Shown here: one piece after another, positions 1-64,000 of the stretch | Layout of the letters: every line of letters begins with the position of its first letter | Numbering within the stretch: position 1 is the stretch's first letter | Source of the DNA: Gammaproteobacteria bacterium | GTDB taxonomy: Bacteria > Pseudomonadota > Gammaproteobacteria > UBA4575 | Direction: 5' to 3' | Length of the DNA stretch: 64,000 nucleotides | Assembly (NCBI GenBank): GCA_965242685.1 | Contig: OZ251487.1 | Coordinates: 865,199-929,198, forward strand | Position numbers and translations under genes: made by a program | Notes under the pieces: generated by a model | Told to the model about the DNA's origin: nothing | Seen by the model: only the letters and a program-made list of their open reading frames with translations | Database searches by the model: none

Positions 1-197
1 AAAAATCATGCAGTATTCTTAAAAATATGGGCCCGCAAATTCAGTGGATAGAGAGCTTTGTAACGGATGACAAGGTCTATTGCACGTATATTGCTCCCAA
101 TGAGGAAGAAATACTGAAGCATGCCAAAGAAGGTGAATTCCCGGCAAACAAAGTGGCGCAGATCAAGGGTGTGATTGACCCCACGACCGCAGAGTAA
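1..197 (+). CDS. DUF4242-family small protein, 5'-truncated by the window edge (ORF is open to position 1; stop TAA at 195-197)
   Basis: Translation ...KSCSILKNMGPQIQWIESFVTDDKVYCTYIAPNEEEILKHAKEGEFPANKVAQIKGVIDPTTAE matches the remembered C-terminal consensus of DUF4242 proteins (GPEIQW...YVTDDKIYC.YIAPNEE...GFPAN...IDPTTAE). Not in the ORF track because it is shorter than 60 aa after the first ATG. Confidence 0.55.
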   Translation, partial: KSCSILKNMGPQIQWIESFVTDDKVYCTYIAPNEEEILKHAKEGEFPANKVAQIKGVIDPTTAE

Positions 198-250
198 CAC
201 CTTCCCGTAGCCGTGCATGGCTCATCGTCGGTCCATGCAAAGAACCGGTT

Positions 251-541
251 TCAGGGTGACCCAAAGATACAGCCGTTCCTGGTAACTACCGTAGGAAAGT
301 CTCCTATGTCACGCATCACCTGCGCGACGTTGTAACCCTCCAGCATTGGTTTCACCTCATCTCCCCGAAGACCATTGAGGCATTCGTCCATGACGCGCAG
401 GATATACATGCCGCTATCTTCAACGACGCGAAACTGTATGCTTTCCAAGCCTTCATGCCGCCAACGTTCAATGGCCGCACCCGGGAAATGTTCTCCAAGA
501 TATTCCTCCACAAGTACTACTATATTTTCTTCATGCAACAT
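251..541 (-). CDS. hypothetical small protein (96 aa), possibly distal member of the mtoX operon
   Basis: Intact ORF; its start lies 19 bp downstream of the tlpA-like stop on the same strand. No recognisable motif. The alternating hydrophobic pattern suggests a ferredoxin-like alpha/beta fold. Confidence 0.35.
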   Translation of the reverse strand: MLHEENIVVLVEEYLGEHFPGAAIERWRHEGLESIQFRVVEDSGMYILRVMDECLNGLRGDEVKPMLEGYNVAQVMRDIGDFPTVVTRNGCIFGSP

Positions 542-560
542 CTAAATGAATACCCGCTAC

Positions 561-1160
561 TCAACGAAGGCTACTCCACCCCATGAATTCCTTAAAAATG
601 CCGAACAATGTGCGGTCTTGCATGGCGGCAGGTGATTCGTCGGCCATCAAGTGTCCGTGAGAAACCATCACCCCGGTCAGAAACTCTACTATCTCGGGCG
701 AATCCCATTGGCGCTCACCTGTAACCTTGTAGACTAGCCTGCCGTCCGGGTTGATTAAAAATGTGGTCGGTAACCCAAGAACCCCCCAACTTGCAAGGCT
801 CATGTCTTTGTCAATTAGCACTGTAAAATTAACCGGTACCTTATCCAAAAAGTTTCTGACATCCGCCAAGCTAGGGCCGACATGCACTCCCACTACTTCC
901 AGCCCCTTGCCGGTAAACTGGTCATGTATATTACTCAATGACGGCATTTCCCTCCGGCACGGCGCGCACCACGCCGCCCAGAAGTTCAGCAGTACAAACT
1001 TGCCGGCATAGTCATCCAGGCTGATTACCGCACCATCAACTGTACTTAAACTAAACCCATCAGCTTGCGGCTCGGCAGTGATGGGGTACATGATCTTACC
1101 CGCCCATGCAGTGTTCATAGCTGATAACACCAAGATAAAAAGTACTATTCCTTTCCACAT
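561..1160 (-). CDS. TlpA/ResA-like periplasmic thiol:disulfide oxidoreductase (thioredoxin fold, WCAPC active site)
   Basis: Signal-peptide-like N-terminus (MWKGIVLFILVLSAMNTAWA) followed by FWAAWCAPCRREMP, the CxxC motif typical of TlpA/ResA. Start moved to the internal Met that precedes the signal peptide. Confidence 0.8.
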   Translation of the reverse strand: MWKGIVLFILVLSAMNTAWAGKIMYPITAEPQADGFSLSTVDGAVISLDDYAGKFVLLNFWAAWCAPCRREMPSLSNIHDQFTGKGLEVVGVHVGPSLADVRNFLDKVPVNFTVLIDKDMSLASWGVLGLPTTFLINPDGRLVYKVTGERQWDSPEIVEFLTGVMVSHGHLMADESPAAMQDRTLFGIFKEFMGWSSLR

Positions 1161-1222
1161 CTTTATAAATCTTTTCCACGCACAGCGCTCATCTAAAGCA
1201 ACTCGTTGCCTGGCCTGATACA

Positions 1223-2560
1223 TCAGTATTCCCATTTGTTTTCATGTACCCAATTCGGGTCATCAGTGCCCAAGTCCCCTATGGGTGCCGCGAAGGCGTC
1301 CGCTACCAAAGTCGCAATGTTGTTCCCCGTCAGTGACTTTAGAAAAGCAGCCAGGTCATCCATTTCCGTATCAGTCAGGTTAAGTGGTGTGATCAAGGGA
1401 CTGAGCAGCTCATTGGGAATCCCGCCCCGATTGTAGAATTCAATAACTTCGCGCAGGGTGTGTAGGGAGCCATTATGCATGTAAGGGGCCGTCAGTGCCA
1501 CGTTACGTAAGGAAGGGGTACGAAACTTCCATCGGTCATGGGGGTTTTCAGTTACTTCGTACAAACCCAGGTCATTTTCTCTTGTCCCGAAGGCCTTGCG
1601 AATCGCTTTGGCGTCAAACTCCGTGAATATCCCGGGCGCCAGCTGTACTTTTGCCTTCTCAGGCTCAATGCCCATAGATGCCTGATAACCAAGCCCGGTA
1701 TTGTGCAGACGGTTGTCCGTGAACAATGCATAGTCATCGTGTATAAGGTGACAAGTACTGCAAGCACCTTTGCCGGTAAAAATGCTGAATCCCCGTTTTG
1801 TTTGTGCATCTACCGCTTTGTCCTGTGCACCAAAGTACCAGCGATCAAATGGTGAGCCGGCAGCATTGAGAGTACGTTGGTAACTGGCAAGTGCCATACC
1901 AATCGTTTCCATGGTCGGCCCGCGACCATCAAATGCGCTTTCAAACAGATTATCATACTCAGGAATGGCCTTTATCTTGTTTATTACATAGCCGATTGAA
2001 GGATTTGCCATTTCATTACGCGCCAGTAATGGCGACCAAACCTGTTGCTCCAACGTTGATTCACGACCGTCGTGAAAGATCTTTTGCAGATACGCTGCAT
2101 TGTATATCGTCGGTGCATTGCGCTTGCCGGTGCGCCCTTCCACCCCTATCGGAATTTCCAACTCATTGTTGGTAAAGCCCTGCTCAGGTATATGGCAGAT
2201 CGCGCAAGAAAATGTGTCATTGATCGACAAGCGTCGGTCAAAGAACAGTCTTCTCCCCAGTGCTACTTTTTCAGCGGTAACCAGATTGTCGGCGGGAACC
2301 GGTACCTCAGGCAACCCCAGAACAGGATGGGTAATAAACTCCAATAAGTCGGCTTCCCGACCGATGCGTTTTTGCAGGTCAAGTGAGTTTGTTCTGTAGT
2401 CTACAGATTCATAGCCTTGTTTATTGTCGCCGGGGCCGAATGTCGCCTGTCGTTGCGGGGAATCCGCCAAGCTTGCCGACAAACAGATCGACACCAGGGT
2501 AGCAAACGCTGCATGCCTGGACACACTGATGACACGCACAAAGCTATCAATAGGTTGCAC
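1223..2560 (-). CDS. di-haem cytochrome c peroxidase family protein (MauG/CcpA-like)
   Basis: Two CxxCH haem-binding motifs (CAICH and CSTCH). N-terminal signal peptide. Length ~445 aa and conserved blocks of bacterial CCP/MauG (GKRNAPTIYNAAY, FHDGR). Confidence 0.85.
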   Translation of the reverse strand: MQPIDSFVRVISVSRHAAFATLVSICLSASLADSPQRQATFGPGDNKQGYESVDYRTNSLDLQKRIGREADLLEFITHPVLGLPEVPVPADNLVTAEKVALGRRLFFDRRLSINDTFSCAICHIPEQGFTNNELEIPIGVEGRTGKRNAPTIYNAAYLQKIFHDGRESTLEQQVWSPLLARNEMANPSIGYVINKIKAIPEYDNLFESAFDGRGPTMETIGMALASYQRTLNAAGSPFDRWYFGAQDKAVDAQTKRGFSIFTGKGACSTCHLIHDDYALFTDNRLHNTGLGYQASMGIEPEKAKVQLAPGIFTEFDAKAIRKAFGTRENDLGLYEVTENPHDRWKFRTPSLRNVALTAPYMHNGSLHTLREVIEFYNRGGIPNELLSPLITPLNLTDTEMDDLAAFLKSLTGNNIATLVADAFAAPIGDLGTDDPNWVHENKWEY

Positions 2561-2573
2561 AATTAATCTGTAC

Positions 2574-3311
2574 TCACTCGAGAGGGGGTGTCACCTCAAG
2601 AAGAAGTGTCTTGATGTCAGCAGTAATAAGCTGGTCATGCAGAAAAGAAACGCTGTACTGCTGTCGAATATTTTTTGATCGGTCAATCAGAAACGCTCGC
2701 AGTATATGTGACATTGAGTTCGTGTAATTTCCATCTTCGTCATATTCCCTTATCACCATCTGTCCATATCGGTCAAGAATGGGCCGTAACCGCTCTTCGG
2801 AGGCGGTAGTTAAAAATAACCATCGCGGCGGTTCATCTTCTCCAAATCCTGCACCGTATCGTCGCATCACTTCAGGCGTATCGCGCTGAGGATCAAAACT
2901 GATACTGATGAGGCGAAGCCGGTCAGCAAAAGCGGGAGTATTTTTGAACCGTTCCTTGATTTTATAGAATACTGCGGTGGATAAAGGACACCCGTTTAAG
3001 TCGGTGCAATTACTGTACATGAAAGTAAGCAGTACGATTTTATCGCCAAAAAGATCTTCTAGTTCAAGTTCCTCACCATTGACGTCAAGAATCGTACCGC
3101 CACCTGCCGTACCTAAGCCGGGCAAGGCATAGGTACCGGGCTGGGGAACTTCAAAAGGCAGGTCGGGCGCCCATCCGTTGGCAATCACTTGAATTTCGGC
3201 CCTTGCCGCATGAGAACCAGGCAAAAAGGTATCGTCGTCACTCCTCCGGTCGAGACATGCCGTCAACATAAACAACGATACCAGTAGTAAAAGTCTCGCA
3301 CTGTTTTTCAT
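2574..3311 (-). CDS. SCO1/SenC-domain copper chaperone-like lipoprotein (atypical Cx5C instead of CxxxC)
   Basis: Lipoprotein signal (LLLLVSLFMLTAC). Thioredoxin-like SCO block FMYSNCTDLNGCP...ISISFDPQRDTPEVMRRYG resembles SCO1/SenC (FGFTHCPDVCP...SVDPERDTPEVL), but the Cys spacing differs. Confidence 0.75.
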   Translation of the reverse strand: MKNSARLLLLVSLFMLTACLDRRSDDDTFLPGSHAARAEIQVIANGWAPDLPFEVPQPGTYALPGLGTAGGGTILDVNGEELELEDLFGDKIVLLTFMYSNCTDLNGCPLSTAVFYKIKERFKNTPAFADRLRLISISFDPQRDTPEVMRRYGAGFGEDEPPRWLFLTTASEERLRPILDRYGQMVIREYDEDGNYTNSMSHILRAFLIDRSKNIRQQYSVSFLHDQLITADIKTLLLEVTPPLE

Positions 3312-3325
3312 TTGCGGATACAGCC

Positions 3326-3362
3326 TTTCAAAAGCAACAAGGCCACCTCGAAGGCGGCCTTG
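3326..3362 (-). terminator. putative intrinsic terminator/attenuator between mtoX and the SCO1-like gene
   Basis: Minus-strand RNA caaggccgccuucgagguggccuug forms a ~10-bp GC-rich hairpin followed by uugcuuuug. Sits in the 102-bp spacer downstream of the mtoX stop. Confidence 0.45.
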
Positions 3363-3413
3363 TTCAAGTTGTTCAAGCTGTCTGGTTGCATAACTTGCAA
3401 CAAGGCTACTCCT

Positions 3414-4799
3414 TTATTCCGTTTGGGACAGCAGCACTTCAGCTTGAGGTTTTTGTGAATACAGTGAGTAGGCACCAAACCTCATCTGGTGTGCGCGCCC
3501 CAGCTTGAGTTCATAAAAATCTACCGTGAACTCGTGCGTAAGTTTCTCGCCGTCCCAACTGAACAGCTTGAAAAACTGTTCGTCCTTCTCGCCGGTATTA
3601 TCCCAATTACCCAACAAGGAAGACGTAAAGTAAGTGCGCTTGCCGTCCCAGCTTTGCGAAATCATGTTGACCTGAGAACCGATTACATGCTCATAAACCT
3701 GCTCGGGTTTAAAGGGGTCTTCAATATTAAAAAAGCGGGTTTTGCCATCCAAGAAAGTCTGTACCCAAAGCCCTTTGTCATCCGCAGTGATGGAAATATC
3801 AACCGGTAGCCAAGTTCCCAAGGGACTGCCTTCGGTGCTGATGCCGCCCACGTCCTTCGCCTGCCATTCGCCCGCCTCATCTTCATAGATCAACCAGATT
3901 CTCGAGGTCAATGCGGTAGTGGTCAAGCAATAGTTATTTCGTGAACCCCACGCGCAGCGGATTTCCAGTGGCGCGCCGGGCACCTCAAAAACTTTCTTGG
4001 GTTTGCGTGTGTGCAGGTCCCAAACCACGACAGTATTACCGAAGCGTTTCATGGCCTCCTCGTCACTTATCATCTCCCCTACATTCATCATGTAGTTGGA
4101 CCAACCGGTAAACGAAGAAGTAACCATTATGTTTCGCCTGGGCAAAACACGTACGTCATAGCCGTATCCATCGGCAACGTTGCCTACCTTTTTCGCACCA
4201 CGCAAGTCTTCATCGGTTGGCATCCAATGGGCGGCGATAAAGTCGCCCTCATTGGAGTATTCCGCAAGACCGGTGCGTCCGCCATGGTCAACGTTGTTGG
4301 ACAAGGCACTGACCATGATACGGCCCGGTAGTGCATACATGGTGTGCGGCCCTACCATACCGCCAGTCTTCTCAACAAAATCGGTAATAACCTTGTGTAA
4401 CCTGGGTTTGGATGGATTGGAATGAACATCAAAGATAAATATCTTGTTGCTGTCCAATCCTCCTGCAAACAGATAACGACGGTCATCAGTGAGGCCGGAA
4501 TGGTGGGCCTCGTTGCGTCCCCCCACGGAAAGCACGTTGACTACCTTCCCATAGTGCTCTGAAGCCGGATTGACGGAAACGGTAACCAATTTGTCCTGTT
4601 CATCTCCCAAACCTTCTACCCCCAACGTCCATATATATACATAGTCTTCTTGACCAACAATTTTTGCCATGTAGGGAGACATGCACGTCTCATCTGCAAC
4701 GGCAGCAGAGTGAAAACCAAGCAAAGACACCAGCACGGTACATATAAATGTAAGCGTGCCCCATGCCCATCTGAATTTTAATTTTGTCACTTTCTTCAT
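3414..4799 (-). CDS. mtoX: selenium-binding protein 56 (SBP56) family protein, methanethiol oxidase MtoX homologue, periplasmic
   Basis: Signal peptide. Blocks NEAHHSGL and KPRLHKVI align with ELHHSGWN and PKLHKVIEP of human SELENBP1. Length 461 aa matches bacterial MtoX. Sits with SCO1/SenC and MauG-like genes, as described for Hyphomicrobium mtoX clusters. Confidence 0.85.
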   Translation of the reverse strand: MKKVTKLKFRWAWGTLTFICTVLVSLLGFHSAAVADETCMSPYMAKIVGQEDYVYIWTLGVEGLGDEQDKLVTVSVNPASEHYGKVVNVLSVGGRNEAHHSGLTDDRRYLFAGGLDSNKIFIFDVHSNPSKPRLHKVITDFVEKTGGMVGPHTMYALPGRIMVSALSNNVDHGGRTGLAEYSNEGDFIAAHWMPTDEDLRGAKKVGNVADGYGYDVRVLPRRNIMVTSSFTGWSNYMMNVGEMISDEEAMKRFGNTVVVWDLHTRKPKKVFEVPGAPLEIRCAWGSRNNYCLTTTALTSRIWLIYEDEAGEWQAKDVGGISTEGSPLGTWLPVDISITADDKGLWVQTFLDGKTRFFNIEDPFKPEQVYEHVIGSQVNMISQSWDGKRTYFTSSLLGNWDNTGEKDEQFFKLFSWDGEKLTHEFTVDFYELKLGRAHQMRFGAYSLYSQKPQAEVLLSQTE

Positions 4800-5109
4800 C
4801 TCTTATGACTCCGTCTATGGTTTATTTTTCAAGGCCACGGGCCTGAATTTTCTCAAGATTAAAATAACTCCACTAAATCAAAAGGCCACAAACTCTCAAT
4901 AAGCTACTTTTACATTATGCCATATCCGTTTTGCTCAATCAAAAGCATGATGTATAAATTTTGGCTTGTAAAGGCAATACCATCGCCAGACAAAAGGTCT
5001 ATAGCCGGCATCCCGCCATATGGACTACCTCCAAAGCCGTTACTGACACAGTAGAAAAATTACCGTCCGACTCGTCTTCGTGAAAAATTCGCTATACTTT
5101 AACGAAAAA

Positions 5110-5496
5110 CTACTTGTACTGGATATAAGCGAAACGTGGGTCGTCGGGCGGGCCTTCCAAGTCCCCTTCTTCCCGGCCTGGCTGCCACATCAGCACGTCT
5201 TCAATCTTACCCGCCAGCTCAAAATCCTTGTTTGTGACTCCTTTTGCAGCATGATTCATCAGCTTGCACACTACAAAGGCATAGGATACCGTTAAGTCGG
5301 GATGATGAAATGCCGCCTCTGCCAAATGACCAATAGTATTGACCACCATCAATGTACCCTTCCAACCATGCGTCCTGTATTTTCGACGTATCCACCCGTT
5401 TTCATAAAACCAGGTGGGCAGTTCCTCTGCCAGTCGTTCTTTGATTTGCTCTTCTGAATAGGTCTGTTCTGATTTTATCTCGCGCCACTTTGACAT
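5110..5496 (-). CDS. pterin-4a-carbinolamine dehydratase (PCD/DCoH) family protein with a ~25-aa C-terminal extension
   Basis: Motif EAAFHHPDLTVSYAFVVCKLMNHAAKGVTNKDFELAGKIED matches the PCD signature (E..HHPD....Y..V.V.L.TH...G.T..D..LA..I). Start placed at the MMSKW Met pair preceded by GGGGGTG; the ORF could extend to 5526. Confidence 0.6.
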   Translation of the reverse strand: MSKWREIKSEQTYSEEQIKERLAEELPTWFYENGWIRRKYRTHGWKGTLMVVNTIGHLAEAAFHHPDLTVSYAFVVCKLMNHAAKGVTNKDFELAGKIEDVLMWQPGREEGDLEGPPDDPRFAYIQYK

Positions 5497-5636
5497 CATC
5501 ACACCCCCGTCAATCCGTTCATCCAACTTTAAAAGTGAAACCTACTCTTCAACAAGATAAAAGTATCAGTTTTGCATTCAGTTTGCAGCTTTTTGATAAC
5601 ATTCCAGAACACGAAAAGAAATAAACTAAGGTCACC

Positions 5637-6179
5637 ATGTACAAGGAACCGATGACCGTTGCCGGAATGATGGCCGCAAGCTGGGGAATCATCGGATTTT
5701 CTCTGCTACTGGGTTTTTCTACGTGGCGACTCACTCTGAATTCAATTGAAGCGTTACAAATGCCGTTGAATCGGACACACTGGTTAGTATTCGCCATTTT
5801 TTTGGTCTTCATGGTTTACAGCGAAGGCTATAAAGGCTTCCAAAAAAGCTTCTCGCCACGATTTGCCGCGCGATTCAGACATCTCCTGTACAGTGCCACG
5901 CCTATTCAATCCCTGCTGGCACCCCTGTTCTGCATGAGTTATTTCCATGCCACTAAAAGGCGTATTATCGCCACATTTACATTGACTGCGGCGATCATCG
6001 CTTTTATTTTACTATTCAGACTCCTCCCACAGCCATGGCGAGGATTGCTGGATGCGGGCGTTGTGGCCGGATTGATCTGGGGAATGATCACCACCGCCTT
6101 ATTCTGTGTCAAAGTCTTTACTGACAGGACGTTTTGCTACGACGCTGAAATGCCGATAAACTCTAACGGCAACAAGTAG
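5637..6179 (+). CDS. hypothetical integral membrane protein (about 4-5 TM helices)
   Basis: Hydrophobic segments throughout. No recognisable motif. Its stop abuts the ABM monooxygenase ORF by 1 nt. Confidence 0.45.
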   Translation: MYKEPMTVAGMMAASWGIIGFSLLLGFSTWRLTLNSIEALQMPLNRTHWLVFAIFLVFMVYSEGYKGFQKSFSPRFAARFRHLLYSATPIQSLLAPLFCMSYFHATKRRIIATFTLTAAIIAFILLFRLLPQPWRGLLDAGVVAGLIWGMITTALFCVKVFTDRTFCYDAEMPINSNGNK

Positions 6180-6205
6180 TGCCAAATATCTACCGGGAGG
6201 ACGTT

Positions 6206-6508
6206 ATGTTTGTTGCTATGAATCGTTTCAAGATCATCCCCGGACGTGAAGAGAAGTTTGCTGAAATATGGAAAAATCGTGAGTCTTTTCTGGATGGAGT
6301 CCCCGGATTCAAGGAATTTCACTTGCTGAGAGGGCTATCCAACGATGAATACACCCTGTTCGCCTCTCATTCAATTTGGGAATCCGAGCAAGCATTCATA
6401 AACTGGACAAAATCGGAGGCATTTCGCAAAGCCCATGCAAGCGCCGGGAAGGCGCGCTCGGTCTACCTTGATAAACCAGAGTTTGAAGGCTTCAATGCAG
6501 TGCTTTAA
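6206..6508 (+). CDS. antibiotic-biosynthesis-monooxygenase (ABM) domain protein
   Basis: MFVAMNRFKIIPGREEKFAEIWKNRESFLDGVPGFKEFHLLRG...SHSIWESEQAFINW is the ABM ferredoxin-like pattern. Start set at the internal Met. Confidence 0.7.
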   Translation: MFVAMNRFKIIPGREEKFAEIWKNRESFLDGVPGFKEFHLLRGLSNDEYTLFASHSIWESEQAFINWTKSEAFRKAHASAGKARSVYLDKPEFEGFNAVL

Positions 6509-6524
6509 GGCAGGGCTATTTCCT

Positions 6525-7337
6525 TCAGCAAGTGCGTATATTCCATGCGATATCAACGGCCTGACGATTTTGCCAAATGTCGTGTACCCGAAATATTCTA
6601 ACCCCTGCCATCACACCAAGCGCGGAGGTGGCACAGGTTGACGGTATTCTTTTACGCGGGTGGTTGCCTGCGCCCATAAAACGCTTGCGACTGGCACCAA
6701 GCAAAACAGGGTAGCCCAATCCAGTTAGCTTGTCTAAATCCTGTAACAGCTTCAGATTATGCACGGTGCGCTTGCCAAAACCAATGCCCGGATCCAGGAT
6801 GATATTTTCTTTCTTTATACCCACGGCGCGCGCCTCATTCGCTCGTTCGCATAAAAAATCCGCGACTTCTCCGGTAACGTCCTCGTAACTGGGATTATCC
6901 TGCATGGTTGCAGGGGTCCCCTGCATGTGCATCAAACAAATCGGCAAATCCCGGCCGGCTGCAAGTTTTAACATCTCTTTATCCTCTTGACCCGCACTGA
7001 TGTCATTGAGTAGGTAGGCCCCTGCATCGACAGCGGCCTTGGCGACCGCGGATAAAGTCGTATCAATACTGATATGTACACGCTCGTGCAGTTCTTTACG
7101 CAACCCTGCAATCACGTCAATGACCCTGCGCTTCTGTTCAGTGGCATCAATACGCTGCGCACCAGGGCGCGTGGACTCTCCACCCACGTCAATAATATCT
7201 GCGCCCTGCTCGGCCATTTCAATACCGCGATGAATCGCATCCTTGGAGGAAGGGTATACACCCCCATCAGAAAAACTGTCGGGCGTGACATTGAGTATGC
7301 CCATGAGCAAAGGTTTGGAATAGTCAAGCCTCATCAT
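6525..7337 (-). CDS. folP: dihydropteroate synthase
   Basis: N-terminal MMRLDYSKPLLMGILNVTPDSFSDGG, DVGGESTRPG and DISIDT blocks are canonical FolP. Start trimmed to the Met giving ~270 aa. Confidence 0.85.
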   Translation of the reverse strand: MMRLDYSKPLLMGILNVTPDSFSDGGVYPSSKDAIHRGIEMAEQGADIIDVGGESTRPGAQRIDATEQKRRVIDVIAGLRKELHERVHISIDTTLSAVAKAAVDAGAYLLNDISAGQEDKEMLKLAAGRDLPICLMHMQGTPATMQDNPSYEDVTGEVADFLCERANEARAVGIKKENIILDPGIGFGKRTVHNLKLLQDLDKLTGLGYPVLLGASRKRFMGAGNHPRKRIPSTCATSALGVMAGVRIFRVHDIWQNRQAVDIAWNIRTC

Positions 7338-7385
7338 GACATTGCCGCGCAAATTACAGCCAATTGGATTGGAAACTTGCAACCA

Positions 7386-8306
7386 TCATTTTTCAAATCG
7401 TATCACTTTTATGTTACTCCCCACTACTATCCTCATCAGATCTTCCCCCATGTAAAGCTCTCCTTCATAGTTGTTCTTTAGTTCCTCAAGCAAGGTGTCC
7501 TCGCGGACGCCAATTAGAATGATATGCGTGAGGACTGCGACTCGAGGCTTGGCTTTATGCAGTACGCGTAGCATCTGCGATGAATCGGTATGATAGCGTT
7601 TTACTTTTTGTAATCGAGGGTTTCTTGCCAGGATGTTGGGTTCGGCAGCAAAGATCTCATGGATCAATACGTCAACGTCGCGGGCGTGTTCGATCAACTC
7701 GTTTGAGTACGTGGTATCGCCGGATATGACTACCGAACGGTCGCCAAAGTCAATTCTGTATCCGTAGGCAGGTTTTACCGGTTCATGCTCAACGTGGAAC
7801 GCCGTTACTTTAACGCCGCGTGCCGAATAAACCACACCGGACACAATATCGTCGGCAATCAGCTTGGCTGCATCCTTACTCAGTCCCGTGTTCTGATGCC
7901 TGATTGAGATATCGTAGGCGTAGGCTTGTTGCAGTTTTTGCACAAAATCCCGTGTGCCTTCCGGGCCGTAAACTCGTAGTGGCTGTTGACGTTGATACAA
8001 CCGGCTGGTAAGCCATACATCATCCAATGCCGAAATATGGTCGGCATGCAAATGGGTGATAAAGACTTTGTTGATTTCGGACAAGGGGATATCCAGCTGA
8101 TGCAATCTCTGAACAATTCCCCGGCCCGCATCAAATATCAGAAACTCCCCTCCCGCTTCAACGAGTACGGCAGGGCCGGAACGATGCACGTCGGGCCTTG
8201 GGCTACCCGTGCCAAGCAAGGTAACGCGCATGTAGTCGGCATAGGCGATGACGGGATAAAGAAACAACCAACAAAATATAAGTGAGCGTCCCGACACGGT
8301 TTTCAT
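7386..8306 (-). CDS. MBL-fold metallo-hydrolase with signal peptide
   Basis: HxHxDH motif (ITHLHADHISAL). N-terminal signal sequence. Confidence 0.7.
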   Translation of the reverse strand: MKTVSGRSLIFCWLFLYPVIAYADYMRVTLLGTGSPRPDVHRSGPAVLVEAGGEFLIFDAGRGIVQRLHQLDIPLSEINKVFITHLHADHISALDDVWLTSRLYQRQQPLRVYGPEGTRDFVQKLQQAYAYDISIRHQNTGLSKDAAKLIADDIVSGVVYSARGVKVTAFHVEHEPVKPAYGYRIDFGDRSVVISGDTTYSNELIEHARDVDVLIHEIFAAEPNILARNPRLQKVKRYHTDSSQMLRVLHKAKPRVAVLTHIILIGVREDTLLEELKNNYEGELYMGEDLMRIVVGSNIKVIRFEK

Positions 8307-8321
8307 GGTGTTTGATGAAAG

Positions 8322-10124
8322 CTATTTGTCTACACGTAAAATAGCCAGAAATGCTTCTTGTGGAATTCCCACTTTACCGATTTTTTTCATGCGTTTTTTA
8401 CCTGCCTTCTGCTTTTCCAGCAGTTTCTTTTTGCGCGTTACATCTCCGCCATAGCACTTTGCAGTAACGTTTTTCCGCAACGCCTTGGTTGTCGTCCTGG
8501 CAATGATTTTCGATCCGACTACAGCTTGAATGGCAACATCATACATCTGTCTGGGAATAATCTCCTTCATCTTAACGGCAAGCTCTCTACCGTAAGATTG
8601 TGCCCGATCTTTGTGTACAACGACCGACAGCGCATCTACTCTTTCGCCATTGATCAGTATGTCTAGTTTAACCAAGGGTACCGCCGAAAAATGTGAAAGA
8701 TGGTAATCAAATGAAGCGTAGCCGCGACTCAGCGATTTCAGTTTGTCAAAAAAGTCCAGGACGATCTCGCTCAAAGGCAACTGAAAGATGACCAATACTT
8801 GATTGCCGTAATAGTGCAAGTTTTTTTGTGTGCCGCGCTTTTCAATACACAAGGTTATCACGCTGCCTACGTATTTATGTGGAACTAGGATTGAGGCAGA
8901 GATAATCGGCTCTCGAATTTCCTTCACCTTGTTTGCCGCCGGCAAAGCGGACGGATTATGTATGTGTTGAATTTCGCCATCCGTAGTGTGTATTTCATAA
9001 ACTACCGTTGGCGCCGTGGTTATCAACGCCAGTGCATATTCACGCTCAAGACGTTCTTGAACGATCTCCATGTGCAACATACCAAGAAACCCGCATCGAA
9101 AACCAAACCCCAGCGCGTCGGACGTTTCAGGTTCATACGTAAACGCGGAGTCATTGAGCCGAAGCTTTTCCAGTGCACTTCGAAATGCCGCGTAATCGTC
9201 CGCGTTGACTGGGAATACGCCGGCAAAAACGTTGGGGCGAACTTCTTTGAAACCTTGCAACGGCCGTTTGGCAGGCGCAACAACCGACGTGAACGTGTCC
9301 CCCACTTTTGCTGCGGAAATATCTTTTATCCCGCAAATCACGTAACCGACCTGCCCCGACTTTAGGGTTTTGGACTCGGTACGCTTAGGTGTAAATATAC
9401 CTACCTTTTCAACCTGGTAGTCTCTCCCCGAAGACATCGCCACAACTTTTCCCCCACACTTGATTTCACCCTGCACCACGCGCACCAATGATATGACCCC
9501 GACGTAACTGTCAAACCACGAGTCAATGATAAGTGCCTTGAGAACGCCGCTTGCCGAACCTTTCCGCGAACTCACAGGGGCGGGAAGTCGTTTTACTATC
9601 GCCTCCAACACATCTTCCACACCTTGTCCAGTTTTGGCGCTCACCAACAAAGGTCGGGAGGCATCGATACCGATAACATCTTCGATCTCAGCTGCAACCT
9701 TTTCTGTATCGGCGGAAGGCAGGTCGATCTTATTTAATACCGGAACGATCTCCAGGCCGAGATCGAGCGCGGTGTAGCAATTTGCGACACTTTGCGCTTC
9801 TACACCTTGAGACGCATCAACGATAAGCAGTGCCCCTTCACAGGCCGCCAAAGAACGAGAAACTTCGTAAGAGAAATCAACGTGCCCGGGGGTATCGATG
9901 AAATTAAGTTGATAGATATACCCGTCGTTTGCCCGATAACGCAGTGACACACTTTGGGCTTTTATAGTGATACCACGCTCACGTTCCAGCTCCATGGAAT
10001 CCAGCACTTGTTCGCTCATCTCACGTTCGGACAAGCCACCGCAATGCTGAATAAAACGATCCGCTAAAGTGGTCTTGCCATGATCGATGTGTGCGATGAT
10101 GGAAAAGTTTCGGATACGCTCCAT
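8322..10124 (-). CDS. lepA: elongation factor 4 (translational GTPase LepA)
   Basis: [24 protein letters not shown]1 motif, [14 protein letters not shown], about 600 aa. Confidence 0.95.
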
Positions 10125-10204
10125 AAAACTTTGGAGTTAAGCGGAAAATCCTTCAGTCATGGTAAGCAAGGGGCCAGATTATCGTTCATTTTTAATAGCT
10201 TTCA

Positions 10205-11644
10205 CTACTCTTTTTCCGGTACACGCATTGCCAAAAATTCCGGCCCGTGCGGACGTTGAACTAGTAGAGAAAAAAACTTGCCCGGCATCAGGGCCTCGAC
10301 GCGCCGTTTGAAATCATCAACGTCATCAATGCGGGTGCCGTCAATCATTTGAATGACGTCACCTTGGCGGACGCCGGCCCGCTTGCCTACATTACTTTTT
10401 ACCTCCAACACGACAAGCCCGCCCTGCTCCAGTTCCATCGTTTTCTTTTCTTCTTCTGTAAGTGCCCGTAGAGATATACCTAAAACGGTGCTTTCAGTCC
10501 CTTCATCGACCTGCTTCCCGCCGGCAAGTAGCGGATCTTTTTCCGGCAGCTGACCAACTTTCAGTCTGAGGGTTTTCATCTTGTCGTCACGCATTACCTT
10601 GATCGTGACCATTGCGCCAACCTTGGTTTTGCCTACCATCGCCGGCAGGGCGGCAGAGTTTCTTACTTCTTTGCCGTCGTAAGCAAGAATAATGTCTCCC
10701 ACTTTAATTCCTGAGGTTTCGGCCGGGCTATCCGGTAAAATTTTCGCCACCAATGCACCGATGGGCTTTTCCATGCCGAACGATTCAGCCAATTCGCGCG
10801 TCACTTCCTGGATGTAAACACCCAGCCACCCTCTTGACACATAGCCATTTCTCTTGAGCTGATCCACCACGTCCATTGCATCTTCAATAGGAATTGCAAA
10901 AGATAGCCCCATGAATCCGCCGGAACGAGTATAGATTTGAGAATTGATCCCCACAACGTTACCTTCCAGGTCAAACAAAGGGCCTCCCGAGTTGCCAGGA
11001 TTGATGGCCACGTCAGTCTGAATGAAAGGTACATAGTTTTCGCTTGGCAGACTACGCCCCTTGGCACTTACAATGCCCGTGGTAACGGATGCATCAAAGC
11101 CGAAGGGAGAACCAATCGCCAACACCCACTGGCCAACTTTTACATCATCGGAAGAACCAAGTTTTACAACAGGCAACCCTGTCGCTTCGAGTTTCAGTAA
11201 AGCAATGTCGCTACGCGGGTCACTGCCGACCAATTCGGCGGGCAGCTGCCGGCGGTCGCTCAGCTTTACAATAATCTCATCGGCACCTTTGACGACATGG
11301 TGGTTGGTAATCACGTAACCGTCCGTCGAGAGGATAAAACCGGAACCGAGTGAACGTGAATTGAAAAACTCTTCGCCGTTACCGCCCCGTTCACCAAAAA
11401 ATCTACGTAACAAATCACCAAAAGGCCCTTCTTCAGGAAATTCGGGCATATCCAGCTGCGGAGGGATTGCCTGACTAAGCTTTTTCTGCTTGCTTGTACT
11501 GATGTTCACTACCGCATCGGCGTTTTCCTCAATTAACTTGGTAAAATCTGGCAGGCTGTAATGGGCATGTGCGTGGATGGTCATTGCAACCAACAACGTT
11601 CCAACGACAAAAGCATTAGCGATAAAAATACTCCATCTCTTCAT
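10205..11644 (-). CDS. degP: Do/HtrA-family periplasmic serine endoprotease (DegP/MucD) with two PDZ domains
   Basis: Signal peptide. Catalytic-triad blocks TNHHVV, D..ALLK, GNSGGPL. Position directly after rseB as in sigma-E operons. Confidence 0.9.
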   Translation of the reverse strand: MKRWSIFIANAFVVGTLLVAMTIHAHAHYSLPDFTKLIEENADAVVNISTSKQKKLSQAIPPQLDMPEFPEEGPFGDLLRRFFGERGGNGEEFFNSRSLGSGFILSTDGYVITNHHVVKGADEIIVKLSDRRQLPAELVGSDPRSDIALLKLEATGLPVVKLGSSDDVKVGQWVLAIGSPFGFDASVTTGIVSAKGRSLPSENYVPFIQTDVAINPGNSGGPLFDLEGNVVGINSQIYTRSGGFMGLSFAIPIEDAMDVVDQLKRNGYVSRGWLGVYIQEVTRELAESFGMEKPIGALVAKILPDSPAETSGIKVGDIILAYDGKEVRNSAALPAMVGKTKVGAMVTIKVMRDDKMKTLRLKVGQLPEKDPLLAGGKQVDEGTESTVLGISLRALTEEEKKTMELEQGGLVVLEVKSNVGKRAGVRQGDVIQMIDGTRIDDVDDFKRRVEALMPGKFFSLLVQRPHGPEFLAMRVPEKE

Positions 11645-11813
11645 TATTTATACTCCGTTTTGATCCTGCATTTACTTACAATGTATAATGGTTATCTACC
11701 TTTGGAATTCCGGACTGAGGTAAGGTAAGCCAACCACACCAGTCTGTAAACTTCATCAAAAGTGAATAAGGCTCTATGTAGAAGCTGCCGTAATTTGCGG
11801 TTCGTATCGTACG

Positions 11814-12827
11814 TTATGGACGCGCATAAAAAACCGATGAACCAATCATTTCTACTACTTTCCCCGGAACTTCGCCCACGACCGTTATTCGATGTTGGTT
11901 AAAATTACGGATATAGGCGTTGATAACGCCTTTACTGTGTGCACCCTGATAGACGTATTGCGGGAGATCGACCTTACTTATAAATACAGAAACAGAGGCT
12001 AGCCCATCACTAAGTGCGATATGCTGCACCGGTCTTTTACTGGCACTCATCAAACGTCTTGTGACGCTATTCAGAGAAAATCCGGGAGGTAAATTTTTTA
12101 TTTCCCATGCCGGGTCGGGTTGCAGTTTCTCGGTGAGTCCCGTACCCGCCGTCTTCCAAGTATAATCATCCAATTTCACGCCAGGCTCAAACCATACATC
12201 AGGTACCGACTGAAGGGCTCGAAAACTTGTAAACATCATCTTCTCAATCACTTTTCCATTTGTGTCAAATGTTTTGGACTCCAGTAGCATACCTGATCCC
12301 GTGCCGATACATAGTTCGTGCCCGTAGCGAAGCTTATCCAGCGGTTCAAATCTTATTATTTTACAACGAAGCCCGGCAACACGTGCGTGACCCATTTCGA
12401 CAATTTCGTAATGGCTCAGCCGGCTTGCGGCCGCCGATACAAAGGAAGGCGGGAAACGATGTTTTGTATGGGCGGCTTCAATAACAACCAGTTTGTGTTT
12501 TGGCCAGATACACGTAAGTACACCCCGATCACGAATGATTTTGCGTGCATCTCCGGTCAACGAAATTAGCTTCTCCCTAACACCGGCAGATGAATACTCA
12601 CGAACAACTTGCATGGTCTCAATACTTTCACCGTACATCAATACAAATGTACCCTGGTAACTGCCTACTTCCAAGGCGTGGTTCATTCTATCAAGGAGTG
12701 CCTGCACGCCGTCTTCCGAATAGGCGGCAGATACACTGCCGACCAAAAACACCACAAACAATATGCGTATCAGAAACACGCGATGACTACTCGTTATTTT
12801 CAGACTGAATCTGGTCATAACCAACAA
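11814..12827 (-). CDS. rseB: sigma-E regulatory protein RseB/MucB
   Basis: About 337 aa periplasmic protein downstream of the rseA-like gene. Blocks NLPPGF, SDGLASVSVF and ITVVGEVP parallel E. coli RseB (WLPQGF, SDGLFSFSV, ITIVGELP). Confidence 0.8.
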   Translation of the reverse strand: MLVMTRFSLKITSSHRVFLIRILFVVFLVGSVSAAYSEDGVQALLDRMNHALEVGSYQGTFVLMYGESIETMQVVREYSSAGVREKLISLTGDARKIIRDRGVLTCIWPKHKLVVIEAAHTKHRFPPSFVSAAASRLSHYEIVEMGHARVAGLRCKIIRFEPLDKLRYGHELCIGTGSGMLLESKTFDTNGKVIEKMMFTSFRALQSVPDVWFEPGVKLDDYTWKTAGTGLTEKLQPDPAWEIKNLPPGFSLNSVTRRLMSASKRPVQHIALSDGLASVSVFISKVDLPQYVYQGAHSKGVINAYIRNFNQHRITVVGEVPGKVVEMIGSSVFYARP

Positions 12828-13368
12828 TTCTTACATGAGGCATGGAGGCACGAAGAGAAGCATATTCTGCATGATTGACAACATAACTATTAAACTCCGC
12901 CAGTGCATCGAGACTCAAAACAAAATTGTGCAATTCTTGCTCGCCGATACGTTGCGCGTCACCATCTTCAACAACTTGCCCGGCCACGATCCGGGCACCG
13001 GCACCATCGGTATCCACGACTGGTGGCGTCAAGCTTTGAAAGGCAACCAACAAAAACACGGCCAGCGATGCGGCAAGGGCCAAGCCTGTCACAGCTTTCA
13101 TCTTTGCACGCCCTCGTCCCGACTCATTTGAACTTGAATCCGATTTCACCATGCAGGCCACCCTATCCACCACGTCATCGGAAAGGTGACCCTGTAATCG
13201 AGACGGCAACTGTCCGCGCATGGCATGACCGATGATATTGTAACGCTGAAATTTGGCGCGCAATTCACGGCTGGACTGCATTTTTCTCAAAATACGCCGC
13301 ATCTCAAACTCAGAGATGTCCTCATCATCAAACAACCTCGACAAGAGTTCTTGGTCGGTTGCCCTCAT
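12787..13368 (-). CDS. rseA: anti-sigma-E factor RseA/MucA
   Basis: N-terminal anti-sigma domain pattern (LSRLFDDEDISEFEMRRILRKMQSSRELRAKFQRYNIIGHAMRG), a single TM segment, and position between rpoE and rseB. Confidence 0.75.
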   Translation of the reverse strand: MRATDQELLSRLFDDEDISEFEMRRILRKMQSSRELRAKFQRYNIIGHAMRGQLPSRLQGHLSDDVVDRVACMVKSDSSSNESGRGRAKMKAVTGLALAASLAVFLLVAFQSLTPPVVDTDGAGARIVAGQVVEDGDAQRIGEQELHNFVLSLDALAEFNSYVVNHAEYASLRASMPHVRIVGYDQIQSENNE

Positions 13369-13388
13369 GGTAAATTTACCCCGTGTAG

Positions 13389-13973
13389 TTAGCTCAGCAA
13401 GGGTTTAAGACGTTTGTCAATGGCTTCACGTGCCCGAAAAATTCTTGATCGTACAGTACCTATAGGGCATTCCACTACCGCCGCAATTTCATCGTAGGAC
13501 AATCCCCCAATCTCGCGTAGCGTAATCACTGTCCTCAGGTCATCTGATAGTCCCTTGATAGCTTGATAGATCGTTTTTTCAATTTCATTCGTAAGCGTAT
13601 CTCTCTCGGGCGTGCCGCATTCTTTCATGGCAGCCACACACTCCATGTTCTCCGCACTTTCCACATCTACGGTATAAGCAGGAACTTTTCGGTTCCGTAG
13701 CATTATATAATTTTTAGCGGAATTTATTGCAATCCTATACAACCACGTGTAAAAAGCACTGTCTCCTCGAAATTTTGCAAGGCCTTGATAAGCCTTTATA
13801 AAAGTCTCCTGTACGATGTCTTGGGCCTCATCTTCGTCCTTTACATAATGAATAGCCAGATTAGCAATCTTATATTGGTACTTTACAACCAGTGCATCGA
13901 AAGCCGCCGAATCGCCCTGTTGAGCCTTCTTGACTAGCTCCGAGTCATTACTATCTCTGCCCACTTCGGCCAA
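13389..13973 (-). CDS. rpoE: ECF RNA polymerase sigma factor sigma-E (sigma-24)
   Basis: 194 aa. Sigma-70 region 2 and region 4 patterns (YKIANLAIHYVKDEDEAQDIVQETFIKAY; SYDEIAAVVECPIGTVRSRIFRARE). Divergent from nadB as in E. coli. Confidence 0.9.
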   Translation of the reverse strand: MAEVGRDSNDSELVKKAQQGDSAAFDALVVKYQYKIANLAIHYVKDEDEAQDIVQETFIKAYQGLAKFRGDSAFYTWLYRIAINSAKNYIMLRNRKVPAYTVDVESAENMECVAAMKECGTPERDTLTNEIEKTIYQAIKGLSDDLRTVITLREIGGLSYDEIAAVVECPIGTVRSRIFRAREAIDKRLKPLLS

Positions 13974-14148
13974 GCTTTCACGTTACAACTGCCTGCAAGC
14001 AGCCATGTCTGTAAGACAATTTTACAGTGCAAGAGTTCTCTATCATGCTTGCAGCACAGAATTCTATTGCCAAACGGTATTGTTTTGTTAATTTGGTTGC
14101 AGCGATCATAACCAAGTAAAATTACAGCATAAAAGCCCCACTATACCC

Positions 14149-15801
14149 ATGCACGATTTCGATGTCTTAATCATAGGTAGCGGTGCAGCAGGCCTGAGTC
14201 TTGCGCTGCACCTTAATCCGGCCTATCGAGTGGCTGTAATTTCCAAGGGTGCACTCGATGCAGGCAACACGGCCTGGGCACAAGGCGGCATTTCCGCGGT
14301 GATTGACGACGAAGATTCCGTTGAACAACATGTAACCGATACGATGGAGGTGGGTACCGGCCTCTGTGATGAATCCACGGTGTTACACACGGCTACGCAC
14401 GGCAAGAAAATGATCTCCTGGCTGACCGAGTTAGGCGTCAAGTTTACACGAGAAACGATAGCCGGTAAGTCCTATCTCCATTTAAACCGTGAAGGTGGGC
14501 ACACCAACCGCAGAATCGTCCATGCAGAAGATGCTACCGGTCGAGCCATAGAAAATGCCTTGATCAAAAACATATCTAAAAAAAAGCACATCAGCATTTT
14601 TGAATACCACATTGCCATCGACTTAATCACTACACGTAAAATTATCCCTGCTACAACACAGCATTCAAACAACTGTTGCATCGGTGCGTACATACTCGAC
14701 ACAAAGAAACAAACTGTAGAAACCTTCAAGGCCAGGCATACAGTGCTCGCAACCGGTGGGGCCGGCAAAGCCTACCTGTACACAAGCAACTCCGATGGTG
14801 CTTCAGGCGACGGCGTTGCCATGGCTTGGCGCGCAGGTTGTCGCGTCGCAAACATGGAATTCATTCAGTTCCATCCCACCTGTCTTTATCATTCCAGTGC
14901 CAAGACGTATCTGATCACGGAGGCCATTCGCGGGGAAGGCGGAAAACTGTTACTGCCCGACGGCTCGGAGTTTGCCCATGAGTTTGATGCGCGTGGCGCG
15001 CTGGCTCCCCGTGATATTGTTGCGCGCGCGATTGACTACAAAATGAAAAAACTGGGCATTGACTGCGTATATCTGGACATCAGCCACAAACCAAAGGCAT
15101 TTATTGAATCCCACTTTCCAAATGTATATGCAAACTGCTTGAAGTTGGGGTATGACATCTCAACGACCCTGCTACCGGTAGTGCCGGCGGCACACTATAC
15201 ATGCGGAGGCGTGATTACGGATCTGCATGGTCGGACCGATATCGACAGCTTATATGCTATCGGCGAAACGACCTGTACGGGATTGCACGGTGCAAACCGC
15301 ATGGCCAGTAATTCCTTGCTAGAATGCCTGGTGTTCGCCAAATCCGTTAGCGAAGACGTCAATTCACGCAAGCAAAAAGATATAACGGACATTGCTATCC
15401 CTGTTTGGGACGAAAGCCGTGTAACCGAGCCGGATGAAGAGATCGTAGTTGCCCATAACTGGGATGAAGTAAGGAGATTCATGTGGGATTACGTCGGCAT
15501 TGTACGCACCAATAAACGGCTGCAACGCGCCAAACACCGTGTCGATTTACTGCTCTCGGAAATTGATGAGTATTACAGAAACTTTCGTGTCAGCAGCGAT
15601 CTGATCGAATTACGCAACTTGGTTTTAGTGGCCGATTTGATTATTCGAAGCGCCCTGTCAAGAAAAGAAAGTCGAGGCCTGCATTACACGCTGGACTATC
15701 CAGAGACAAACCCTGAAATGGCAAACATGGACACCGTCCTAGAACCGAGAGTTGAAACCGCGACCGCCAAACGTTTATTCCCACGCGCGCCTCCCTGCTG
15801 A
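14149..15801 (+). CDS. nadB: L-aspartate oxidase
   Basis: FAD-binding [20 protein letters not shown]. Full-length succinate-dehydrogenase-like flavoprotein of 550 aa. Confidence 0.9.
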
Positions 15802-16362
15802 CGCGTCGCTTGACGTTGCGGTTCGCAACAAGTGCCGGCGATAGTATTTCAGCTCTTCGATAGAGTCCCGTATGTCGCTAAGTGCCAGGTGCCTGGATTC
15901 CTTGACAAAACCTTTTGCAACATCGGGGCACCATCGCCGCGCCAATTCTTTCAAAGTGCTGACATCAAGGTTACGATAGTGAAAATATTTTTCTAGCGTA
16001 GGCATATAGTGTGCCAAAAACCTTCGATCCTGGCAGATGCTGTTACCACACATCGGCGAGCCGTTATCCGTCACGTGTTGCCGAAGAAACTCCAGGGTTT
16101 CCCGTTCAGCCTGTTGCTCATCGATGGTACTCCTTTTGACGCGCGCTATTAAACCGGATTTTGTATGTTGCCTGGTATTCCAGTCGTCCATTGCATCCAA
16201 TACGAAAGGCCGCTGGTAAATTGCCACTACCGGCCCTACCGCCAGTTCATCCAGACCCTTATCGGTCACGACGGTCGCTATTTCAATAATGCGGTCTACG
16301 GACGGATCCAAGCCCGTCATCTCCAGGTCTATCCAAATCAAGTTATCCGGACTCGCGGGCAT
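15775..16362 (-). CDS. orn: oligoribonuclease
   Basis: DEDDh exonuclease motif at the N-terminus ([27 protein letters not shown]). Confidence 0.85.
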
Positions 16363-16388
16363 AATGTAAGGGGTAATGACGGGCCGGT

Positions 16389-16976
16389 TTAATACTTCTT
16401 GCGGTCCGCAAAGGCTTGGGCAATGGTGTTTTGATCGACAAATTCCAACTCGCCACCAACCGGCACCCCTTGTGCAAGGCGCGTGGTCGGAATGTTGTGT
16501 TTTTTTGCCATCTCACTCAATACGTGGGCGGTGACTTCGCCTTCAACTGTTGAGTTCGTCGCCAATATGAGTTCTTCGACAGCCCCTTCAACCAGATGGT
16601 TTTCCAGCACCTCGAGACCCAGCTCTTTCGGCCCTACTCCTTCCAGTGGCGAAAGACGCCCCATTAAAACAAAATAGCGCCCCTTGTAACTCGTGCTTTT
16701 TTCGATAGTAAGCACGTCGGCGGGATTTTCAACTACACAGATTTGCGAGTCAATGCGCATTTGATTCGAACAAATTGAGCAGAGCTCATGTTCGGTGAAA
16801 ATGCGGCACTTGTTACAGTTACCGATTTTTTCAATTGCCTCATGTAGCGTGTCCGCAAGGTACTTCGCCCCTTCTCGGTCGCGTTGCAAAAGATGAAATG
16901 CCATCCTTTGGGCAGACTTGGGGCCGACTCCCGGCAAGCACTTCAGCGATTTGATCAATGCGTCCATAAGCCGCAT
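16389..16976 (-). CDS. recR: recombination protein RecR
   Basis: [20 protein letters not shown] HhH motif, C4 zinc finger (CNKC...CSIC), Toprim block. ybaB-recR order is conserved. Start could be either of two nearby Met codons. Confidence 0.9.
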
Positions 16977-17020
16977 CGGGTGCGCGTCATGGTTCATACG
17001 ACTTACGGACACGGTGCGAC

Positions 17021-17344
17021 TTAGAATGGTAACTTCATGCCGCCGGGCAGGTTCAGCCCACCTGCCAAGCCGGAAAGCTGATCTTTCATTATTTGTTCTA
17101 CCTTGTTGGAAGCATCATTAAAGGCGGCCGCTATCAGGTCTTCCAACATATCCTTGTCATCACGAAGCAGACCGTCTTCTACCGATACCTTCCGAACCTC
17201 GTGCTTGCCGGTCATCGTAATTTTAACCAAGCCTCCACCCGCCTGCCCCTCAACTTCGAGGGTGCTCAACCTCTGTTGCGCCTTCTGCATCTCTTCCTGC
17301 ATCTTCTGCGTTTGCTTCATCAGGTTTCCTATTCCGCCTTTCAT
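17021..17344 (-). CDS. ybaB: nucleoid-associated protein YbaB/EbfC
   Basis: [23 protein letters not shown]...[19 protein letters not shown] is the YbaB signature. Sits between dnaX and recR. Confidence 0.9.
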
Positions 17345-17368
17345 GTCGTGCTCCAATTCTCCAATGCT

Positions 17369-18961
17369 TTATTCTTCGATGGCTCTTACTGAACCCTGGA
17401 TCACCTTTGCCCCAAACGTTGATTTGCAAGCCTGCACGATCTGATCTTCCTCTACGCGTTGTTCTGCCAACGACTGCTGCCTTGCCACTTTGCGCTCCTT
17501 TTCTTCAGCGGGGGTCTCTACTTCATGCGAAGAAATGTCGATGATCAGTGACAAATCTGTACCAAAATACACTTGCAGGGCCTCTTTCAATTGTCGTTTT
17601 GCATGCTCTGTTGCAACCCCTTCATGCTGTTCGGCAAGATTCAAAACCATGGTGTCGTGCGTGATATTCTTCACGCTACAGTTCGAGGCAAGGAAAGAAG
17701 ATACGCCCTGCAAACCTAGGCCGGCTGTAACCACTGACCAAAGTCCCTTGTTTTCATTCAATCCGCGCAGGCTTTCAACCTTGGTCTGTTGGTAGGCCTG
17801 CTCGCTTTGAATACCAGTTTCTTTTTCAGGTTTGACAGGCTTTACCGAGGCTTTTCTAACCGTGGCACCGCCCTCGCCGGCAGGCACAAATGAAAGCATG
17901 CGCAACAGTGTCATCTCCAGTGCTCCGTGAGGGGATGCCGCAAGGCCCAGATCGCACCTCCCAATCAGTGCAATCTGGTAAAAGAGTTGTACATCTTCGG
18001 GGGAAAGTTGCTTACTCAAACTTGCAATCATCTCCGTATCGTAATTCATATCGTCCCGCGTGCCCGGCACAAGTTGTAACAAGGCAACCTGATGTAGTAT
18101 ACAAATGATATCTCCAAACAAGCCTTCGAAATCGACAGAGAGTTGTGCAAGTTCATGGGTACATTGCATGACCATTGCAGCATCCTTATCCGCCAGCGCA
18201 AGCATTAACCTGTGCAGGTATTCCTTGGGTACGGTGCCCAGCATTTCACGTACCGTTGTGTCCGTAACGTTCCTGTCACCGTGCGCGATGGCCTGGTCCA
18301 GCAAGCTCAAGGCATCACGCATACTGCCGCCTGCCGCATCGGCAAGCGCACGTAAAGCAATCTGCTCAAATACAACGTCTTCAGCCTGTGTGATTTTTTC
18401 CAGTTGCCGAGTAATGACTTCATCCGGCAGCCTTTTTAAATGAAACGACAAACAACGAGACAGTACCGTCATAGGTATCCTTTGCGGTTCCGTCGTGGCT
18501 AAAAAAAACTTAACGTGTGGAGGCGGCTCTTCCAATGTCTTTAACAAGGCGTTGAAGCTGTGCTTTGACAGCATGTGCACCTCATCAATCAAATACACTT
18601 TATACTTACCGCTCGTCGGGTTGTATTGAACGTTGTCAAGCAATCCGCGGGTATCTTCTACTTGGGTATGGGAGGCGGCATCTACCTCGATTAGATCAAT
18701 AGAACGACCTTCATCAATTTCCCGGCATGTGCCACATGTACCACAGGGATCGGAACGAGTTCCCTGCTCACAATTCAAACATTTGGCAAACACCCGCGCT
18801 AGGGTAGTCTTACCAACGCCGCGCGTGCCCACAAATAAATAGGCGTGATGCAGGCGATCTTGATCCAGCGCATTGGTCAACGCCTTCACCACGTGGTGCT
18901 GACCTACGACCTCGGTAAAGCTCTTGGGCCGCCACTTTCGTGCTAATGCCTGATAACTCAT
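17369..18961 (-). CDS. dnaX: DNA polymerase III subunits gamma/tau
   Basis: MSYQALARKWRPKSFTEVVGQHHV...GTRGVGKTTLARVFAKCLNCE Walker A and Zn-binding cysteines. Confidence 0.9.
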   Translation of the reverse strand: MSYQALARKWRPKSFTEVVGQHHVVKALTNALDQDRLHHAYLFVGTRGVGKTTLARVFAKCLNCEQGTRSDPCGTCGTCREIDEGRSIDLIEVDAASHTQVEDTRGLLDNVQYNPTSGKYKVYLIDEVHMLSKHSFNALLKTLEEPPPHVKFFLATTEPQRIPMTVLSRCLSFHLKRLPDEVITRQLEKITQAEDVVFEQIALRALADAAGGSMRDALSLLDQAIAHGDRNVTDTTVREMLGTVPKEYLHRLMLALADKDAAMVMQCTHELAQLSVDFEGLFGDIICILHQVALLQLVPGTRDDMNYDTEMIASLSKQLSPEDVQLFYQIALIGRCDLGLAASPHGALEMTLLRMLSFVPAGEGGATVRKASVKPVKPEKETGIQSEQAYQQTKVESLRGLNENKGLWSVVTAGLGLQGVSSFLASNCSVKNITHDTMVLNLAEQHEGVATEHAKRQLKEALQVYFGTDLSLIIDISSHEVETPAEEKERKVARQQSLAEQRVEEDQIVQACKSTFGAKVIQGSVRAIEE

Positions 18962-18997
18962 GTTATGGAGCTGCAATCACAAGTATTACGACCTGCG

Positions 18998-19108
<111 letters not shown>

Positions 19109-19215
19109 GCCTATCACTCGTTTTACTAAAAGCCTTTAATCCAATACCCGTTGCAGAAATCGGCAAACTACCTTATAGCGGGAAATGCCCGAACTCTCTT
19201 TGCCCTGCTGTTCAG

Positions 19216-20913
19216 TTATTTGACGTACATGTCAACAATGGTCTTTTCAACGACTTCGGCAGACAGGCCTACGGTTTCCGAAAGCGTCGGGTGTGGATGA
19301 ATTAACGCACCCATCTCACTGGCGGTACAACCCACTTTGATTGCCAGGGCCGCCTCCGATATCAAGTCGCCGGCATGGGTACCGACGATGCCCGCACCGA
19401 TTATTTTTTTGGTTTTTGCATCGTAAAGGGTTTTGGTCAGCCCTTCCTTCCTTCCCAAGCTCAACGCCCGTCCACTCGCCGCCCATGGAAACGTGCCTTT
19501 TTCATATTTGATATTCAATTCCCTAGCCTGATTTTCAGTGACTCCAACCCAGGCGACTTCGGGGTCGGTATATGCCACGGACGGGATTAGATTACCGTCA
19601 AACCGGCTCTCCATACCGGCTATAACCTCCGCAGCCACCTTGCCTTCATGGGCGGCCTTATGGGCAAGCATGGGTGGGCCAACCACGTCACCCACGGCAA
19701 ATATATGATCAACGTTTGTTCTCATCCGGTCATCCGTCGAAATAAATCCCCGTTCGTCAACATGAACGCCGGCCTTTCCGGCATTAATTAGCTTGCCGTT
19801 GGGCACCCTGCCGACGGCAACAAGCACTTGATCGAACACGTCTTTTTTCTGAGGTACGTCACCGTCAAAGGTTACAAATATACCGTTTAACGTTGACTCC
19901 ATGCGAGTGACCTTACTGCTTAGGTATATATTTTCGTATAGACCCGCAATGCGCTGATGCAACGGTTTGACCAGGTCTACATCTCCCCCGGGAATCAATG
20001 AATCTGCAAATTCAACGACGGTTACTTTCGCTCCCATCTCGTGGTACACCATCGCCATTTCTAGACCGATAATTCCTCCACCTACAATGAGTATACGCCC
20101 AGAAACATTATGTATTTCCAGTGCTTCGGTAGAGGTAAGTACACGGGGGTCATCATACGGAAACCCGGGTATTTTGATCGGCTCGGACCCCGCGGCAATT
20201 ACTGCCTGCTCAAATTCGACGGTCAAACTTCTACCTTCTACAACGTCAACCTTCAGGCAATGCGATGATGCAAACGTACCGGTTCCTTTGACGATTTTTA
20301 TGTTTCTTTTTTTGGCAAGGGTAGCCAAGCCACCAACGAGTTGGTGAATGACTTTGTTCTTCCAGGCACACAGCACGTCGTTATCAAGATGAAAAGACGA
20401 GAAATTCAATCCCATGCCAGACATCTCTCTCGCCTCGCTTATCACTTTTGCGGCATGGAGCAAAGACTTGGAAGGAATACAGCCGACGTTCAAACACACG
20501 CCACCCAGGCTGTCTTGGCGCTCTATTAACACTACTTCTTTACCCAGATCAGCGGCCCGGAATGCCGCGGAATAGCCGCCTGGCCCCGACCCTAGCACCA
20601 TGACCTGTGTCACTAAATCTCGGTAATCTTCAGACGGTGATATTTTATCCTTTACGGTGGTCTCGGCCCCATCTGCTCTTATCTTGAGTAACAGTGTCTC
20701 TACCGTTACAACGTCACCAACCTCCACGAAAACTTCACTCACCGCACCATTGCACGGCGACGCGACTTCTATGATTGCTTTTTCAGTTTCAATGGCAATT
20801 AATACATCGCCCGCCTTTACCTCATCACTGTCGGCGACCAGAATTTCCTTAATTACCGCGTTGTCAACGCCCTCTATATCATCCGGGGCCGTAATTTCAG
20901 AAATCCCATTCAT
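19216..20913 (-). CDS. lpd: dihydrolipoyl dehydrogenase (E3) with a fused N-terminal lipoyl domain
   Basis: N-terminal lipoyl-attachment context (IAIETEKAIIEVASP). Then FAD motif VMVLGSGPGGYSAAFRAADLG and redox-active disulfide GGVCLNVGCIPSK. Confidence 0.85.
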   Translation of the reverse strand: MNGISEITAPDDIEGVDNAVIKEILVADSDEVKAGDVLIAIETEKAIIEVASPCNGAVSEVFVEVGDVVTVETLLLKIRADGAETTVKDKISPSEDYRDLVTQVMVLGSGPGGYSAAFRAADLGKEVVLIERQDSLGGVCLNVGCIPSKSLLHAAKVISEAREMSGMGLNFSSFHLDNDVLCAWKNKVIHQLVGGLATLAKKRNIKIVKGTGTFASSHCLKVDVVEGRSLTVEFEQAVIAAGSEPIKIPGFPYDDPRVLTSTEALEIHNVSGRILIVGGGIIGLEMAMVYHEMGAKVTVVEFADSLIPGGDVDLVKPLHQRIAGLYENIYLSSKVTRMESTLNGIFVTFDGDVPQKKDVFDQVLVAVGRVPNGKLINAGKAGVHVDERGFISTDDRMRTNVDHIFAVGDVVGPPMLAHKAAHEGKVAAEVIAGMESRFDGNLIPSVAYTDPEVAWVGVTENQARELNIKYEKGTFPWAASGRALSLGRKEGLTKTLYDAKTKKIIGAGIVGTHAGDLISEAALAIKVGCTASEMGALIHPHPTLSETVGLSAEVVEKTIVDMYVK

Positions 20914-21168
20914 GCCACAGCATTAGCCTACAGTTATGATCGTGCCGGCGTGTATGATTGTAGTTCAAGACGACTGGCCAAGCTCATGACACAAAAATAA
21001 ACTCAACCATTAAAGAACAGACTCAGTGATCGTAGCCTTCACCATTGATGTAAGACGGATATACATTATTCAACACTTATCAAGCATCCAGTTTACGGCA
21101 TCTTTCTTTCTCTGGGCTTTCTCAAAATCGGGAGTTGTTCGAGCAGGCCAGCGCAATGACAAGGTTCT

Positions 21169-21726
21169 TTATTTTATATCCAGCTTACGACCATTGATTG
21201 ACGTAGAGCCTGCAACTTTTACATTCCTAGTCAACATATCCATTACCGGACATTGATTTTCGACGGCATCAACAAGCGCTTCTAATTTTTTCCTTGATGC
21301 CGAGCTTTTTATGTTGGTTTCATATTCAATTTCGGAAAAACCAGGATACGCCATACTATCACCTTCAATTCCCAACAAACCTCTGACGTCCAGATTTGCG
21401 GTCAGCTTTACGTCACATTCCTCCAAGGGTATGCCTCTGATTGATGCCAAGGCCGAGAACATAATTTGCTGACACGTTCCCAAGGCCACCAGCACCAACT
21501 CGACCGGGCTTGCCCCTAAATCCGTACCCCCAAATGCCGGAGGCTCATCAACTAACAGTTTGTGCCCTTCCTTACGAATTTGGGCCTTGCATAAAACACC
21601 ACCTTCCCAGTGCGAATGAACGCGGTATTTGAACTTTCCAAAGTCTGCATCTCCATTGGCTCTTTCGATAATATTGTTGATAGAGGCCCTTATATGCTCC
21701 AGGCTTTCGACATTTTCTTCACTCAT
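21169..21726 (-). CDS. OsmC/Ohr-family peroxiredoxin-like protein
   Basis: DEPPAFGGTDLGASPVELVLVALGTCQQI block characteristic of OsmC. Confidence 0.7.
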   Translation of the reverse strand: MSEENVESLEHIRASINNIIERANGDADFGKFKYRVHSHWEGGVLCKAQIRKEGHKLLVDEPPAFGGTDLGASPVELVLVALGTCQQIMFSALASIRGIPLEECDVKLTANLDVRGLLGIEGDSMAYPGFSEIEYETNIKSSASRKKLEALVDAVENQCPVMDMLTRNVKVAGSTSINGRKLDIK

Positions 21727-21976
21727 ATAACAATCACCTAACCGAACAATTCACGCGTGTACGCCCCCCGAATAGGCTCCATAAAAGTCTTAACTTCTGC
21801 ACTTCAATTATGCTATCTGCGACGAAAAGTATTTAGGTACTCGGAGTATATCGTTCTACATCGTGCACAGGCACTGCAAACTATCCTATCACCCTTTGCA
21901 GCAACCTATTGCGCACCTTGCACCATTTCACGCGAGGGATGGATGGGTACCACAGAAAGTTATAGTCTAATCACCC

Positions 21977-22285
21977 CTAATCGTCATAAAGATTGGTGTA
22001 AGTGTCCATACCGACTCCCCCGTGATACTTGGGAAATGCGGCCACATTATTAGTGATATGCTTTCTCGGCATGGTTTCCCAAAGCTTTTCTGCATCATCC
22101 ATTTCCAGAACTTCTATACTCTCGTTGTCGTCATCCTGAACAAAGTAATTTGAGTTCAATGCTCGAAACAGATACTTCTTGTTATCTTCGTCATACGCCA
22201 ATAACGTTGACGTATCTGTACGATACGTCTCTGTATCAACTACTATTTGTAGCGCCTTATACTTAGGAGTGCTTTCTTCCGTCAC
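21977..22285 (-). CDS. hypothetical acidic protein (102 aa), GTG start with a good SD (GGAGGTG)
   Basis: Intact ORF with SD. Highly acidic, no known motif. Confidence 0.4.
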   Translation of the reverse strand: MTEESTPKYKALQIVVDTETYRTDTSTLLAYDEDNKKYLFRALNSNYFVQDDDNESIEVLEMDDAEKLWETMPRKHITNNVAAFPKYHGGVGMDTYTNLYDD

Positions 22286-22342
22286 TTTTCACCTCCATTA
22301 AACACACTTCTAATCATACATTTGTGAAACAGTCTTGGGTCG

Positions 22343-22939
22343 CTAGCTGTTCTTCTTCAGCGATTTGCGATAAATTGTAGGCCCCAGCGCACCGACTATA
22401 CTGAGCCTGTCCGCCGGAATTATCCTGGCAAAATTAACAATTGATTTGGCCAGTTGGTCCAACCGTTCAAGGACATCTTCATTTATCAGGTCATAGTTCG
22501 AGTAGTGCTCATTGTTGGCATAAACGCCACCCGGTAATACATGGGCAAGAAAAAATCCCATTATAGGCTTCAGTTCATGCTCTATGGCCAGGTAGTGATG
22601 ATCACTGCCACCCGTCGCAATCAAACCGACAGGCTTACCCAAAAGCGCATCATTTGGAATAAGATCAAACATGTTTTTCAGCAAACCAGTATAGGCCCCC
22701 CTGTACATGGGTGTGCCGATTAAAAGAGCATCCGCTTCTACTATCTTATCAATGACTACTTTTGAGTCCCCTTCATACTTTGCGGGGTCCCTACCATCAC
22801 AAAACTGCACATCATATTCACTGATATTAAGGGCCTCTACGTCAATGGTATCGTCATATCGTTTAGCAAACTCCAATGCCTTCTCAATCGCAATTAAAGT
22901 CTTACGGCTCAACCCTCCCGATAAACCAAGTAATTTCAT
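22343..22939 (-). CDS. NAD(P)H-dependent FMN reductase (SsuE/MsuE/SfnF family)
   Basis: MKLLGLSGGLSRKTL...ADALLIGTPMYRGAYTGLLKNMFDL...LIATGGSDHHYLAIEH follows the SsuE-type flavodoxin-like reductase pattern. Confidence 0.8.
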   Translation of the reverse strand: MKLLGLSGGLSRKTLIAIEKALEFAKRYDDTIDVEALNISEYDVQFCDGRDPAKYEGDSKVVIDKIVEADALLIGTPMYRGAYTGLLKNMFDLIPNDALLGKPVGLIATGGSDHHYLAIEHELKPIMGFFLAHVLPGGVYANNEHYSNYDLINEDVLERLDQLAKSIVNFARIIPADRLSIVGALGPTIYRKSLKKNS

Positions 22940-23043
22940 TTTCTACCTCCTTAAACGATTGTAATTGTTATGAGATAAATCAATGAAAAAAAGAGCTATG
23001 GTAATAAAGACAGCCCATAACGGTTATATATAGCTATACTACC

Positions 23044-23082
23044 AAAAAACGCGACTGTCACCAAACGAGACAATCGCGTTCC
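23044..23082 (-). terminator. rho-independent terminator downstream of the LLM monooxygenase gene
   Basis: Minus-strand RNA aacgcgauugucucguuuggugacagucgcguuuuuu: a 10-bp stem followed by a U6 tract. Confidence 0.55.
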
Positions 23083-23179
23083 TTTGGTAAACGCTCAAGA
23101 GCGTATCCTTAACGTAACCTAGTAGGCTAAAAGAACAAGGCCTTATTCTACTTAGGCGTAAGGATCTCTTGCGTTATAC

Positions 23180-24352
23180 TTACGCCGACTTCTTCTTACC
23201 GACTACTCGGCCCTTGCGAAGGTCTTCCTCCTTCTCGCGAACTAACGGAATGACCTTTTCACCAAACTGCTTAAGTTCCCAGTTATAGTGCAGGTATCCA
23301 GTCAGAACAACCTTTATGCCGAGTTGCTTAAGCTCAATGATACGATCGGCGACAGACTCTGGCGTCCCGATAAGACCCGTTTTGAACCCATCGTTATATT
23401 GTACCAAATCCTCAAACGATGAATTCGCCCACATGCCTTCACCTTCTTTCGATGAACGACCGGCTTGTTTGACTGCTTCACCAAAGCCTTTTACGGCTTC
23501 AACGTCCGCATTCACGATAATATCTCGCAAAGTTTCCGTCGCTTCTTCCATCGTATCACGAACGATACAAAAGCCATTACAACCGAACTGAAGCTCGCCG
23601 GGGTCTCGTCCAGACTCTACGGCCGCTGCCCTGGAGTCGTCCATAATTTCCTTGAAACCTTTGTTGGTATTGCCGTTCATGAACAGTACGTCGGTAACAC
23701 GCCCGGCCATTCTCCTTGCATCTTTGGAATTTCCGCCTTGGAACACCACGATTCTATGCAGAGGCTTCGGCAGCATTGGCGCCCCGTCAATCTGGTAGAA
23801 ATCGCCATAGAACGTGAACTCATCTTCTGTCCACATACCTTTCATGATACGGATAAATTCCTCAGACCTGCGGTAGCGCTCCGTATGCTCAAGCCAAGGT
23901 AGCCCATAGCCCGTGTATTCGCCCTTGAACCAGCCACTTACAATATTGATGGAAGTTCGGCCCTGCGTGCAGCAGTCAAGAGAAGCCTGCATCTTCGCAA
24001 CGATTGCGGGATGCCACAAACCTGGATGGCACGCCGTAATGACTTCAATCTTCTTAGTGTGCTGGAGAATTACATTCGCAATCGTAAATGCCTCATGCTG
24101 ATGGTCTGCACCATAGCTGGCAAACCAACGGGTTTGAGCCAGTGCGGTTGCAAATCCGGAATCTTCGGCATCCTGTGCATATTTGATATTTGCCTCTGGC
24201 GTCCAATCAGTATCCATAGGCAAGGTCGTAATGACCAAGCCACCAGAGATATTGGGCACCCAATATGCAAATTCTATTTGATCTGAGTCTACCCAAGCCG
24301 ACGGCTTTAACGAGTTCTCAGAGTTTGGTAATAATCTTGGATATTTTGCCAT
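23180..24352 (-). CDS. LLM-class FMNH2-dependent monooxygenase, SfnG (dimethylsulfone monooxygenase)-like
   Basis: Luciferase-like TIM-barrel blocks (FAYWVPNISGGLV, SGWFKGEYTGYGLPWLEHTERYRRSEEFIR, FEDLVQYNDGFKTGLIGTP) resemble the remembered SfnG/SsuD subgroup. Adjacent SsuE-like reductase. Confidence 0.75.
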   Translation of the reverse strand: MAKYPRLLPNSENSLKPSAWVDSDQIEFAYWVPNISGGLVITTLPMDTDWTPEANIKYAQDAEDSGFATALAQTRWFASYGADHQHEAFTIANVILQHTKKIEVITACHPGLWHPAIVAKMQASLDCCTQGRTSINIVSGWFKGEYTGYGLPWLEHTERYRRSEEFIRIMKGMWTEDEFTFYGDFYQIDGAPMLPKPLHRIVVFQGGNSKDARRMAGRVTDVLFMNGNTNKGFKEIMDDSRAAAVESGRDPGELQFGCNGFCIVRDTMEEATETLRDIIVNADVEAVKGFGEAVKQAGRSSKEGEGMWANSSFEDLVQYNDGFKTGLIGTPESVADRIIELKQLGIKVVLTGYLHYNWELKQFGEKVIPLVREKEEDLRKGRVVGKKKSA

Positions 24353-24403
24353 ACATCACCTCAATATTATTTATTACGCTAATTATACAAATGTTTTTTT
24401 AAT

Positions 24404-24592
24404 TTATACCCATACCTTCTTTGGAGTCCCTATCCCTTTTTCCTGCAAAATCTCAATTGCCTTGTCAGTATCTCCATGGGCTTCAATAAGAGCGTCTCGG
24501 CAATCAATGGTGCCCGCGCGCGTCGCATTTCTAACCGTTTTGATCATTTGTGCCGTTACGTCCTTAAGCCCAAACTCATTATCTGTGCTCAT
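24404..24592 (-). CDS. 62-aa protein with an EF-Ts N-terminal-like (UBA-like) domain
   Basis: ITAQMIKTVRNATRAGTIDCRDALIEAHGDTDKAIEILQEKG resembles the EF-Ts N-terminal segment ([42 protein letters not shown]). Strong SD AAGGAGGAG 8 nt upstream of the ATG. Confidence 0.5.
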   Translation of the reverse strand: MSTDNEFGLKDVTAQMIKTVRNATRAGTIDCRDALIEAHGDTDKAIEILQEKGIGTPKKVWV

Positions 24593-24710
24593 CTAAAATA
24601 CTCCTCCTTAAATACACAACTATCATAAAGGTGTTTATTGTAAATACTCTCTCATCAAATTTCTAATACGGTTGCGACATATTTATCGTCGGTTGCCGTA
24701 CAGCATCGCA

Positions 24711-25949
24711 TCATTGCTTTTTAATCGGTATCACGTGACCCATCTTTTCCGCCTTCGTATGAAGATATCTTTGACGAAATTCATGGCCATGATCATGGCT
24801 CCCCGACGTCAACATAGGTATCCGCTTGACCAGCTTGATGCCGTAATTTTCCAACCAATTACACTTATTCGGATTATTGGTCATAAGCTGGACACGCTCA
24901 ATGTTGAGTGCATGCACAATATGTGCGGCAATGGCATAATCCCTATGATCGGCATCAAAACCTAATGCCCTGTTTGCCTGCACGGTATCAAACCCAGATT
25001 CCTGTAGGGAATATGCCTTGAGTTTACCGGATAAACCGATACCTCTACCTTCCTCTCTCATGTAAAGCACGACTCCCGTACCATGTTGCTCAATCATTTG
25101 CATTGCCACGTGTATCTGATCACCGCAATCACACCGTAGCGAGCCAAATACATCACCGGTAAGGCACTCAGAGTGAATCCTGAGTAGTACGTTGTCGGTT
25201 TGGCTCCATGAGCCTTTCACCAAGGCCAAGTGTTCTTCTTCAGTAAAGGTATCCCGAAATGCAATCAATTCAAACTCTCCCCAGTGAGTGGGTAGCTGGA
25301 CGGTTACAATGCGCTCCACCCTGGATTCATAACGAAGTTTATATTTGATCAAGTCTTGGATAGATATTATTTTCAGTAAAAACCGTTTCGACAGCTTGAA
25401 TAAGTCCGGGACCCTAGCCATAGAGCCGTCCAGCTTCATAATTTCGCACAAAACGCCTGCTTTTCGTAAACCTGCCAAGTCCATCAAGTCAACGGCTGCT
25501 TCGGTATGCCCATTTCTCTTAAAAATGCCGCCATCTGATGCCTTGAGAGGGAAAATATGACCGGGACGTGAAAAGTTACTTGCATCCACTTTTGAATCTG
25601 CCAATGCCTTTACCGTTTTGGCTCGGTCGGCGGCAGAAATGCCCGTTGTCGTCCCATGCTTGAAGTCTACCGAAACAGTAAAGGGGGTCGCATGCAAGGC
25701 ATTATTTTCATCTGGTGGCACCATCGGCTTCAAACCCAATTCATCCGCCCGTTGCTGATCAATTGCCGTACAAATCAAACCACGGCCATGCGTAGCCATA
25801 AAATTGATCATCTCAGGCGTACATTTATCCGCCGAACCGACGAAGTCACCCTCATTTTCACGGCTTTCGTCATCGACAACAATTACCAGCTTGCCCCGCC
25901 GTATATCTACCAAGGCCTCTGGAATTGAATTAAAGCGAGCCGTTTTCAT
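24711..25949 (-). CDS. ribBA: bifunctional 3,4-dihydroxy-2-butanone-4-phosphate synthase / GTP cyclohydrolase II
   Basis: N-terminal DHBP synthase blocks (VVVDDESRENEGDFVGSADKCTPEMINFMA). C-terminal GCH-II zinc site (CDCGDQ) and RALGFDADHRDY. Confidence 0.9.
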   Translation of the reverse strand: MKTARFNSIPEALVDIRRGKLVIVVDDESRENEGDFVGSADKCTPEMINFMATHGRGLICTAIDQQRADELGLKPMVPPDENNALHATPFTVSVDFKHGTTTGISAADRAKTVKALADSKVDASNFSRPGHIFPLKASDGGIFKRNGHTEAAVDLMDLAGLRKAGVLCEIMKLDGSMARVPDLFKLSKRFLLKIISIQDLIKYKLRYESRVERIVTVQLPTHWGEFELIAFRDTFTEEEHLALVKGSWSQTDNVLLRIHSECLTGDVFGSLRCDCGDQIHVAMQMIEQHGTGVVLYMREEGRGIGLSGKLKAYSLQESGFDTVQANRALGFDADHRDYAIAAHIVHALNIERVQLMTNNPNKCNWLENYGIKLVKRIPMLTSGSHDHGHEFRQRYLHTKAEKMGHVIPIKKQ

Positions 25950-25987
25950 AAACTACATGACATCAAATACTTTTATATAACAGTTAT

Positions 25988-26075
25988 AGCATTTTTTGTG
26001 CCAAGTTACAGAATACCCTATATCTTATTTTTCGAAAGACTCTGCTAAAGTTAAAGTTACTTTCAGCATAAAAGC
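25988..26075 (-). promoter_or_regulatory. sigma-54 (-24/-12) promoter module, copy 1, driving ribBA (minus strand)
   Basis: Minus strand reads TTGGCACAAAAAATGCT (GG-N10-GC with the correct -24/-12 spacing) about 40 bp upstream of the ribBA ATG. The ~88 bp block is ~85% identical to copy 2. Confidence 0.5.
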
Positions 26076-26119
26076 TGTTTCTAATCGAAACAAATATCCT
26101 TTCAGTGTAATAAAATTGT

Positions 26120-26181
26120 GAATCGTAAAAAGTAAGGCAGAAACAAAATAGCCAGACTCACTTCCCTGCTTATCTGGCTAC
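26120..26181 (-). terminator. putative intrinsic terminator downstream of the binding-protein gene
   Basis: Minus-strand hairpin agccagauaagcagggaagugagucuggcu (7-bp stem) followed by the U-rich auuuuguuucugccuuacuuuuu. Confidence 0.4.
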
Positions 26182-26251
26182 ATAATATCCTCTATTTATT
26201 TAGAGGAGCACATTCTTCGACTGAAACTTCAGTCATCTAATTTTCCTACGG

Positions 26252-27694
26252 TTACATCATCTCCCATGTACTTACGCCCTCGGGAACCGGCGGCTGATCG
26301 CCCATAAGCGTCCAATTATCGCGGTCATTCGGGTCGTTACAATCACGCTTTTCGATCTTGTTTTCTGTACGATAGATCTCAGCAAGGCTATACAACATCT
26401 CTGGAAGTGCCTGACTTCTGATCCAAGGCGTCACGATTTCCCATTGTCTCTTCTCAACGTCATACTTTTGAAACTTCGAGTTGTGACCACCAACGTGATC
26501 TTTACAAGTCACTTTCATGGGTGCAAGCAAGCCCGTAGCACCCAACTCTGCAATGCGTTCTTCATCAAAGTAGATATTTTCGAAGCCCCATCGCACCTGT
26601 TTGGCATTCAAAACCTTATTGCCCCAGCGCTTCTGTGCATTGATGATCGCTTCTACATGCATGATACCTGCCGTAATGCCTAAATTATGGTAGACGCTAC
26701 CCAGGCGACTTTTATCCTGCAAGTCCCCTTCACCTGCACCATAAACGACTTCAATGATTTCATTCTGAACATCCGTAAAAATTCCGGCCGGGTGAGTTGT
26801 AATGGCCTGATATCCATGCGCAGCCTTGCCGGCCGGCCTTACATCCTCATCCGAATTGCTCCAGATATTTCCAATCAGATGGTTAACCGGAAAACCGATG
26901 CGTGCCGCATTCTGAATCGCCACTGGATTCATCACGCCCCAACCTCGTAGAAACACGAAGTCCGGCTTGATCTTACGAATGTTAATCCACTGCGACCCTT
27001 GCTCGTTTCCTGGGTGGGGAATTTCAATCTTGTGGTGTTCAAAACCATATTCTCCCCCCATCGCATCCATGTACTCCAGTGCATTTCTCCCATACGGCGA
27101 GCCATGAAACAAAGTCACGACTTTTTTGCCAGACATTGCCTTTGCCAAGTCTTCATTACTCATGTTTGGATCTTCTCCCGTCACCAAATGAGCCATGAAC
27201 CTTACCGTTGCATTGTACTCGTCAGGCACTCCCATCCCTAGAGGAAACACGTATGGAAACACTTCGCCATCTATGGTTTCACTCTTTCCATGGTTGACTG
27301 TAATCATGGGGATTTTATCTATGCGCACCACTTCATTTAGTGCTTCGGCAATCCCCACACTCAAGGGGTCAAAGAAAAGTGCGCCGCCTTCCCTGTCCTT
27401 CATGCGCTTATAACACTCTACGCCTCTCTCAACCGCGTATTCTGTTTCGCATTCAGACCAGATCAGCTTTACACCGCCTACTCCGCCATCGCGCATATTC
27501 TTCAGCTTATAATAGTCTAGAATTCCGCCATAGTAGCCCGTACCACCAGCGGCATATGGGCCGACGCGATAACTAGGGATGGGAATGTACATTTCCCCCT
27601 CAGCGGAAAAACCGGGCAATGAGGTAAGCAGCAACGCAGCGGATGAAACCACCAGCACTACCGCCTTTTTCAGGTTGTTAAATTTAAGTTCCAT
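26252..27694 (-). CDS. periplasmic substrate-binding protein, type I PBP fold (LivK/amide-urea binding family), orphan
   Basis: Signal peptide. 480-aa protein with Leu/Ile/Val-binding-protein-like architecture. No permease or ATPase genes adjacent. Confidence 0.7.
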   Translation of the reverse strand: MELKFNNLKKAVVLVVSSAALLLTSLPGFSAEGEMYIPIPSYRVGPYAAGGTGYYGGILDYYKLKNMRDGGVGGVKLIWSECETEYAVERGVECYKRMKDREGGALFFDPLSVGIAEALNEVVRIDKIPMITVNHGKSETIDGEVFPYVFPLGMGVPDEYNATVRFMAHLVTGEDPNMSNEDLAKAMSGKKVVTLFHGSPYGRNALEYMDAMGGEYGFEHHKIEIPHPGNEQGSQWINIRKIKPDFVFLRGWGVMNPVAIQNAARIGFPVNHLIGNIWSNSDEDVRPAGKAAHGYQAITTHPAGIFTDVQNEIIEVVYGAGEGDLQDKSRLGSVYHNLGITAGIMHVEAIINAQKRWGNKVLNAKQVRWGFENIYFDEERIAELGATGLLAPMKVTCKDHVGGHNSKFQKYDVEKRQWEIVTPWIRSQALPEMLYSLAEIYRTENKIEKRDCNDPNDRDNWTLMGDQPPVPEGVSTWEMM

Positions 27695-27848
27695 TATCTA
27701 TCGCCTCCTCGAAAATTATTTTTATAAAGCTACTTCAGATAAACCACACATGCATATTTTCGTTTTAATAATGAAAGAAATGCAGACCGAACAAAATAAA
27801 GCACTCCATTCGGTTTCGCAACTATACACCATGTACAAATCCAAGGTA

Positions 27849-27933
27849 AGCATTTTTTGTGCCAAGTTACAGAATGCACAATATCTTGTTTTTCGGAAGA
27901 TTCTGCTAAAGTAAAGTTGCTTTGTAAAAACTG
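27849..27933 (-). promoter_or_regulatory. sigma-54 (-24/-12) promoter module, copy 2, driving the binding-protein gene
   Basis: Same TTGGCACAAAAAATGCT element and conserved upstream block as copy 1. About 155-nt leader to the binding-protein ATG. Confidence 0.5.
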
Positions 27934-28145
27934 AAGATATCCAGCATGATTCGTTTCAGCCGTTACAAATTGGCGAAGTAATCAAGCAAGTACCTTGATA
28001 AATGTAATGATGTTATGTTTCCAATTGATACACCGCATGCCCTGTTTAGAAACACCCTAACTAGGGCGGCGTTGGCTTTATCACTTTAAGCATAGTCCCT
28101 TTGCCGCAGCAACAACCTCGAAGCACGGTACTCAAACGGCTTTCT

Positions 28146-29546
28146 TTACCGACTCTCCATATGATGCCTGCCACGATGCAGCCCCCAGCGATTACGGCGC
28201 ATCCATAGTGTTTTTCTTCCTATTCCAAGTATTTTGGCAAGCTCGGTTTCACTGTACTGGTCCTGATATTGTTGAATCGTGCTTTTTGTATACTCATCAA
28301 TTGACATCGGCCGCTCATCCCCATGTCTGCCGTTATCATTTCTCAAGAGACTGTTGACATCATTGTTTTTTATATGCTTAAAGTCCTCAGTTTTCAGTTC
28401 ATCTCCCTTCGCCAATATGATTGCCCGCTCCACCGAATTTTTCAGTTCTCGAACGTTTCCGGGCCAGTCGTGTTCATTCAAAAAAGCAAGTAGTTCATCA
28501 TTGACTGGTTTAACCTTTCGCCCTAAATTGAGGTTATAGTGCTGTATAAAATAGTTTACAAGCAGTTCAATGTCACGGCTCCGTTGGCGTAAGGGGGGTA
28601 CTGAAATCTGAATGACATTCAGCCGATAAAACAGATCTTCCCGCATCCGACCAGCCGCCACTTCTTTATGCAAATCCCTGTTACAGGCAGCAACGATACG
28701 AACGTCTACCTCATAGGATTGCACGTCGCCGATTGGACGGACATGCCGGTCTTGAATAAATCTGAGCAACTTTACCTGCAACATCGGGGCCAGCTCGGAA
28801 ATTTCGTCGAGAAACAGCGTCCCGCCACTCGCCTCACGAATCAAGCCCTCTTTCCCCGCAACGGCACCGGTATATGCACCCCGGACGTGACCAAAGAACT
28901 CGGATTCTATCAGTTCCGCCGGAATCGCCCCGCAGTTGACCGGCACAAACGGCCCTCTACTCCGCGCACTCATTTTATGAATCTCAAGTGCCACCAATTC
29001 TTTACCTGTTCCGCTTTCCCCCTGAATCAACACCGTTGCATCACTCGGCCCTACTCTATGGAGAAGATTTTTCAATTCTTTTACGGAGTGGCTCTCACCA
29101 ATAATTTCCTGTTTCCGTTTGTTGTTAAGTGCGCTACGCAAATTACGCTTCAACAAGCGATTTTCCTTTTGAATACTCCTTTCATTAATTGCCCGCGTGA
29201 CGGCGTGGACAAGATATTTATCGGAAAAAGGCTTGAGTATGTAATCGGCGGCACCCAAACGTAATGCCTGCACCGCACATTTTATTGACGTATAGTGCGT
29301 CATGATGATGCGCGGACATCCCAATCCCTCCATTCTTATTTTTCTGAGAAGATCAAGCCCGGTAGACCCCCGTAGCTTAAGATCGCTAAGCACCAGATCA
29401 AAATGCTCGGACAACAGTTTCGGCATGGCTTCGGATACCCTGCGCACGTGGGTTACACTCATCCCTTCATGCTCAAGGAGCCGTCTGACCGATTCGCCAA
29501 ACTCAACGTCGTGCTCTACGACCAAAACTCTATGCGTACCTTGCAT
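28146..29546 (-). CDS. sigma-54-dependent NtrC-family response regulator (receiver + AAA+ + HTH), no cognate kinase adjacent
   Basis: Receiver domain with a DLVLSDLKL phospho-acceptor context. AAA+ sigma-54 interaction domain (GESGTGKE, GAFTGA-like GAYTGA). C-terminal Fis-type HTH. Confidence 0.85.
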   Translation of the reverse strand: MQGTHRVLVVEHDVEFGESVRRLLEHEGMSVTHVRRVSEAMPKLLSEHFDLVLSDLKLRGSTGLDLLRKIRMEGLGCPRIIMTHYTSIKCAVQALRLGAADYILKPFSDKYLVHAVTRAINERSIQKENRLLKRNLRSALNNKRKQEIIGESHSVKELKNLLHRVGPSDATVLIQGESGTGKELVALEIHKMSARSRGPFVPVNCGAIPAELIESEFFGHVRGAYTGAVAGKEGLIREASGGTLFLDEISELAPMLQVKLLRFIQDRHVRPIGDVQSYEVDVRIVAACNRDLHKEVAAGRMREDLFYRLNVIQISVPPLRQRSRDIELLVNYFIQHYNLNLGRKVKPVNDELLAFLNEHDWPGNVRELKNSVERAIILAKGDELKTEDFKHIKNNDVNSLLRNDNGRHGDERPMSIDEYTKSTIQQYQDQYSETELAKILGIGRKTLWMRRNRWGLHRGRHHMESR

Positions 29547-29767
29547 TCTGTCCCCCGCAAACCTGTCAGTAGTTCCAGTGTTTGATGATATCCGATAGGT
29601 ATCGTGACCAAAAGTAAGTATAATAGAGAATGATATAATAGCTTACTTGTATCAAATTGACCAGAGTGTTTTATTCTTATTGTATCCAAATGAAACGTAT
29701 AGTAAATTATTTGGACAAGGTAGCTGTAAAACATAAAAGAACAACAAACAAGTAAAGGGCATAACCG

Positions 29768-30247
29768 ATGAATTCCAATCAAATAAGCAATGATGAATTC
29801 AAACGCGCCATGGGCTGTTTCCCTAGTGGCGTCACAATTGTGACAACGATCGGCAAAGACAATCAGAAGTACGGATTTACGGCCTCTGCATTTTCATCCC
29901 TTTCTCTCTCGCCTCCCTTGGTACTGGTTTGCTTGGCGAATAATGCCGAATGCTTTGAGTCTTTCAACCGCGGCAAGCAATTTGCCGTCAATATTATCGG
30001 TTCAAAGCATGAAGAACTGGCCTTCAAGTTTGCCACCAAAGGCTGCGATAAGTTTGGGGGGGATGAGTTCGTAGCCGGTGAAAATGGCCTGCCAGTGCTT
30101 GAGGATGCCCCGGTATCCATGGAGTGTGCAACCCGATACACTTACCCTGGCGGCGACCACGTTATCCTCGTGGGCGAAGTCAAGTGCATAAAAGTCAACG
30201 ATACCCTCCCAACCATTTGGCATCAGGGAAAATTCCACCACCTTTAG
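29768..30247 (+). CDS. flavin reductase-domain protein (HpaC/NADH:FMN oxidoreductase family)
   Basis: FKRAMGCFPSGVTIVTT...GFTASAFSSLSLSPPLVLVCL is the flavin-reductase-like FMN-binding split-barrel signature. Confidence 0.8.
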   Translation: MNSNQISNDEFKRAMGCFPSGVTIVTTIGKDNQKYGFTASAFSSLSLSPPLVLVCLANNAECFESFNRGKQFAVNIIGSKHEELAFKFATKGCDKFGGDEFVAGENGLPVLEDAPVSMECATRYTYPGGDHVILVGEVKCIKVNDTLPTIWHQGKFHHL

Positions 30248-30298
30248 CGAAACCCCAAGAAGCAGGAGACGCAATCGATCAGCTTGACTCTTTTTCCT

Positions 30299-30547
30299 TT
30301 ACCTCGGTTTTTCTTTCACCTCGGAGATAAAATTCATGAATGCGGGTTCCAACAACTCATGGTCCCTCATCCTAGACTTCTTCCTCAACAAATCCTGAAC
30401 GTCTATTTCCAACGTATCATTGTGCCGATAAACCTTGATCTCACCCGAATGAACAAAGCGATAAATTTTCGTTATCGGAATACCGGATATCTTGGCAGCC
30501 TTTGCAATACTTACAAACTGTATCAACGCCATTTTACCGCCCTTCAA
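30299..30547 (-). CDS. small excisionase/MerR-like HTH DNA-binding protein
   Basis: MALIQFVSIAKAAKISGIPITKIYRFVHSGEIKVYRHN resembles HTH_17/excisionase-family DNA-binding domains. Confidence 0.45.
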   Translation of the reverse strand: MKGGKMALIQFVSIAKAAKISGIPITKIYRFVHSGEIKVYRHNDTLEIDVQDLLRKKSRMRDHELLEPAFMNFISEVKEKPR

Positions 30548-30759
30548 ACTAATTTCCCGCCGCCATCCGTGACTGACTGTGACCGCTGACAGTTATTATA
30601 CTGTAGAGAAATACGAATGTCCTATGCAAACCGTTTCTCGTATTTTTCATCGGTTTTTTCGCCTACCCGCCACCTTGCCGGCCTTTTTCCCACAAAAGGT
30701 TTATAGATCTTCTACACAGGGCGTTGTACCTGCCGGCCGTTGATCGCATCAAACAACCG

Positions 30760-31344
30760 TTACCTTTTCCTACGCACTGCAAACGCCTGCCGATAAAACT
30801 GACTTGCACCGTTTACGCCGATATGCCTGACATCGTCCGCGATCTTCTCGAGTACCGGTAAAGCCTTCGCATATACACTTGACTCGCCACCCACGAGTAT
30901 CATTTGTACGCCCTCTGATTCCCCTTTACCTTCGTTGATGACTACCGCGTCCAGAAAAGAGATTTCCCTCTCCGCCAACTGCTCGGACAATTCCTGCAAA
31001 AATTCCGGCGACACCGTGCTCATATCCATCATCACGCCGTCCGTCCGAATGAATCGGGCCATGCCCTCCTCGCCAAAAAACACATTTTCCAACTGCGGGG
31101 CGTCGGACATGACGGTAATAACGATTGAACAGGCCCTGACAAGAGACGCGGCAGAGTGATGGAAACGTGCACCGAGGCATACAGGGTTGTCGCGTTGCCG
31201 TTGCGGGACATTTACGGAAAATCCGGCGTTCAAAAGCTGTCCTACCATCAAATTTGCCAAACTCCCTTCTCCCAGAACCCCTATCTCCACGTCCTTCGTA
31301 TCGGGGCTTGCGTCTCTATCCACCCAATGCCTCAACCATCCCAA
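30760..31344 (-). CDS. truncated HIBADH/6PGDH-type Rossmann-domain protein with a degenerate GxGxxG (GEGSLA): pseudoenzyme or gene remnant
   Basis: Aligns to the N-terminal NAD-binding domain of 3-hydroxyisobutyrate-dehydrogenase-like enzymes (VMSDAPQLENVFFGEEG; DMSTVSPE...FLDAVV...GESEG; ILVGGE). It is only 194 aa, lacking the C-terminal helical domain, and the glycine motif is mutated. Confidence 0.4.
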   Translation of the reverse strand: MGWLRHWVDRDASPDTKDVEIGVLGEGSLANLMVGQLLNAGFSVNVPQRQRDNPVCLGARFHHSAASLVRACSIVITVMSDAPQLENVFFGEEGMARFIRTDGVMMDMSTVSPEFLQELSEQLAEREISFLDAVVINEGKGESEGVQMILVGGESSVYAKALPVLEKIADDVRHIGVNGASQFYRQAFAVRRKR

Positions 31345-31586
31345 ACGACCTCGATAATCCCTGCGTGCATGTCGACGACCCTCGACAGTGTCTCGGCCGC
31401 CTTGTCACTAATATCCTTTTCATGTACGTACTCCACCTTCCAGTTCACAATCTCTCCAGCCGCCGGTTTTATATCTTCGGGCGCCAGCCGTAGCCCGTCG
31501 CATTCCTTATACATGGACATCGTATAATTGATAAACTCCGCTAAGTGAGCGGGCCTTGCCTTTAACTTTTTATCCATCTCATACAA
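31332..31586 (-). CDS. hypothetical 84-aa protein overlapping the following gene by 13 bp
   Basis: ORF only. No motif recognised. Confidence 0.25.
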   Translation of the reverse strand: MYEMDKKLKARPAHLAEFINYTMSMYKECDGLRLAPEDIKPAAGEIVNWKVEYVHEKDISDKAAETLSRVVDMHAGIIEVVWDG

Positions 31587-31701
31587 ACGTCAAAGATCCG
31601 ATGCCGACAACCAGCGTTGCATCCCTCTCATATTACGAATCATCCCGTTACCGTCATATTTTTTTCGACACAGGGAGCAAAGAGACCGGACGGAAAAATC
31701 C

Positions 31702-32940
31702 CTAAAACGGAACCCGTACCGAAAGGGTTCCGAAAACCCCGAACGCATCCGCATAGCTCAGCTCGGCCGGGAAATGCGTAACGTTGTCTCCGTAACGCTG
31801 TCCGGCTCTCGCATAGCGTACCTTTGGTACGTGCGACAAATATTCGATCCCCACGCCAAGACGAAAGACCACGTCGTCAAAATACACAGCCCGCAACGAC
31901 GTTTTCAAGCGAAGCGTAGCGGCGGCACGCGAATCATCGACTTTCAGATCGGTCGGCAAGTCTATCATTGCCGACGACAGTACGGTTCTTTGATGCCCCT
32001 TGTATTCGGCATCAAGATAGTAGACACCGATGTCACCTTCGGCGGCAAACGCCCAACGTCGTTTGAACGGAACATCAAGGTTGGCGCCGACAAGCAACCC
32101 ATAATACGAGGCTCGCAGGCGCTCATTCAACGTCATGTAATTTTCATCTGGCGTCCTATTCGTTGCCTCATACGAGAAAATATCGGTACGCTGATACAAG
32201 CGTTTAAAACTCGGCCCGGCGAAAAACGACATCTTGCGCGCCGTCCCCCGCCAGTCGCCCCGAACGCCACCAATGACGTCAACACCTCCGAAGTCCACCT
32301 CCCTTCTCGTATGTATACGGATCGTGTCTCCCCAGGCAAAATTGGGCGTATGTGCAAGGGGTCTTCCGTCTATGGCGCCGATCCAGCCGGAAAACTTGAG
32401 GCCCCGAGTCGTTCTGATCGCCTCAAGCAAGCCGCTCAACCTATCCGCATCGCCGAATATTTCAGCCCTTCGCGCCTCTCTCTGTGCCGCCGTTAAGGCC
32501 ATCAATTCCGTCAGCGCGATCCCGAACTGCTCCGCTTCCAGCCTATCCCATAACTCACTCGTTCGTTGATATTCGTTGAAATGCCTGGCGTCGTGCGAAG
32601 TAAAAAAACCGCGCGCCTCGGTGAACACGTTGCGCCCGAAGGCGTCGTACGTACCACCCACCGCCAGTTTGAGTAGCGGGCCGCCGCGAGAAGAGTCATA
32701 GTGGTCGAGCAAATCTGTCAGCTTCTCATCGGAATCCGTCTCGATAAACGGGCTTGATTCTGGCAGGTCAAGAAAAAAGGCGCCGACTTCGGCGCGCAGG
32801 TAAGTGCCGCTAGTTTCGTTCATCGTCGCCCCCCGCATCTGAGAATAGGCGGGTAACGCCACCACCAAAACGAGACATGCGACCAGCTTCCCGGAAATCG
32901 TGCTCAAGTTCAAACCGTTCATCGGATCCTCATGCGACAA
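31702..32940 (-). CDS. putative outer-membrane protein (signal peptide, C-terminal ...LSVRVPF)
   Basis: N-terminal signal sequence and a terminal aromatic residue typical of OM beta-barrels. The middle region looks helical, so the assignment is tentative. Confidence 0.4.
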   Translation of the reverse strand: MSHEDPMNGLNLSTISGKLVACLVLVVALPAYSQMRGATMNETSGTYLRAEVGAFFLDLPESSPFIETDSDEKLTDLLDHYDSSRGGPLLKLAVGGTYDAFGRNVFTEARGFFTSHDARHFNEYQRTSELWDRLEAEQFGIALTELMALTAAQREARRAEIFGDADRLSGLLEAIRTTRGLKFSGWIGAIDGRPLAHTPNFAWGDTIRIHTRREVDFGGVDVIGGVRGDWRGTARKMSFFAGPSFKRLYQRTDIFSYEATNRTPDENYMTLNERLRASYYGLLVGANLDVPFKRRWAFAAEGDIGVYYLDAEYKGHQRTVLSSAMIDLPTDLKVDDSRAAATLRLKTSLRAVYFDDVVFRLGVGIEYLSHVPKVRYARAGQRYGDNVTHFPAELSYADAFGVFGTLSVRVPF

Positions 32941-33154
32941 TCTTTACAAGGGTGCCCTATTCTACAATGAACGTCATATCTAACGAACCGGAATATCGCT
33001 TTGAATCAGAATAAGCGCCGCAGAAAAATCTCGCCGCGAGTGCGCTTGAACTCAAAGATAGGAACATTGGACTTTCGCTGTTCGTGCGCGACGGATATTA
33101 CCGGGGCAAAACCGAACATTTGTGGGCGGTGGAAGGCAAGAAGAATATTTCTAA

Positions 33155-33628
33155 TCAGTCACTCTCGCTCCCTCGTTGGTGATAGCTGAAATAAACGGTG
33201 GTCTTTCCATCTTCCTCAAAGGTCAAAACGTCATAAGGGTCTTTTCTCGCGCCTTCCATGCCGGGCGCACCCACGGGCATACCGGGTACGGCAAGGCCTT
33301 TCACCTGAGGCCGCTCTTTCAGGAGGCGGAGGATGTCATCGGCCGGGACGTGCCCTTCTATGATATAGCCGTCTACCGTGGCGGTGTGGCAGGAATGCAG
33401 GCTGGGAGGTACACCCAATTCGGCCTTGATCGGATTCACGTCACGCCGGTCGCGGGCTTCCACCGAAAAGCCGTACCGTTCAAGATGACTCACCCACTTC
33501 TTGCAACAACCGCAGGTCGGACTTTTGTAGACCACTATTTCGGCCGCTTGACCGGGCGGCTGGAAGAAAAAGATGCCGCCGGCAACGAGAGTAACCGCTG
33601 CCAGACTTAGCCATTTTGTTTTTGCCAT
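33155..33628 (-). CDS. DUF411 (CopG-like) periplasmic metal-binding protein
   Basis: Signal peptide then YKSPTCGCCKKW, the hallmark cysteine cluster of DUF411/CopG copper-resistance proteins. Start trimmed to avoid overlap with the tRNA. Confidence 0.7.
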   Translation of the reverse strand: MAKTKWLSLAAVTLVAGGIFFFQPPGQAAEIVVYKSPTCGCCKKWVSHLERYGFSVEARDRRDVNPIKAELGVPPSLHSCHTATVDGYIIEGHVPADDILRLLKERPQVKGLAVPGMPVGAPGMEGARKDPYDVLTFEEDGKTTVYFSYHQRGSESD

Positions 33629-33663
33629 AGCCACTCCAAAATTGTATTCGGTAAGGTTGTATC

Positions 33664-33755
33664 TGGCGGAGAGAGAGGGATTCGAACCCTCGGTGCCCCG
33701 TTGAGGACACACTCACTTTCCAGGCGAGCCCGTTTAACCACTCCGGCATCTCTCC
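33664..33755 (-). tRNA. tRNA-Ser (anticodon GGA), 92 nt with long variable arm, CCA encoded
   Basis: Minus strand GGAGAGAUGCCGGAGUGGUUAAACGGGCUCGCCUGGAAAGUGAGUGUGUCCUCAACGGGGCACCGAGGGUUCGAAUCCCUCUCUCUCCGCCA. D-loop, anticodon loop CUGGAAA, long extra arm, T-loop GGUUCGAAUCC, acceptor pairing 5' GGAGAGA with 3' UCUCUCC. Confidence 0.85.
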
Positions 33756-33770
33756 CGATTCAAAAGTATA

Positions 33771-34115
33771 TCACGATTTCTTGCCGCTGCCCGGATTGTA
33801 GACGGGGGCGGGAAAATGGGCGACGTTTTCGCCGGCCTCCGAAATTTTCGCGACGCCCTGTTTGTCGACTTCATCCACTCTGATCACGGCGTGCACGGGC
33901 ACAAAAAAACGCTTCACCCGGTCAAATTCGGTTTTGAGCTTTTCTTCGCCCGGATCAATGACGACGCTGTTGCGCTCGTTGAAGGTCAGGCTCTCGATGG
34001 TAACAAAGCCGTACAGATCGGATTGGTATACCTGTCGCGCATACACTTCGTATACTTTGTCTTGGTTGTAAAAGGTCACTTTGTAAAGGCTTTTCTGCAC
34101 GGTACGTTCAGACAT
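33771..34115 (-). CDS. DUF1820-family protein
   Basis: [38 protein letters not shown] matches the DUF1820 N-terminus as remembered. Confidence 0.5.
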
Positions 34116-35460
34116 CGGAGGCACCCATGTTTTTGATGATTTCTTCGCCGAATCCAGAAGTGCTTACCAGCGTTGCCCCGGGCAGCAGGCGTTCGAGGTC
34201 TTCCTGCACTTCTTTTGAGGTGCCGGGCCGCCGCCCCTTGGCACGAAACCCCGCCCGGGCGCGGGCCAGGTCATAGGTAACGGTCTTCGAGGCAATGGCG
34301 CCCGATATGCCGGTAATGATCAGGTCCGCCGCTTCGCACCAACCCAGGTGACGCAGCATCATTTCCGCCGACAAGATGATGGAGCCGGGATTGACACGGT
34401 TTTTCCCGGCATGCGCCGGCGCGGTGCCGTGCGTGGCCTCAAAACAAGCGACGTCGTCCGAGACGTTCGCCCCCGGGGCGATACCGATTCCACCCACTTG
34501 CGCGGCCAGAGCATCGGAAATGTAGTCGCCATTCAGGTTCAACGTTGCAATGACGTCGTAGTCTTCGGGTTTGAGCAGGATCTGTTGTAAAAAGTTGTCG
34601 GCCAACACGTCCTTGATCAGGATTTCCCTGCCATTGCCGGGATGGATGATCCTACACCACGGGCCTTCGCCGATAATTTCGGCGTTAAACTCCTGTACGG
34701 CCAGATCATAGCCCCAGTTGCGGAACGCGCCTTCGGTAAATTTCATAATGTTTCCCTTGTGTACCAGGGATACCGAACGACGATCATTGTCTATGGCGTA
34801 TTGAATGGCCTTGCGTATCAGGCGCACCGAACCTTCCTTCGAAACCGGTTTAATGCCGATCCCCGAGGTCTCCGGAAAGCGTATCTTGGTGATGCGCATG
34901 TCATCGCGTAAAAATTTGATGACTTTTTTGGCGCCTTCACTCTGGGCCTCCCATTCAATACCCGCGTAAATGTCTTCGGTGTTTTCACGAAAGATCACCA
35001 TGTCGGTCGTTGCGGAATCTTTCAGTGGCGTGAGCGTTCCCGAAAAATAGCGAATCGGACGCACACAGGCAAACAGATCCAGCTTCTGCCGAATGGCCAC
35101 GTTCAATGAACGCATCCCCTCGCCTATCGGCGTTGCCAGCGGCCCCTTGATGGACACCACGTATTTTTTCATCACGTCAAGCGTTTCTTCGGGCAAAAAG
35201 TCCGTCTGGCCATATAAACGGGAGGCCTTCACGCCGGCGTAAATCTCCATCCAACTGATACGCCGTTCTTTGTTGTAAGCCTTCTTGACAGCCGCGGTCA
35301 CGACGCGCCTCATCACCGGCGTAACGTCTATGCCGATGCCATCGCCTTCTATGAACGGAATGACGGGAACGTCGGGGACGTCCAGGGTCTTGTCCTGATT
35401 CAGCCTGATCGCCTCTCCTTCCGCAGGGACTTGAACGTGTTCATAGGGTTGGTTTGCCAT
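34108..35460 (-). CDS. icd: NADP-dependent isocitrate dehydrogenase (homodimeric type, with a ~20-aa C-terminal insertion)
   Basis: Near-colinear with E. coli Icd ([41 protein letters not shown]). Confidence 0.9.
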
Positions 35461-35582
35461 GTGTACCTCAAATGTATTCGAACTTTAGGGAATCATAATG
35501 GATGCACGGCCGGGGGCACACTAGTAAGTATTCGCTTGCCGGACGTTACACGTCAAGAGTTGATCAGCCAAAAATGACTCGT

Positions 35583-36887
35583 CTATCCGGTAGCGGTCTT
35601 GGAATCGAACTGCTGTTCTTCGGTTGACCCCGACAGTGCCGTAACGGATGATTGTCCACCCTGAATTGTGGTCGTCACTTCATCAAAATAGCCGGCGCCC
35701 ACTTCTTGTTGGTGGCTGACAAAGGTGTACCCTCGCTTGCGCGCATCGAACTCCCGCTCCTGTACCATATCCACGTAAGCCGTCATCCCTTCCTCTATAT
35801 ATTTCTTGCCCAAACTAAACATGTTGTACCACATGCTGTGAATACCCGCCAAAGTAATGAATTGGTACTTATATCCCATGGCACCCAGCTCACGCTGGAA
35901 CTTGGCAATCGTGGCGTCGTCCAGGTTTTTCTTCCAATTAAAGGAAGGTGAACAGTTATAAGCAAGGAGCTGTTCAGGGTGTTCCTTGCGCACACCTTCG
36001 GCAAACTTCTTAGCAAAATCCAGGTCCGGCGTGCCCGTTTCGCACCAAATCAAATCGGCGTATTCGGCATAGGCAACGCCACGCGAGATCGCTTGTTCCA
36101 ATCCGTTTCTGACGCGAAAAAAGCCCTCGGAAGTACGCTCTCCCATCAGAAACGGTTTATCGCGTTCATCATGGTCGGAGGTGATCAAGTTGGCGGCCTC
36201 GGCGTCGGTTCGCCCCAGCACCACGGTCGGCACCCCCATGACGTCGGCGGCAAGACGGGCGGCATTCAGTTTTTGACAGGCTTCCTGCGTGGGAACAAGC
36301 ACCTTGCCCCCCATGTGGCCGCACTTTTTTACGGCGGCCAGCTGATCTTCAAAGTGTACGCCCGCAGCCCCCGCAACAATCATGTTCTTCATCAGCTCGA
36401 AGGCATTGAGAACGCCGCCAAAACCGGCTTCCGCATCGGCGACTATGGGTACAAAGTAATCCCTGTCGCCTTCGCCGTGCAGCCACTGAATTTCATCGGC
36501 GCGTTTGAAGGCGTTATTGATTCTGCGCACCACGGTGGGTACGGAATCATACGCATAGAGCGACTGATCCGGATACATGGTTTCACTGGTGTTGGCATCC
36601 GCCGCAACTTGCCAACCGGACAGGTATATGGCCTTGATGCCGGCCTTTACCTGCTGAACGGCTTGACCGCCCGTGAGCGTACCCAAACAGTTGATATAGT
36701 CTTCTTCATTGACAAGTTGCCAAAGCTTCTCCGCACCGCGTTTCGCAAGGGTGTGCTCTATCTGCAACGAGCCGCGAAGACGCACCACGTCTTCAGCCGT
36801 ATAGTCACGCCGGACATCTTTCCAGCGAGGATTATTCTTCCATTCCTCATCAAGTTCCTTTATCTGTTCAGTTCTGCTCTTGCTCAC
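35583..36887 (-). CDS. aceA: isocitrate lyase
   Basis: ICL signature KKCGHMGGK and the SGWQ block. 434 aa. Confidence 0.9.
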
Positions 36888-37125
36888 GATCTTCTCCTTA
36901 AAAAAATTCGGAACAACGGTTCGTTTTTAACCCTGCGTTTTATTCAAACTACGACAGGGAGGTATATTAACAGATACTAATTTATGATGACCATAAAATT
37001 CTGAGACACTGCAAACGAGTTATCATGAATGCGTTTTTCGCCAATCCATTCACCCGACTCACCGCGATGGAGTATAATTCGGGTACGTTGCTACTATATC
37101 CCTATCAACGCCGGAATGCAGCAGG

Positions 37126-37623
37126 ATGACGATGCAGTTCAAGACCGCCGACCTTTGCGATGCGCACGAGTCTGTCATTTCGGTCGCTCAACCGCTGTTT
37201 CGCAACTATGGCGGTAATATATCTTTTTACGGCACGATCCGCACCGTCAAATGCTTTGAAGATAACTCGTTGGTTCGAGAAATGCTTCAGGGCCCCGGTA
37301 CGGGGCAGGTGCTGGTAGTAGACGGCGGCGGATCGACTCGCCGGGCACTGGTTGGAGATTTACTGGCACAAGCGGGGGCGGACAACGGCTGGGTGGGTAT
37401 CGTTGTGTATGGGTGTATCCGTGATGCCGGCGTGATTGCAACGATTAAAATTGGCTGTAAGGCCCTTGCAACCATGCCACTCAAGACTGAAAAGAAAGGG
37501 GTGGGGGAAAAGAATGTTCCAGTGCGGTTTGCGGAGATCGAGTTGATTCCCGACCAGTTCCTATATGCCGATGAAGACGGGATCATCGTCAGTCCGAAAG
37601 ATTTGTTGAGCAAATCGCTGTAA
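37126..37623 (+). CDS. rraA: RraA-family protein (RNase E inhibitor / 4-hydroxy-4-methyl-2-oxoglutarate aldolase fold)
   Basis: MTMQFKTADLCDAHESV...GTGQVLVVDGGGSTRRALVGDLLA...GWVGIVVYGCIRD is the RraA/MenG signature. Confidence 0.8.
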   Translation: MTMQFKTADLCDAHESVISVAQPLFRNYGGNISFYGTIRTVKCFEDNSLVREMLQGPGTGQVLVVDGGGSTRRALVGDLLAQAGADNGWVGIVVYGCIRDAGVIATIKIGCKALATMPLKTEKKGVGEKNVPVRFAEIELIPDQFLYADEDGIIVSPKDLLSKSL

Positions 37624-37919
37624 AGTTGCGGTTAATTTTTTCGCCCAAAATATGGCATAAAAGGGCGGGAATAATGGGATATAACGATTTTTTTCGGGAA
37701 ATATCGGGATGGACGGAAAAAAAGTTAGAAATTACTTTAAGTTTGTGCCGTAGCGGGGTTTTGGCGGTGGGCGGGATGAGACAGAAAATAGTGTGGGGTT
37801 GCGTCTAATTTTTAATGTGTAAAATTGGTGAAATGGGTAGAGAAAAGTTGAGATGGTGTGGGATAAGCGAGATACCGTGAGATCGTGGGGCAGAAATATA
37901 GGCTTCGGCACAAGGGGGG

Positions 37920-38927
37920 TTGCGTAACATCGTGTACAACTCTCCCACTTTTTGTGACTACGACTTCGGTATCACTTGTATCGATACCGGCTACGGCGGT
38001 ACCGGGCACACGGCCTGTTATCTGATCGTTCAGGATCATCGTGCCGCCTTTATCGACACGGGAACGGGAAATTCCGTTCCCCGCCTGCTGGAAGTCTTGA
38101 AGATAAAAGGGATACAGGCCTCTGCCGTAAAGTACGTCATCCCTACCCACGTGCACCTCGATCACGCCGGCGGGGCCGGCGCGCTGATGGATAAATTACC
38201 CGATGCCAGTCTGGTCGTGCATCCTCGCGGGGCGCGACACATGATCGATCCAAGCGCACTCGTCGCCAGTGCAACGACGGTCTACGGCGAAAAGCAATTC
38301 AAACGAAAATTCGGTGAGATCGTTGCCGTTGATGAAAAACGCGTGATCGTTGCAGAGGATGACACGACCCTGACGTTGGCGGGCCGTACCTTGACCTTTT
38401 TGGATACCCCCGGTCACGCCCGTCATCATTTTTGCGTGTATGACGAAACGAGCGAGGGGGTTTTCAGCGGCGATACCTTCGGCCTTTCCTATCGTCGGCT
38501 GGATAATGAAGACGGTGCATTTATTCTGCCTACCACCACGCCGGTACAGTTCGATCCGGACGCCTGGCAACGATCACTCACGCGAATACTCGGTTACAAA
38601 CCCGGAAATATATATTTGACTCACTTCGGCAGAGTTACGGAAGTGGATCGCCTGGCCAAGGCACTGCGCGACGATATAAGCCACTACGCCGAAATTGCGC
38701 GAAACCACGCCAATGCCGAAAATCGTAAGGAAAAAATCCGAGTTGCGCTCGAGAAATACCTGAACAAGAGATTGACTGAACGGTATGGCTCAACAGAGGG
38801 TTCAACAGAGGGCTCAACAGAGGGCTCAACAGAAATAGAGGCACAGATAGACTTTCTGAAGCCCGACCTGGATTTAAATGCGGCGGGCTTGGACGTGTGG
38901 CTAAGCCGTGCGCAAAAAACCGCCTAA
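37920..38927 (+). CDS. MBL-fold metallo-hydrolase with a C-terminal (GSTE)4 repeat
   Basis: HVHLDHAGG metal-binding motif. TTG or GTG start. C-terminal low-complexity repeat GSTEGSTEGSTEGSTE. Confidence 0.65.
   Translation: MRNIVYNSPTFCDYDFGITCIDTGYGGTGHTACYLIVQDHRAAFIDTGTGNSVPRLLEVLKIKGIQASAVKYVIPTHVHLDHAGGAGALMDKLPDASLVVHPRGARHMIDPSALVASATTVYGEKQFKRKFGEIVAVDEKRVIVAEDDTTLTLAGRTLTFLDTPGHARHHFCVYDETSEGVFSGDTFGLSYRRLDNEDGAFILPTTTPVQFDPDAWQRSLTRILGYKPGNIYLTHFGRVTEVDRLAKALRDDISHYAEIARNHANAENRKEKIRVALEKYLNKRLTERYGSTEGSTEGSTEGSTEIEAQIDFLKPDLDLNAAGLDVWLSRAQKTA
38786..38833 (+). repeat. four tandem copies of a 12-bp repeat (ggytcaacagag) inside the MBL hydrolase ORF
   Basis: Directly visible: ggctcaacagagggttcaacagagggctcaacagagggctcaacagaa. 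Confidence 0.7.
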
Positions 38928-38950
38928 GATCGCCGGGCGTACCGACTCAC

Positions 38951-39787
38951 TCAGACAAAGCAGGGACGGCGGCGATGATAGTATTTGACGCCATTAAATG
39001 AGATGTCTTTGTCCGATGTGCCGCCTAAATACATCTCGGCCACCAAGTCGGTGGACTCCAGCAGTTCTTTCGCCGACCCTTTTTTCACTACGCGCCCATT
39101 TTCAATGACGTAGCCAACCGTGGCGTAGCGTAGTGCAATCCTGGCATTTTGCTCCGAAACCAGAAAGCTTACCCCTTCCTCTTCATTGAGTTGTTTGACA
39201 ATCTCGAATATTTGTTCGACAAATTGCGGGGCAAGTCCCATTGACGGCTCGTCAAGCAAAATCAGACTGGGTTTCGACATCAGCGCCCGGCCGACGGCAA
39301 TCATCTGCTGCTCACCCCCCGAACACAGCCCGCCGGGGTTCTTGCGGCGGTCCGCTATGCGAGGAAACAGCCCATAAACATGATCCAGATTTCTTCGCTG
39401 TTCCGCCTTGTTCATATTCTGAATAAAAGAGCCGGTCAGCAGGTTCTCTTCAACGCTCAAGTGGGCAAATATATGACGCCCTTCCAGCACTTGTACCACA
39501 CCTTTTTTCACCATGTCATAAGCGGAATAGGAGGCGATGTCATGGCCGCTCAACTCTATGGCACCTTTTGTTACTTCACCGCGTTCCGCCTCTAGCAAAC
39601 GTGAACACGCCTTCAGCGTGGTCGTTTTCCCTGCGCCATTGGCGCCGAGTAAGGAGACGACTTCGCCTTGATTGATGGCCAGAGAAACCCCGCGCAACGC
39701 GAGAATGACGCCGCCGTAAACGGCTTCAATGTTATTGATCGCCAACAATGGGTCATCGTTGCTCATAGTTTTACTCCCGTCCGTCAT
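38951..39787 (-). CDS. branched-chain-amino-acid-type ABC transporter ATP-binding protein (LivF-like)
   Basis: Walker A GANGAGKTT, signature LSGGEQQ, Walker B LILLDEP. The true start may be the internal MSNDD Met (39766). Confidence 0.85.
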   Translation of the reverse strand: MTDGSKTMSNDDPLLAINNIEAVYGGVILALRGVSLAINQGEVVSLLGANGAGKTTTLKACSRLLEAERGEVTKGAIELSGHDIASYSAYDMVKKGVVQVLEGRHIFAHLSVEENLLTGSFIQNMNKAEQRRNLDHVYGLFPRIADRRKNPGGLCSGGEQQMIAVGRALMSKPSLILLDEPSMGLAPQFVEQIFEIVKQLNEEEGVSFLVSEQNARIALRYATVGYVIENGRVVKKGSAKELLESTDLVAEMYLGGTSDKDISFNGVKYYHRRRPCFV

Positions 39788-39848
39788 ACCGTTCTTATGC
39801 CCGCTATTTATTTGCCTACACCCGCCGGATGGTCAAACAGAAATGACC

Positions 39849-40985
39849 TTACGTAGTGGAAAACGGCCAGATGCGCAACCGATGTTTAGTGGCGTCCCAC
39901 AACCCCGCAAAGCCGTTCGGATGATAGATCAACAGCAAGATAATGATGGTGCCGACCACGATCTTTGAGTTATTTTCCACAAACGCGGTATCTAACGTGC
40001 CGCCACCAAATACCGCATCACCGAACCGCGTGATCAGTATCGGCCAACCATAGACAAAAATGGCGCCCAAGAAGGAACCTAAAATCGATCCCAACCCTCC
40101 CAAGATAATCATGAACATAACCAGAAACGACCTTCGCAGGTCATAGATCATGAAGTCGAGATTGCCGATGTAGCAGTATGAGTACATGGCGCCCGCAACC
40201 CCACAGTAAAAACAGCTCACAAAAAACGCATTCAATTTGGTCTTGCCCACGGGAATACCGATAACGCTCGCCGCAATGTCCATATCCCGTACCGCCATCC
40301 AGTTCCTTCCGGTTGAGCTACGCACCATGTTTTTGGCCGCAAGCGCCAACACCACCGTTACAACCAAGGCGATCAAATACCGCCAAACATAGGCATTGGC
40401 GTAGGCATAGGAAGGACGATCTTCGCGGTTGGCCCCTAAAAGATTAAAAATTTGCTCTTGAAAAGGCAGGAAGCGGTAGTGGAATTCCGGCAAGTGCACA
40501 ACCCCCGAACTCGCATAGTTCAAAAACCATGGGTAGGCATTGAACAGCCATTCATGGAAAAATTGCGCGCACAACGTCGATACAAGAAGATAAAACCCCT
40601 TAATGCGCAAACTGGGAAGGCCGAATACAATCCCCACCAAGCCCGCCACAATACCGGCACACAAAAAAGCCAACCAGACGTTCATCCATTCCACGCGAAA
40701 CAGCAGGTTAAACGCCGTAAACGCACCAAAGGACATGAACCCCGCCGTGCCCAAAGAAAGTTGTCCGGTATACCCCGAGGCGATATTCAACCCCAAACTG
40801 GCAACGCTCAATACCATTATCGGAATCAGAATGGCACTGAACCAGTAGTCATTACCTATAAATGGAACGACCAAAAACATAAACGCCAGAAACATCCACA
40901 TGATCCAGCGGTCTTCGCGTATCGGCACCATGCGCCGATCTTCGGCGTAACTTTCAACAATCTGACCTGTTTCACGGTAAAACAT
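39849..40985 (-). CDS. ABC transporter permease (LivM-like)
   Basis: Multi-TM, 378 aa, adjacent to LivH/LivG/LivF-like genes. Confidence 0.8.
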   Translation of the reverse strand: MFYRETGQIVESYAEDRRMVPIREDRWIMWMFLAFMFLVVPFIGNDYWFSAILIPIMVLSVASLGLNIASGYTGQLSLGTAGFMSFGAFTAFNLLFRVEWMNVWLAFLCAGIVAGLVGIVFGLPSLRIKGFYLLVSTLCAQFFHEWLFNAYPWFLNYASSGVVHLPEFHYRFLPFQEQIFNLLGANREDRPSYAYANAYVWRYLIALVVTVVLALAAKNMVRSSTGRNWMAVRDMDIAASVIGIPVGKTKLNAFFVSCFYCGVAGAMYSYCYIGNLDFMIYDLRRSFLVMFMIILGGLGSILGSFLGAIFVYGWPILITRFGDAVFGGGTLDTAFVENNSKIVVGTIIILLLIYHPNGFAGLWDATKHRLRIWPFSTT

Positions 40986-40987
40986 GT

Positions 40988-41935
40988 TTATATTCTCTCA
41001 ATGTCACGTTCACCAAAGATCCCCGTTGGGCGTATCAGTATGAATACCAGAGCGGTCAAATATGCCCACCAGTGCTCAATACCCTGCCCTCCGAAGGCAT
41101 CCGCAAAGAAGATCTCACCAAGTTTTTCACTCGAACCGATGATCAACCCACCTACGATACAACCGGGGATAGATGTCAGTCCACCGATGAGGATTACCGG
41201 CAAGCCTTTCAGTACCGCCCAGGTCAGTGTAAAAGACACACTCAAGCGGTCTGCCCAAGCCATGCCCGCCACGAACACAATTACACCGGTCACCGCCCAT
41301 ACGATTGCCCAAATCCTTGCCAACGGAATACCTACCGCCTGCGCGGCCATGTGGTCATCGGATACCGCACGCAACGACAAGCCGGTACGGGTGTACTGGA
41401 AAAAGAGATAGAGTGCCACCACCAACAGGATGGCGACCCCGGCAACAAAGCCGTCAAATTGGCTTACGATTATATCGAGCCACGGGATGTAGTCGGCGAC
41501 CATAAGAGGCTCGGTTGGAATACCCAGTTCAAGGCCATGCACCGCAGAGTCCCAAGTGCCCTGAGCCAGGCCCTCCAGAAAGTAGTTCAGCCCGACAGTG
41601 GCCATAAACAAAGACAGCAATGACTGGTTTGCAAGGGGGCGCATCATCACGCGTTCTATGACGACACCCATAATGACCATGACAAACGTAGTGATGGTGA
41701 ACGCCACCCAAAAATTCACTTGTCTTTCCAACAGACTCACAAACGTCAGGGCCGCAAACAGTAGCATTGTCCCCTGTGCAAAATTGAACACGCCGGAAGA
41801 TTTATAGACAAGAACGAATCCAATGGCTACCAACGTATACATGATCCCCGACAGCATGCCTCCGATGAGCACCTCCAGCCCAAACAAGGTGAACATCTCA
41901 ACAAACGCATTACCGAACCCCGCTAGAATTTCCAC
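40988..41935 (-). CDS. ABC transporter permease (LivH-like)
   Basis: Multi-TM, 315 aa. 3-bp spacing to the LivM-like gene. Confidence 0.8.
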   Translation of the reverse strand: MEILAGFGNAFVEMFTLFGLEVLIGGMLSGIMYTLVAIGFVLVYKSSGVFNFAQGTMLLFAALTFVSLLERQVNFWVAFTITTFVMVIMGVVIERVMMRPLANQSLLSLFMATVGLNYFLEGLAQGTWDSAVHGLELGIPTEPLMVADYIPWLDIIVSQFDGFVAGVAILLVVALYLFFQYTRTGLSLRAVSDDHMAAQAVGIPLARIWAIVWAVTGVIVFVAGMAWADRLSVSFTLTWAVLKGLPVILIGGLTSIPGCIVGGLIIGSSEKLGEIFFADAFGGQGIEHWWAYLTALVFILIRPTGIFGERDIERI

Positions 41936-41976
41936 TTGTCTGCTCTCCTCTTCACGCTTTGTCCGAGTTGCATGGC

Positions 41977-42765
41977 TTAATGGCTGACGCCCAGATAGGC
42001 GTCAATGACGGCCTGGTTGTTTTTGACCTCTTCGGGAGTACCGTCGCCGATCTTGGCACCGTAGTCCATCACCACTACGTGGTTGGAAATATCCATTACC
42101 ACGCTCATATCATGCTCGATCAAGACTATCGTCGTGCCGCGGTTGTAATTAATCTCTTGTATGAAACAGGCCATATCCAATTTTTCATCCAGATTCATGC
42201 CCGTCATCGGCTCATCAAGCAACAGTATCTTAGGCTCCGCCGCCAGCGCACGCCCAAGCTCAACCCGCTTTTGCAGTCCATACGACAAGGCCGAAACCTG
42301 CGTTTTGCGTATGGATTGCAACCCCAAAAATTCAATAATGTTCTCCACCTCTTCACGATGCTCAAGCTCTTCTCTTTTACTCCGCCCAATTCCCAGGGCA
42401 TGTTCTATAAACGTAGCCTTCATCATCAAATTGCGACCGGTCATAATGTTTTCGACCGCAGTCATCCCCGAAAACAGGGCGATGTTCTGGAAGGTGCGAC
42501 CGATACCCATTACCGCCGCAGAATGGGGCTTCATCCTGGAGAATTTTTTCCCTTCAAAGGTAATGGCCCCTTTTTGTGGTGTATATACGCCATTGATCAC
42601 GTTCAACATGGAGCTTTTGCCGGCACCATTGGGGCCGATTACGGCACAAATCTCACCCTTATACACCGTAAAGCTGATGTTCGTTATCGCGTTGGTGCCC
42701 CCAAACGCCAAGTCAATATTCTCAACTGTTAAGTGTGGCTCTTTTTTATTTTCTCCGCTATCCAT
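41977..42765 (-). CDS. ABC transporter ATP-binding protein (LivG-like)
   Basis: GPNGAGKSS Walker A, LSYGLQKRVELGRAL signature, LLLDEP. Confidence 0.85.
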   Translation of the reverse strand: MDSGENKKEPHLTVENIDLAFGGTNAITNISFTVYKGEICAVIGPNGAGKSSMLNVINGVYTPQKGAITFEGKKFSRMKPHSAAVMGIGRTFQNIALFSGMTAVENIMTGRNLMMKATFIEHALGIGRSKREELEHREEVENIIEFLGLQSIRKTQVSALSYGLQKRVELGRALAAEPKILLLDEPMTGMNLDEKLDMACFIQEINYNRGTTIVLIEHDMSVVMDISNHVVVMDYGAKIGDGTPEEVKNNQAVIDAYLGVSH

Positions 42766-42779
42766 CCGGTTTCGTCAAC

Positions 42780-44666
42780 TTATATAGATTGTAGTTTCAG
42801 TTCCGCCAACGTCTCGTCATTGGCGGCATCTTTTACTTCGTAGGTCTGTTTTGATGAGTACAAGGCATCCACCAGCGCCTTGTGTTTGTCCATGATCACA
42901 TCGCGCTTGATCTTACGCGACCTGGTCACCTCTCCCAAGTCAATATTGAACTCGCGATGCATGATCAGAAATCGTTTGATCGGCGGTGAGCCTTTGCCTT
43001 CAATCTTTTCTATATCGGCATTTACGGCGTCTACCGTCTTCTTTACCAGTTCGTACACTTCATCCTTAGTCGCCAAATCCCGATAGCCGGTAAAACGAAT
43101 TCTATTCGCTTCCGCCCAACTTCCCACCGTGTCGCTGTCCACCACAATCAGTGCGGCAATCGCTTCCTTGTTATCACCCACGGCGACGGCTTCTTTTATA
43201 TAGGGCGAAGATTTTAGTGCATTCTCCACCAGAAGCGGGGCAAACACGTCACCATTGCTGAACTTGCCCATAGAATCAACACGTTCGGTAATTCTCAGCG
43301 CACCCCGATCATCAATTTCACCCATGTCTCCGGTTCTGACCCAGTTGTCCGAGTCGCTTGTTTCGGCCGTGGCATCGGGGTTTCGATAATACTCTTTAAA
43401 GGCATTGATTCCTCTGAATGCAATTTCACCATTATCGAGCTTTTTAAGCTCCACACCCGGCAGCGGTACGCCCATACTGTATTCACCGGCCAGGCTGTCA
43501 ACCTGTTCATCGCCCTGTACGCAAACAAGGCCGCCAGACTCGGTAGTTCCATAGGATTTTCTGAGGTCAACGCCAATGCTGCGGAAAAAATCAAACACTT
43601 CGCTGCTCATAATATCACCACCGGTAAAGGCCCTGCGCAACCTCGTCAATCCATATACGTTTTTCAGGGGCGCATACACAAGCAAGCTGCCGAGTTTGCG
43701 TTTCAAACCGCCACCGTCGGCGGCGGCATTGCCGTTCACAACCCTGTTTCGGTGACGTTTGGCAACGTTCAGCCATTTATAGAACGTCTTGGATTTCGAA
43801 CGCTGCGCACGCGCAATAATATCGGAATACAGCTGCTTATAGAAATGAGGCGGCGCATAAAGGACGGTGGGGCCGATCTCCCGCAAATTGGCCATGACGG
43901 TCTCATTGTTCTCGGGGCAATTAACGGTAAACCCTCTAAGCAACCAAAGCGTGTAGGTGAATAATATGTTCGCCACGTAGGAGAGCGGTAAAAATGCAAG
44001 TAATTGCTCGTCCCGGGTTATTTTTTCCTGAGCGGCCAATGCGGTGCCGGTGTCGATAAAGCCGCCATGCGTGTGAACGACCCCGCGCGGTTCACCGGAA
44101 GTGCCCGAGGTATAGAGGATGAAGGCATCGGTATCTTTGGTGACTTTTTGAACGGACTCCGCAAAAAAATCGGGGTGATCCGCAATAAATTTTCTTCCCG
44201 CTTCCCGTAGCTGTAAAAAACTGTGCAAGCGAGAAGAGGTATATTCCTGCATCCCGCGACTGTCGCTATAGGCCATCTCCTCAAAATTCGGACACTGTGG
44301 CTTTACGGCATACATGCCGTCAACCTGTTGCTGGTCCTGCACCACGACAAACCTGGCTTCGCAGTTATTCAAAGCCAAAACCAACTCTTCGGAATTTGAA
44401 TCGGGATGGAGAGGAACGGCAACCGCCCCCAAGCTCTGTGTGGCGATCATCGCAAAGTAAAGCTCGGGGATATTGCTGCCCATGATGGCAATTTTATCGC
44501 CCGGCTTGACCCCTCTATGCGCCAGTCCACCGGCAAATTCACGCACGAATGAATCCGCGTCTCCCCACGTCCAAGTCTTCCACAACCCGTAGCGTTTGTA
44601 ACGGATTGCCGGTGCCAATTTGTGCGTTTTTACCTGTTCTAAAAAAAGACCGGGAAAAGTTTCCAT
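42780..44666 (-). CDS. AMP-dependent acyl-CoA synthetase/ligase (long-chain-fatty-acid--CoA ligase-like), ABC-transporter-associated type
   Basis: AMP-binding motif ILYTSGTSGEPRGV. 628 aa. Immediately upstream of the liv-type ABC genes on the same strand. Confidence 0.8.
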   Translation of the reverse strand: METFPGLFLEQVKTHKLAPAIRYKRYGLWKTWTWGDADSFVREFAGGLAHRGVKPGDKIAIMGSNIPELYFAMIATQSLGAVAVPLHPDSNSEELVLALNNCEARFVVVQDQQQVDGMYAVKPQCPNFEEMAYSDSRGMQEYTSSRLHSFLQLREAGRKFIADHPDFFAESVQKVTKDTDAFILYTSGTSGEPRGVVHTHGGFIDTGTALAAQEKITRDEQLLAFLPLSYVANILFTYTLWLLRGFTVNCPENNETVMANLREIGPTVLYAPPHFYKQLYSDIIARAQRSKSKTFYKWLNVAKRHRNRVVNGNAAADGGGLKRKLGSLLVYAPLKNVYGLTRLRRAFTGGDIMSSEVFDFFRSIGVDLRKSYGTTESGGLVCVQGDEQVDSLAGEYSMGVPLPGVELKKLDNGEIAFRGINAFKEYYRNPDATAETSDSDNWVRTGDMGEIDDRGALRITERVDSMGKFSNGDVFAPLLVENALKSSPYIKEAVAVGDNKEAIAALIVVDSDTVGSWAEANRIRFTGYRDLATKDEVYELVKKTVDAVNADIEKIEGKGSPPIKRFLIMHREFNIDLGEVTRSRKIKRDVIMDKHKALVDALYSSKQTYEVKDAANDETLAELKLQSI

Positions 44667-44957
44667 GCTATAAACTCAAACCCCTTATCGTCCTGCCTGT
44701 AAGCTCGACAGCAACCGTACAAGCCAGAAACGCCGATGTTACCTTATTCGCACTATATCACGCTATCTATTACTCTCCGGTAGGGCAAGGCCCGACCGTA
44801 GTGAACCAAGACAAGCGGTTACGTTACACCAGCCAAGTACCATTTGGCAAGCCTTTGCGTAAAAAGTTGCCCTCTATGCTCGATTCAGGTAAACGCAAAG
44901 CCGATTTTTTCCCGTCAGCACCCGAATTGAAGAAGGCCACCCGCCCCGCCAACGCCG

Positions 44958-45467
44958 TCATCGGCGGTGTTGAAAAAATTCTTTTAACAACTGGCCGCAC
45001 TGTTGTTCCAAAACGCCTTTTGTCACTTCGATGGAATGATTGTGTCGGGTATCCGTGAGTAGGTCAAATACCGAACCCGCCGCGCCCGTTTTAGGATCAC
45101 GGGCACCGAACACCAATCTCTTGATCCTCGCATGCAGCATAGCCCCCACACACATGACACACGGCTCCAACGTCACGTATAGCGTTGCGCCCGGCAGCCG
45201 ATAGTTGTTCATCAACTTTGCCGCCGCCCGCAATGCGATGACTTCCGCATGGGCGGAAGGGTCACGCCGAGAAACCGACTGGTTCCAGCCCTCGCCTACC
45301 CGATCGCCCGCAGCGACGATCACCGCACCCACCGGCACTTCTTGGCTTGCTCCCGCATGTTCCGCCAACCGAAGGGCTTCATGCATCCAATAGTCATCGT
45401 CGGGCAAGGTATTTACGACTTTATAACCTGCCGATGATAGGCTCTTATTTTCATTCAATGACAACAT
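44958..45467 (-). CDS. tadA: tRNA adenosine(34) deaminase
   Basis: YWMHEALRLAEHA...VPVGAVIV...HAEVIAL...LYVTLEPCVMCVGAM zinc-binding CDA motifs, near-colinear with E. coli TadA. Confidence 0.85.
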   Translation of the reverse strand: MLSLNENKSLSSAGYKVVNTLPDDDYWMHEALRLAEHAGASQEVPVGAVIVAAGDRVGEGWNQSVSRRDPSAHAEVIALRAAAKLMNNYRLPGATLYVTLEPCVMCVGAMLHARIKRLVFGARDPKTGAAGSVFDLLTDTRHNHSIEVTKGVLEQQCGQLLKEFFQHRR

Positions 45468-45510
45468 CGTTTATGGTTTTTTTTCCAAGACGCGCTCCAG
45501 TGGCTGAACT

Positions 45511-47832
45511 TCAACCAACAGCCTGTTTATAGAGGTGCCGTTGAAAATCAATAAAAACGCTTCGTATTTGCTTAATCTCGCCAAGTTTTTGCTGTGCATC
45601 ATTCATACTTCCATATTTCGTACGGAGCACTGTACCAAGCTTGGTATCATCTAACTCGTCTATGCCTTCCTGCACGTAGTTACGCAGCACGAATGCAATG
45701 AATTCACGTTGGTCTTTATTAAGGAAGGCATATATATTTTCTCGCGCCCTCTCTACCCTAGTAGCACGGCTGATTGGAGTTCGCGCATAGCTGATGTATT
45801 CAAGCACATCAAACAAGTCACTTTTCTCAGCATCGATTATTTTTTGCAGTTGCGCCAAGTCGTCCCTGCCGCACCCTTCCTTTTCCAACTCAGCAAGCAA
45901 CTCCTTACGTGTAGTGGGGTTTGCCCAAATCTCGCGTAGTTTTTCTTCACTTTCAAAAAACTTTGGCAAATGAAGAATATCGAATAAGTGCTTTATAAAG
46001 TCCTCTGCACTGATAGTTTTTCCATCTAGAAAAAAATAAGTAGACGACCAGGTTTGCAGCTCGCGTTCTTTGCCGTCTGCCAACCTTATTTTTACTTTGG
46101 TTGGTTTGTCTTCGTCTCCGTTACCCCCTTCATCGTTGTCAGGCTCGCCATCTTCCCATCTGATTTTCCCATCATTTTCACCTTCATCAACCGGCTGCAA
46201 GGGTTCGCCATCCCATTCAGCATCGTTAAACAAACGATAAGCACCAAAGAAATCAAAGATAGTGAAGTAATACTTGCCTTCAAAGAGACGCGTGCCACGT
46301 CCAATTATCTGCTTGAATTCAATCATGTTGTTTACGCGACGCAGCAAAACAATATTTCTTACATTGCGTGCATCAACGCCGGTGGTTAGTTTTCGACTCG
46401 TAGTAAGGATTGTCGGGATCAGTTTTTCGTTATCTCGAAACCGTTTGAGAAATGTATCGCCGATCTCACCCTCATCCGCTGTTACACGCACGCAATAATC
46501 ATTTGACGGGCTATCCGATTCTTCATTAATTAGCTCGCGCACCTTTGCCGCATGTTCTTGGTTCGCACAAAAAACAAGTGTCTTTTCATCTTTGTTAATG
46601 CCTGCAAGCATCTCTTTCACAAGCTTACGCTCGCGGGCTGGAATATAAATTTTTGTATTAAATTCTCCCCCTGTATAAACATGTCCTTCTTCAACTCTGC
46701 CCTCAACAACTTCGTCATCCGGTGTACGCATATACTCATCAATCGTGCTTTGTATGCGTTTTATTCTAAACGGTGTGAGAAAGCCGTCTTGTATGCCTTC
46801 CTTTAAGCTGTATTTGTAAACCGGTTCGCCAAAATACTCATACGTGTCCACGTTGTCGTCCCGCTTCGGTGTGGCCGTTAAGCCCAAGTGCACAGCAGCA
46901 TGAAAATGGTTAAGGATGTCGCGCCAAGAGCTTTCATCACTGGCCCCGCCTCGGTGGCATTCATCAATGATTACAAAGTCGAAAAAATCGGATTCATATT
47001 CACCAAAGTATGGTTTGTCTTCGGCACCGGACATAAAGGTTTGGAAGATGGTAAAGAACACACTGCCGTTTTTCGGCACTTCACCTTTCCTGCCAATTTC
47101 TCTTGGATTTATACGTACCCGCGCATCGTCACTAAATGCGACAAAGTCTGAGTACGCCTGATCTGCCAGGATATTTCTGTCGGCGAGAAACAGGATCCGC
47201 GGGGTACGTCTTCGATCTTTTTGTATCGTCCAACGGCTCTTAAAAAGTTTCCAGGCAATTTGAAAAGCTATGAAGGTCTTGCCGGTGCCCGTGGCAAGCG
47301 TAAGAAGCACACGTTGTTGATCATTTGCGATGGCCTCCATCGCTTTGTTAATCGCAATTTCCTGGTAGTAGCGCGTCTCTTTAGCGCCGCCGATATTTTC
47401 TTCGAAAGAAACTTTATTGAATTCGTCAATCCATTCGTTCTTTTTCGGGAATGTTTTTTCCCACAACTGTTGCGGGGTTGGAAATTTTGTTACTAGACTT
47501 TCTTTGCCACTCCTCAAGCAGATTTCGTAGATCTCTTTGCCGTTAGCGGCGTAAGCGGTTTCCAGCCCCAACTTCTGGGCGTATCGCTTTGCCTGTGCCA
47601 CGCCTTCGCCAACGTATGATCTATCGCTCTTTGCCTCAATCACGGCAAGTTTTCTATTCCTGTAGCTCAGCACGTAATCCGCCTTAAGCTTGCCGGGGCG
47701 AATTCTGCCAGCACGTATTTCGCCTTTAGTAATACTGTATTCACGTTGAACACGGACATCGCCGCCATTCACCCATCCGGCCTCCCTAAGCTGTGGCTCT
47801 ATTTGTTCCGCTCGTGTGTCGGCCTCGTTCAT
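45511..47832 (-). CDS. hsdR: Type I restriction endonuclease R subunit (compact HsdR with EcoEI-type C-terminal domain)
   Basis: N-terminal nuclease domain (MNEADTRAEQIEPQL...AVIEAK), SF2 helicase motifs I TGTGKT, II DECHR, III LTATP, VI GRGTRL, and an EcoEI_R_C-like tail. 4-bp overlap with hsdS. Confidence 0.75.
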   Translation of the reverse strand: MNEADTRAEQIEPQLREAGWVNGGDVRVQREYSITKGEIRAGRIRPGKLKADYVLSYRNRKLAVIEAKSDRSYVGEGVAQAKRYAQKLGLETAYAANGKEIYEICLRSGKESLVTKFPTPQQLWEKTFPKKNEWIDEFNKVSFEENIGGAKETRYYQEIAINKAMEAIANDQQRVLLTLATGTGKTFIAFQIAWKLFKSRWTIQKDRRRTPRILFLADRNILADQAYSDFVAFSDDARVRINPREIGRKGEVPKNGSVFFTIFQTFMSGAEDKPYFGEYESDFFDFVIIDECHRGGASDESSWRDILNHFHAAVHLGLTATPKRDDNVDTYEYFGEPVYKYSLKEGIQDGFLTPFRIKRIQSTIDEYMRTPDDEVVEGRVEEGHVYTGGEFNTKIYIPARERKLVKEMLAGINKDEKTLVFCANQEHAAKVRELINEESDSPSNDYCVRVTADEGEIGDTFLKRFRDNEKLIPTILTTSRKLTTGVDARNVRNIVLLRRVNNMIEFKQIIGRGTRLFEGKYYFTIFDFFGAYRLFNDAEWDGEPLQPVDEGENDGKIRWEDGEPDNDEGGNGDEDKPTKVKIRLADGKERELQTWSSTYFFLDGKTISAEDFIKHLFDILHLPKFFESEEKLREIWANPTTRKELLAELEKEGCGRDDLAQLQKIIDAEKSDLFDVLEYISYARTPISRATRVERARENIYAFLNKDQREFIAFVLRNYVQEGIDELDDTKLGTVLRTKYGSMNDAQQKLGEIKQIRSVFIDFQRHLYKQAVG

Positions 47833-49004
47833 ACCGCCCGGCCTTGCAGTTCTTGTGAGAGGATCGAGGATTTTAGGGCACTATGATTTTCGGTTTGGGC
47901 TTTTGACACAGCCATCGCCTTGTCAATCTCGGCAAACATCGTATCAATCTCGGCGACGAGAGTTTGCTGAGTTTCAAGGGGCGGGAGGGGAAATTGAAAT
48001 GACGAGTATTGCTTGGCATTGATGTTTGTAAGTGTGACGGTTTTAGAATTGCTGAGTATCCATTCGCCCCAAGATTTGGACTTAGTGATATAGTAAATAT
48101 ACTCGGGAATAGCCTTGTCGGGATTGATACGAAAGCGAATCAGGTATCCTGCATATTGGTAAATACCTGGCAAGTCTTTGTGAATATACGTGCGCCCAAC
48201 TGATCCAGAACGGGCAACGAGAAAGTTACCTGGCTTAAGAAATAAATCTGGCTCAACAACCGAAGGTGACACCACGCCATTGGGTTTGAGTTCACCGTTG
48301 TCCGTGATGTCGGTAATGCGCACGTAACGTACTTTCCCATCGTATAAAACTTTGCGTGCCCCAGAACCGTATTGCGGTTTACCTAACGTAATGTCCCCAA
48401 GAGCCACCGTCGGCCATTCGGCAGCAATTTGAGTTGAAAACTTTGAAGCAATAAAGCGACTTTTTAATGCTGAAAAATTATCGGCTTGGGCTTTTGACGC
48501 AGCCATCGCCTTGTCAATCTCGGCAAACACCGCCTCCAGCTTGGCGACGATGCGTCGCTGTTCTTCAAAGGATGGAAGGGGGATTTTTATATCTAAGAAC
48601 TTCCCTTTGGTAATATGGGTCATCGTGGTCCCATGAACCAACTGTTCAATGTTCTCTTTGATTGTTAATCCCAAAAAATACAAATACTTTTTGAGTATCT
48701 TGTCATTAGGTTTGACTAAGAAAATATGCTGATTGAGTAGTGCAGGCTCACCTTCCCAAAGAAAAACTCCAATGGTTGCAGACCATGAAATCAGTAGGTC
48801 TCCTCTTTCGACATGATATTTGGGGTCAACTTCGACAGTTGTTCTATTTATATTTTTCGATGATTTTGTAAGGTTTTGAATTCTAATTATTGGCTTGCCT
48901 TCTTCACCCCAATCAGATGGTTTGAACGCAAATCCGTTTTGAAAATCTGCTACCTCTCCAAGTTTGACCATCGGCCATTCAGCTTTACAACCCGTCACAG
49001 TCAT
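47829..49004 (-). CDS. hsdS: Type I R-M specificity subunit with two target-recognition domains
   Basis: Two-TRD architecture with duplicated conserved spacer helices (EIDKAMAASKAQADNFSALKSRFI and EIDKAMAVSKAQTENHSALKSSIL). AT-rich coding sequence. 4-bp overlaps on both sides. Confidence 0.8.
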   Translation of the reverse strand: MTVTGCKAEWPMVKLGEVADFQNGFAFKPSDWGEEGKPIIRIQNLTKSSKNINRTTVEVDPKYHVERGDLLISWSATIGVFLWEGEPALLNQHIFLVKPNDKILKKYLYFLGLTIKENIEQLVHGTTMTHITKGKFLDIKIPLPSFEEQRRIVAKLEAVFAEIDKAMAASKAQADNFSALKSRFIASKFSTQIAAEWPTVALGDITLGKPQYGSGARKVLYDGKVRYVRITDITDNGELKPNGVVSPSVVEPDLFLKPGNFLVARSGSVGRTYIHKDLPGIYQYAGYLIRFRINPDKAIPEYIYYITKSKSWGEWILSNSKTVTLTNINAKQYSSFQFPLPPLETQQTLVAEIDTMFAEIDKAMAVSKAQTENHSALKSSILSQELQGRAV

Positions 49005-50458
49005 AGCAGTCCCTTGATGGCTTTTACGGCTTCATCCTGTCTGGTATTCAGGTCTTCAATCTCGGCAAGGATTTGGTTTGGCGTGCGGGTATCGGTTTCG
49101 TCAACACGATTGGGGTTATTGACGGTTAAGGCCCAAGTGTCTCGGTTAATGTCGCTAACGTCTACACTCCAAGAGTGATCGCTGTCCGCCTTGGTTGCGG
49201 AAAGCGCGACAAAATCTTCCATGTCCTTTTCATTCAGTGGATTGTTCTTGCCAAGGTTTCTGCCGACATTAAGTTGGTAGTACCATACCCGTCGTGTGGG
49301 TTTGCCTTTCTCGAAAAACAGCACAACGGTCCTTACACCGGTGCCGGTGAATACACCGCCCGGCAGATCCAAAACGGCAAACAGGTTGCACTCTTCAAGC
49401 AACTGTTTACGCAAGGCTACGCTTGCGTTATCGGCGTTACTGAGGAACGTGTTTTTAATCACCACACCGCAGCGTCCGCCCGCCTTTAGCTTTTTTATGA
49501 AGTGTTGTAGGAACAGATAGGCGGTTTCCCCCGTGCAGATGGGAAAGTTTTGGTGTATCTCGGCACGTTCCTTGCCGCCAAAGGGCGGATTTGCAAGGAC
49601 GACATTTACTCTGTCGCGCTCTTGTATATCGGCTATATTTTCGTCAAGCGTATTGGTGTGCACGATATTTGGCGCATCAATGCCGTGCAAAATCATATTC
49701 ATTAAGCCTATTACATAGGCTAGTGATTTTTTCTCTTGGGCATAGAAGGTTTTGTGCTGTAGTTGCTCGAAGTCTTTAACTGACAGCTCTTTTTTTGCAC
49801 TTCGAATGTGTGCATAGGCTTCACACAAAAAACCGGCACTGCCCACGGCGCCGTCGTAAATGGTCTCGCCAATTCTTGGATCTATTACTTTTACTATCGC
49901 CTTGATAAGTGGGCGCGGCGTGTAGTACTCGCCACCGTTACGCCCGGCGTTTCCCATTTTTTTAATTTTGTCTTCATACAGACTGCTTAGCTCGTGCTTG
50001 TCGTCATTGCTAAGGAATCGCAACTCGTCAATTTTGTTAATGACTTCACGCAAGTTATAGCCACTTTGTAGTCTATTACGAATTTCGCCAAAAATTTCGC
50101 CTATTTTATATTCAAGCGTGTCGGCACTCTCGGCATTTTGTTTGAAACTTTTGAGATAAGGAAACAGCTTTTCGTTTACAAATTCGCGCAGGTCATCGCC
50201 AGACCGTGCCGCGTTGTGGTCCAACTTGCCGTCGGCTTTCTTCGGTGCCGCCCAGGTTTGCCAACTAAATTCTTTGCTTAGTATTCGGTCGTAGGTTTTA
50301 CCACTTGCTTCGCAAATATCCGCTTTTTCTGTTTCATGGTCGTCAAGGTACTTGAGAAAGAGTACCCACGATGTTTGCTCAATATAATCGAGTTCGCTGC
50401 TACAGCCGGCGTCCTTCCGTAAGGTGTCATCAATGCTTCTAAATGCGGCTTCGAACAT
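49001..50458 (-). CDS. hsdM: Type I R-M N6-adenine DNA methyltransferase subunit
   Basis: NPPFG catalytic motif, AdoMet motif (DGAVGSAGFL), HsdM N-terminal domain. Start could instead be the upstream Met at 50491, which would overlap the guaA stop. Confidence 0.85.
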   Translation of the reverse strand: MFEAAFRSIDDTLRKDAGCSSELDYIEQTSWVLFLKYLDDHETEKADICEASGKTYDRILSKEFSWQTWAAPKKADGKLDHNAARSGDDLREFVNEKLFPYLKSFKQNAESADTLEYKIGEIFGEIRNRLQSGYNLREVINKIDELRFLSNDDKHELSSLYEDKIKKMGNAGRNGGEYYTPRPLIKAIVKVIDPRIGETIYDGAVGSAGFLCEAYAHIRSAKKELSVKDFEQLQHKTFYAQEKKSLAYVIGLMNMILHGIDAPNIVHTNTLDENIADIQERDRVNVVLANPPFGGKERAEIHQNFPICTGETAYLFLQHFIKKLKAGGRCGVVIKNTFLSNADNASVALRKQLLEECNLFAVLDLPGGVFTGTGVRTVVLFFEKGKPTRRVWYYQLNVGRNLGKNNPLNEKDMEDFVALSATKADSDHSWSVDVSDINRDTWALTVNNPNRVDETDTRTPNQILAEIEDLNTRQDEAVKAIKGLL

Positions 50459-50481
50459 GATATTTAAGCAGGCGGAAAAGG

Positions 50482-52050
50482 CTACTCCCACTCAATCGTG
50501 GCGGGCGGTTTTCCCGAGATGTCGTAGGTGACCCTTGAGATGCCGTCTATCTCGTTGATGATGCGCCGCGAGACGTGGCCTAAAAAGTCATACGGCAGGC
50601 GCGCCCAGCGCGCCGTCATGAAGTCGACCGTCTCTACCGCACGTAGCGCGATCACGTAGTCATATTGCCTGTGGTCTCCCATCACGCCTACGGATTTTAT
50701 CGGTAAAAAAACCGCAAAGGCCTGCGAAGTTTTTTCATATAGCCCGTGCTTTTTGAGTTCGGAGATGAAGATGTCATCCGCCAAACGCAATAGATCCACG
50801 TATTTTTTTCTGACCGGCCCCAGCACCCGCACCCCCAAGCCCGGGCCCGGGAACGGATGCCTGTGAACGATGTCTTTGGATAACCCAAGCTCGAGGCCGA
50901 TGGTGCGTACCTCGTCTTTGAACAGGTCTCTTAACGGCTCTATCAGTTTAAGCCGCATTTTTTCCGGCAGGCCGGCGACGTTGTGATGGGTCTTGATCAG
51001 CTGCGCCTTGCCCGTGGCCGCGCCGGCGGATTCGATGACGTCGGGGTAGATGGTGCCCTGCCCCAGCCATTTGACGTTACCGAGTTCGCGCGCCTTTTCT
51101 TCGAATATCTCGATGAACAGGTTGCCGATGATCCGGCGTTTTTCTTCGGGGTCGGATTTGCCTTTTAGGGCGACAAAATAGCGCTTTTCCGCATTTACCC
51201 GTATTATTTTTATGCCGATGCGTGAGAAGGTCGCCATGACTTGATCGCCCTCGTCAAGGCGCAATAGGCCGGTGTCGACGAAGATGCAGGTCAGTTGTTC
51301 GCCGATGGCTTTGTGCAGCAGGGCCGCAACTACGGATGAATCCACCCCGCCGGAAAGTGCCAGCAGCACCCGCTCCGAACCCACCTGGTCTTTTATGTGT
51401 CTGATGGCCTTGTCGATGATGTTGGCCGGCGTCCAGTGGGGTTTGCAGCCACAGATGCCCCGCACAAAACCCGCCAGGATTTGTTTGCCGTGCCGGGTAT
51501 GCGTGACTTCGGGGTGAAATTGCAGGCCGAATAGTCTTCGGCGGTGGTCGGCAATCGCGGCGATGGGGGCGTTACGGGTGGCGGCGATGGTTTTGAAACC
51601 GCGAGGGAGTTTGGTGATGCGGTCGCCGTGCGACATCCAGACATCGAGGACATCGATGCTATTTTTTCGGTCCGCAAGGTTGGATAAGAGGTCGGATGTG
51701 CCTTTAAGTTTTATTTGCGCACCGCCAAACTCCCGTTTGTGCGAGGCCTCCACCTCGCCCCCCATCTGTTTGACCATCGTGTGCATGCCGTAGCAGATGC
51801 CCAGCACCGGAATTCCCATATCCAAGACGGGCGCGGCTACTTTGGGGGAGCTTGTCGAGGTTACGGACTCGGGGCCGCCGGACAATACGATGCCATCGGC
51901 GTGAAAGGCGGCGATCTTTTGGGGCGCGGCGTCCCAAGGGTAGATTTCGCAGTAGGTGCCCAGTTCTCGTATTCTACGGGCGATGAGTTGCGTGTATTGA
52001 GAGCCAAAATCGAGGATTAGGACTTTGTCCGCCTGAATGTCGTCCATCAC
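50482..52050 (-). CDS. guaA: GMP synthase (glutamine-hydrolysing)
   Basis: Class-I GATase N-terminus ([21 protein letters not shown]), PP-loop SGGVDSSV, C-terminal dimerisation domain ending ...TIEWE. Confidence 0.95.
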
Positions 52051-52087
52051 GGCAGGCCGTCAAGCGGACAGGGTTTTATGCGGGTTT

Positions 52088-53551
52088 TTATTCGACATGG
52101 TAGTTGGGGGCTTCTTTGGTAATGGTTACGTCGTGTACGTGGCTCTCTCTCATGCCGGCGGAAGAAATTTTTACGAATTCCGGCTTGATACGCATTTCGT
52201 TCACGTTCTTACAGCCTACATAGCCCATGCTGGAACGTAGCCCGCCCAACAGCTGCTGAATGATGTTCACCACGCTGCCTTTGTACGGTACGCGCCCTTC
52301 GATACCTTCCGGCGCATATTTTCCCGCACTCAGCCCGTCACTTTGAAAATAGCGGTCGCTTGAGCCTTGCTGCATGGCGGATAAGGAGCCCATACCGCGG
52401 TAGGTCTTGTATGATCTTCCCTGATACAATTCAACCTCGCCGGGGGCCTCTCTGGTGCCCGCAAACAAGCCGCCGATCATCACCGCGTCCGCGCCGGCGG
52501 CAATCGCTTTGGCGACATCGCCGGAATAACGAATGCCACCATCGGCAATCACGGGGACTTCGGATTGGATCGCCTGATTCACGGCGTCTATGGCACTGAT
52601 TTGCGGCACGCCAACGCCCGCAACAACCCTGGTGGTACAGATCGATCCCGGCCCGATGCCCACCTTGACGGCGTCCACGCCGGCTTTGATTAAGTCGGTG
52701 GCGGCATCGCCGGTTGCGATGTTGCCGCCGATGACTTGTATGTCGGAATAGGTCTTTTTGATCCAGCGCACGCGATCCAGTACGGCTTGCGAATGGGCAT
52801 GGGCGGTGTCGACGACGATCACGTCTACGTCGGCCGCTATCAGTTCTTCTACGCGCTGCTCGGTTTGCGGCCCGATCCCCACCGCGGCGCCAACCAGCAA
52901 GCGCCCTTCCGAGTCTTTACAGGCGTGAGGAAAGTCCGTCGATTTTTGAATGTCTTTAACCGTGATCAATCCACGCAATTCAAATGCGTCATTAACTATC
53001 AGTATTTTTTCAATGCGATGCTCGTGCAACAGCTCTTTTACTTCATCTTTGTCGGCGCCCTCTTTTACCGTGACCAAACGCCGGCGGGGCGTCATGATGT
53101 TTTCAACGGGTTCATCGGTGCGTGTCTCAAAACGTAAATCACGGCTGGTAACGATGCCCACCAAAAGCTCTCCGGAAACTACGGGCACGCCGGAGATGTT
53201 TTTTTCGCGGGTGAGTTCAAGCACCCGTCCAATGGTGGTAGAGGGGTCTACACAAATAGGGTCTTTAATGACGCCGCTTTCAAACTTTTTCACCAAGCGC
53301 ACCTCGTTGGCTTGAAGGGTGGTGGGGAGGTTTTTATGAATCACGCCAAAACCGCCTTCCTGCGCCATCGATATTGCCAAACGTCCCTCCGTTACGGTGT
53401 CCATAGCAGAGGAAAGCAACGGCATATTCAGGGTGATTTCGCGCGTCAAACGAGTTTGCAGGTCCACTTCGCGCGGCATGACGCCGGAACGAGCAGGCAC
53501 CAGTGAAACGTCATCAAAGGTCAGTGCATTTTGTATAATCCGCATAGACAT
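52088..53551 (-). CDS. guaB: IMP dehydrogenase
   Basis: [23 protein letters not shown] pair, catalytic [11 protein letters not shown]. Confidence 0.95.
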
Positions 53552-53649
53552 TCCCGTTACAATACTGTGTCATTATATAGTAACTACACGTTTTGCGGTA
53601 AACTTGCCCGCTCATTAATTGAATAGACCACCTGCCCCGAATAGATGAC

Positions 53650-54999
53650 ATGCAACTAGACCTCGACGTTGATGAGCGGCGGATCTACACGGTTCGGCAA
53701 CTCAACAGGGAAATAAAGGAATTATTGCAACAAAGCTTTCCCCTGCTTTGGGTCGAGGGTGAGATCTCGAATTTGGCGCAACCCGCCTCCGGACATATAT
53801 ATTTTTCACTGAAGGATAAAAAGGCTCAGGTGCGCTGCACGATGTTTCACAGTGCCAATCAGTTGCTGACTTTCCCGCTCGAGGAAGGTATGCACGTGTT
53901 GGTGAAGGCGCGCGCCGGATTATATGAGGCACGCGGGGAGTATCAGCTTAACGTCGAGTACCTGGAAAGGGTCGGGGTCGGGGTTTTGCAAAGTAGATAC
54001 GAGGAACTGAAAAGGAGATTAAATCGGGAAGGGTTGTTTGAAAAAACTCATAAGCAGGGCTTACCAAAGTTTCCACGACACCTGTGTATCATCACCTCGC
54101 CGACAGGGGCCGCGATCCGCGATATACTGAGCGTGCTTCGGCGCAGGTTTCCGGTGCTTGCCGTGCACGTCTATGCGGTGCCCGTGCAAGGGGAAAGATC
54201 CGCCGAGGCCATCGTCGATGCGATCCAAGCCGTCAATCGGCGCGAAGACTGCGAGGTCATCCTATTGGCGCGGGGCGGGGGGGCGATTGAGGATTTGTGG
54301 TCTTTTAACGAGGAGGCCGTCGCACGGGCGATATTTGATTCCAAGCTGCCCATCGTTACGGGTATCGGGCACGAGATAGATTTTACTATTGCGGATTTTG
54401 TGGCGGACGTGCGTGCCGCCACACCGTCCGCCGCCGCAGAGATCATTACCCCGCATCAACAAAAGCTGATCGAGGCACTTGAAAAATACAAGCGGTCATT
54501 ACGCGATCAAATGCTGTACGTTGTGAATAATTCTTACCAATCCATCGATCATTTCATGCAGCGACTTGAGTTCCTACACCCCAAACAAGCCCTGCACAGA
54601 AACAAGCGTCAACTTATTGAGTTGCAAAAGCGCATAGTCAGTGAAACGAGGCTCAAGCTCTCTCGACAACATGCCCGATTAAATACGCTGTTGCTTCGAA
54701 TTGAAAGCCGGTCACCCAAATACCGGTGGCAAACTATTAAGACCAGGACTATGAATTTGCACGCCAACCTCCATCGCCTGGCACGCATACCACTGGAAAA
54801 AAGAAAGCAAAGGCTTGAAACACTGACTCGTTCGCTCTATGCGGTCAGTCCGCAGGATACTTTGGGGCGCGGTTACGCCATCGTCACCCGGGCAACAGAT
54901 AAACTGGTTTTACGCAATGCCGACCAGGTATCCATAGATGAAAAAATATTGATCCGATTAGCCAAAGGGCAACTCGGCGCAAAAGTTGATAAAAAATAG
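53650..54999 (+). CDS. xseA: exodeoxyribonuclease VII large subunit
   Basis: OB-fold N-terminus (YTVRQLNREIKELLQQSFPLLWVEGEISN) and catalytic core. Divergent from guaBA as in E. coli. Confidence 0.9.
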   Translation: MQLDLDVDERRIYTVRQLNREIKELLQQSFPLLWVEGEISNLAQPASGHIYFSLKDKKAQVRCTMFHSANQLLTFPLEEGMHVLVKARAGLYEARGEYQLNVEYLERVGVGVLQSRYEELKRRLNREGLFEKTHKQGLPKFPRHLCIITSPTGAAIRDILSVLRRRFPVLAVHVYAVPVQGERSAEAIVDAIQAVNRREDCEVILLARGGGAIEDLWSFNEEAVARAIFDSKLPIVTGIGHEIDFTIADFVADVRAATPSAAAEIITPHQQKLIEALEKYKRSLRDQMLYVVNNSYQSIDHFMQRLEFLHPKQALHRNKRQLIELQKRIVSETRLKLSRQHARLNTLLLRIESRSPKYRWQTIKTRTMNLHANLHRLARIPLEKRKQRLETLTRSLYAVSPQDTLGRGYAIVTRATDKLVLRNADQVSIDEKILIRLAKGQLGAKVDKK

Positions 55000-55096
55000 C
55001 CCTTTACTATAAAGTTTTTTCATATATTTAGTATTGCTTGCCAGACAAATAATTATTTGGTATCAAAACGGGCATTTTTAAGAGAAGCTTCATTAC

Positions 55097-56137
55097 ATGG
55101 CAACTCAGAGGCAAACCGTGAAAAGGAAGGCCGCCGTCCGAAATAAGACCGCGGCACAAAGGAAGGCCGCGACTCCAAAGAAGGCCACGGCGCAAAGGAA
55201 GACCACGACTCCAAAGAAGGCCACGGCGCAAAAGAAAGCCACGGTGCAAAGGAAGGCCACAACTCCAAAGAAGGCCACGGCACAAAGGAAGGCCGCAACG
55301 CCAAAGAAGGCCGCGACGCAAAAGAAGGCCACGGCGCAAAGGAAGACCGCAACTCCAAAGAAAGCCGTGACGCAAAAGAAGACCGCGGTGCAAAAGAAGG
55401 CCGCGACGCAAAGGAAGGCCACAACTCCAAAGAAAGCCGCGGCGCAAAGGAAGGCCACGACGCAAAGGAAGACCGCAACTCCAAGGAAGACCGCGACTCC
55501 AAAGAAGACCGCAACTCCAAAGAAAGCCACGGTGCAAAGGAAGACCGCGACTCCAAAGAAGGCCGCAACGCCAAAGAAGGCCGCGACGCAAAGGAAGGCC
55601 GCAACTCCAAAGAAGGCCGTGACGCAAAAGAAGACCACGGTGCAAAGGAAAGCCGCGACTCCAAAGAAGGCCACGACTACAAGGAAGACCGTGGCGGAAA
55701 GGAAGGCCGCAGCAGAGAAAAGGAAAAGACGTACCGGCCCGCCGAAGAAACGCTCCGATCCGGATAAGGGCTATATGAACCCGGAACAATTAGCGCATTT
55801 TCGTGATGTTTTGCTGCGCCGAAAACAAGATATATTCGATGAAGTCAGCCGAACTGTGGATCACATGAAAAAAGAGGCGAGCCAGTTTGCAGACCCCGCC
55901 GACCGCGCCACACAAGAGGAAGGATTTAGCCTGGAGCTACGTACCCGCGACCGCGAAAGTAAATTGGTGAAAAAGATCAACCAAGCCCTGGCGTCCATTA
56001 AAGCGGACGAATACGGCTACTGTAAATCTTGCGGAGTAGAAATAGGTTTAAAAAGATTGGAGGCGCGCCCTACCGCTACACTGTGCATCGACTGCAAGAC
56101 GTTACAAGAAAGGAGGGAGAATCAAGTCTATACGTAG
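55097..56137 (+). CDS. dksA: DksA/TraR-family RNA-polymerase-binding factor with a ~215-aa N-terminal Lys/Ala/Thr/Pro-rich repeat tail (histone-H1/AlgP-like)
   Basis: C-terminal 130 aa contains the DksA coiled-coil acidic tip (ADPADRATQEE) and C4 zinc finger (CKSCGVEI...CIDCK). N-terminal region is ~18 imperfect repeats of TPKKATAQRKA. Confidence 0.8.
   Translation: MATQRQTVKRKAAVRNKTAAQRKAATPKKATAQRKTTTPKKATAQKKATVQRKATTPKKATAQRKAATPKKAATQKKATAQRKTATPKKAVTQKKTAVQKKAATQRKATTPKKAAAQRKATTQRKTATPRKTATPKKTATPKKATVQRKTATPKKAATPKKAATQRKAATPKKAVTQKKTTVQRKAATPKKATTTRKTVAERKAAAEKRKRRTGPPKKRSDPDKGYMNPEQLAHFRDVLLRRKQDIFDEVSRTVDHMKKEASQFADPADRATQEEGFSLELRTRDRESKLVKKINQALASIKADEYGYCKSCGVEIGLKRLEARPTATLCIDCKTLQERRENQVYT
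55112..55720 (+). repeat. about 18 tandem copies of a 33-bp (and 15/18-bp half-unit) coding repeat
   Basis: Visible periodicity actccaaagaaggccacggcgcaaaggaagrcc repeated head-to-tail. Produces mirror-image repetitive ORFs on all minus-strand frames. Confidence 0.85.
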
Positions 56138-56178
56138 CCCTCTCTCCTTCTCGTCGACCCGGGAAACGTTCAGCTATA

Positions 56179-56397
56179 TTACTCATCCTCACCGCTTTTT
56201 TCCCAATCCCAAGGTTCTTCCTTAGCAATGGCGAAAAAAAGCCAAAAATTTCCAACCAACATGACGATAAGCAACACCGCTCCACCCAGTGCCCAAAGTG
56301 GCTCACGAAAGTTGTCGTTAAAACCGAAAAAATTGAGAATCCCAACAAATACGGCCGTCCAAAGAGCCATCACTACCAATGCTTGAAATGTACGCAT
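56179..56397 (-). CDS. small two-TM membrane protein (72 aa)
   Basis: AGGAGA SD 6 nt upstream of the ATG. Two hydrophobic helices with an acidic C-terminus. Confidence 0.45.
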   Translation of the reverse strand: MRTFQALVVMALWTAVFVGILNFFGFNDNFREPLWALGGAVLLIVMLVGNFWLFFAIAKEEPWDWEKSGEDE

Positions 56398-56437
56398 ATT
56401 TTTCTCCTACACACCCTAAGCAATATTTTATATTACG

Positions 56438-57526
56438 TCATCGCCCACCGGGCATTGAGCTTGCATCCAGAAACTTGTCAAAAAAGATATTGTCCTTTTT
56501 CATGCCTTGTTCAACCATTACTTTAATGGCTGCATCAACCATAGGCGGCGGGCCACATAGGTAGCCCTGCGCCTCGCCCAATAATATTCGACCGGTATCC
56601 ACATAGGCGGTCTTCAAATGATCGGTTACCAGTCCCCTGGCGCCATCCCAATCGCTATCTTCCGGCTCCATGTTGAGGACCGGAATAAATTCAAATGAGT
56701 GGCTGTTATGCCACTGCGAGCCAATTTCGGCTATTTCTTCCAAACAGTACAGGTCTTTTTGTGTACGCGCACCAAATAAAAACAGGCAGTCTCGCTGCAC
56801 TCCCTCGTTTACGGCCGATTCCAAAACGGCCTTGATCGAACTGATGCCGCTGCCGCCGGCAATGCAGACGATGGGGGCGTTTTCCGGACGCAGCCAAAAA
56901 TGGCCATAGGGGCCCGCGACCGTCATTTTTTCGCCGGTGCGGTCTTCGGCAAACAGCCATTCCGTAAATTCGCCACCCGGCACCAGGCGCACGAAAAAGG
57001 TGACTTCGTCTTGGGCTTCATTTTCCGGTGCCTTCGCATAGGAGTAGGAACGCGGCGCACTGAGTCCGGTGTAGCCGATCTCTGCGTATTGGCCCGCAAT
57101 TCCGCTACGAGAGGGCAACGGGTAATCGGAGGTAATCACAATTTCCTTGATGTCGTGGGTCAAGTCCCTGATGCGGCTGAGGGTGCCTTCGTATGAGACG
57201 ATTTGGGAAGCATGCGAGGCATCATCGAGGGCGACTTCTATTTCAACGTCACTCTTTAGGTGGGTCTGACAGGCGAGGATCATCCCGGCCTTCAGCTGGT
57301 CCGGGTCCAAAACATAGGAGAAATCCGTCAGCGACTTGGTCTTGCCTTTTTTCAGGGTGCACTTGCAGGTGGTGCAGCTTCCTACACGACAGTCATGCGG
57401 CCACGGGATACCAAGCTCTAATGCCGCATTTAACAGATTATCGCCCGCCTTTACAGTGAATCCATGCTCACCGGAGTTGACACTTGCATGCCAGTCTTTT
57501 TTACCGCCGCCAAATAATCCGAACAT
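56438..57526 (-). CDS. 2Fe-2S ferredoxin / FNR-type FAD-NAD(P) oxidoreductase (monooxygenase/desaturase reductase-like)
   Basis: N-terminal plant-type ferredoxin cysteines (CRVGSCTTCKC ... C), FAD-binding RxYS-like block (RSYS), and NAD-binding GGSGISS. Confidence 0.75.
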   Translation of the reverse strand: MFGLFGGGKKDWHASVNSGEHGFTVKAGDNLLNAALELGIPWPHDCRVGSCTTCKCTLKKGKTKSLTDFSYVLDPDQLKAGMILACQTHLKSDVEIEVALDDASHASQIVSYEGTLSRIRDLTHDIKEIVITSDYPLPSRSGIAGQYAEIGYTGLSAPRSYSYAKAPENEAQDEVTFFVRLVPGGEFTEWLFAEDRTGEKMTVAGPYGHFWLRPENAPIVCIAGGSGISSIKAVLESAVNEGVQRDCLFLFGARTQKDLYCLEEIAEIGSQWHNSHSFEFIPVLNMEPEDSDWDGARGLVTDHLKTAYVDTGRILLGEAQGYLCGPPPMVDAAIKVMVEQGMKKDNIFFDKFLDASSMPGGR

Positions 57527-57603
57527 AACCGCCCTTTACCATGCACCCATCGTCCTTGCCAGTAGCAGAAAGTGTTTAAGATATGCCTAAAAAGAGAATA
57601 TTT

Positions 57604-58230
57604 TCAGACATTGATTGAAATATCTCGCAAGCTGCCCGAGTTGACGTCCTCCGCCGTAGGTAAGCAATTGTATGGCTCCAATTTTTCCTTGCTTGTAGAG
57701 GGATGGGACTTTACCTTTTCATACCAGGCACTTACATGCGAACGAGAGCTTATCAAGTCGCCCGCGCCACGTATTTCGAGCAAGTTACAACATGCCGACC
57801 AGTGGATGTCCGCCAATGAAAAATCCCCGCATATAAAATCACCCTTCTTCGGGCGATTTTGTAGCTGCTGATCCAATCCGTCAAAAAGTGTCGCCAGGCC
57901 GGCTTCGTCGATGTCGTCACCCAACAGCGGCTGGACTTTTTCCACGACAATGCCCGCCCATTGATACATTACTGCCCGAAGTACCCCATTGCGCGGCACC
58001 AAAGACGGACCAAATCCCTTGTCGTCCAAATATGACATCACCGCATAGGTGCCATACACTAAAAAATCAATGTCTTGTAATGCAGGGCCTATGCCGTAAG
58101 GGGATTTTTCCAGAAAACTGCTGTCATCCAATCCACTGATGATCTGCGCTTCAATATCTACCCCTTTCTCGCCTGCCGTCTGCAAACATTTTCCAGTATT
58201 GACACAACTTGGGTGTCCACTCAAAATCAT
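57604..58230 (-). CDS. glutathione S-transferase-like protein
   Basis: Thioredoxin-like N-domain and helical C-domain pattern (VMSYLDDKG, FICGDFSLADI). Start set at the MILSGHP Met. Confidence 0.55.
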   Translation of the reverse strand: MILSGHPSCVNTGKCLQTAGEKGVDIEAQIISGLDDSSFLEKSPYGIGPALQDIDFLVYGTYAVMSYLDDKGFGPSLVPRNGVLRAVMYQWAGIVVEKVQPLLGDDIDEAGLATLFDGLDQQLQNRPKKGDFICGDFSLADIHWSACCNLLEIRGAGDLISSRSHVSAWYEKVKSHPSTSKEKLEPYNCLPTAEDVNSGSLRDISINV

Positions 58231-58409
58231 TTTTGTTCTTAGCTGATCGCCAATCATATCTCCCCCTACTGATACAGTTCATCGGGCCGGCTCTTTACCG
58301 CCACCCCAAACATTAAAAATAAACAGCTCTCAACAAATGAACACAATTAAGACCCTACCCAACCAAAATTTAAGTCGGACAGGCCTTCAATGTATAAAAA
58401 GCCGAGGCT

Positions 58410-58592
58410 TTAGTCGTCCTGTATTTGCAGCGCCCCCGATGGACATTTTGCAACGGTTTTACGAATATCCTCTTCCGGTGCGGCACTCTGATCAATTACA
58501 AATTCTCCGTCTACAACCTTGAATACTTCCGGTGAACCTTTGACACATTCCCCGGCATGGCTACATACATTGGCATCATAAGTTACTTGCAT
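58410..58592 (-). CDS. divergent 4Fe-4S mono-cluster ferredoxin-like protein (60 aa)
   Basis: C-x5-C ... C-P pattern (CSHAGEC ... CPSGAL) typical of the small mono-cluster ferredoxin family. Confidence 0.55.
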   Translation of the reverse strand: MQVTYDANVCSHAGECVKGSPEVFKVVDGEFVIDQSAAPEEDIRKTVAKCPSGALQIQDD

Positions 58593-58899
58593 GGTCGTCT
58601 CCTCATTTATAAAGACTTATTAATGATTGCTGCCGTGTTTAGTAGACTCTCCACAGTCATTTCTCCACGGGTTACTTCTCTACGGCTACTTATTATAGAT
58701 TATATCTATTTTTATTATAGCAAAAAAATTTCTTTATCTGTATCACTAAAAACCGGTAATGGTAAATAAAAATGTGGGCGGATAGCTCTGGCTATGCGGG
58801 TAAATGCGGGGGGTGGGTTGGAGATCAACGGCTAAGAATTGCGTTGCGTCTTGATGACGGCGTTACGTGTAGTTTTCAAAAGGTATCTAGCAGTCCCTT

Positions 58900-59298
58900 T
58901 TAGGGGCCTCCTTTTGAATCAAATTCTAAGGATATGGAGTTGATACAATATCTCATATTGTTTGGGGGGATGCCATCTTCAAAGACATGTCCGAGATGTG
59001 CTCCACAGGCGGCACACAGTACTTCTGTTCTTTGCATTCCATGGCTCAAGTCGATCTCGGTCGTTACACTTTCGTCTTTATACGGTTGATAAAAGCTGGG
59101 CCAACCGGTACCGGAGTCAAACTTGTGTTGTGAATGAAAGAGGGGGTTTTTGCAGCAAACGCATCTGTAAAGGCCTTTTTCTTTGTGGTTGTGGTATTTG
59201 CCGCTAAAAGGTGGCTCCGTGCCCTTCTGCCTACAGATGTAGAATTGTTCCGGCGTTAGATCTTTACGCCACTGTTGCGTTGACTTTTTGATCTCCAC
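58900..59298 (-). CDS. msrB: peptide-methionine (R)-S-oxide reductase
   Basis: Zn site CVCC/CAAC and catalytic RYCINS (GTGWPSF). GTG start. Confidence 0.9.
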
Positions 59299-59355
59299 GT
59301 TACTTGGGTGTTAGATTTTACGCCACTGTTGTGCTGATTTTTTTATTTCCACACG
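59256..59355 (-). repeat. about 45-bp tandem duplication of the msrB 5' end
   Basis: ttagatctttacgccactgttgcgttgactttttgatctccac (59256-59300) versus ttagattttacgccactgttgtgctgatttttttatttccac (59311-59355). The second copy encodes VEIKKSAQQWRKI*, a decayed copy of the msrB start [12 protein letters not shown]. Confidence 0.7.
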
Positions 59356-59362
59356 GGTGCGG

Positions 59363-60646
59363 TCAACGGCTCGATGTTTTGTAGTTCTTAATCTCGTCAA
59401 TGATGTCTTGCAACGCTGCATGGACCCATTCATGTTTATTCTCAAACCTCTCATGGATGTGGGATTCCGTTTCCCTGAACCACGGCGTTTCAAACTTGAA
59501 TTCAAGTTTGTACTGCCGGTCGGGATCGGGCGTTTGATAGGAATTCAAACGAGATTTCCAATCTTTCGCAATGCCGACTTTATATTCGCCCGGATATTTC
59601 GGATTCGAGATGACATACACAAATTTCTGCTCTTGGTAGTCCGTACCCTGATCCGTCCGTTTCGGTGGATCCGTTCTCATGTGAATCTTGTTTTGAGATT
59701 TAAGTAAATGGCTGGGGTCGGCCACTTCTTTGGTCAATCGCTGCTTAACGAGTTCATACGCCTTTATTGTTATATCAACACCGATCCATTGCCTGTTCAG
59801 TTCCTCGGCCGCAACGCACGTGGTCGCACAACCGCAAAACGGGTCAAGCACTATATCCCCCTCGTTGCTGGAGGCCTGGATGATGCGCCTTAATAAGGCC
59901 AAAGGTTTCTGGGTGGGATAGCCGGTATAATTGCGCGCCGCCGGCTGTACGCAAGGGATGCGCCAAACCGCGTCAACCTTTTTGTCCGTCACTGTGCGAT
60001 ACATAATTTTGCCGTCTGGCCCACGCTTGTTTTTCAACACACCATCAACGTTCTTCCTGACTAATTGCCTTGTTGGGTTTTCCCGTAATTCTCGTTGCGG
60101 ATTGAACTTTGTTTGATGGCTGCAAGCATAAAAAAGCAGTTGGTCGTAGTTCCGACCAAAGAGACGCTTTCCAGCCGAATACTTATTATAATAGTGCCAG
60201 ATGATTTCATTCCGAAAATTCTTCTCTCCAAAGATACAATCCATCGTGGTCTTCAGATAATGGCTCATCGTGGGGTCGCAATGCAGATAGATGCTCCCCG
60301 TTGGCTTGAGCACCCGGCGGCATTCCAAGAGGCGAATCGCCATATACGCCAAGTAGGCGAAGTTGTGGGGCTTGCCTATCCCCCGTATGCCATCGAGATA
60401 ACTAAAAAGATCGCTCTGATTTTCCTCAAGGGTCTTTAGCCACTCTTCCTTCAGATCGTCTTGCGTGAAAATATCCTTAAAACTGGCGCCTTCGGCACTG
60501 GTGCCGATGGGGGCGGTAAATTTCTTATTCTTGTTGAAGGGCGGGTCCAGATAGATTAAGTCGATACACTCCGAGTTGATCCCCTGCAAAATATCCAGGT
60601 TGTCATCACAGAAAATGGTTCGGTTTTGTACATTGCATTCCGTCAT
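59363..60646 (-). CDS. orphan beta-class N6-adenine/N4-cytosine DNA methyltransferase fused to a C-terminal T5orf172 (GIY-YIG-like) domain
   Basis: N-terminal DPPF (motif IV) and MTase N-4/N-6 fold blocks. C-terminal FVYVISNPKYPGEYKVGIAKDWKSRLNSYQTPDP...HERFENKHEW matches the T5orf172 pattern. ATG lies 4 nt after the pnp stop. No restriction endonuclease gene nearby. Confidence 0.8.
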   Translation of the reverse strand: MTECNVQNRTIFCDDNLDILQGINSECIDLIYLDPPFNKNKKFTAPIGTSAEGASFKDIFTQDDLKEEWLKTLEENQSDLFSYLDGIRGIGKPHNFAYLAYMAIRLLECRRVLKPTGSIYLHCDPTMSHYLKTTMDCIFGEKNFRNEIIWHYYNKYSAGKRLFGRNYDQLLFYACSHQTKFNPQRELRENPTRQLVRKNVDGVLKNKRGPDGKIMYRTVTDKKVDAVWRIPCVQPAARNYTGYPTQKPLALLRRIIQASSNEGDIVLDPFCGCATTCVAAEELNRQWIGVDITIKAYELVKQRLTKEVADPSHLLKSQNKIHMRTDPPKRTDQGTDYQEQKFVYVISNPKYPGEYKVGIAKDWKSRLNSYQTPDPDRQYKLEFKFETPWFRETESHIHERFENKHEWVHAALQDIIDEIKNYKTSSR

Positions 60647-60650
60647 TTAT

Positions 60651-62741
60651 TTACAAGCGGTCGCTTTCTACGGCTTTCATGCTCAATCTGATGCGCCCCT
60701 GCTTGTCAATTTCAAGCACTTTTACCGTGATGATGTCGCCTTCGGTGAGTTCGTCGCTTACATTTTCTACGCGCTCATGTGAAATTTGTGAGATATGCAC
60801 CAATCCATCCTTGCCGGGTAACACGCTGACAAAGGCGCCAAAATCCATAATTTTCACGACTTTGCCTTCGTAGGTTTTACCTACTACTACGTCTTCGGTA
60901 ATTTGTTCGATGCGGCGTTTGGCAATATCACCGGCGGCTTTATCCACCGACGCAATGCGCACAACGCCTTCATCGTCAATGTCAATGGTGGTGCCGGTCT
61001 CCTCCGTCAATGCGCGAATGGTGGCGCCTCCCTTGCCGATCACGTCGCGTATTTTGTCGGGATGGATCCTTAGCACCGTAAAGCGAGGCGCATACTCGGA
61101 CATTTCTTGACGCGGCGCGGAAATCACGGCGTTCATTTTTTCAAGTATGTGTAAACGGCCTTCGCGCGCCTGTGTAAGTGCTATTTGCATGATCTCCCGC
61201 GTAATTCCTTCAACTTTGATGTCCATTTGTAATGCGGTCACCCCTTCCTGCGTCCCGGCAACCTTGAAGTCCATATCGCCAAGATGGTCTTCATCGCCTA
61301 AAATATCGGTCAGTACAACGAAGTCATCGCCTTCTTTAATCAGACCCATAGCTATACCCGCAACCGGCGCCTTGATGGGTACTCCGGCATCCATCAAGGA
61401 TAAGCTGGTGCCACAGACGCTGGCCATGGAACTGGAGCCGTTGGACTCGGTAATCTCCGAGACTACGCGTATTACATAAGGGAATTCATCTTCAGTGGGG
61501 ACCACGGCGCGAATCCCTCGTTTTGCGAGCTTTCCGTGACCCACTTCACGACGCTTGGGTGAACCTATAAACCCGGTTTCACCTACACTGAATGGCGGAA
61601 AGTTGTAGTGCAGTATGAAGTTGTCTTTGAATTCGCCTTCTATGGCATCGATGATCTGGGCGTCTCTGCCCGTGCCCAGCGTAGTAACCACCAGTGCTTG
61701 TGTTTCGCCGCGGGTGAATAGCGCGCTGCCATGGGTGCGAGGCAAAAGACCCGTGCGAACCGTAACCGGGCGAACCATGTTTTTATCTCGTCCGTCTATA
61801 CGCTTTTCACCGGATAAAACCCGCTCACGCACGGTTTTTTTCTCAAGCCTTTTAAGGGCGTCAAGCATATCGGCCTCACTGTGTCCTCCTTCTTCGTCTA
61901 TCAGCGACTCACACGCCTCCCTACAGATTTGGCCGACCCTTTCCTGACGCTCCAGTTTGCCCGCAATTTTATAGGCTTCCCCCAGCTCCCGACCACAAGT
62001 AGAGTCGACCTTTTCTTCCAGAGATTCGTCACGCTCGGGCGGCTGCCAATCCCATGCCGGTTTCCCCGCCTTATCCGCAAATTCCTGAATCGCGCTTATC
62101 GCCGCCTGTAGTTGTTCGTGACCAAACATCACCGCGCCAAGCATGATCTCTTCGGAAAGAACATCGGCCTCCGATTCCACCATCAAAACAACGTCCTTCG
62201 TTCCCGCAACAACGAGGTCAAGCCGGGATGTTTTAAGCAAGGAATAGCCGGGATTTAAGATATAGCCGCCGTTCTTGTAGCCAACTCGCGCCGCACCCAT
62301 CGGCCCGCTAAAAGGCATGCCGGATATCGATAAGGCGGCAGAGGCGCCGATCATCGCCGGTATGTCGGGGTCTACATCGGTATTCATGGAGATTACCGTG
62401 GCAATGACTTGGACTTCGTTGGTGAAGCTCTTGGGAAACATCGGGCGAAGGGGGCGATCAATGAGGCGAGAAGTTAAGGTCTCTTTTTCGGAAGGGCGTC
62501 CTTCTCGCTTGAAAAAACCGCCGGGTATTTTACCGGCGGCATAGGTCTTTTCCTGATAATTTACCGTAAGCGGAAAGAAATCCCGCCCCGACCCCGGGTC
62601 TTTCTGCCCAACTACAGTTACCAGCACCGTAGTGCCGCCCATATCAACCACAACCGCTCCATCCGCCTGACGCGCAACTTCTCCGGTTTCCAATGTGACT
62701 GAATGTTCTCCATACAAAAATGATTGCATTATTTTATTCAC
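60651..62741 (-). CDS. pnp: polyribonucleotide nucleotidyltransferase (PNPase)
   Basis: Two RNase PH domains, KH and S1 domains. N-terminus (M)[19 protein letters not shown] parallels E. coli. GTG start. Confidence 0.95.
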
Positions 62742-62883
62742 TGATTTTTTCCAACTTTGTTATCTATTCCAGAATTGCATAGTCCGTTAAAAGTGCCTGC
62801 ATCGTCTACACAGGCAGACATGTAAAACATTAACTACGCCCGCTATTAATTGCTGAATATCTTTCTAAAGGAGAGATGTTTAT

Positions 62884-63153
62884 TCAGCGCCTTAGTCCGA
62901 GTGAACCGATCAGTTCCCGATACCTTTTTTGGTCTCTATTTTGCAAGTAATTCAGAAGCTTTCGGCGATGGTTGACCATCTTCAACAACCCATGCCGAGA
63001 ATGATGGTCTTTCTTGTGTATTTTGAGGTGTTCGCTTAAATATGAGATTCGTGCCGATAAGAGTGCAACCTGCACTTCCGGCGACCCTGTATCGGTGTCA
63101 TTGCGCCGATATTTTTCAACAATTTCCGATTTGTCATCCGCTGTAGTCGCCAT
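62884..63153 (-). CDS. rpsO: 30S ribosomal protein S15
   Basis: 89 aa. [11 protein letters not shown]...[12 protein letters not shown]...LGLRR is near-identical in pattern to E. coli S15. Confidence 0.95.
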
Positions 63154-63335
63154 TTTTCAGTTTGCCTTTGTGCTCTTTTCGCATTAGCGAATCTATTCAA
63201 ACGTGGGATTTTACCATGCAAGCCATAGCAGACAAGAATAAATCATGGAAATTCCGCATTAATAATTTTTCTGGGCTATATTTTTTGATGATCTAAATCT
63301 GGTCTCGGGCGGCGAACCCGTGGCAGGTTCCCCAA

Positions 63336-64000
63336 TTAAACAACTTCCCGCAATCGATCCTCTGCGGCTAGGATGTCATCGGGTGAAATAAGGACTTCAT
63401 CAAGTGAAGACGGTGATCTTTGGGCGCGCTTCTCCAGTTCCGGCAGTGTATATTGAACGGGGTCAACAAACGGGCCGATACTCGTGCGCCGTAAATTTAC
63501 GACATGCGCACCACAGCCTAAGTATCGCCCCAAATCTTCGACCAGAACTCTAATATACGTACCTTTTGAACAATGGACATATATATGCAGGAGGTCTCCC
63601 TCACGTTTGGTCAAAACAAGTTTATAAATTTGAATTTTTCTTGGCTGTCGCTCAATTTCAATCCCTTTTCTCGCCAATTTGTATAGCCTCGTACCTCGGT
63701 ACTTCAAGGCTGAAAACATCGGTGGAATCTGCTCAATACTGCCAGCCAGGTGTTTTATGCCTTGACTCACGGCATAGTCCGTAATAAAGGATGCATCCTG
63801 CCGTGCGGTCACCTTGCCGTCTGTATCCCCCGTCTCCGTAGTAACGCCAAGCTTGAGCAGTACCTCGTAACGTTTATCCGCACTAAGTAAGTAGTTTGCT
63901 ATTTTTGTCGCACGACCAAAGCAAACGACCAATAACCCGGTTGCAAGGGGGTCCAAGCTCCCGGTGTGTCCGGCTTTTGCGGCATGAAATAATCTTTTTA
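63336..64000 (-). CDS. truB: tRNA pseudouridine(55) synthase, N-terminus beyond the window edge
   Basis: ...KAGHTGSLDPLATGLLVVCFGRATK catalytic Asp motif. The ORF stays open to position 64000. Confidence 0.9.
   Translation of the reverse strand, partial: KRLFHAAKAGHTGSLDPLATGLLVVCFGRATKIANYLLSADKRYEVLLKLGVTTETGDTDGKVTARQDASFITDYAVSQGIKHLAGSIEQIPPMFSALKYRGTRLYKLARKGIEIERQPRKIQIYKLVLTKREGDLLHIYVHCSKGTYIRVLVEDLGRYLGCGAHVVNLRRTSIGPFVDPVQYTLPELEKRAQRSPSSLDEVLISPDDILAAEDRLREVV

Follow-up and report, generated by a model that had tools for sequence, protein, structure and literature searches.

The locus on the minus strand at positions 251-4799 of the window, the 64,000-nt stretch of DNA analyzed here, raises the question of whether the genes that follow mtoX serve the maturation of its product. 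We consider it probable that the locus codes for a periplasmic Cu-dependent methanethiol oxidase (MtoX) and for a periplasmic module devoted to its maturation. The mtoX-sco-mauG core is an arrangement already described in Hyphomicrobium and Ruegeria; what lies beyond the known cluster is a conserved, previously unreported SCO motif, a conserved hairpin after mtoX, and orf96, a gene without known function.

Gene order and the product of orf96

The ORF listing reproduced the five genes in one orientation reported in the initial annotation, with intergenic gaps of 102, 13, 62 and 19 bp if the fourth gene starts at an internal ATG at 1160. Its start may instead be ATG 1223, which shares bases with the stop codon of mauG (TGATG). 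From the promoter onward, the features are:

4914..4942, minus strand: candidate σ70-type mtoX promoter from a promoter scan; TTGATT, 17-nt spacer and CATAAT, with TG
3414..4799, minus strand: mtoX, 461 aa, periplasmic Cu-dependent methanethiol oxidase by family; Sec-type signal peptide by inspection (MKKVTKLKFRWAWGTLTFICTVLVSLLGFHSAAVA followed by DE)
3326..3364, minus strand: intrinsic-terminator-like hairpin; 13-bp stem and 3-nt loop, then GCUUUUG
2574..3311, minus strand: sco, 245 aa, SCO1/SenC-domain lipoprotein; lipobox LTAC, C102-TDLNG-C108-P and His202
1223..2560, minus strand: mauG, 445 aa, GTG start, MauG/MbnH-type di-haem enzyme; CAICH at 119, CSTCH at 267, Trp175 and Tyr376, signal peptide by inspection
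561..1223, minus strand: TlpA/ResA-like thiol:disulfide oxidoreductase, predicted periplasmic; WCAPC, start at ATG 1160 or ATG 1223 (ORF as listed 561-1235, 224 aa)
251..541, minus strand: orf96, conserved 96-aa protein; invariant C-terminus DFPxVVTxxGCIFGSP, conserved Cys54 and Cys91
3..197, plus strand: 3′ part of a SCO4226-like (DUF4242) gene, convergent and outside the cluster; frame-3 translation open from the window start

The domain assignments proposed earlier for four of the genes were confirmed by HMM searches and alignments, with PF05694, PF02630, PF03150 and AhpC-TSA/Redoxin all matched. MtoX gave a significant SBP56 match (PF05694, E 6e-47) and scored 728 bits against the NCBIfam "methanethiol oxidase" equivalog NF052453 (cut-off 650). 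Both motifs quoted for it, NEAHHSGL and PRLHKVI, were present. His99, His100, His152 and His437, kept in 84-85 of 85 homologues, are by order and motif candidates for the four Cu-ligand histidines proposed previously (PMC5739008); Cys39, Cys282 and Cys291 are also conserved.

Identical gene order recurred in dozens of independent genomes, indicating that the arrangement is not due to chance. Among 63 related gammaproteobacterial loci with enough flanking sequence, mtoX was followed by sco and mauG in 57 and a TlpA-like gene came after mauG in 47; six had no helper genes near mtoX, and TlpA was absent from ten. Immediately downstream, a 70-aa ORF at 6-218 (minus strand) is a shadow of the convergent plus-strand SCO4226-like gene, leaving orf96 as the final co-directional gene. 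The SCO4226-like gene appears as a 90-aa PF14026 protein among the gene calls of an identical contig (L083) and of L084 to L086.

Homologues of orf96 fell into 33 clusters (48-84% identity), and their length is almost always precisely 96 aa. As initially annotated, the protein belongs to no recognized family, with no match in Pfam or NCBIfam, and its confident AlphaFold2 model (pLDDT 86.6) gave no significant match to PDB folds. The orf96 product is a real protein limited to one lineage, and it is probably a cytoplasmic accessory protein, since no signal peptide was found in its sequence. A working part for orf96 in the maturation system, for instance as a Cys-based carrier of copper or sulfur in the cytoplasm or as a coupled regulator, is a tentative proposal that we regard as rather doubtful. 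Its position in relatives, always next after the TlpA gene (18 of the 63 loci, roughly 5 to 85 nt apart), points toward such a part, as do the two conserved Cys residues, the invariant C-terminal GCIFGSP, and a more distant genome (L086) in which sco(CDDVNGC)-mauG is immediately followed by a homologue of 32% identity, with neither mtoX nor tlpA adjoining. However, all the other components are periplasmic and orf96 lacks a signal peptide, it is missing from sister clades that retain mtoX-sco-mauG-tlpA, its distant family members occur in unrelated gene contexts, it has no recognizable fold or family, and its synteny could be purely vertical inheritance in one lineage. The protein may lie outside maturation altogether.

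Transcription of mtoX and the genes behind it

The candidate mtoX promoter lies ~115 nt 5′ of the ATG. When the upstream regions of 10 relatives were aligned, the −35 element and GGCATAATG were invariant or nearly so while the flanks diverged, suggesting that 4914-4942 functions as a promoter.

The hairpin lies 50 nt past the mtoX stop codon, ~25 nt ahead of the sco start, and its stem is the inverted repeat 3336-3348/3352-3364; the mtoX-sco spacer folds at −41.5 kcal/mol (z = −4.2). Occurring once in the window, its sequence is not that of a dispersed repeat. In the same spacer, 62 of 74 related loci had a T-run immediately preceded by a hairpin at least as stable as −10 kcal/mol, with stem sequences that differed among loci. 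The terminator-like structure past mtoX is strong, and the five genes are probably expressed at unequal levels; with only ~25 nt from hairpin to ATG, sco must be expressed by read-through. The initial annotation had described a complete operon; the gene set and order stood, but the "one operon" is probably a strong mtoX transcript with attenuated read-through to the accessory genes. Alternatively, the hairpin could be a full terminator, and the accessory genes would then need another promoter, inside mtoX. Transcripts from such a promoter would still have to cross the hairpin.

Accessory proteins and a model for MtoX maturation

The di-haem protein matched PF03150 (CCP_MauG, E 3e-51), and its best solved relative, 6E1C (E 1e-42), which we take to be MbnH, gave the sole full-length PDB alignment. 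In the alignments, Tyr376 falls exactly on Tyr294 of MauG and on the corresponding 6E1C Tyr; this axial-ligand Tyr was kept in 69/69 related loci and the inter-haem Trp in 73/73. Scores under the NCBIfam equivalog cut-offs for MbnH (241 vs 363) and MauG (210 vs 444) place the protein in a separate subfamily.

It had been suggested that this protein could equally be a detoxifying peroxidase, that is, a canonical bacterial cytochrome c peroxidase that clears the H2O2 made by MtoX without modifying MtoX. MtoX does release H2O2 (PMC5739008), growth of Methylophaga on DMS induces catalase and peroxiredoxin, indicating that peroxide stress is real (PMC6548844), and for the N-terminal haem domain MacA (4AAL, E 2e-41) almost equals 6E1C. 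Nevertheless, we consider this reading improbable. Tyr376 stands where the Met of the canonical E-haem aligns, and His-Tyr as opposed to His-Met ligation separates MauG-type enzymes, which have poor peroxidase activity, from canonical peroxidases (PMC11892367), making a plain H2O2-detoxifying enzyme unlikely. The full-length alignment solely to 6E1C also argues against it, and sco-mauG fusions in some bacteria (PMC5739008, PMC6548844) point to a maturation role.

The SCO-like protein matched PF02630 (SCO1-SenC, E 1.8e-15) and aligned with ScoI/Sco structures in the PDB (E 3e-9); the distal His is matched, and two extra residues stand between the cysteines. The alignment confirmed the Cx5C spacing, in place of CxxxC, that had been noted as atypical; the feature is not peculiar to this protein, however, as C-x-[D/E]-x-N-G-C was present in all 74 mtoX-linked SCO orthologues found in related loci and in 120/120 close homologues. 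Second SCO copies in those loci retain CPD[V/I]C, and four mtoX-sco loci without mauG carry a SCO with CxxxC. Across the sequences compared, mtoX-linked SCO proteins, that of the Ruegeria pomeroyi cluster among them, share Cx5C as a conserved signature. Because the canonical CX3CP spacing is absent, copper binding by the SCO-like protein is an assumption.

The TlpA-like protein matched PF00578 (AhpC-TSA, E 2.5e-25) and PF08534 (Redoxin, E 2.4e-21) and aligned with ResA (1ST9, E 2e-29) and TlpA (1JFU, E 2e-17); all but one of its orthologue matches have C-x-x-C, mostly C-x-P-C. In NCBIfam it fell under the ResA and TlpA cut-offs (TlpA 87 vs 230 bits), scored best against the ResA subfamily model and gave no MauD match. 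ResA acts in cytochrome c maturation. Also improbable is the alternative that the SCO-like and TlpA-like proteins are general thiol-disulfide redox proteins. They might then take part in respiratory oxidase assembly or process persulfide or sulfide arising in the MtoX reaction, their place near mtoX being due to inherited synteny alone. In its favor, the two share the thioredoxin fold, a reductase function has itself been proposed for Sco proteins (PMC6669012), the CX5C spacing differs from copper-binding CX3CP and the TlpA-like protein is closest to the ResA model. Against it, the linkage to mtoX, with SCO identity near 40%, extends over both Alpha- and Gammaproteobacteria, the distal His is retained, other Cu enzymes could be served by the separate canonical CPD[V/I]C SCO that many of these loci carry, and the ORF listing contains no oxidase genes nearby.

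In the maturation model that we favor, mtoX would be transcribed from the conserved σ70 promoter, and the hairpin would stop or stabilize most transcripts while a fraction reads on into sco-mauG-tlpA-orf96, giving abundant enzyme and scarce chaperone. Unfolded pre-MtoX would be exported by the Sec system. The TlpA/ResA-like reductase would hold the Cys pair of the SCO lipoprotein reduced, and may likewise reduce Cys39, Cys282 and Cys291 of MtoX; reduced SCO (Cys102, Cys108, His202) would then bind copper and hand it to the four-His site of MtoX. Finally, H2O2 from MtoX itself would drive the MauG-type enzyme to a high-valent bis-Fe(IV) state, and a residue of MtoX would be oxidized to a protein-derived cofactor, either TTQ-like, as proposed for MtoX by Eyice et al. 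(PMC5739008), or kynurenine-like, modeled on MbnH/MbnP.

Two background statements of the initial annotation agree with the literature: Cu dependence has been demonstrated for the Hyphomicrobium enzyme, whose gene adjoins SCO1/SenC and mauG (PMC5739008), and TlpA of Bradyrhizobium reduces ScoI, as well as CoxB, ahead of metallation (PMC6669012). In R. pomeroyi, mtoX has been mutated and is induced by methanethiol and DMSP (PMC5739008). Counting against the model, the di-haem and thioredoxin-like proteins score under every NCBIfam equivalog cut-off, and so do the six related loci that keep mtoX without helpers and the ten that lack TlpA. According to one report (PMC13603461), the recombinant cytosolic SBP56-type oxidases human SELENBP1 and RdMTO are active with Cu alone, without MauG or SCO, which makes a helper requirement hypothetical even for the periplasmic MtoX type.

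Comparison with known systems

The first three genes share order and orientation with the clusters of Hyphomicrobium sp. VS and R. pomeroyi DSS-3 (SPOA0269-0271; Eyice et al. 2018, PMC5739008), and in R. pomeroyi MtoX is 65% identical and the SCO protein SPOA0270 also has Cx5C (CGDVNGC). Unlike those clusters, the present locus lacks an upstream IclR regulator and a downstream S-(hydroxymethyl)glutathione dehydrogenase, and has a TlpA/ResA-like gene and orf96 after mauG. The conserved hairpin past mtoX, compared across the 74 related loci, is a further possible difference.

That TlpA enlarges the known cluster, as proposed in the initial annotation, proved only partly new, since a "tlpA" was drawn earlier in mto-clusters 1 and 2 of Methylophaga thiooxydans (Kroeber and Schaefer 2019, PMC6548844). 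There, SCO and MauG functions come after a gammaproteobacterial mtoX, and then this third, thioredoxin-fold gene; Sec export and a periplasmic location are predicted for all products. Because the Methylophaga "tlpA" product is described as a TlpA-like family/SCO1/SenC/PrrC-domain protein (PMC6548844), it may, judged by that description, be a second SCO instead of a CxxC reductase. The Methylophaga clusters carry a sco-mauG fusion and continue with pdo, sqrB and sulP, whereas here the two genes are separate, 13 bp apart, and sulfide-oxidation genes are absent downstream.

The proposed logic, in which a reductase holds the chaperone cysteines reduced ahead of metallation, resembles CuA assembly by TlpA-ScoI(-PcuC)-CoxB in Bradyrhizobium diazoefficiens (PMC6669012), which likewise pairs a periplasmic, thioredoxin-like CxxC protein with a membrane-tethered Sco bearing a Cys pair and distal His. 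In contrast to that system, the target here would be the four-His copper site of a β-propeller oxidase in place of CuA, the SCO motif is CX5CP and not CX3CP, the cluster has no PcuC gene, and the TlpA-like protein is nearer ResA.

Finally, MauG/pre-methylamine dehydrogenase and MbnH/MbnP (PDB 3L4M, 6E1C; PMC11951088, PMC11892367) differ in that the presumed substrate here is an SBP56-fold protein whose modification is hypothetical, but the di-haem protein resembles MauG and MbnH in its pair of CxxCH haems, in the Trp between them and in Tyr as axial ligand, its gene stands beside that of its presumed substrate, and the partner, like MbnP, is a copper protein.

Organisation and transcription of the mtoX cluster

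Oxidation of methanethiol is a key step of the marine DMSP/DMS sulfur cycle, and MtoX, the periplasmic enzyme concerned, contains copper and, as has been proposed, a cofactor derived from its own protein. In the window, a mtoX homologue heads a set of five genes arranged head to tail.

Genes of the mtoX cluster, from the ORF listing
3414-4799, minus strand: mtoX (gene 1), 461 aa
2574-3311, minus strand: SCO gene (gene 2), 245 aa
1223-2560, minus strand: di-haem gene (gene 3), 445 aa, GTG start
561-1235, minus strand: TlpA-like gene (gene 4), 224 aa, with internal ATGs at 1223 and 1160
251-541, minus strand: orf96 (gene 5), 96 aa

These gene calls agreed with those of the initial annotation, and the domain models it had put forward for searching (PF05694, PF02630, PF03150 and AhpC-TSA/Redoxin) all matched, covering genes 1 to 4. 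Its intergenic gaps of 102, 13, 62 and 19 bp were reproduced when gene 4 is started at 1160. The TlpA-like gene may instead be translationally coupled to gene 3, whose stop codon shares bases with the ATG at 1223 (TGATG). A further 70-aa minus-strand ORF (6-218) looks conserved by tblastn, yet is an antisense shadow of a convergent SCO4226-like (PF14026) gene, whose C-terminal codons lie there on the plus strand; it is therefore not a gene, and orf96 is the last co-directional gene.

As to whether the five genes form a single unit, co-orientation and short gaps are present, and genes 1 and 2 are separated by a strong terminator-like hairpin that is conserved in relatives. A promoter scan identified a candidate for mtoX, TTGATT-17-CATAAT at 4942-4914, which coincides with the one stretch of strong conservation ahead of mtoX when ten relatives are aligned, and a conserved GGAG Shine-Dalgarno sequence precedes the mtoX ATG by 8 nt. 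The hairpin (3326-3364), 50 nt past the mtoX stop, has a 13-bp GC-rich stem followed by GCUUUUG, and the mtoX-sco spacer folds at -41.5 kcal/mol (z = -4.2). It occurs only once in the window, and a dispersed REP-type repeat was dismissed. A hairpin of -10 kcal/mol or lower, directly before a T-run, was found in the equivalent spacer of 62 of 74 related loci. Different clades build the stem from different sequences (GGCCGCC…, GGCTAAC…, AGCCGCCCTG…, GAGCCCAAG…), pointing to selection on the structure. With only ~25 nt between the hairpin and the start codon of sco, expression of the accessory genes would have to rely on read-through. The hairpin is taken to be an attenuator, or a 3'-stabiliser, that would give more enzyme than chaperone, and it probably sets the enzyme:chaperone ratio.

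The MtoX, SCO and di-haem proteins

The product of gene 1 is assigned as MtoX: its match to the NCBIfam equivalog NF052453 spans profile positions 1-407 of 408 with 728.3 bits (cut-off 650), its match to PF05694 (SBP56) has E 6e-47, and it shares 65% identity with the mtoX product of R. pomeroyi, where the gene has been characterised genetically. It is predicted to oxidise methanethiol, in a copper-dependent reaction, to formaldehyde, H2S and H2O2. The copper ligands proposed for the Hyphomicrobium VS enzyme are His89, 90, 140 and 412 (PMC5739008); the corresponding His99, His100 and His152 are kept in 85/85 homologues and His437 in 84/85, the two numberings being matched by order and motif (AHHSG, GPHT, RAHQ) rather than by direct alignment. 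Cys39, Cys282 and Cys291 are nearly as conserved as the four histidines in the same homologues. The N-terminus looks like a Sec signal lacking a twin arginine, in agreement with the proposal that the Methylophaga enzyme is Sec-exported and periplasmic (PMC6548844).

The SCO protein matched PF02630 at 57.5 bits (cut-off 22.8, E 1.8e-15) and ScoI (4WBJ) at E 2.7e-9, and carries the lipobox LTAC. Canonical SCO proteins bind copper through CX3CP and a distant His (PMC6669012). HMMER alignment revealed that this motif is absent from the window protein, which has instead C102-TDLNG-C108-P (CX5CP), a two-residue insertion between the cysteines relative to ScoI (4WBJ), Thermus Sco (2K6V) and BsSco (for example, FMYSNC-TDLNG-CPLS versus FGYTHC-PDV-CPTS in ScoI); the alignments to ScoI and Thermus Sco thus bear out the Cx5C spacing proposed initially. 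The third copper ligand of ScoI, the His of its 'MDH' motif, is matched in the alignment by His202, which is invariant in the alignment of SCO homologues. Together with the two cysteines, His202 forms the predicted copper-binding/transfer site.

The variant is general among the relatives: C-x-[D/E]-x-N-G-C is found in all 74 SCO genes downstream of mtoX in the related loci and in 120/120 close database homologues, and SPOA0270, the SCO gene of R. pomeroyi, has the same motif type (CGDVNGC). The second SCO copies of the same loci read CPD[V/I]C in 32 of 32 cases. Four alphaproteobacterial mtoX-sco loci were examined; in three of them, from Skermanella (two) and Microvirga, mauG is missing from the neighbourhood and the SCO reads CGD[V/I]C. 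Across the survey the insertion accompanies mauG throughout and is lacking in the four mtoX-sco loci that have no mauG, so that the NG insertion appears to track mauG presence in every case examined; the negative class comprises only two genera, so the association is a lead, not a result. The C-x-D-x-N-G-C SCO and its MauG-type partner are sometimes fused. We found no description of a CX5C Sco motif in the literature searched in full text.

The di-haem protein matched PF03150 at E 3e-51, with c-type haem motifs at 119 (CAICH) and 267 (CSTCH) and an inter-haem Trp175 that is kept in 73/73 related loci. Its best full-length solved relative is 6E1C (E 1e-42), which we take to be MbnH; MauG matches at E 1e-27, and the canonical peroxidases align mainly via the N-terminal haem domain. 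Tyr376 (…EVIEFYNRGG) in the C-terminal domain, kept in 69/69 related loci, aligns with Tyr294 of MauG and with the 6E1C Tyr, a position at which the canonical peroxidase MacA has Met. His-Tyr versus His-Met ligation of the E-haem separates MauG-type oxidants from H2O2-detoxifying peroxidases (PMC11892367). By this discriminator Tyr376 is the predicted axial ligand of the E-haem in a MauG-type oxidant, and the reading of the initial annotation, that the protein could equally be a detoxifying peroxidase, is disfavoured. The protein scored under the cut-offs of both MauG (TIGR03791; 209.7 versus 443.85 bits) and MbnH (TIGR04039; 241.6 versus 362.85 bits), and we class it as a separate, mtoX-linked subfamily. 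In the copper protein MbnP, a Trp is turned into kynurenine by MbnH (PMC11951088); as a precedent for MtoX, this reaction is no weaker than the formation of TTQ.

The TlpA-like protein, orf96 and the surrounding genes

Gene 4 encodes a TlpA/ResA/DsbE-like thioredoxin by its matches to AhpC-TSA (E 2.5e-25), the Redoxin domain, ResA (1ST9, E 2e-29) and TlpA (1JFU, E 2e-17) and its WCAPC motif; its putative role is reduction of the SCO cysteine pair. It fell below the cut-offs for TlpA (NF047696; 87.2 versus 230 bits) and ResA (NF002854; 117.8 versus 170 bits), as for every NCBIfam equivalog or subfamily, and the MauD model was not among the matches listed. The N-terminus is hydrophobic (MWKGIVLFILVLSAMNTAWA), a signal or membrane anchor as judged by inspection. 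A C-terminal tail (SHGH...M...M) was rejected as a conserved metal-binding extension, since orthologues either lack it or vary in it.

No Pfam or NCBIfam family matched orf96. Nevertheless, it is clearly a real protein by conservation: its 33 database clusters (48-84% identity), with few exceptions exactly 96 aa long, have the C-terminal DFPxVVTxxGCIFGSP without variation and conserve Cys54 and Cys91. The protein has no signal peptide, and its AlphaFold2 model is confident (pLDDT 86.6) and alpha/beta, with no significant fold match in the PDB. A profile search recovered a wider family of ~95-aa proteins (96 representatives), whose distant members lie in unrelated neighbourhoods and therefore provide no functional lead. 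A 32%-identical homologue does lie directly after sco (CDDVNGC) and mauG in a locus from a different, 1.7-Mb genome (L086), where neither mtoX nor tlpA is adjacent; this homologue is also convergent to a SCO4226-like gene. Linkage of orf96 with a sco-mauG module is suggestive but confounded by shared ancestry and cytoplasmic location, and we consider it doubtful that orf96 is involved in maturation. The L086 genes (3963-6575; the SCO protein has a His-rich insert, HHGNDDSDGHQHH) directly follow rpsP-rimM-trmD-rplS and are followed by H4MPT-pathway genes (Mpt_N, MCH, ATP-grasp).

A broader proposal is that the C-x-D-x-N-G-C SCO represents a distinct, undescribed chaperone class that would work only with a MauG-type enzyme, the two building the copper site and a protein-derived cofactor in MtoX, with a dedicated TlpA-type reductase and the cytoplasmic orf96 as further, hitherto unrecognised parts; taken as a whole, this is unlikely.

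Past the convergent SCO4226-like gene, two relatives encode formyltransferase/hydrolase-type proteins (Amidohydro_3, FTR, GXGXG; L085 6057-9815 and L084 9063-10825). These genes would fit H4MPT-linked oxidation of formaldehyde released by MtoX; the window ends before the counterpart of this region.

The gene directly ahead of mtoX, likewise on the minus strand (5110-5526), encodes an N-terminally extended pterin-4a-carbinolamine dehydratase homologue, 74-91% identical in close relatives that share its position; the linkage may be merely syntenic (lepA, MBL-fold gene, folP … PCD). Beyond it (5637-6508, plus), a 180-aa predicted membrane protein with no family match is followed, with stop and start overlapping, by a HmuQ-type haem-degrading protein (NF053649; 151 bits, cut-off 130). 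A second C1-organosulfur module (21169-24352, minus) lies ~18 kb from mtoX.

The organosulfur module, the adjacent ribBA gene and DNA-modification genes of the window
21169-21726, minus strand: OsmC-like protein (module)
21977-22285, minus strand: 102-aa ORF without assignment (module)
22343-22939, minus strand: NADPH-dependent FMN reductase (module)
23180-24352, minus strand: SfnG dimethylsulfone monooxygenase (module; TIGR04021, 555 bits, cut-off 383)
24711-25949: ribBA, a riboflavin gene, just upstream of the module
45511-50491, minus strand: type I restriction-modification, HsdR (ResIII, EcoEI_R_C), HsdS (Methylase_S) and HsdM (N6_Mtase)
59363-60646: N6/N4 DNA methylase fused to a T5orf172 domain, separate from the type I system

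Isocitrate dehydrogenase and isocitrate lyase genes adjoin at 34108-36887 (minus). A 412-aa ORF (31702-32940, minus), which overlaps a 240-aa opposite-strand ORF, had no Pfam or NCBIfam match, and a 217-aa ORF (57604-58257, minus) had no Pfam match. Rfam matches in the window were limited to one tRNA (33667-33755) and the SRP RNA (18993-19088).

Conservation of the arrangement and relation to described clusters

A scan of one genome per species recovered 80 loci with close MtoX relatives, nearly all from uncultured Gammaproteobacteria, including Ca. Porisulfidus, Ca. Thiodiazotropha and Arenicella. The gene-order counts are confined to the 63 loci whose sequence extends 4.5 kb or more past mtoX. 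Of these, 57 contain sco and mauG; a TlpA-like gene also follows mauG in 47 of these 57, and 18 of the 47 have orf96 as well. All 18 orf96 loci have at least two TlpA-like matches, and CNVC is the usual motif of the first. Unusually, the window retains only the second TlpA copy together with orf96. It also lacks the second SCO gene that many relatives carry upstream of mtoX, usually divergently; the extra copies were either lost from the window or never there.

In the relatives, the second SCO is the canonical CPD[V/I]C type; its gene sits between mtoX and the pterin-4a-carbinolamine dehydratase gene, on the other strand and ~500 bp upstream of mtoX. The additional TlpA-like copy (often CNVC) lies in many of them between mauG and the TlpA orthologue. 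Loci with the extra SCO and TlpA copies include L001, L003, L004, L007, L012, L023 and L025 to L036, among others. Two loci have tandem mtoX duplicates (L025 5349-8350 and L084 1361-4396; 72-79% identical to the window MtoX) that precede a single sco-mauG-tlpA-tlpA-orf96 set.

What is new here is the generality of CX5CP and its co-occurrence with mauG, the MauG-type Tyr, the conserved post-mtoX hairpin and the lineage-restricted, uncharacterised orf96; none of the four is highly surprising. Three provide concrete handles: the conserved CX5CP form of the Sco copper motif, whose occurrence seems to follow that of MauG; the Tyr evidence for a MauG-type oxidant rather than a peroxide scavenger; and the hairpin, as the probable determinant of the enzyme/chaperone ratio. 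All three are testable in the genetically tractable R. pomeroyi, whose SCO has the same motif.

The initial annotation had also proposed that TlpA and orf96 extend the described cluster. Of the two, orf96 is a lineage-restricted add-on. The TlpA-like gene is common in the gammaproteobacterial versions, and the M. thiooxydans clusters were already drawn with a 'tlpA' (TlpA-like family / SCO1-domain) gene (PMC6548844). In sum, the locus leaves the general picture unchanged: the window system belongs to the known mtoX-sco-mauG family, its core being identical in kind to that described in Hyphomicrobium and Ruegeria by Eyice et al. (PMC5739008).

Follow-up and report, generated by a model that had tools for sequence, protein, structure and literature searches.

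We examined nine open reading frames at positions 21169–30247 of a 64-kb window, the whole stretch of DNA analysed, from an uncultured marine gammaproteobacterium. An ORF check of the window indicated that all nine are genuine at their predicted coordinates, and Pfam and NCBIfam profile matches agreed with the families that the first-pass annotation had guessed for them. On the minus strand they run in the order regulator (EBP466), periplasmic binding protein (SBP480), ribBA, tsfN62, sfnG, FMN reductase, acid102 and OsmC; the gene for the flavin reductase flr159 diverges from the regulator gene. The entire set, from the flavin reductase through OsmC and including lpd, is syntenic across about 15 related genomes, so the arrangement is not due to chance. 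The region is flanked by the housekeeping loci lpd, dnaX, recR and the SRP RNA.

The LLM protein encoded at 23180–24352 (minus strand) scored 555 bits against the NCBIfam SfnG equivalog TIGR04021 (cut-off 383) and is 53% identical to the crystallised P. fluorescens enzyme (PDB 8t0u). Comparison with the residues that contact dimethylsulfone (DMSO2) in the SfnG crystal structure (PMC11588060) revealed that eight out of eight are kept (W31, R75, Y80, W141, F290, W308, Y319 and N320), and the FMN phosphate motif is intact except for S188N. The FAYWVPN and SGWFKGEY blocks were both located in the sequence, and the protein does not fall into the NtaA or F420 groups. These results uphold the earlier suggestion that the LLM protein resembles SfnG. 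Judged by its sequence, it is SfnG, predicted to convert DMSO2 to methanesulfinate and formaldehyde with FMNH2 and O2.

An FMN reductase, ribBA and an HpaC-type reductase had been proposed to accompany SfnG, and all are present. The NAD(P)H-dependent FMN reductase (22343–22939, minus strand; Pfam FMN_red, 98 bits) is MsuE/SsuE-like, scoring 135 bits against TIGR03566 MsuE, under the cut-off of 212; its gene comes after sfnG in most of the loci compared. The HpaC/RutF-type reductase flr159 (29768–30247, plus strand; Pfam Flavin_Reduct, 128 bits) scored under every NCBIfam equivalog cut-off and is syntenic in relatives. RibBA (24711–25949, minus strand) contains both the DHBP synthase and the GTP cyclohydrolase II domains at full length (Pfam). 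No FMN riboswitch was found anywhere in the 64-kb window.

A motif search detected two identical sigma-54 −24/−12 elements on the minus strand, TGGCACAAAAAATGC 5′ of ribBA (25989..26003) and TGGCACAAAAAATGC 5′ of the binding-protein gene (27850..27864). The former is kept as TGGCAYAAnnnATGC in eight relatives, and the latter lies inside a 67-nt block (27849–27915) that shares 90% identity with the ribBA promoter block, a duplication unique to the source strain. Upstream of the corresponding genes in 13 relatives the motif occurs 13 times versus 0.70 expected (18-fold, Poisson P 8e-13). Some 75–100 nt upstream of the ribBA promoter we found a candidate enhancer, the exact inverted repeat GTTTCGATTAGAAAC (26077..26091), and an exact GTTTC-N5-GAAAC occupies the equivalent position in seven relatives (L007, L009, L012, L014, L018, L025 and L027). 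The candidate enhancer for the binding-protein promoter is bipartite, GTTTCTAAAC ... GTATCAATTGGAAAC (28017..28053), and the same element precedes the binding-protein gene in five relatives (L003–L006 and L024). Across the loci of the 13 relatives, 9 of the 12 exact repeats fall inside the ribBA or binding-protein upstream regions. The remaining three (L009 154, L012 4721 and L018 4495) map to the intergenic region between the regulator and reductase genes or close to it, the one in L009 being 5′ of the regulator gene; in the window an enhancer-like repeat with one mismatch, GTATCCAAATGAAAC (29682..29696), is found between the regulator and flr159 genes. Glaciimonas carries two tandem GTTTC-N5-GAAAC copies and TGGCACGAACTATGC upstream of sfnG, adjoining a regulator 50% identical to EBP466.

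The sigma-54 control that had been proposed for the island is thus borne out by the pair of promoters and by the conserved enhancer repeat. The promoters would drive the binding-protein gene and ribBA-tsfN62-sfnG, respectively, each downstream of GTTTC-N5-GAAAC-type repeats, with ribBA as the first gene of its transcript. Terminator-like hairpins mark the operon limits on the minus strand, one 3′ of the binding-protein gene (26140..26181; −17 kcal/mol, z −2.4, followed by UAUUUUGUUU) and a strong one 3′ of sfnG (23044..23082; −23.1 kcal/mol, z −6.1, followed by UUUUUU). Given the latter, the genes for the FMN reductase, acid102 and OsmC may fall outside the control of the sigma-54 promoter, and we identified no promoter for them in the window. 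This counts against the interpretation that we favour below, as does the fact that neither rpoN nor a kinase gene was seen in the 64-kb window.

EBP466 (28146–29546, minus strand) combines a receiver, a sigma-54 AAA+ domain with a GAYTGA loop, and an HTH (Pfam Response_reg, Sigma54_activat and AAA_lid_14), consistent with the enhancer-binding response regulator anticipated from the letters. SfnR, in contrast, has no receiver; the SfnR-like regulator of Paraburkholderia, likewise receiver-less, is 43% identical to EBP466 over the AAA+ part. The receiver's acid pocket is degenerate (E11-H12-D13 instead of DDD). As also noted earlier, no histidine kinase adjoins the gene, and none was seen in the 64-kb window. 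Since a kinase adjoins the Glaciimonas orthologue, the missing neighbour appears to be a secondary loss. With the acid pocket partly lost and the neighbouring kinase gone, EBP466 may be controlled by an unlinked kinase or without phosphorylation.

Two small proteins belong to the locus. The product of tsfN62 (24404–24592, minus strand) is a free-standing 62-aa EF-Ts-N/UBA-like protein; its match to TIGR00116 (45 bits) is limited to the EF-Ts N-terminus (positions 3–49), it also matched the EF-Ts N-terminus in the PDB (E 1e-6), and its AF2 model has three helices. The ORF of acid102 (21977–22285, minus strand) encodes a 102-aa acidic protein with no family match in Pfam or NCBIfam. Its AF2 model (pLDDT 80), a beta-meander plus a helix, matched no PDB fold. 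Only 33 representative clusters of it occur among 1.84 billion proteins. It is present in 13 of the 13 loci compared, where every SfnG is at least 73% identical; no other partner accompanies this SfnG clade as consistently as acid102. The OsmC-family protein, a putative hydroperoxide reductase (21169–21726, minus strand; Pfam OsmC, 70 bits), has both Cys motifs, GTCQQ and NQCPV, and an OsmC gene also comes after sfnG-reductase in several Balneolaceae loci.

Could ribBA, OsmC, the binding protein and the small ORFs be housekeeping or unrelated genes that came to lie beside sfnG by chance in one lineage? The nature of the flanks, the hairpin between sfnG and the downstream genes, and the confinement of the OsmC and lpd linkage to the gammaproteobacterial lineage (plus some Balneolaceae for OsmC) are compatible with this. 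However, a set of ribBA, flavin reductase, tsfN62, sfnG, FMN reductase and acid102 co-occurs in Gammaproteobacteria, Betaproteobacteria and Actinomycetota (SfnG 73–80% identical), that is, in unrelated phyla with differing flanks; ribBA or ribA joins this module in Glaciimonas, Solirubrobacteraceae, Pseudonocardia and L086. Furthermore, two independent gene fusions unite three of its proteins: Flavin_Reduct carries tsfN62 at its C-terminus in two Pseudonocardia genomes (L021/L022), and acid102 is fused to tsfN62 in P0317/L086, in P0317 directly upstream of sfnG. The promoters and enhancer repeats common to the binding-protein gene and ribBA argue in the same direction, making a chance neighbourhood highly improbable. 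Enzymes and regulation of this kind are already known; what is new is the gene set, conserved across phyla and including a riboflavin gene of its own, together with the two uncharacterised small proteins.

SBP480 (26252–27694, minus strand; Pfam Peripla_BP_6) has an N-terminus resembling a signal peptide and is a candidate dimethylsulfone-binding protein, being 51% identical to its counterpart in the sfn ABC operon of Paraburkholderia. Its nearest solved relative is PDB 4ru0 (E 6e-110), on which we found no paper, and no ligand has ever been determined for the family. The gene had been described as an orphan, and indeed no permease adjoins it. It does not seem to be a functional orphan, however: 11 kb from the module, Pfam and NCBIfam matches revealed a LIV/Urt-type ABC importer without a binding protein of its own (38951..44666, minus strand), composed of an AMP-binding protein (42780–44666), LivG (41977–42765), LivH (40988–41935), LivM (39849–40985) and LivF (38951–39787), the last four being 57, 54, 45 and 58% identical, respectively, to their counterparts in the Paraburkholderia sfn cluster. 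That cluster runs SfnR-like regulator, FMN_red, SfnG, LivG, LivH, LivM, binding protein, LivF; the importer here follows the same transporter order, except that the slot between LivM and LivF is empty. The importer is thus likely the partner permease of SBP480. Orthology and gene order are the basis of this pairing, no sigma-54 motif or enhancer repeat was found upstream of the importer, and a paralogous binding protein (59% identical) in relatives could share it, points that weaken the case.

Taken together, the region is probably a regulated locus for DMSO2 uptake and C–S bond cleavage. EBP466 would bind the GTTTC-N5-GAAAC-type repeats and activate both sigma-54 promoters, possibly acting also on the intergenic region between its own gene and flr159. 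SBP480 would bind DMSO2 in the periplasm and pass it to the importer, apparently expressed separately. The reductases would supply FMNH2 to SfnG, and RibBA, made from the sigma-54 promoter of sfnG and free of an FMN riboswitch, would boost flavin supply while the pathway is on. OsmC may clear peroxide from uncoupled flavin turnover, and tsfN62, as a docking domain, may with acid102, as a partner protein, join the flavin reductase(s) to SfnG. For tsfN62, acid102, RibBA and OsmC, linkage and fusion suggest these roles. One gap counts against this reading: msuC, msuD and ssuD were not found in the 64-kb window, so the pathway from methanesulfinate to usable sulfite is incomplete here.

The same gap would fit a clade that uses another small sulfone or sulfoxide, or whose accessory proteins alter the chemistry, for instance by cleaving the second methyl, all the more as the neighbours inspected in several loci with the module included neither msuC nor msuD. 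Module-type SfnGs share a clade-specific N-terminal extension of about 20 aa, missing in Paraburkholderia, and have tsfN62 and acid102 as obligate neighbours, which canonical SfnG lacks; a sulfite-oxidase-type enzyme often adjoins the module, and P. fluorescens SfnG has also been assayed with methylethylsulfone and diethylsulfone (PMC11588060). We consider such a change unlikely, because every DMSO2-contacting residue is identical and the equivalog score is well over the cut-off; a second LLM or acyl-CoA-dehydrogenase-like gene near the module in L020 and L023 also speaks against it.

A different use of the same enzymes, as a dissimilatory route with DMSO2 as a C1 or energy source and the sulfur discarded as sulfate, rather than Pseudomonas-type scavenging under sulfate starvation, is possible, if on balance doubtful. 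Seawater is rich in sulfate, and the controlling protein is of the response-regulator type, not the SfnR type of the Paraburkholderia sfn cluster; Pseudomonas sfnR is reportedly CysB-regulated. A sulfite-oxidase-type molybdoenzyme adjoins the module in distant loci (L017, L021, L022 and L086–L089), as does ETF/ETF-QO in L016 and L017, and MtoX and isocitrate lyase are also encoded in the window. Against this, sulfite oxidase, formaldehyde-oxidation and C1-assimilation genes are all missing beside the module in the window, and marine bacteria with small genomes may be unable to assimilate sulfate and depend on reduced sulfur. All characterisation of SfnG to date concerns sulfur assimilation (PMC11588060, PMC13352529).

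Overall, SfnG, the reductases, RibBA and sigma-54 control stand from the first-pass annotation, whereas the binding protein is an orphan in its immediate surroundings only. The proposal that both dimethylsulfide-derived routes run in this organism goes beyond what the 64-kb window shows, which contains MtoX but no enzyme converting dimethylsulfide to DMSO2 or methanethiol. The MtoX cluster invoked for that proposal is nevertheless real (561..4799, minus strand; Pfam SBP56, SCO1-SenC, CCP_MauG and AhpC-TSA): the ORF at 3414–4799 passes the methanethiol oxidase equivalog NF052453 (728 bits, cut-off 650), and downstream of it lie genes for SCO1/SenC (2574–3311), a MauG-like di-haem protein (1223–2560) and an AhpC/TSA protein (561–1235).

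Dimethylsulfone (DMSO2) is an oxidation product of dimethylsulfide (DMS), and its marine microbial sinks are poorly defined. We assigned the ORFs of the region to families by Pfam and NCBIfam profile searches with curated equivalog cut-offs. All nine ORFs that the first-pass annotation had placed here were recovered at the same coordinates, eight on the minus strand and the HpaC-like flavin reductase on the plus strand. The LLM monooxygenase (Bac_luciferase; 23180-24352, minus strand) scored 555.1 bits against the SfnG equivalog TIGR04021 (cut-off 383) in a full-length match, with profile positions 1-349 of 350 aligned to residues 26-375. The alkanesulfonate monooxygenase, RutA, NtaA/DmoA and F420 families scored far lower. 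Since SfnG outscores all of these, the clustering with non-sulfur LLM enzymes that had been named beforehand as counting against an SfnG was not seen. Over 358 aligned residues, the enzyme and the crystallised P. fluorescens SfnG (PDB 8t0u) share 53% identity. The eight residues that contact DMSO2 and are strictly conserved among SfnG enzymes (W11, R55, Y60, W121, F267, W285, Y296 and N297; PMC11588060) are all identical in the window enzyme (W31, R75, Y80, W141, F290, W308, Y319 and N320), and the DMSO2 pocket is thus the same as in the Pseudomonas sfn/msu orthologue. In the FMN phosphate-binding motif (H136, Y140, S188, S189), H156, Y160 and S209 are retained and S188 is replaced by N208. 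The identity of the LLM enzyme as SfnG is secure short of an assay, and its predicted activity is the conversion of DMSO2 to methanesulfinate with FMNH2.

In Pseudomonas, sfnG has been described before as a gene under sigma-54 control (Endoh et al. 2003, 2005). On the minus strand of the window, ribBA and the gene for SBP480, a Peripla_BP_6 binding protein, are each directly preceded by the same -24/-12 element (TGGCACAAAAAATGC; 25989-26003 and 27850-27864, respectively). Each copy sits within a block of 67 nt; the two blocks are 90% identical, and, compared with relatives, this strain alone carries the duplication. Sigma-54-type motifs are strongly concentrated in the two equivalent upstream regions of 13 related loci, with 13 matches in 10.3 kb against 0.70 expected from the remainder of these loci (Poisson P 8e-13). 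The binding-protein gene of close relatives is preceded by a TGGTAC-N5-TTGC promoter; judging by the sequences, the ancestral promoter of this gene may have decayed, with a duplicate of the ribBA promoter then taking its place. Downstream of the duplicated block (27849-27915), the window has TGGTGTATAGTTGC (27818-27831, minus strand), which resembles TGGTAC-N5-TTGC with a spacer one base shorter.

An inverted repeat, GTTTC-N5-GAAAC, is located about 75-100 nt upstream of the ribBA promoters and is exact in the window (26077-26091) and in seven relatives; the binding-protein promoters have a bipartite element of a related type, which the window carries at 28017-28053. Nine of the 12 exact repeats in the loci of relatives fall in the two upstream regions, and the remaining three in or near the intergenic region between the regulator and flavin reductase genes, where the window has a one-mismatch copy (29682-29696). 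In the betaproteobacterium Glaciimonas immobilis, whose regulator is 50% identical to that of the window (EBP466), sfnG is preceded by TGGCACGAACTATGC and by two exact copies of the repeat in tandem. We propose a circuit of enhancer-binding protein, GTTTC-N5-GAAAC repeat and sigma-54 promoters, in which EBP466 would bind the repeats and activate sigma-54 transcription of the SBP480 gene and of ribBA-tsfN62-sfnG, where tsfN62 encodes a 62-aa EF-Ts-N-like protein. A dedicated enhancer-binding protein, SfnR, also serves sigma-54 activation in the Pseudomonas sfn/msu system. The core of the first-pass annotation, a sigma-54-controlled SfnG system, was right, as judged by the equivalog score, the conserved promoters and the enhancer repeats. 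Another candidate element, the palindrome ATAACNGTTAT / TATAACNGTTATA, is found upstream of the FMN reductase gene (23016-23028) and just 3' of the ribBA -12 (25976-25988), with two matches to TATAACNGTTATA in the window against 0.08 expected; it was dropped as a regulatory element, being absent from all related loci. Downstream of both the SBP480 gene and sfnG is a hairpin with a U-tract, of -17 kcal/mol in the first case and -23.1 kcal/mol (z -6.1) in the second. Given the second hairpin, the genes for FMN reductase, the acidic protein acid102 and OsmC may be transcribed separately or via read-through; no promoter was identified for these genes.

EBP466 (28146-29546, minus strand; Response_reg, Sigma54_activat and AAA_lid) consists of a receiver, a sigma-54 AAA+ domain and an HTH, and its GAYTGA loop is invariant among orthologues. 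Its best NCBIfam matches, AtoC, NtrC and ZraR, were all below cut-offs. Although this architecture is common to NtrC/AtoC-type regulators, the window lineage has no adjacent kinase and a degenerate acid pocket. D55, T83 and K105 of the receiver are present, but the acid pair is H12-D13, making the pocket EHD rather than the canonical DDD; the receivers of relatives have DND or DNN, with D55E in one (L009) and K replaced by R in three. The receiver of the Glaciimonas orthologue, in contrast, has the canonical DDD/D/T/K residues, and the overlapping upstream gene encodes a 345-aa histidine kinase with Pfam HisKA and HATPase_c only. As the first-pass annotation had remarked, no kinase lies beside the window regulator, and tblastn with the Glaciimonas kinase and Pfam searches of the large ORFs found none elsewhere in the window. 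Because the Glaciimonas orthologue has both the kinase and the canonical residues, and the window lineage neither, the orphan state of EBP466 appears to reflect secondary loss of the kinase; the protein may answer to an unlinked kinase or act without phosphorylation. Pseudomonas SfnR itself is not known to have a receiver domain. The SfnR-like activator (371 aa) of a Paraburkholderia sfn cluster (L084) is receiver-less, and EBP466 is 43% identical to it over the AAA+ part alone, whereas EBP466 and its orthologues carry an N-terminal receiver.

Close relatives, either uncultured Gammaproteobacteria of marine origin or Thiotrichales MAGs, with chromosomes of 1.8-2.8 Mb, show synteny over the entire stretch, which starts at the flavin reductase and extends through OsmC to lpd. 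The module core comprises ribBA (or ribA), the HpaC-type reductase, an MsuE/SsuE-like FMN_red reductase (22343-22939, minus strand; best NCBIfam match MsuE, 135 bits against a cut-off of 212), tsfN62 (24404-24592, minus strand), SfnG and acid102, a 102-aa protein of no Pfam or NCBIfam family (21977-22285, minus strand). This core, with SfnG 73-80% identical, is present in Glaciimonas, Solirubrobacteraceae, Pseudonocardia, Acidimicrobiales and a set of 70%-GC assemblies (L086-L089). SfnG homologues of at most 70% identity (Nocardioidaceae L026, Balneolaceae and other Pseudonocardia copies) come without either small gene. Module-type SfnGs have in common an N-terminal extension of about 20 aa, which the Paraburkholderia enzyme lacks. 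The Pseudomonas sfn/msu system has none of tsfN62, acid102 and the extension, whereas the window has all three; a partner NAD(P)H:FMN reductase (MsuE/SfnF in Pseudomonas; Endoh et al. 2003, 2005; Wicht 2016) belongs to both systems, and the window adds the second, HpaC-type one. A 5.8-kb contig binned as Winogradskyella (Bacteroidota; L010) also carries tsfN62-sfnG-reductase-acid102-osmC, with an SfnG about 90% identical to those of gammaproteobacterial MAGs; misbinning is probably the cause, not gene transfer.

The gene for acid102 follows that for SfnG in 13 of 13 compared loci, and the protein is represented by 33 clusters among 1.84 billion proteins. Its predicted model (pLDDT 80) is a six-stranded beta-meander with a helix, for which the PDB holds no fold match; designed PPR repeats returned by a sequence search of the PDB were spurious. 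The tsfN62 protein is a predicted three-helix bundle that matches positions 3-49 of 293 only of the EF-Ts model and aligns with residues 2-45 of E. coli EF-Ts, keeping part of the conserved motif (TRAGTIDCRDAL versus TGAGMMDCKKAL). It thus shares the N-terminal UBA/TS-N domain of EF-Ts (about 280 aa) but not the core and dimerisation domains, so that at 62 aa it cannot be a nucleotide-exchange factor, and a role as elongation factor Ts was ruled out. Two Pseudonocardia genomes have a single ORF in which the tsfN62 domain is joined to the C-terminal side of Flavin_Reduct, and in L086-L089 the gene immediately upstream of sfnG encodes a 159-aa protein in which acid102 precedes the tsfN62 domain. 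An apparent single tsfN-SfnG ORF in a long-read MAG (L019) was rejected as a fusion; its two tsfN matches are in different frames, a probable frameshift artefact. Because two independent fusions and the conserved linkage tie these parts together, we propose a docking function for the tsfN62 domain and a partner role for acid102; together the two would assemble the reductase(s) with SfnG.

RibBA (24711-25949, minus strand), with both of its domains complete, is encoded by the first gene behind the sigma-54 promoter of the sfnG transcript, a position that sets the window apart from the Pseudomonas sfn/msu system. No FMN riboswitch or other RNA element was found near ribBA in an Rfam search of the whole window, which returned tRNA and SRP RNA only. 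Precursor synthesis would then increase along with the pathway, free of a feedback limit, placing riboflavin synthesis under pathway control. SfnG reportedly uses N5-(hydro)peroxyflavin chemistry, and an abortive flavin-N5-oxide has been trapped in vitro (PMC11588060). Flavin that has to be recycled or replaced would thus be a plausible, unproven reason why the locus has RibBA and a second, RutF-like reductase. The HpaC/RutF-type protein (flr159; 29768-30247, plus strand; Flavin_Reduct) scored 91 bits against the RutF model, below the cut-off. RutA/RutF and comparable two-component flavin N5-(per)oxide monooxygenases also pair an LLM enzyme of N5-(hydro)peroxyflavin chemistry with a Flavin_Reduct-family reductase, although in RutA/RutF the substrate is a pyrimidine rather than a sulfone; by analogy, flr159 might recycle flavin-N5-oxide, which is conjecture.

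OsmC (21169-21726, minus strand; Pfam OsmC 70 bits, NCBIfam subfamily scores all below cut-offs) has both catalytic cysteines (GTCQQ and NQCPV); its gene comes after the module here, and OsmC-like genes likewise follow sfnG-reductase in several Balneolaceae loci. OsmC/Ohr proteins can have lipoyl-dependent peroxidase activity. Next to OsmC is a dihydrolipoyl dehydrogenase with an N-terminal lipoyl domain (19216-20913, minus strand), with no E1/E2 genes beside it and with SRP RNA and dnaX downstream. That the dehydrogenase serves as reductant for a lipoyl-dependent OsmC, the two forming a redox pair, is an idea only.

SBP480 (26252-27694, minus strand) is closest, among solved structures, to PDB 4ru0, an uncharacterised structural-genomics protein (E 6e-110). 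The first-pass annotation had called it an orphan, and no permease is indeed adjacent; however, 11 kb away on the same strand there is an importer operon that has no binding-protein gene (38951-44666; AMP-binding protein, LivG, LivH, LivM and LivF). The four Liv genes, two BPD_transp_2 permeases and two ATPases, span 38951-42765. The Paraburkholderia cluster L084 has the order acyl-CoA-dehydrogenase-like, SfnR-like regulator, acyl-CoA-dehydrogenase-like, FMN_red, SfnG (54% identical to the window enzyme), AMP-binding protein, LivG, LivH, LivM, binding protein and LivF. Its binding protein is 51% identical to SBP480, and LivG, LivH, LivM and LivF, in the same order, are 57, 54, 45 and 58% identical to those of the window. 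From this orthology we infer that SBP480 and LivGHMF would physically pair as one LIV/Urt-type importer. Since the importer matches the L084 operon minus the binding-protein gene, the simplest reading is that this gene left the transporter operon and came under pathway-specific sigma-54 control. No sigma-54 motif or enhancer repeat was found upstream of the importer, nor upstream of a paralogous binding protein in L081. This second protein (448 aa, 59% identical to SBP480) is encoded at 10001-11347 of L081-L083, solitary between a DUF4156 gene and clpB, and may share the importer. In another locus (L085), a homologue is followed by a LivF-like ATPase only, 68% identical to the window LivF.

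'Predicted ABC transporters' have been reported in the sfn region of P. putida (PMC8234197). A LIV-type transporter thus belongs to Pseudomonas-type sfn systems (L084, P. putida) as it does to the window, but here the binding-protein gene is split from the permease operon and has its own sigma-54 promoter. A literature search returned nothing relevant on PDB 4ru0 or any DMSO2 transporter. The genomic context suggests DMSO2 as a candidate ligand of SBP480 and of the sfn-cluster LIV-type transporter, which thereby gains a specific ligand to consider and a solved homologue, 4ru0. In more distant module loci the uptake role is taken by a channel of the AmiS/UreI type, specific to polar solutes of small size, in keeping with a substrate that is small and uncharged.

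As to the fate of DMSO2, the msuC, msuD and sfnB-type acyl-CoA-dehydrogenase genes of the Pseudomonas sfn/msu system are not near SfnG here: tblastn found no second LLM in the window, and the other large ORFs contain no msuC, msuD, ssuD, LLM or acyl-CoA-dehydrogenase domain. Nor do the ORFs of the window include a sulfite oxidase or an enzyme that makes DMSO2 or methanethiol from DMS. The MtoX cluster of the first-pass annotation is real, as ORF 3414-4799 scored 728 bits against the methanethiol oxidase equivalog NF052453 (cut-off 650) and is followed by SCO1/SenC, a MauG-like di-haem protein and an AhpC/TSA protein. The further claim that the organism runs both DMS-derived routes goes beyond the evidence, because the DMS-converting enzymes are missing from the window; the sequence shows that MtoX and SfnG are encoded.

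The module of several other loci (L016, L017, L021-L023, L079 and L086-L089) is flanked by the AmiS/UreI channel, by a sulfite-oxidase-type molybdoenzyme (Oxidored_molyb and Mo-co_dimer) or by both. The hosts are Beta- and Gammaproteobacteria and Actinomycetota; L016/L017 additionally have ETF alpha/beta and ETF-QO close by. If such a molybdoenzyme oxidised methanesulfinate or sulfite, it would take the place of the MsuC/MsuD logic. That other hosts have sulfite-oxidase-type enzymes and ETF/ETF-QO next to the module hints that DMSO2 may be used dissimilatively rather than as a sulfur source in the Pseudomonas style.

Pseudomonas-type sfn loci are already known to have SfnG, partner FMN reductases, sigma-54 control and a LIV-type transporter of their own, so the kind of system in the window is not new. 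The locus represents a distinct variant of the sfn system that has been widely transferred, marked by a receiver-type regulator, a candidate enhancer, a split binding protein, a co-transcribed ribBA and two small proteins tied by fusions to a flavin reductase. One lineage of marine Gammaproteobacteria with small genomes carries a complete-looking locus for DMSO2 sensing, uptake and cleavage, together with a methanethiol oxidase. The two uncharacterised small-protein families gain a firm context from their linkage and fusions, which could bear on how reduced flavin is handed over in two-component flavin monooxygenases. A more far-reaching possibility, which we regard as rather unlikely in its entirety, is a distinct 'extended SfnG' machine that moves horizontally and has tsfN62 and acid102 as dedicated subunits. 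In it, the UBA-like domain would hold the HpaC-type reductase, acid102 or both to the SfnG with its N-terminal extension, and the complex would channel reduced flavin or recycle damaged flavin, e.g. flavin-N5-oxide, with the co-transcribed RibBA replacing what is lost. Together with an uptake system (the ABC importer here, AmiS/UreI elsewhere) and the sulfite-oxidase-type enzyme of other hosts, such a machine would allow DMSO2 consumption without MsuC/MsuD. If so, DMSO2 use would be open to diverse bacteria, including abundant uncultured marine Gammaproteobacteria.

Several other features of the window were recorded. Beside the flavin reductase gene and syntenic with the locus in relatives are an 82-aa ORF with no family match (30299-30547, minus strand) and a truncated-looking 194-aa NAD_binding_2 ORF corresponding to the N-terminal half of a hydroxyacid dehydrogenase (30760-31344, minus strand); a 412-aa ORF without Pfam match comes after the latter (31702-32940, minus strand). 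A type I restriction-modification system (HsdR, HsdS and HsdM; 45511-50491, minus strand) is separated from the importer by a 169-aa ORF, and at 59363-60646 (minus strand) a DNA methylase is fused to a T5orf172/MUG113 domain. In the 346-aa ORF at 55097-56137 (plus strand), histone-H1/AlgP-like KKAATP/QRKATTPKK repeats, about 200 residues in all, lead up to a C-terminal DksA-type C4 zinc finger (CKSCG...CIDCK); the repeats are encoded by an 18-nt-based tandem array (55122-55710), and the AT skew of that kilobase is 0.53. The genes for isocitrate dehydrogenase and isocitrate lyase stand side by side (34108-36887, minus strand) and may bear on the C1/C2 metabolism of the host.

Follow-up and report, generated by a model that had tools for sequence, protein, structure and literature searches.

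In the window analysed here, a 64,000-nucleotide stretch of the genome of a Gammaproteobacteria bacterium, a segment of about 88 bp with a -24/-12 promoter occurs twice, once in front of ribBA and once in front of a gene for a periplasmic solute-binding protein. This raises the question of what the two copies share and why. The initial annotation regarded the whole repeat, its presumed enhancer included, as the means by which one regulator controls both genes. The analysis presented here points instead, with good probability, to a small activator-driven regulon of sigma-54 core promoters and IHF sites, in which the binding-protein gene acquired, in its leader, a copy of a ribBA-type promoter cassette.

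The repeat and the surrounding genes

The elements upstream of the two genes are the following.

25988..26075, minus strand: module copy A, with core promoter, IHF position and AT-rich spacer, in the ancestral context
27849..27933, minus strand: module copy B, apparently derived from the ribBA-type promoter cassette; also carried by strain L090, while every other lineage lacks it
25988..26003, minus strand: sigma-54 -24/-12 element TGGCACAAAAAATGCT before ribBA; predicted start near 25977, ATG at 25949
27849..27864, minus strand: sigma-54 -24/-12 element TGGCACAAAAAATGCT upstream of the binding-protein gene; start predicted near 27838, ATG at 27694
26018..26030, minus strand: IHF-type site position of the ribBA copy, AAATAAGATATAG, 3 mismatches to WATCAANNNNTTR
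27879..27891, minus strand: IHF-type site of the binding-protein copy, AAACAAGATATTG, 1 mismatch to the consensus
26077..26091: perfect palindrome GTTTCGATTAGAAAC, putative activator-binding site (UAS) of the ribBA operon, centre 82 nt upstream of GG
27943..27962, minus strand: CGGCTGAAACGAATCATGCT, probably a dead vestige of the ancestral promoter of the binding-protein gene; GG-to-GC spacing of 14 instead of 10
28017..28031: palindrome GTATCAATTGGAAAC (1 mismatch), putative ancestral UAS of the binding-protein gene, centre now 161 nt upstream of GG
28044-28053: GTTTCTAAAC, upstream partner of the 28017-28031 palindrome, common to relatives too
29649..29696: a pair of palindrome-type sites, TGTATCAAATTGAC and GTATCCAAATGAAAC, in the interval that separates the activator and flavin reductase genes

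The existence of the two copies is borne out, the repeat finder aligning 25988-26054 with 27849-27915 (67 nt, ungapped, 90% identity) and the alignment reaching ~77-85 nt at ~88-90% identity once a 1-nt gap is allowed. A block of 27 nt is identical between the copies, the remainder differing by ~13%. On the minus strand, TGGCACAAAAAATGCT marks the exact end of both copies; the similarity ceases where the -12 element ends on its 3' side, and the likeness downstream of it does not exceed that of shuffled sequence, which attains the observed score in 249 of 500 cases. Upstream, a weaker colinear extension to ~150 nt (74% overall) is of doubtful significance, the score past ~85 nt being reached by 9 of 500 shuffles, which is ambiguous.

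Shuffles predict 0.00 occurrences of the 24-nt module core in the 64 kb, where exactly two are present, and TGGCAC-N6-TGCT has only two zero-mismatch matches in the window, which are the two copies. A scan for further copies, suggested as a way of delimiting a regulon, gave only these two within the window; in this species, the search covered these 64 kb and L090. In the latter, an independent assembly of another strain (run SRR17504027) whose activator protein is 100% identical to that of the window, copy B is present with one substitution, so that it is not an assembly artefact. An exact 23-mer of the core gave 0 matches in metagenome contigs. A dispersed or mobile promoter repeat of the REP or MITE type is improbable on the basis of this result, of the two copies in 64 kb and of the lack of copies in relatives.

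Both TGGCACAAAAAATGCT elements show the GG-N10-GC spacing and match the consensus TGGCAC-N5-TTGCW at 10 of its 11 specified positions. With the gene of an NtrC-type activator adjoining, the description of these promoters as canonical is upheld. The genes concerned are organized as follows.

22343..22939, minus strand: MsuE-like NAD(P)H:FMN reductase
23042..23078, minus strand: intrinsic terminator closing the ribBA-p62-sfnG unit
23180..24352, minus strand: SfnG, FMNH2-dependent dimethylsulfone monooxygenase (TIGR04021, 555 bits against a cut-off of 383)
24404..24592, minus strand: p62, 62 aa, resembling the EF-Ts N-terminal domain, conserved beside sfnG
24711..25949, minus strand: bifunctional RibBA (DHBP synthase and GTP cyclohydrolase II), encoded first in the operon
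26141..26177, minus strand: intrinsic terminator 3' of the binding-protein gene, predicted from its fold and conserved in relatives
26252..27694, minus strand: periplasmic solute-binding protein, Peripla_BP_6 (LIV) type; permease genes do not adjoin it
28146..29546, minus strand: sigma-54 activator of the NtrC family, comprising a receiver domain, an AAA+ domain with a GAYTGA loop and an HTH domain
29768..30247, plus strand: flavin reductase (Flavin_Reduct family)

The catalytic and zinc-binding motifs of RibBA are present in its translation. The sigma-54 promoter of ribBA had been considered unusual for a rib gene. An Rfam scan of the 64 kb at the gathering threshold gave only a tRNA and SRP RNA, and no FMN riboswitch. 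The point has to be seen in context, ribBA being not a lone rib gene but the first gene of the ribBA-p62-sfnG operon. Control of ribBA by an FMN riboswitch was ruled out, no RFN element (RF00050) being found in the window. Moreover, co-induction of flavin supply makes sense here because the SfnG monooxygenase needs FMNH2.

The binding-protein gene constitutes a single-gene transcription unit because of the terminator at 26141..26177, whose stem sequences differ among relatives with the pairing kept. The closest solved structure to its product is 4ru0, and an exact-sequence look-up of this protein gave no match. The activator contains the Sigma54_activat (2e-66), AAA_lid_14 and Response_reg domains; its best NCBIfam matches are generic (AtoC, NtrC) and below their cut-offs, and its homologues are named in the sources merely as NtrC-family regulators. 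Its loop reads GAYTGA instead of the canonical GAFTGA, which counts against the regulon proposed here. No histidine kinase gene adjoins that of the activator, nor was a cognate kinase gene found nearby; rpoN is absent from the 64 kb window, and no RpoN-box was found. These negatives also weigh against the proposal. Within the window no sigma-54 element or palindrome lies upstream of msuE, p62, sfnG, OsmC or the LIV-type ABC operon.

Conservation among relatives

The gene order FlR-EBP-SBP-RibBA-p62-SfnG-MsuE-p102-OsmC (FlR, flavin reductase; EBP, activator; SBP, binding protein; then the operon genes) is found in ~17 species-level genomes and in metagenome contigs, and in related clusters an adjoining sigma-54 activator gene is never missing. 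Homologues of the binding protein with 59-60% identity (L007-L009), orphans in unrelated context, were left out of the comparison. In relatives, the genes for the binding protein, RibBA and flavin reductase have sigma-54 elements in front of them; the ribBA-type element, TGGCA[CT]AAA....TGC, is present in 13 relatives. In ~20 related lineages the -24/-12 elements stand before the same genes as here, conserved at both genes while their flanks are not.

A second conserved element is a palindrome of the form GTTTC-N5-GAAAC. It is perfect and located 81-85 nt upstream of GG in 13 of 14 related ribBA promoters, and 15 of 19 promoters of the binding-protein gene have it, with up to 2 mismatches, 59-63 nt upstream of GG. 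The spacer that separates palindrome from promoter is otherwise unconserved among relatives. In the window, the palindrome at 26077-26091 falls just outside module copy A and that at 28017-28031 ~150 nt upstream of copy B. GTTTC-N5-GAAAC is not known to match any activator site. Its co-occurrence with these genes suggests that this palindrome, outside the module, would be the site of the activator. Because promoters, with a common palindrome upstream of them, are found at the same genes in ~20 lineages, the proposal that one activator co-controls ribBA and the binding-protein gene is well founded.

Within the module, comparison with relatives leaves a single conserved element, an IHF-consensus site at a fixed position: 11 of 14 related ribBA promoters have it 28-29 nt upstream of TGG, with no more than 1 mismatch. 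With its 3 mismatches to WATCAANNNNTTR, the site of the ribBA copy is degenerate here, and this poor position counts against the reading that we favour.

The same arrangement extends beyond the close relatives. For example, in the betaproteobacterium Glaciimonas immobilis (L025), sfnG is flanked by the same palindrome pair, a sigma-54 element and the gene of a 50%-identical activator. Linkage of ribBA, or of ribA alone, to sfnG operons is found in Gammaproteobacteria, in Glaciimonas and in Actinomycetota (Solirubrobacteraceae, Pseudonocardia). In L034 and L017 ribBA has decayed, and L034 retains the promoter and palindromes before p62-sfnG. The flavin reductase gene of the window has palindromes, yet only a non-canonical GG-N8-GC; a member of the regulon in relatives, it appears to have lost its sigma-54 promoter here by deletion.

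Based on these data, the activator (28146-29546) would bind GTTTC-N5-GAAAC at 26077-26091 for the ribBA-p62-sfnG operon, and at 28017-28031, with the partner at 28044-28053, for the binding-protein gene. DNA looping, aided by the IHF-type site within the module, would then bring it to the sigma-54 polymerase at TGGCAC-N6-TGC, and transcription would start near 25977 and 27838. The predicted function of the regulon is the scavenging of dimethylsulfone and related organosulfur compounds, where the extra RibBA, being co-induced, would provide more flavin for the FMNH2-dependent SfnG. We infer both the pairing of proteins with sites and the inducing signal.

Origin of the second copy and rival explanations

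The similarity of the two promoters is confined to this species. When the regions upstream of the binding-protein gene and of ribBA are aligned locally with each other, the score is 63.5 in the window vs 8-25 in 17 relatives, where the binding-protein promoter is of another type; the closest other species, L091, has an ancestral-type promoter, TTGGCACGAGTATTGCT. Hence the 88-bp repeat does not define the regulon, as had been supposed, since the duplicate is not regulon-wide. The species-specific similarity and the different promoter of the relatives indicate that the ribBA core promoter and IHF cassette was copied to the binding-protein gene. A cassette of ~85 nt (core and IHF site) would thus have been placed downstream of that gene's own ancestral enhancer, where it would have replaced a decayed promoter. 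We infer the direction of this copying and its purpose. The segment at 27943..27962, ~52 nt downstream of the palindrome, which is the promoter distance in relatives (e.g., L091), is probably the dead remnant of that promoter; its resemblance is weak, and this counts against the proposal. In this regard, a distance of 161 nt between the binding-protein enhancer and GG is seen in no relative, and compared with the ribBA spacing it is shifted in phase by roughly half a helical turn; both features also weigh against the proposal.

An alternative is that the ~88-bp module acts in its entirety as one regulatory unit common to both genes, with TTTCGAAA and AAAGTTA-AAGTTA as the activator-bound enhancer and the copies kept alike by selection. 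The termination of the similarity exactly at the -12 element, the 27-nt block without differences against ~13% elsewhere and the fact that AAAGTAACTTT is itself a small palindrome would agree with it. Indeed, the sharp 3' edge and the identical block count against the copied cassette as described above, and could reflect selection on more of the module than this proposal credits. However, the enhancer assigned to the module is not sustained by the comparison, TTTCGAAA and AAAGTTAAAGTTA being conserved in no relative: ~17 related lineages retain the promoters without these motifs, the conserved palindrome lies outside the module, and the upstream regions of the two genes are mutually unrelated in relatives. 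This alternative is thus unlikely. It is likewise improbable that copy B represents a small mobile repeat or a neutral duplicate without function, with the binding-protein gene transcribed from a different promoter. The atypical enhancer distance (161 nt vs ~60 nt in relatives) would agree with this, as would the duplications that other lineages have in this region, such as one of 343 nt in tandem in L001. Nonetheless, copy B contains the sole GG-N10-GC of the 451-nt intergenic region, the ancestral promoter position is now without valid spacing, and sigma-70-like matches are at chance level. Moreover, copy B is kept in L090 with its one substitution despite an intergenic divergence of ~4%, it has the better IHF site of the two, and the copy number in 64 kb and the 23-mer without metagenome match do not suggest mobility.

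Finally, the GG/GC match could be coincidental, with both genes under sigma-70 and the repeat serving a different regulator, for instance a sulfur regulator of the CysB type. Sigma-70-like hexamers occur in this AT-rich region (e.g., 27928-27900), and going by the titles cited in the literature, CysB acts upstream of SfnR in Pseudomonas. Nevertheless, the sigma-70 reading was rejected because its matches are at chance level (16 observed vs 16.7 expected); the conservation of the -24/-12 elements at both genes and not of their flanks, together with the constant adjacency of the sigma-54 activator gene, also makes it very improbable. The copying of a sigma-54 core cassette within an activator-driven regulon is therefore retained as the preferred explanation.

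Comparison with known systems

In the classical promoters of the nifH, Pu and glnHp2 type, palindromic activator sites lie upstream and an IHF site stands between them and the GG-N10-GC core. The promoters described here resemble them in these three elements, whereas the enhancer is close (82 nt from GG at ribBA), and the ancestral binding-protein promoters, with the enhancer ~60 nt from GG, are without an IHF site. Pseudomonas SfnR proteins are shorter and are not known to carry a receiver domain, unlike the activator of the window. Also unlike the Pseudomonas sfn genes, the operon here is led by ribBA and a 62-aa protein, and the LIV-type binding protein is a separate member of the regulon. 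Sigma-54 control of sfn genes is in itself already known in Pseudomonas, where SfnR and SfnR2 are described as controlling sfnFG and sfnA in P. putida and P. aeruginosa (Endoh 2003, 2005; Habe 2007; Lundgren 2019; as cited in PMC8234197 and PMC13352529), and the sfn locus of P. putida is noted to contain ABC-transporter genes too (PMC8234197). As predicted here, a sigma-54 activator turns on in these bacteria an operon encoding the FMNH2-dependent SfnG, and FMN reductase genes are nearby, in adjacent transcription units in the present case.

Regarding flavin supply, the regulated gene is of the ribB/ribBA type as in FMN-riboswitch systems (RF00050), whereas in the window such a riboswitch is lacking and the predicted ribBA leader is only ~28 nt. 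In Bacillus subtilis, RibR, encoded in a sulfur-regulated ytmI-type operon, is a flavokinase and RNA-binding protein that overrides the FMN riboswitch of the main rib operon (Pedrolli 2015, as cited in PMC7693651). As far as this account goes, in both cases flavin supply would rise together with organosulfur assimilation based on FMNH2-dependent monooxygenases, the rise being a prediction for the window, and in contrast to RibR a second, riboswitch-free ribBA sits directly in the induced operon. This would represent a second route linking flavin synthesis to flavin-hungry sulfur scavenging. A literature search on ribBA with RpoN and sulfonate returned nothing relevant.

A broader proposal can only be tentative: ribBA or ribA could be integral to the p62-sfnG-msuE-p102 subfamily, flavin supply would limit organosulfur scavenging and be hard-wired to it via a sigma-54 activator that has a receiver domain and acts at GTTTC-N5-GAAAC, an operator not described before, and the regulon might rewire by moving cassettes of IHF site and core promoter between genes. 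For an uncultured small-genome clade of Gammaproteobacteria, the analysis yields a concrete candidate regulon of dimethylsulfone assimilation, with operator, IHF site and core promoters, and a probable case of promoter replacement inside a regulon, in which a core cassette was copied between member genes and the recipient retained its own enhancer. In practical terms, conservation between repeats of one genome led to the wrong enhancer, whereas cross-species comparison led to the right one.

The repeat and its transcription units

The two near-identical stretches pointed out in the initial annotation are real: a repeat finder aligns 25988-26054 with 27849-27915 over 67 nt, ungapped, at 90% identity, and the match reaches approximately 77-85 nt once one 1-nt gap is allowed. 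On the minus strand both copies end in TGGCACAAAAAATGCT, and a pattern scan of the 64 kb detects perfect matches to TGGCAC-N6-TGCT in these two copies only; also, a 24-nt spacer piece of the module occurs exactly twice in the window, against zero expected. At its 3′ edge the similarity runs through the final base of the -12 element and no further, and the transcribed leaders that follow are mutually unrelated. The repeat also contains a 27-nt invariant block. Selection, or a recombination junction inside the promoter, may account for the clean edge and for this block. Sigma-70-like hexamer pairs are at chance level (16 found, 16.7 expected). In L090, a second strain of the species, obtained from an independent sequencing run, the activator protein is 100% identical and the module copy before the binding-protein gene is present with one substitution; therefore, this copy is not an assembly artefact. 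The genes concerned are the following.

Genes of the sfnG locus
29768-30247, +, flavin reductase
28146-29546, -, NtrC-family sigma-54 activator (receiver, AAA+ and HTH domains)
26252-27694, -, Peripla_BP_6 solute-binding protein
24711-25949, -, bifunctional RibBA
24404-24592, -, 62-aa protein p62
23180-24352, -, SfnG, dimethylsulfone monooxygenase (TIGR04021, 555 bits, cut-off 383)
22343-22939, -, MsuE-like FMN reductase
21977-22285, -, 102-aa protein p102
21169-21726, -, OsmC-like protein

Strong terminators (hairpin plus T-run) close off the binding-protein gene at 26141-26177 and sfnG at 23042-23078, and therefore the transcription units are the binding-protein gene alone and ribBA-p62-sfnG. 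In the RibBA translation, the DHBP-synthase motifs are intact and the GTP cyclohydrolase II part retains its three zinc-binding cysteines. An Rfam scan of the window detects no FMN riboswitch. The activator carries the loop GAYTGA, not GAFTGA, with no kinase gene adjacent, and rpoN is not found within the 64-kb window.

A putative activator site in related loci

Protein searches, contig look-ups and an SfnG scan of one genome per species gathered approximately 20 lineages sharing this gene order, mostly genomes of 1.7-2.8 Mb labelled Gammaproteobacteria or Thiotrichales MAGs; a NUDIX gene between p102 and OsmC in the relatives is missing from the window. In the relatives, the binding-protein gene, ribBA and usually also the flavin reductase gene have sigma-54-type elements in front of them, each with a palindrome, GTTTC-N5-GAAAC, upstream. 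At ribBA, 13 of 14 lineages have a perfect palindrome whose centre falls 81-85 nt before the GG, often with a second site 17 nt farther upstream; at the binding-protein gene, 15 of 19 have one with ≤2 mismatches, centred 59-63 nt before the GG. Moreover, in the cultured betaproteobacterium Glaciimonas immobilis, sfnG is bordered by two palindromes, a sigma-54 element and an activator of 50% identity. From this co-occurrence we infer that the palindrome would be the binding site of the activator. Thus, the proposal of sigma-54 promoters that co-regulate ribBA and the binding-protein gene is supported by -24/-12 elements and palindromes before the same genes in relatives. Control of sfn genes by a sigma-54 activator is already established for Pseudomonas SfnR, according to references in PMC8234197.

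Five loci (L012, L013, L014, L033 and L091, the last from the closest other species) show neither sigma-54 element nor palindrome before ribBA in the intergenic region that follows the binding-protein gene; because of this absence, ribBA-sfnG must have another expression route there, either read-through or an unrecognised promoter. In these five loci the region is short and holds a terminator. Also, in the related locus L001 a tandem duplication of approximately 343 nt (9380-9804) has doubled the palindrome and the sigma-54 promoter of the binding-protein gene (sites 9380/9447 and 9723/9789), a further promoter-region duplication within the same regulon. A sigma-54-like TGGC[CT]T....TTGCA, usually lacking a palindrome, lies upstream of the OsmC-like gene in five related loci (L001 17043, L004 16247, L010 6642, L021 and L023) and is absent before that gene in the window.

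Origin of the second promoter copy

The initial annotation also took TTTCGAAA and AAAGTTAAAGTTA, within the module, for possible enhancer elements. This is not borne out when ribBA upstream regions are aligned, the spacer between palindrome and promoter being unconserved, both elements included. The exception is a match to the IHF consensus, WATCAANNNNTTR (≤1 mismatch), which in 11 of 14 lineages starts 28-29 nt before TGG; in the window this position falls at 26018-26030 for the ribBA copy, where 3 bases deviate from the consensus, and at 27879-27891 for the binding-protein copy, where 1 does. The ribBA palindrome itself (26077-26091) lies one base outside the module. Because the spacer is unconserved except for this site and the palindrome is external, the module is predicted to be a cassette of IHF site and core promoter, not an enhancer.

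Upstream regions of the binding-protein gene and ribBA are unlike in 17 relatives, with best local scores of 8-25, compared with 63.5 in the window. The relatives' ribBA promoters read TGGCA[CT]AAA....TGC, as do both window copies, whereas their binding-protein promoters are of another type, e.g. TGGTACGAGTATTGCA or AGGCATGACTATTGCA, with no IHF site. In L091, whose activator is 83% identical, TTGGCACGAGTATTGCT lies 52 nt after the binding-protein palindrome; its window counterpart, CGGCTGAAACGAATCATGCT (27943-27962), has a GG-to-GC spacing of 14 and is probably a dead remnant. The window's binding-protein palindrome (28017-28031, partner at 28044-28053) precedes the copied promoter by 161 nt, a distance unlike that of any relative. 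The ribBA copy keeps the ancestral layout, with its palindrome at 82 nt and the IHF position at -27. Since the relatives' two regions are unlike and the ribBA copy is ancestrally arranged, we infer that, in the window species, the binding-protein leader received a copy of the ribBA cassette. The module would then be a species-specific promoter transplant inside a conserved dimethylsulfone regulon. L090 has a 14-nt tandem duplication, GGGTGTTTATAGCC beside GGGTGTTTCTAAAC, in its binding-protein enhancer (5640-5670), where the upstream partial palindrome lies.

The region that separates the activator gene from the flavin reductase gene (29547-29767) holds two more palindrome-type sites (29649-29662 and 29682-29696). 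The flavin reductase gene retains both, but relative to other lineages a stretch of approximately 60-70 nt carrying its sigma-54 promoter appears to have been lost, leaving only TGGACAAGGTAGC (GG-N8-GC). Sigma-70-like hexamers of the divergent activator gene (29706-29679 and 29663-29635) overlap the palindromes, which would fit autoregulation.

Flavin supply and neighbouring genes

SfnG and its relatives run on FMNH2 from FMN reductases, as described in PMC8234197, and two reductases are encoded at the locus. An extra RibBA heading the operon would raise flavin supply upon pathway induction. The operon copy of ribBA is dispensable: it is frameshifted in one related locus (L017), and a 41-aa remnant is all that is left of it in another (L034); despite the loss, L034 retains the promoter and palindromes before p62-sfnG. 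Genes for riboflavin synthesis are also linked to this sfnG subfamily in Glaciimonas (ribA), Solirubrobacteraceae and Pseudonocardia. A conceptual parallel is RibR of B. subtilis, described in PMC7693651 as tying riboflavin synthesis to sulfur scavenging.

Genes for a LIV-type ABC transporter (two ATPases and two permeases; 38951-44666, -) occur together with one for an AMP-binding ligase. As this set lacks a binding-protein gene and the orphan binding protein is encoded 11 kb away, the transporter is a candidate partner for that protein; its upstream region shows neither a sigma-54 element nor a palindrome.

Both p102 (21977-22285), with no family match, and p62 (24404-24592), which resembles the EF-Ts N-terminal domain, accompany this sfnG subfamily in Gammaproteobacteria, Betaproteobacteria and Actinomycetota. 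Finally, the window holds type I restriction-modification genes (R and S subunits, 45511-49004) and, at 55033-55800, at least approximately 28 copies of an 18-nt period with 60-83% identity, presumably a repetitive coding region.

Follow-up and report, generated by a model that had tools for sequence, protein, structure and literature searches.

The dksA gene in the 64-kb stretch of DNA that we analysed (hereafter the window) encodes a DksA core joined at its N-terminus to a long basic repeat tail. We propose, at a probability of roughly 55%, that this is a housekeeping DksA whose polycationic, disordered tail serves as a non-specific polyanion tether, most probably to nucleoid DNA.

The DksA core and its genomic setting

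The coding sequence occupies positions 55097..56137 of the + strand and consists of 346 codons followed by a TAG stop. The ORF list gives it as a single uninterrupted frame, as the initial annotation had claimed, and the call is backed by Pfam, NCBIfam and PDB matches and by intact syntenic orthologues. The same annotation placed a DksA domain at the C-terminus, which was borne out by matches to Pfam DksA_N (PF21157; aa 231-301, 6.7e-29, 100.4 bits against a cut-off of 27) and zf-dskA_traR (PF01258; aa 306-339, 1.6e-11, 44.5 bits against 24.9), to the dksA equivalog model TIGR02420 (158.7 bits against 115.5) and to the E. coli DksA structure 1tjl, residues 23-149 of which align with aa 218-344 of the window protein (E = 5e-46). 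The enterobacterial full-length model NF008045 scored 173.5, which is under its cut-off of 289.

The core comprises aa 226-346 (55772..56134, + strand) and, on the basis of the 1tjl alignment and an AF2 model, contains the coiled coil, the globular zinc-finger domain and the C-terminal helix, with predicted core helices at aa 229-262, 267-282 and 285-302 (pLDDT 78-89). At the coiled-coil tip lies the DxxDxA motif D266-P-A-D269-R-A271 (55892..55909, + strand), in which D266, D269 and A271 correspond to E. coli D71, D74 and A76 in the 1tjl alignment. It is followed by the C4 zinc finger C309-x2-C312-x17-C330-x2-C333 (56021..56095, + strand), which falls in the zf-dskA_traR match. The tip columns and the four cysteines are invariant in our protein alignment with relatives (alignment A1), and the motifs ADPADRATQEE and CKSC...CIDC that had been quoted for this protein are both present. 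Residues L290, K293, R324 and K334, also invariant in A1, align in 1tjl with E. coli L95, K98, R129 and K139, which we take to be the ppGpp site-2 residues of DksA; the source of this list is reportedly Ross et al. 2016. With the tip motif, the C4 finger and all four ppGpp-site residues kept, the core is by sequence a bona fide DksA, its C-terminal 121 residues retaining every sequence feature for entry into the RNA polymerase (RNAP) secondary channel and for ppGpp site 2 binding. The window protein departs from its relatives at two near-invariant positions in A1 (E. coli W47 to R and E81 to G), and these changes, together with approximately 25 missing linker residues, might alter its DksA activity.

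The gene order guaA-guaB / xseA-dksA / small ORF - Fer2 reductase - GST is kept in three syntenic loci (L018, L019 and L021), and L018 additionally shows the canonical dksA-gluQ adjacency. No second DksA was found in the 64-kb window. The window gene is the housekeeping dksA orthologue of its lineage. A search with GuaB placed an uncultured 'Gammaproteobacteria bacterium' lineage closest, with Chromatiales and Thioalkalivibrio next at ∼73-74%, and an exact-sequence look-up of the window DksA and XseA returned no identical record. A scan of genome contigs by exact peptide words missed the true relatives and gave distant DksAs, tail-less in Thiotrichaceae and Gallionella and tailed in Thiohalomonadaceae; K-rich ORFs that the scan also returned, such as L015 from Modestobacter, proved to be unrelated.

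The repeat tail, its start site and its occurrence

The tail is built from an array of 33 in-register 18-bp units (aa 7-204; 55115..55708, + strand), delimited by a unit table, lag analysis, TRF, per-position variability and AF2, and a basic non-repetitive linker AAEKRKRRTGPPKKRSDPDKG (aa 205-225; 55709..55771, + strand), delimited by A1 and AF2. Each unit encodes a hexapeptide of consensus [A/T][A/T/V][P/Q][K/R]K[A/T], which occurs in two types, the P-type ATPKKA and the Q-type TAQRKA, and a K/R-K doublet recurs every six residues across the 33 hexapeptides in the assembled sequence. The initial annotation had instead described ∼18 tandem 33-bp repeats with an 11-residue unit. In the lag analysis the repeat DNA matches itself at 0.72-0.79 at lags 18, 36, 54, 72 and 90, while lag 33 gives a background value of 0.34, and the periods given by TRF are 36, 54 and 90, which together rule out a 33-bp periodicity; the true 12-mer of the tail is TPKKATAQRKAA, one residue longer than the unit first given. 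Contrary to what had been stated, the DNA repeats are also not perfect. The 18-bp units are about 72-80% identical, random draws from the position frequencies give 0.78, and the longest exact repeat in the array is 35 bp, and on these grounds a recent or perfect repeat expansion is rejected. An array of 33 units is itself far beyond chance expectation.

The description of the N-terminus as Lys/Ala/Thr/Pro-rich and of low complexity stands, since ∼205-225 aa form a Lys/Ala/Thr/Arg/Gln/Pro repeat. Residues 1-215 contain 53 K, 50 A, 46 T, 20 R, 18 Q and 14 P, and residues 1-218 carry a net charge of +72.5 with a pI of 12. The 30 core units vary solely by A/T/V, P/Q and K/R swaps, with acidic residues absent, and none of the 33 units has a frame-breaking change. 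AF2 gives aa 26-197 a pLDDT of <50 without secondary structure and predicts a helix at aa 199-213 that spans the array end and the linker; the tail is thus predicted to be intrinsically disordered. In A1 the relatives have a EEKKKKRIELLNKR...LPVDGITPYT linker that exceeds that of the window protein by ∼25 aa. The earlier likening of the tail to histone H1 and AlgP holds for composition and for its 12 TPKK motifs (13 when counted as [ST]P[KR][KR]) but not for homology. A Pfam search with the tail alone gave zero matches even at E <= 10, HC2 (PF07382) included, and KPAA repeats are absent (count 0), which places the tail outside both the HC2 and the AlgP KPAA families. As the tail has no Pfam family, the analogies with H1 and with the Streptomyces protein DdbA are compositional.

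Upstream of the gene lies a promoter-like element (55038..55066, + strand) with a -35 TTGCCA at 55038-55043, a 17-nt spacer and an extended -10 TGgTATCAA at 55058-55066. The element is at the same time an imperfect inverted repeat (CCAGA..TTTGG). The pattern TTGCCAGA-N8-12-TYTGGTAT has one occurrence in the window versus 0 expected, and it is found once in each of the syntenic loci L018-L022, each time just upstream of dksA. By its consensus the element is a putative dksA promoter. A consensus promoter and terminator scan, which detected no + strand terminator after dksA, had overlooked this conserved element because the -10 of the element ends in A. A Shine-Dalgarno-like AAGAGAAG (55080..55087, + strand), read from the sequence, lies 9 nt 5' of the ATG, and the same position holds AAGGGAG in L022 and AAGGAG in L021. 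In six loci the promoter-like element, the Shine-Dalgarno-like site and the ATG lie directly 5' of the tail, and the first 39 nt of the window coding sequence are 97% identical to those of L020. When the gene is read from this conserved start, a polycationic N-terminal tail of ∼220 residues precedes the core, and the sequence evidence indicates that the fusion of tail and core is real. The ATG at 55775 (codon 227) is preceded 4 nt upstream by AAGGG, from which a tail-less form could also be made.

The fusion frame is intact both in the window and in the three complete syntenic orthologues L018, L019 and L021. With the frame unbroken and the DksA models matched, neither of the findings that the initial annotation had named as refuting it was obtained. 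The orthologue tails are 141-237 aa long and share the 6-residue basic periodicity while differing in sequence. Across the orthologues the net charge ranges from +46 to +103, with length and non-basic residues variable, and only L021 (+103) ranks above the window copy (+73) among those examined. This pattern suggests that selection acts on the charge pattern of the tail and not on its sequence.

We surveyed the 150 DksA clusters nearest to the DksA domain of the window protein, 118 representatives of which were assessable, for N-terminal extensions, as the initial annotation had recommended. Basic N-terminal tails were present on 68 of the 118 (∼58%), which, along with the precedents of DdbA (PMC3643593) and Xanthomonas (PMC5559785), contradicts the rarity that had been implied. 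HC2 matches of other tailed DksAs were sub-threshold (27-29 bits versus 40). On a neighbor-joining tree of the DksA domain, tail presence requires 31 parsimony changes, compared with a mean of 38 and a minimum of 29 when shuffled. In a literature search, no paper was found that describes gammaproteobacterial DksA tails as lysine-rich or disordered. Judging from the sequences surveyed, tailed DksA is common in uncultured Gammaproteobacteria, an architecture that is already known and little studied, and the window copy is an extreme example of this known DksA design.

Proposed role of the tail and alternative explanations

By analogy with the H1-like N-domain of DdbA, we propose that the tail is a non-specific polyanion binder, with nucleoid DNA as its most probable ligand. 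In E. coli RNAP-DksA complexes (structures 5VSW, 5W1T, 7KHE and 7KHI), the N-terminus of DksA lies outside the secondary channel, at its mouth, which would leave the tail clear of RNAP. It would then hold DksA concentrated on the chromosome beside its target and possibly add to DNA compaction, thereby coupling a stringent-response cofactor to chromatin. The ligand could also be RNA or polyphosphate (polyP) instead of DNA. A broader and more tentative proposal, which we would not yet favor, concerns a large part of the Gammaproteobacteria outside the enterics, most of them uncultured. Their only housekeeping DksA may be a chromatin-bound (or polyP/RNA-bound) polycation, the tail of which would change where and how this stringent-response cofactor encounters RNAP. 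If so, the tail might pre-load DksA on DNA, promote condensates with nucleic acid, or tie DksA availability to nucleoid or polyP state, a form of control absent from the E. coli paradigm.

It is unlikely, though deserving of attention, that the tail binds polyP or RNA in place of tethering DksA to DNA, acting as the KPAA domain of AlgP does on polyP granules. In that case DksA would be localized to or sequestered on polyP granules, ribosomes/rRNA or condensates, or its stability would be polyP-dependent. A charge of +73 confers no specificity between polyanions, and the AlgP tail (net charge +55) is found on polyP granules and is required for granule spacing (PMC9239181). PolyP is described as bound non-covalently by lysine-rich stretches (PMC12077175), and DksA reportedly controls how much polyP E. 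coli accumulates (Gray 2019). However, the window tail lacks KPAA repeats and is unrelated in sequence to AlgP and PhaF, the target of DksA, RNAP, sits on DNA, and DdbA, the sole DksA fusion assayed so far, binds DNA (PMC3643593). Somewhat less probable again is that the tail is translated yet near-neutral and lacks a specific role, being a low-complexity expansion that a permissive terminus tolerates. The wide differences in tail length and sequence between close orthologues, the weak clustering of tail presence on the DksA-domain tree and the fact that E. coli DksA functions tail-less are all consistent with such tolerance. This is contrasted by the persistence of high positive charge and of the 6-residue basic periodicity after the repeat sequences of the orthologues have diverged, by the complete lack of acidic or frame-breaking changes across 33 units, and by the basic tails that the majority of the closest DksA clusters carry; moreover, at an abundance like that of DksA, a +73 polycation would probably not be without physiological effect.

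We regard it as highly improbable that the repeat lies outside the protein, with translation starting near M227 and the repeat serving as a 5' leader, constituting a gene of its own or arising from mis-assembly. Such an arrangement would fit the AAGGG upstream of ATG 55775 and the public record of L021, in which automatic gene calling left only 121 aa of DksA and annotated the repeat region, on its other strand, with a 199-aa ORF. It would also fit the short-read contigs of two relatives, which terminate within the repeat and lend some support to the assembly hazard that had been suspected here. Yet the L021 frame is actually open for 359 codons from its ATG, and the opposite-strand ORFs over the repeat are low-complexity mirror artefacts, the sequences of which differ between the window and L021. 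In addition, the 18-bp unit preserves the frame, the conserved promoter-like element, Shine-Dalgarno-like site and ATG lie upstream of the repeat and not downstream, and an equivalent mis-annotation in Xanthomonas (XCV2557) was corrected by mass spectrometry (MS) and mutagenesis (PMC5559785).

Tailed dksA genes are prone to mis-annotation, in which DksA is called too short and a false ORF is placed on the other strand. They also interrupt assemblies made from short reads. To our knowledge, the mechanism of DksA has been established almost entirely with the ∼150-aa enterobacterial protein. If the tail, the charge of which in the window protein is among the highest seen, does tether DksA to DNA or polyP, then the stringent response of many Gammaproteobacteria from the environment would have to be modelled with a spatial or chromatin component.

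Comparison with known systems

The window protein resembles E. coli DksA (PDB 1TJL) in its DxxDxA tip, C4 zinc finger, C-terminal helix and ppGpp site-2 residues. E. coli DksA has 151 aa with an N-terminal segment of ∼30 residues, whereas ∼225 residues precede the YMN motif in the window protein, where the conserved lead-in G-x-x-PY-x4-GE-x-YM becomes GPPKKRSDPDKGYM.

With the KPAA tails of P. aeruginosa AlgP and PhaF, the C-terminal domain of histone H1 and Chlamydia Hc2 (PF07382), all of which bind DNA, the window tail shares the character of a disordered, cationic, Lys/Ala/Pro-rich repeat, and its TPKK fits the S/TPKK motif type of H1. The unit of the window tail is a hexapeptide, in contrast to the KPAA tetrapeptide of AlgP and PhaF, and the tail is Thr/Gln-rich and N-terminal whereas tails of the AlgP/PhaF/H1/Hc2 type are C-terminal.

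In the gammaproteobacterium Xanthomonas euvesicatoria a long form of DksA has 256 aa instead of the annotated 147 (Abendroth et al. 2017, PMC5559785). There the peptide AAPAAAKPAAKPVASK from a K/A/P-rich extension was detected by MS, mutagenesis bore out the upstream start, a spurious opposite-strand gene had been annotated over the tail, and a shorter 'processed' DksA variant was also observed (PMC5559785). The Xanthomonas extension is ∼110 aa long with a KPAA-like composition, as compared with the TPKK/QRK hexapeptides of the window; the opposite-strand annotation artefact is common to Xanthomonas DksA and L021.

Streptomyces coelicolor DdbA (SCO2075) consists of an H1-like N-domain and a DksA-like C-domain (Aldridge et al. 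2013, PMC3643593), and the window protein has its basic tail and DksA domain in the same order. The N-domain of DdbA alone binds and condenses DNA, while the DksA-like domain alone, which retains two Asp residues and the C4 finger, gives no EMSA shift (PMC3643593). The authors likened its lysine-rich short tandem repeats to the S/TPKK repeats of H1, a DNA-binding unit of that histone and a minor-groove type motif in the literature that they cite, and they describe DdbA as streptomycete-specific and as one of three actinobacterial DksA-like paralogues (PMC3643593). The DdbA extension of ∼93 aa has five S/T-A/T-A-K-K pentapeptides, compared with 33 hexapeptides over ∼200 aa in the window, and the window protein, in contrast to the actinobacterial DdbA, scores as a DksA equivalog of proteobacterial type and lies in housekeeping synteny. 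Going by the published description of DdbA, repeat type, equivalog score and synteny thus set the window protein apart from SCO2075 as an orthologue, and common descent of the two fusions is unlikely. If tethering is true, DdbA would be one case of a recurrent solution and not a genus-specific oddity.

The DksA core and its genomic setting

A single open reading frame on the plus strand runs from an ATG at 55097 to a TAG at 56137 and encodes 346 aa (ORF listing), exactly the span that the initial annotation had assigned to a DksA with a basic N-terminal tail. Its reading of the C-terminal third as DksA is borne out by matches to Pfam DksA_N (aa 231–301, E = 6.7e-29) and zf-dskA_traR (aa 306–339, E = 1.6e-11), by a TIGR02420 (NCBIfam dksA equivalog) score of 158.7 bits, above the cut-off of 115.5, and by alignment of aa 218–344 with residues 23–149 of E. 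coli DksA (PDB 1tjl, E = 5e-46). The 1tjl alignment places the DxxDxA motif of the coiled-coil tip at D266, D269 and A271, the C4 zinc finger at C309, C312, C330 and C333, and L290, K293, R324 and K334 opposite E. coli L95, K98, R129 and K139, the residues to which published work assigns ppGpp site 2 at the interface with RNA polymerase. All of these residues are invariant in an alignment of eleven tailed homologues. Two near-invariant core positions are changed, E. coli W47 to R (aa 242) and E81 to G (aa 276); at the first of these, the homologue at the syntenic locus L021 has Q. Every sequence criterion applied places the protein in the DksA family, and we regard its identity as a tailed DksA as highly probable.

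The order guaB (−), xseA (+), dksA (+), small ORF (−), Fer2-type reductase (−), GST (−) recurs around tailed homologues, which identifies the tailed gene as the housekeeping dksA orthologue by position. Complete copies include a 283-aa DksA at L018 (2.67 Mb contig), a 299-aa DksA at L019 (2.05 Mb contig) and, at L021 (1.76 Mb contig, GuaB 88% identical to that of the window), a frame open for 359 codons from its ATG, whose tail is (APKKKA/APKRKV)n with a net charge of +103. At L018 dksA is followed by gluQ, its canonical neighbour. No complete copy has an interrupted frame, and the window protein matches the DksA HMMs; neither of the failings the initial annotation had warned of, a broken frame or a lack of DksA HMM matches, was found. 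The window's GuaB is 80–98% identical to MAG proteins, with Chromatiales and Thioalkalivibrio next at about 73–74%; the lineage is an uncultured gammaproteobacterial one.

Downstream of dksA on the minus strand lie a 72-aa ORF that translates to a hydrophobic sequence (56179..56397), a Fer2/FAD/NAD reductase (56438..57526) and a GST-like gene (57604..58257), an order kept in L018, L019 and L021. In these three loci the run is followed by a small ferredoxin gene, with a fatty-acid desaturase gene additionally present in L018 and L019. L021, the closest relative with a complete locus, also carries, after guaA, genes for a 743-aa N6/N4 DNA methyltransferase and an 883-aa ResIII/restriction-endonuclease protein (9137–13458, +). 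The sole Rfam or ARAGORN matches in the window are a bacterial small SRP RNA (RF00169, 18993–19088, −, 50.9 bits) and a tRNA-Ser(GGA) (33664–33755, −).

A six-codon repeat encodes the tail

The first 218 residues carry a net charge of +72.5 (pI 12), and six residue types make up nearly all of aa 1–215, namely K (53), A (50), T (46), R (20), Q (18) and P (14); 12 TPKK motifs occur. AlphaFold2 predicts no secondary structure for aa 26–197 (pLDDT < 50), compared with a pLDDT of 78–89 for the coiled coil (aa 229–302). The proposed likeness to H1 and AlgP tails holds in composition but not in family: the tail alone has no Pfam match even at E <= 10, and it resembles H1, AlgP and Hc2 tails in composition only.

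The array had been described as about 18 perfect copies of a 33-bp unit. This unit is wrong, because DNA self-similarity is 0.72–0.79 at lags of 18, 36, 54, 72 and 90 nt and at background (0.34) at 33 nt, and Tandem Repeats Finder returns periods of 36, 54 and 90; the array is instead 33 copies of 18 bp. Residues 7–204 form 33 six-codon units in perfect register, with no insertions or deletions, on the pattern [A/T][A/T/V][P/Q][K/R]K[A/T]. P-type units (ATPKKA, with codons nearly always ACT CCA AAG AAG GCC) and Q-type units (TAQRKA) follow in irregular order, xxQPQPQQPQPQQPQQQPQQPPPQPPQPQQPxx. Nor is the DNA a perfect repeat: units are 73–80% identical at every distance, which equals the 0.78 expected from random draws on per-position frequencies, and exact repeats reach 35 bp at most (55288 and 55558). 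Variation is limited to A/T/V, P/Q and K/R exchanges plus a few synonymous sites, and the 30 core units contain no acidic residue. A 358-aa ORF of Modestobacter sp. (L015, 5389..6465, +), which lacks a DksA domain, has PTAQEK/KATAQKK repeats much like the Q-type units, probably through compositional convergence.

Among ten relatives the N-terminal part is 141–237 aa long and carries a net charge between +46 and +103. Its non-basic residues vary, being T/Q-rich in the window, A/P-rich at L021 and A/V-rich in others, while K/R positions recur at a period of six or a multiple of it in all ten, a sign that how the charge is spaced and how dense it is, and not the sequence, are under constraint. 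The window tail has Gln at the relatives' third Lys position, and its linker (55709–55771) is without about 25 residues of the relatives' EEKKKKRIELLNKR...LPVDGITPYT.

The warning of an assembly hazard was partly justified, in that two short-read contigs of relatives end inside the tail repeat, L020 87 nt into dksA (1–87, −) and L022 108 nt into it (1–108, −); the number of units in the window is the assembly's count. Miscounted units would leave the frame intact because the unit is 18 bp. L022 GuaB is 87% identical to the window's, and L020 is closer (GuaB protein 98%; guaB and xseA DNA about 92–93%).

Putative start signals and opposite-strand calls

Upstream of the tail, six loci share TTGCCAGA-N10-TYTGGTAT (window 55038–55063, +, with the element extending to 55066; L018 5943–5968; L019 5946–5971; L020 123–148(−); L021 4395–4420(−); L022 143–168(−)). 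The window contains a single copy, with zero expected, and each of the syntenic loci L018–L022 likewise contains one, always just 5' of dksA. In the element, TTGCCA can be read as a −35 and, after a spacer of 17 nt, TGgTATCAA as an extended −10; the element is also an imperfect inverted repeat (CCAGA..TCTGG). It would act as a promoter, perhaps an autoregulated one sensitive to ppGpp/DksA, or it may be an operator. Next come a G+C-rich stretch, a Shine-Dalgarno-like AAGAGAAG, which reads AAGGGAG in L022, and the ATG. Over its first 39 nt the coding sequence is 97% identical between the window and L020; neighbouring genes are about 92% identical, and inside the repeat identity falls to 81%. That the repeat is untranslated, or bypassed by an internal start, is very improbable since the promoter-like element and the Shine-Dalgarno-like site lie before the repeat and none of these start signals lies after it. 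A shorter form arising by processing or internal initiation, as in Xanthomonas, is possible.

Mirror ORFs of 253, 203 and 189 aa (55028..55789, 55053..55664 and 55105..55674, all −) overlie the window repeat. We rejected such opposite-strand ORFs as genes; they are low-complexity by-products that have one sequence in the window and another in L021. The public call at L021 gives a DksA truncated to 121 aa and a 199-aa ORF opposite the repeat (3782..4381, +), an artefact like XCV2557 in Xanthomonas (PMC5559785).

Distribution, candidate function and precedents

A phmmer search of 1.84 billion cluster representatives with the core alone (aa 217–346) gave 12,504 matches. Among the best 150 of these, 95 have at least 60 residues ahead of the YMN motif, where the canonical length is about 30. 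Domain and N-terminus are complete in 118 of the best 150, and 68 of the 118 bear a basic tail, which adds a median of 133 residues and has a net charge of about +40 in the median and +78 at most; 16 have a canonical N-terminus and 34 another extension. These frequencies describe the nearest clusters only, with representatives that may favour long members. Of the 34, some are rich in K/A but less densely charged, and others probably reflect start codons called too far upstream. The full-length search returned thousands of DksAs of 200–340 aa, named plainly 'RNA polymerase-binding protein DksA' by NCBI, many with sub-threshold matches to Pfam HC2. A Thiohalomonadaceae MAG has a tailed DksA of 246 aa; Thiotrichaceae and Gallionella MAGs have canonical ones. 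On the domain tree, tail presence changes 31 times against a shuffled mean of 38, at most a weak clustering.

The DksA core is intact, and the translated-looking, disordered, polycationic tail is kept as a property across orthologues. Such a tail would be expected to bind polyanions. Published E. coli RNAP–DksA structures put the N-terminus of DksA at the rim of the secondary channel; a tail attached at that point would remain clear of RNAP and might extend to DNA. Because of this position and the precedent of Streptomyces DdbA, we favour, at a probability of roughly 0.55, a role as a nucleoid tether, which would keep DksA concentrated close to its target and perhaps contribute to compaction. 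The same charge could instead serve polyP or RNA, as for AlgP, which we consider unlikely. A near-neutral low-complexity expansion, set beside the K/R period kept in all ten relatives, seems quite unlikely.

The feature is real and correctly located, with its repeat mis-described. Full-text literature searches found no paper describing lysine-rich tails of gammaproteobacterial DksA as such; the architecture is already known from a published Xanthomonas long form and from DdbA, and tailed sequences abound in public databases. Proteogenomics re-annotated X. euvesicatoria DksA from 147 to 256 aa, mutagenesis confirmed the upstream GTG start, and XCV2557, a gene annotated on the opposite strand, was dismissed as spurious (PMC5559785). 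The diagnostic peptide of that extension is AAPAAAKPAAKPVASK (PMC5559785), and the Xanthomonas protein therefore also has a K/A/P-rich N-terminal tail. For polyanion binding the best precedent is DdbA (S. coelicolor SCO2075), whose H1-like N-domain retards DNA in EMSA and reportedly condenses DNA, whose DksA-like domain alone does not bind DNA, and whose overexpression suppresses relA phenotypes (PMC3643593). DdbA shares the architecture but is not orthologous, and differs in repeat type and length; unlike DdbA, the window DksA is a proteobacterial equivalog in proteobacterial synteny, and with +73 and 33 units it is an extreme case of an architecture that is known but little studied.
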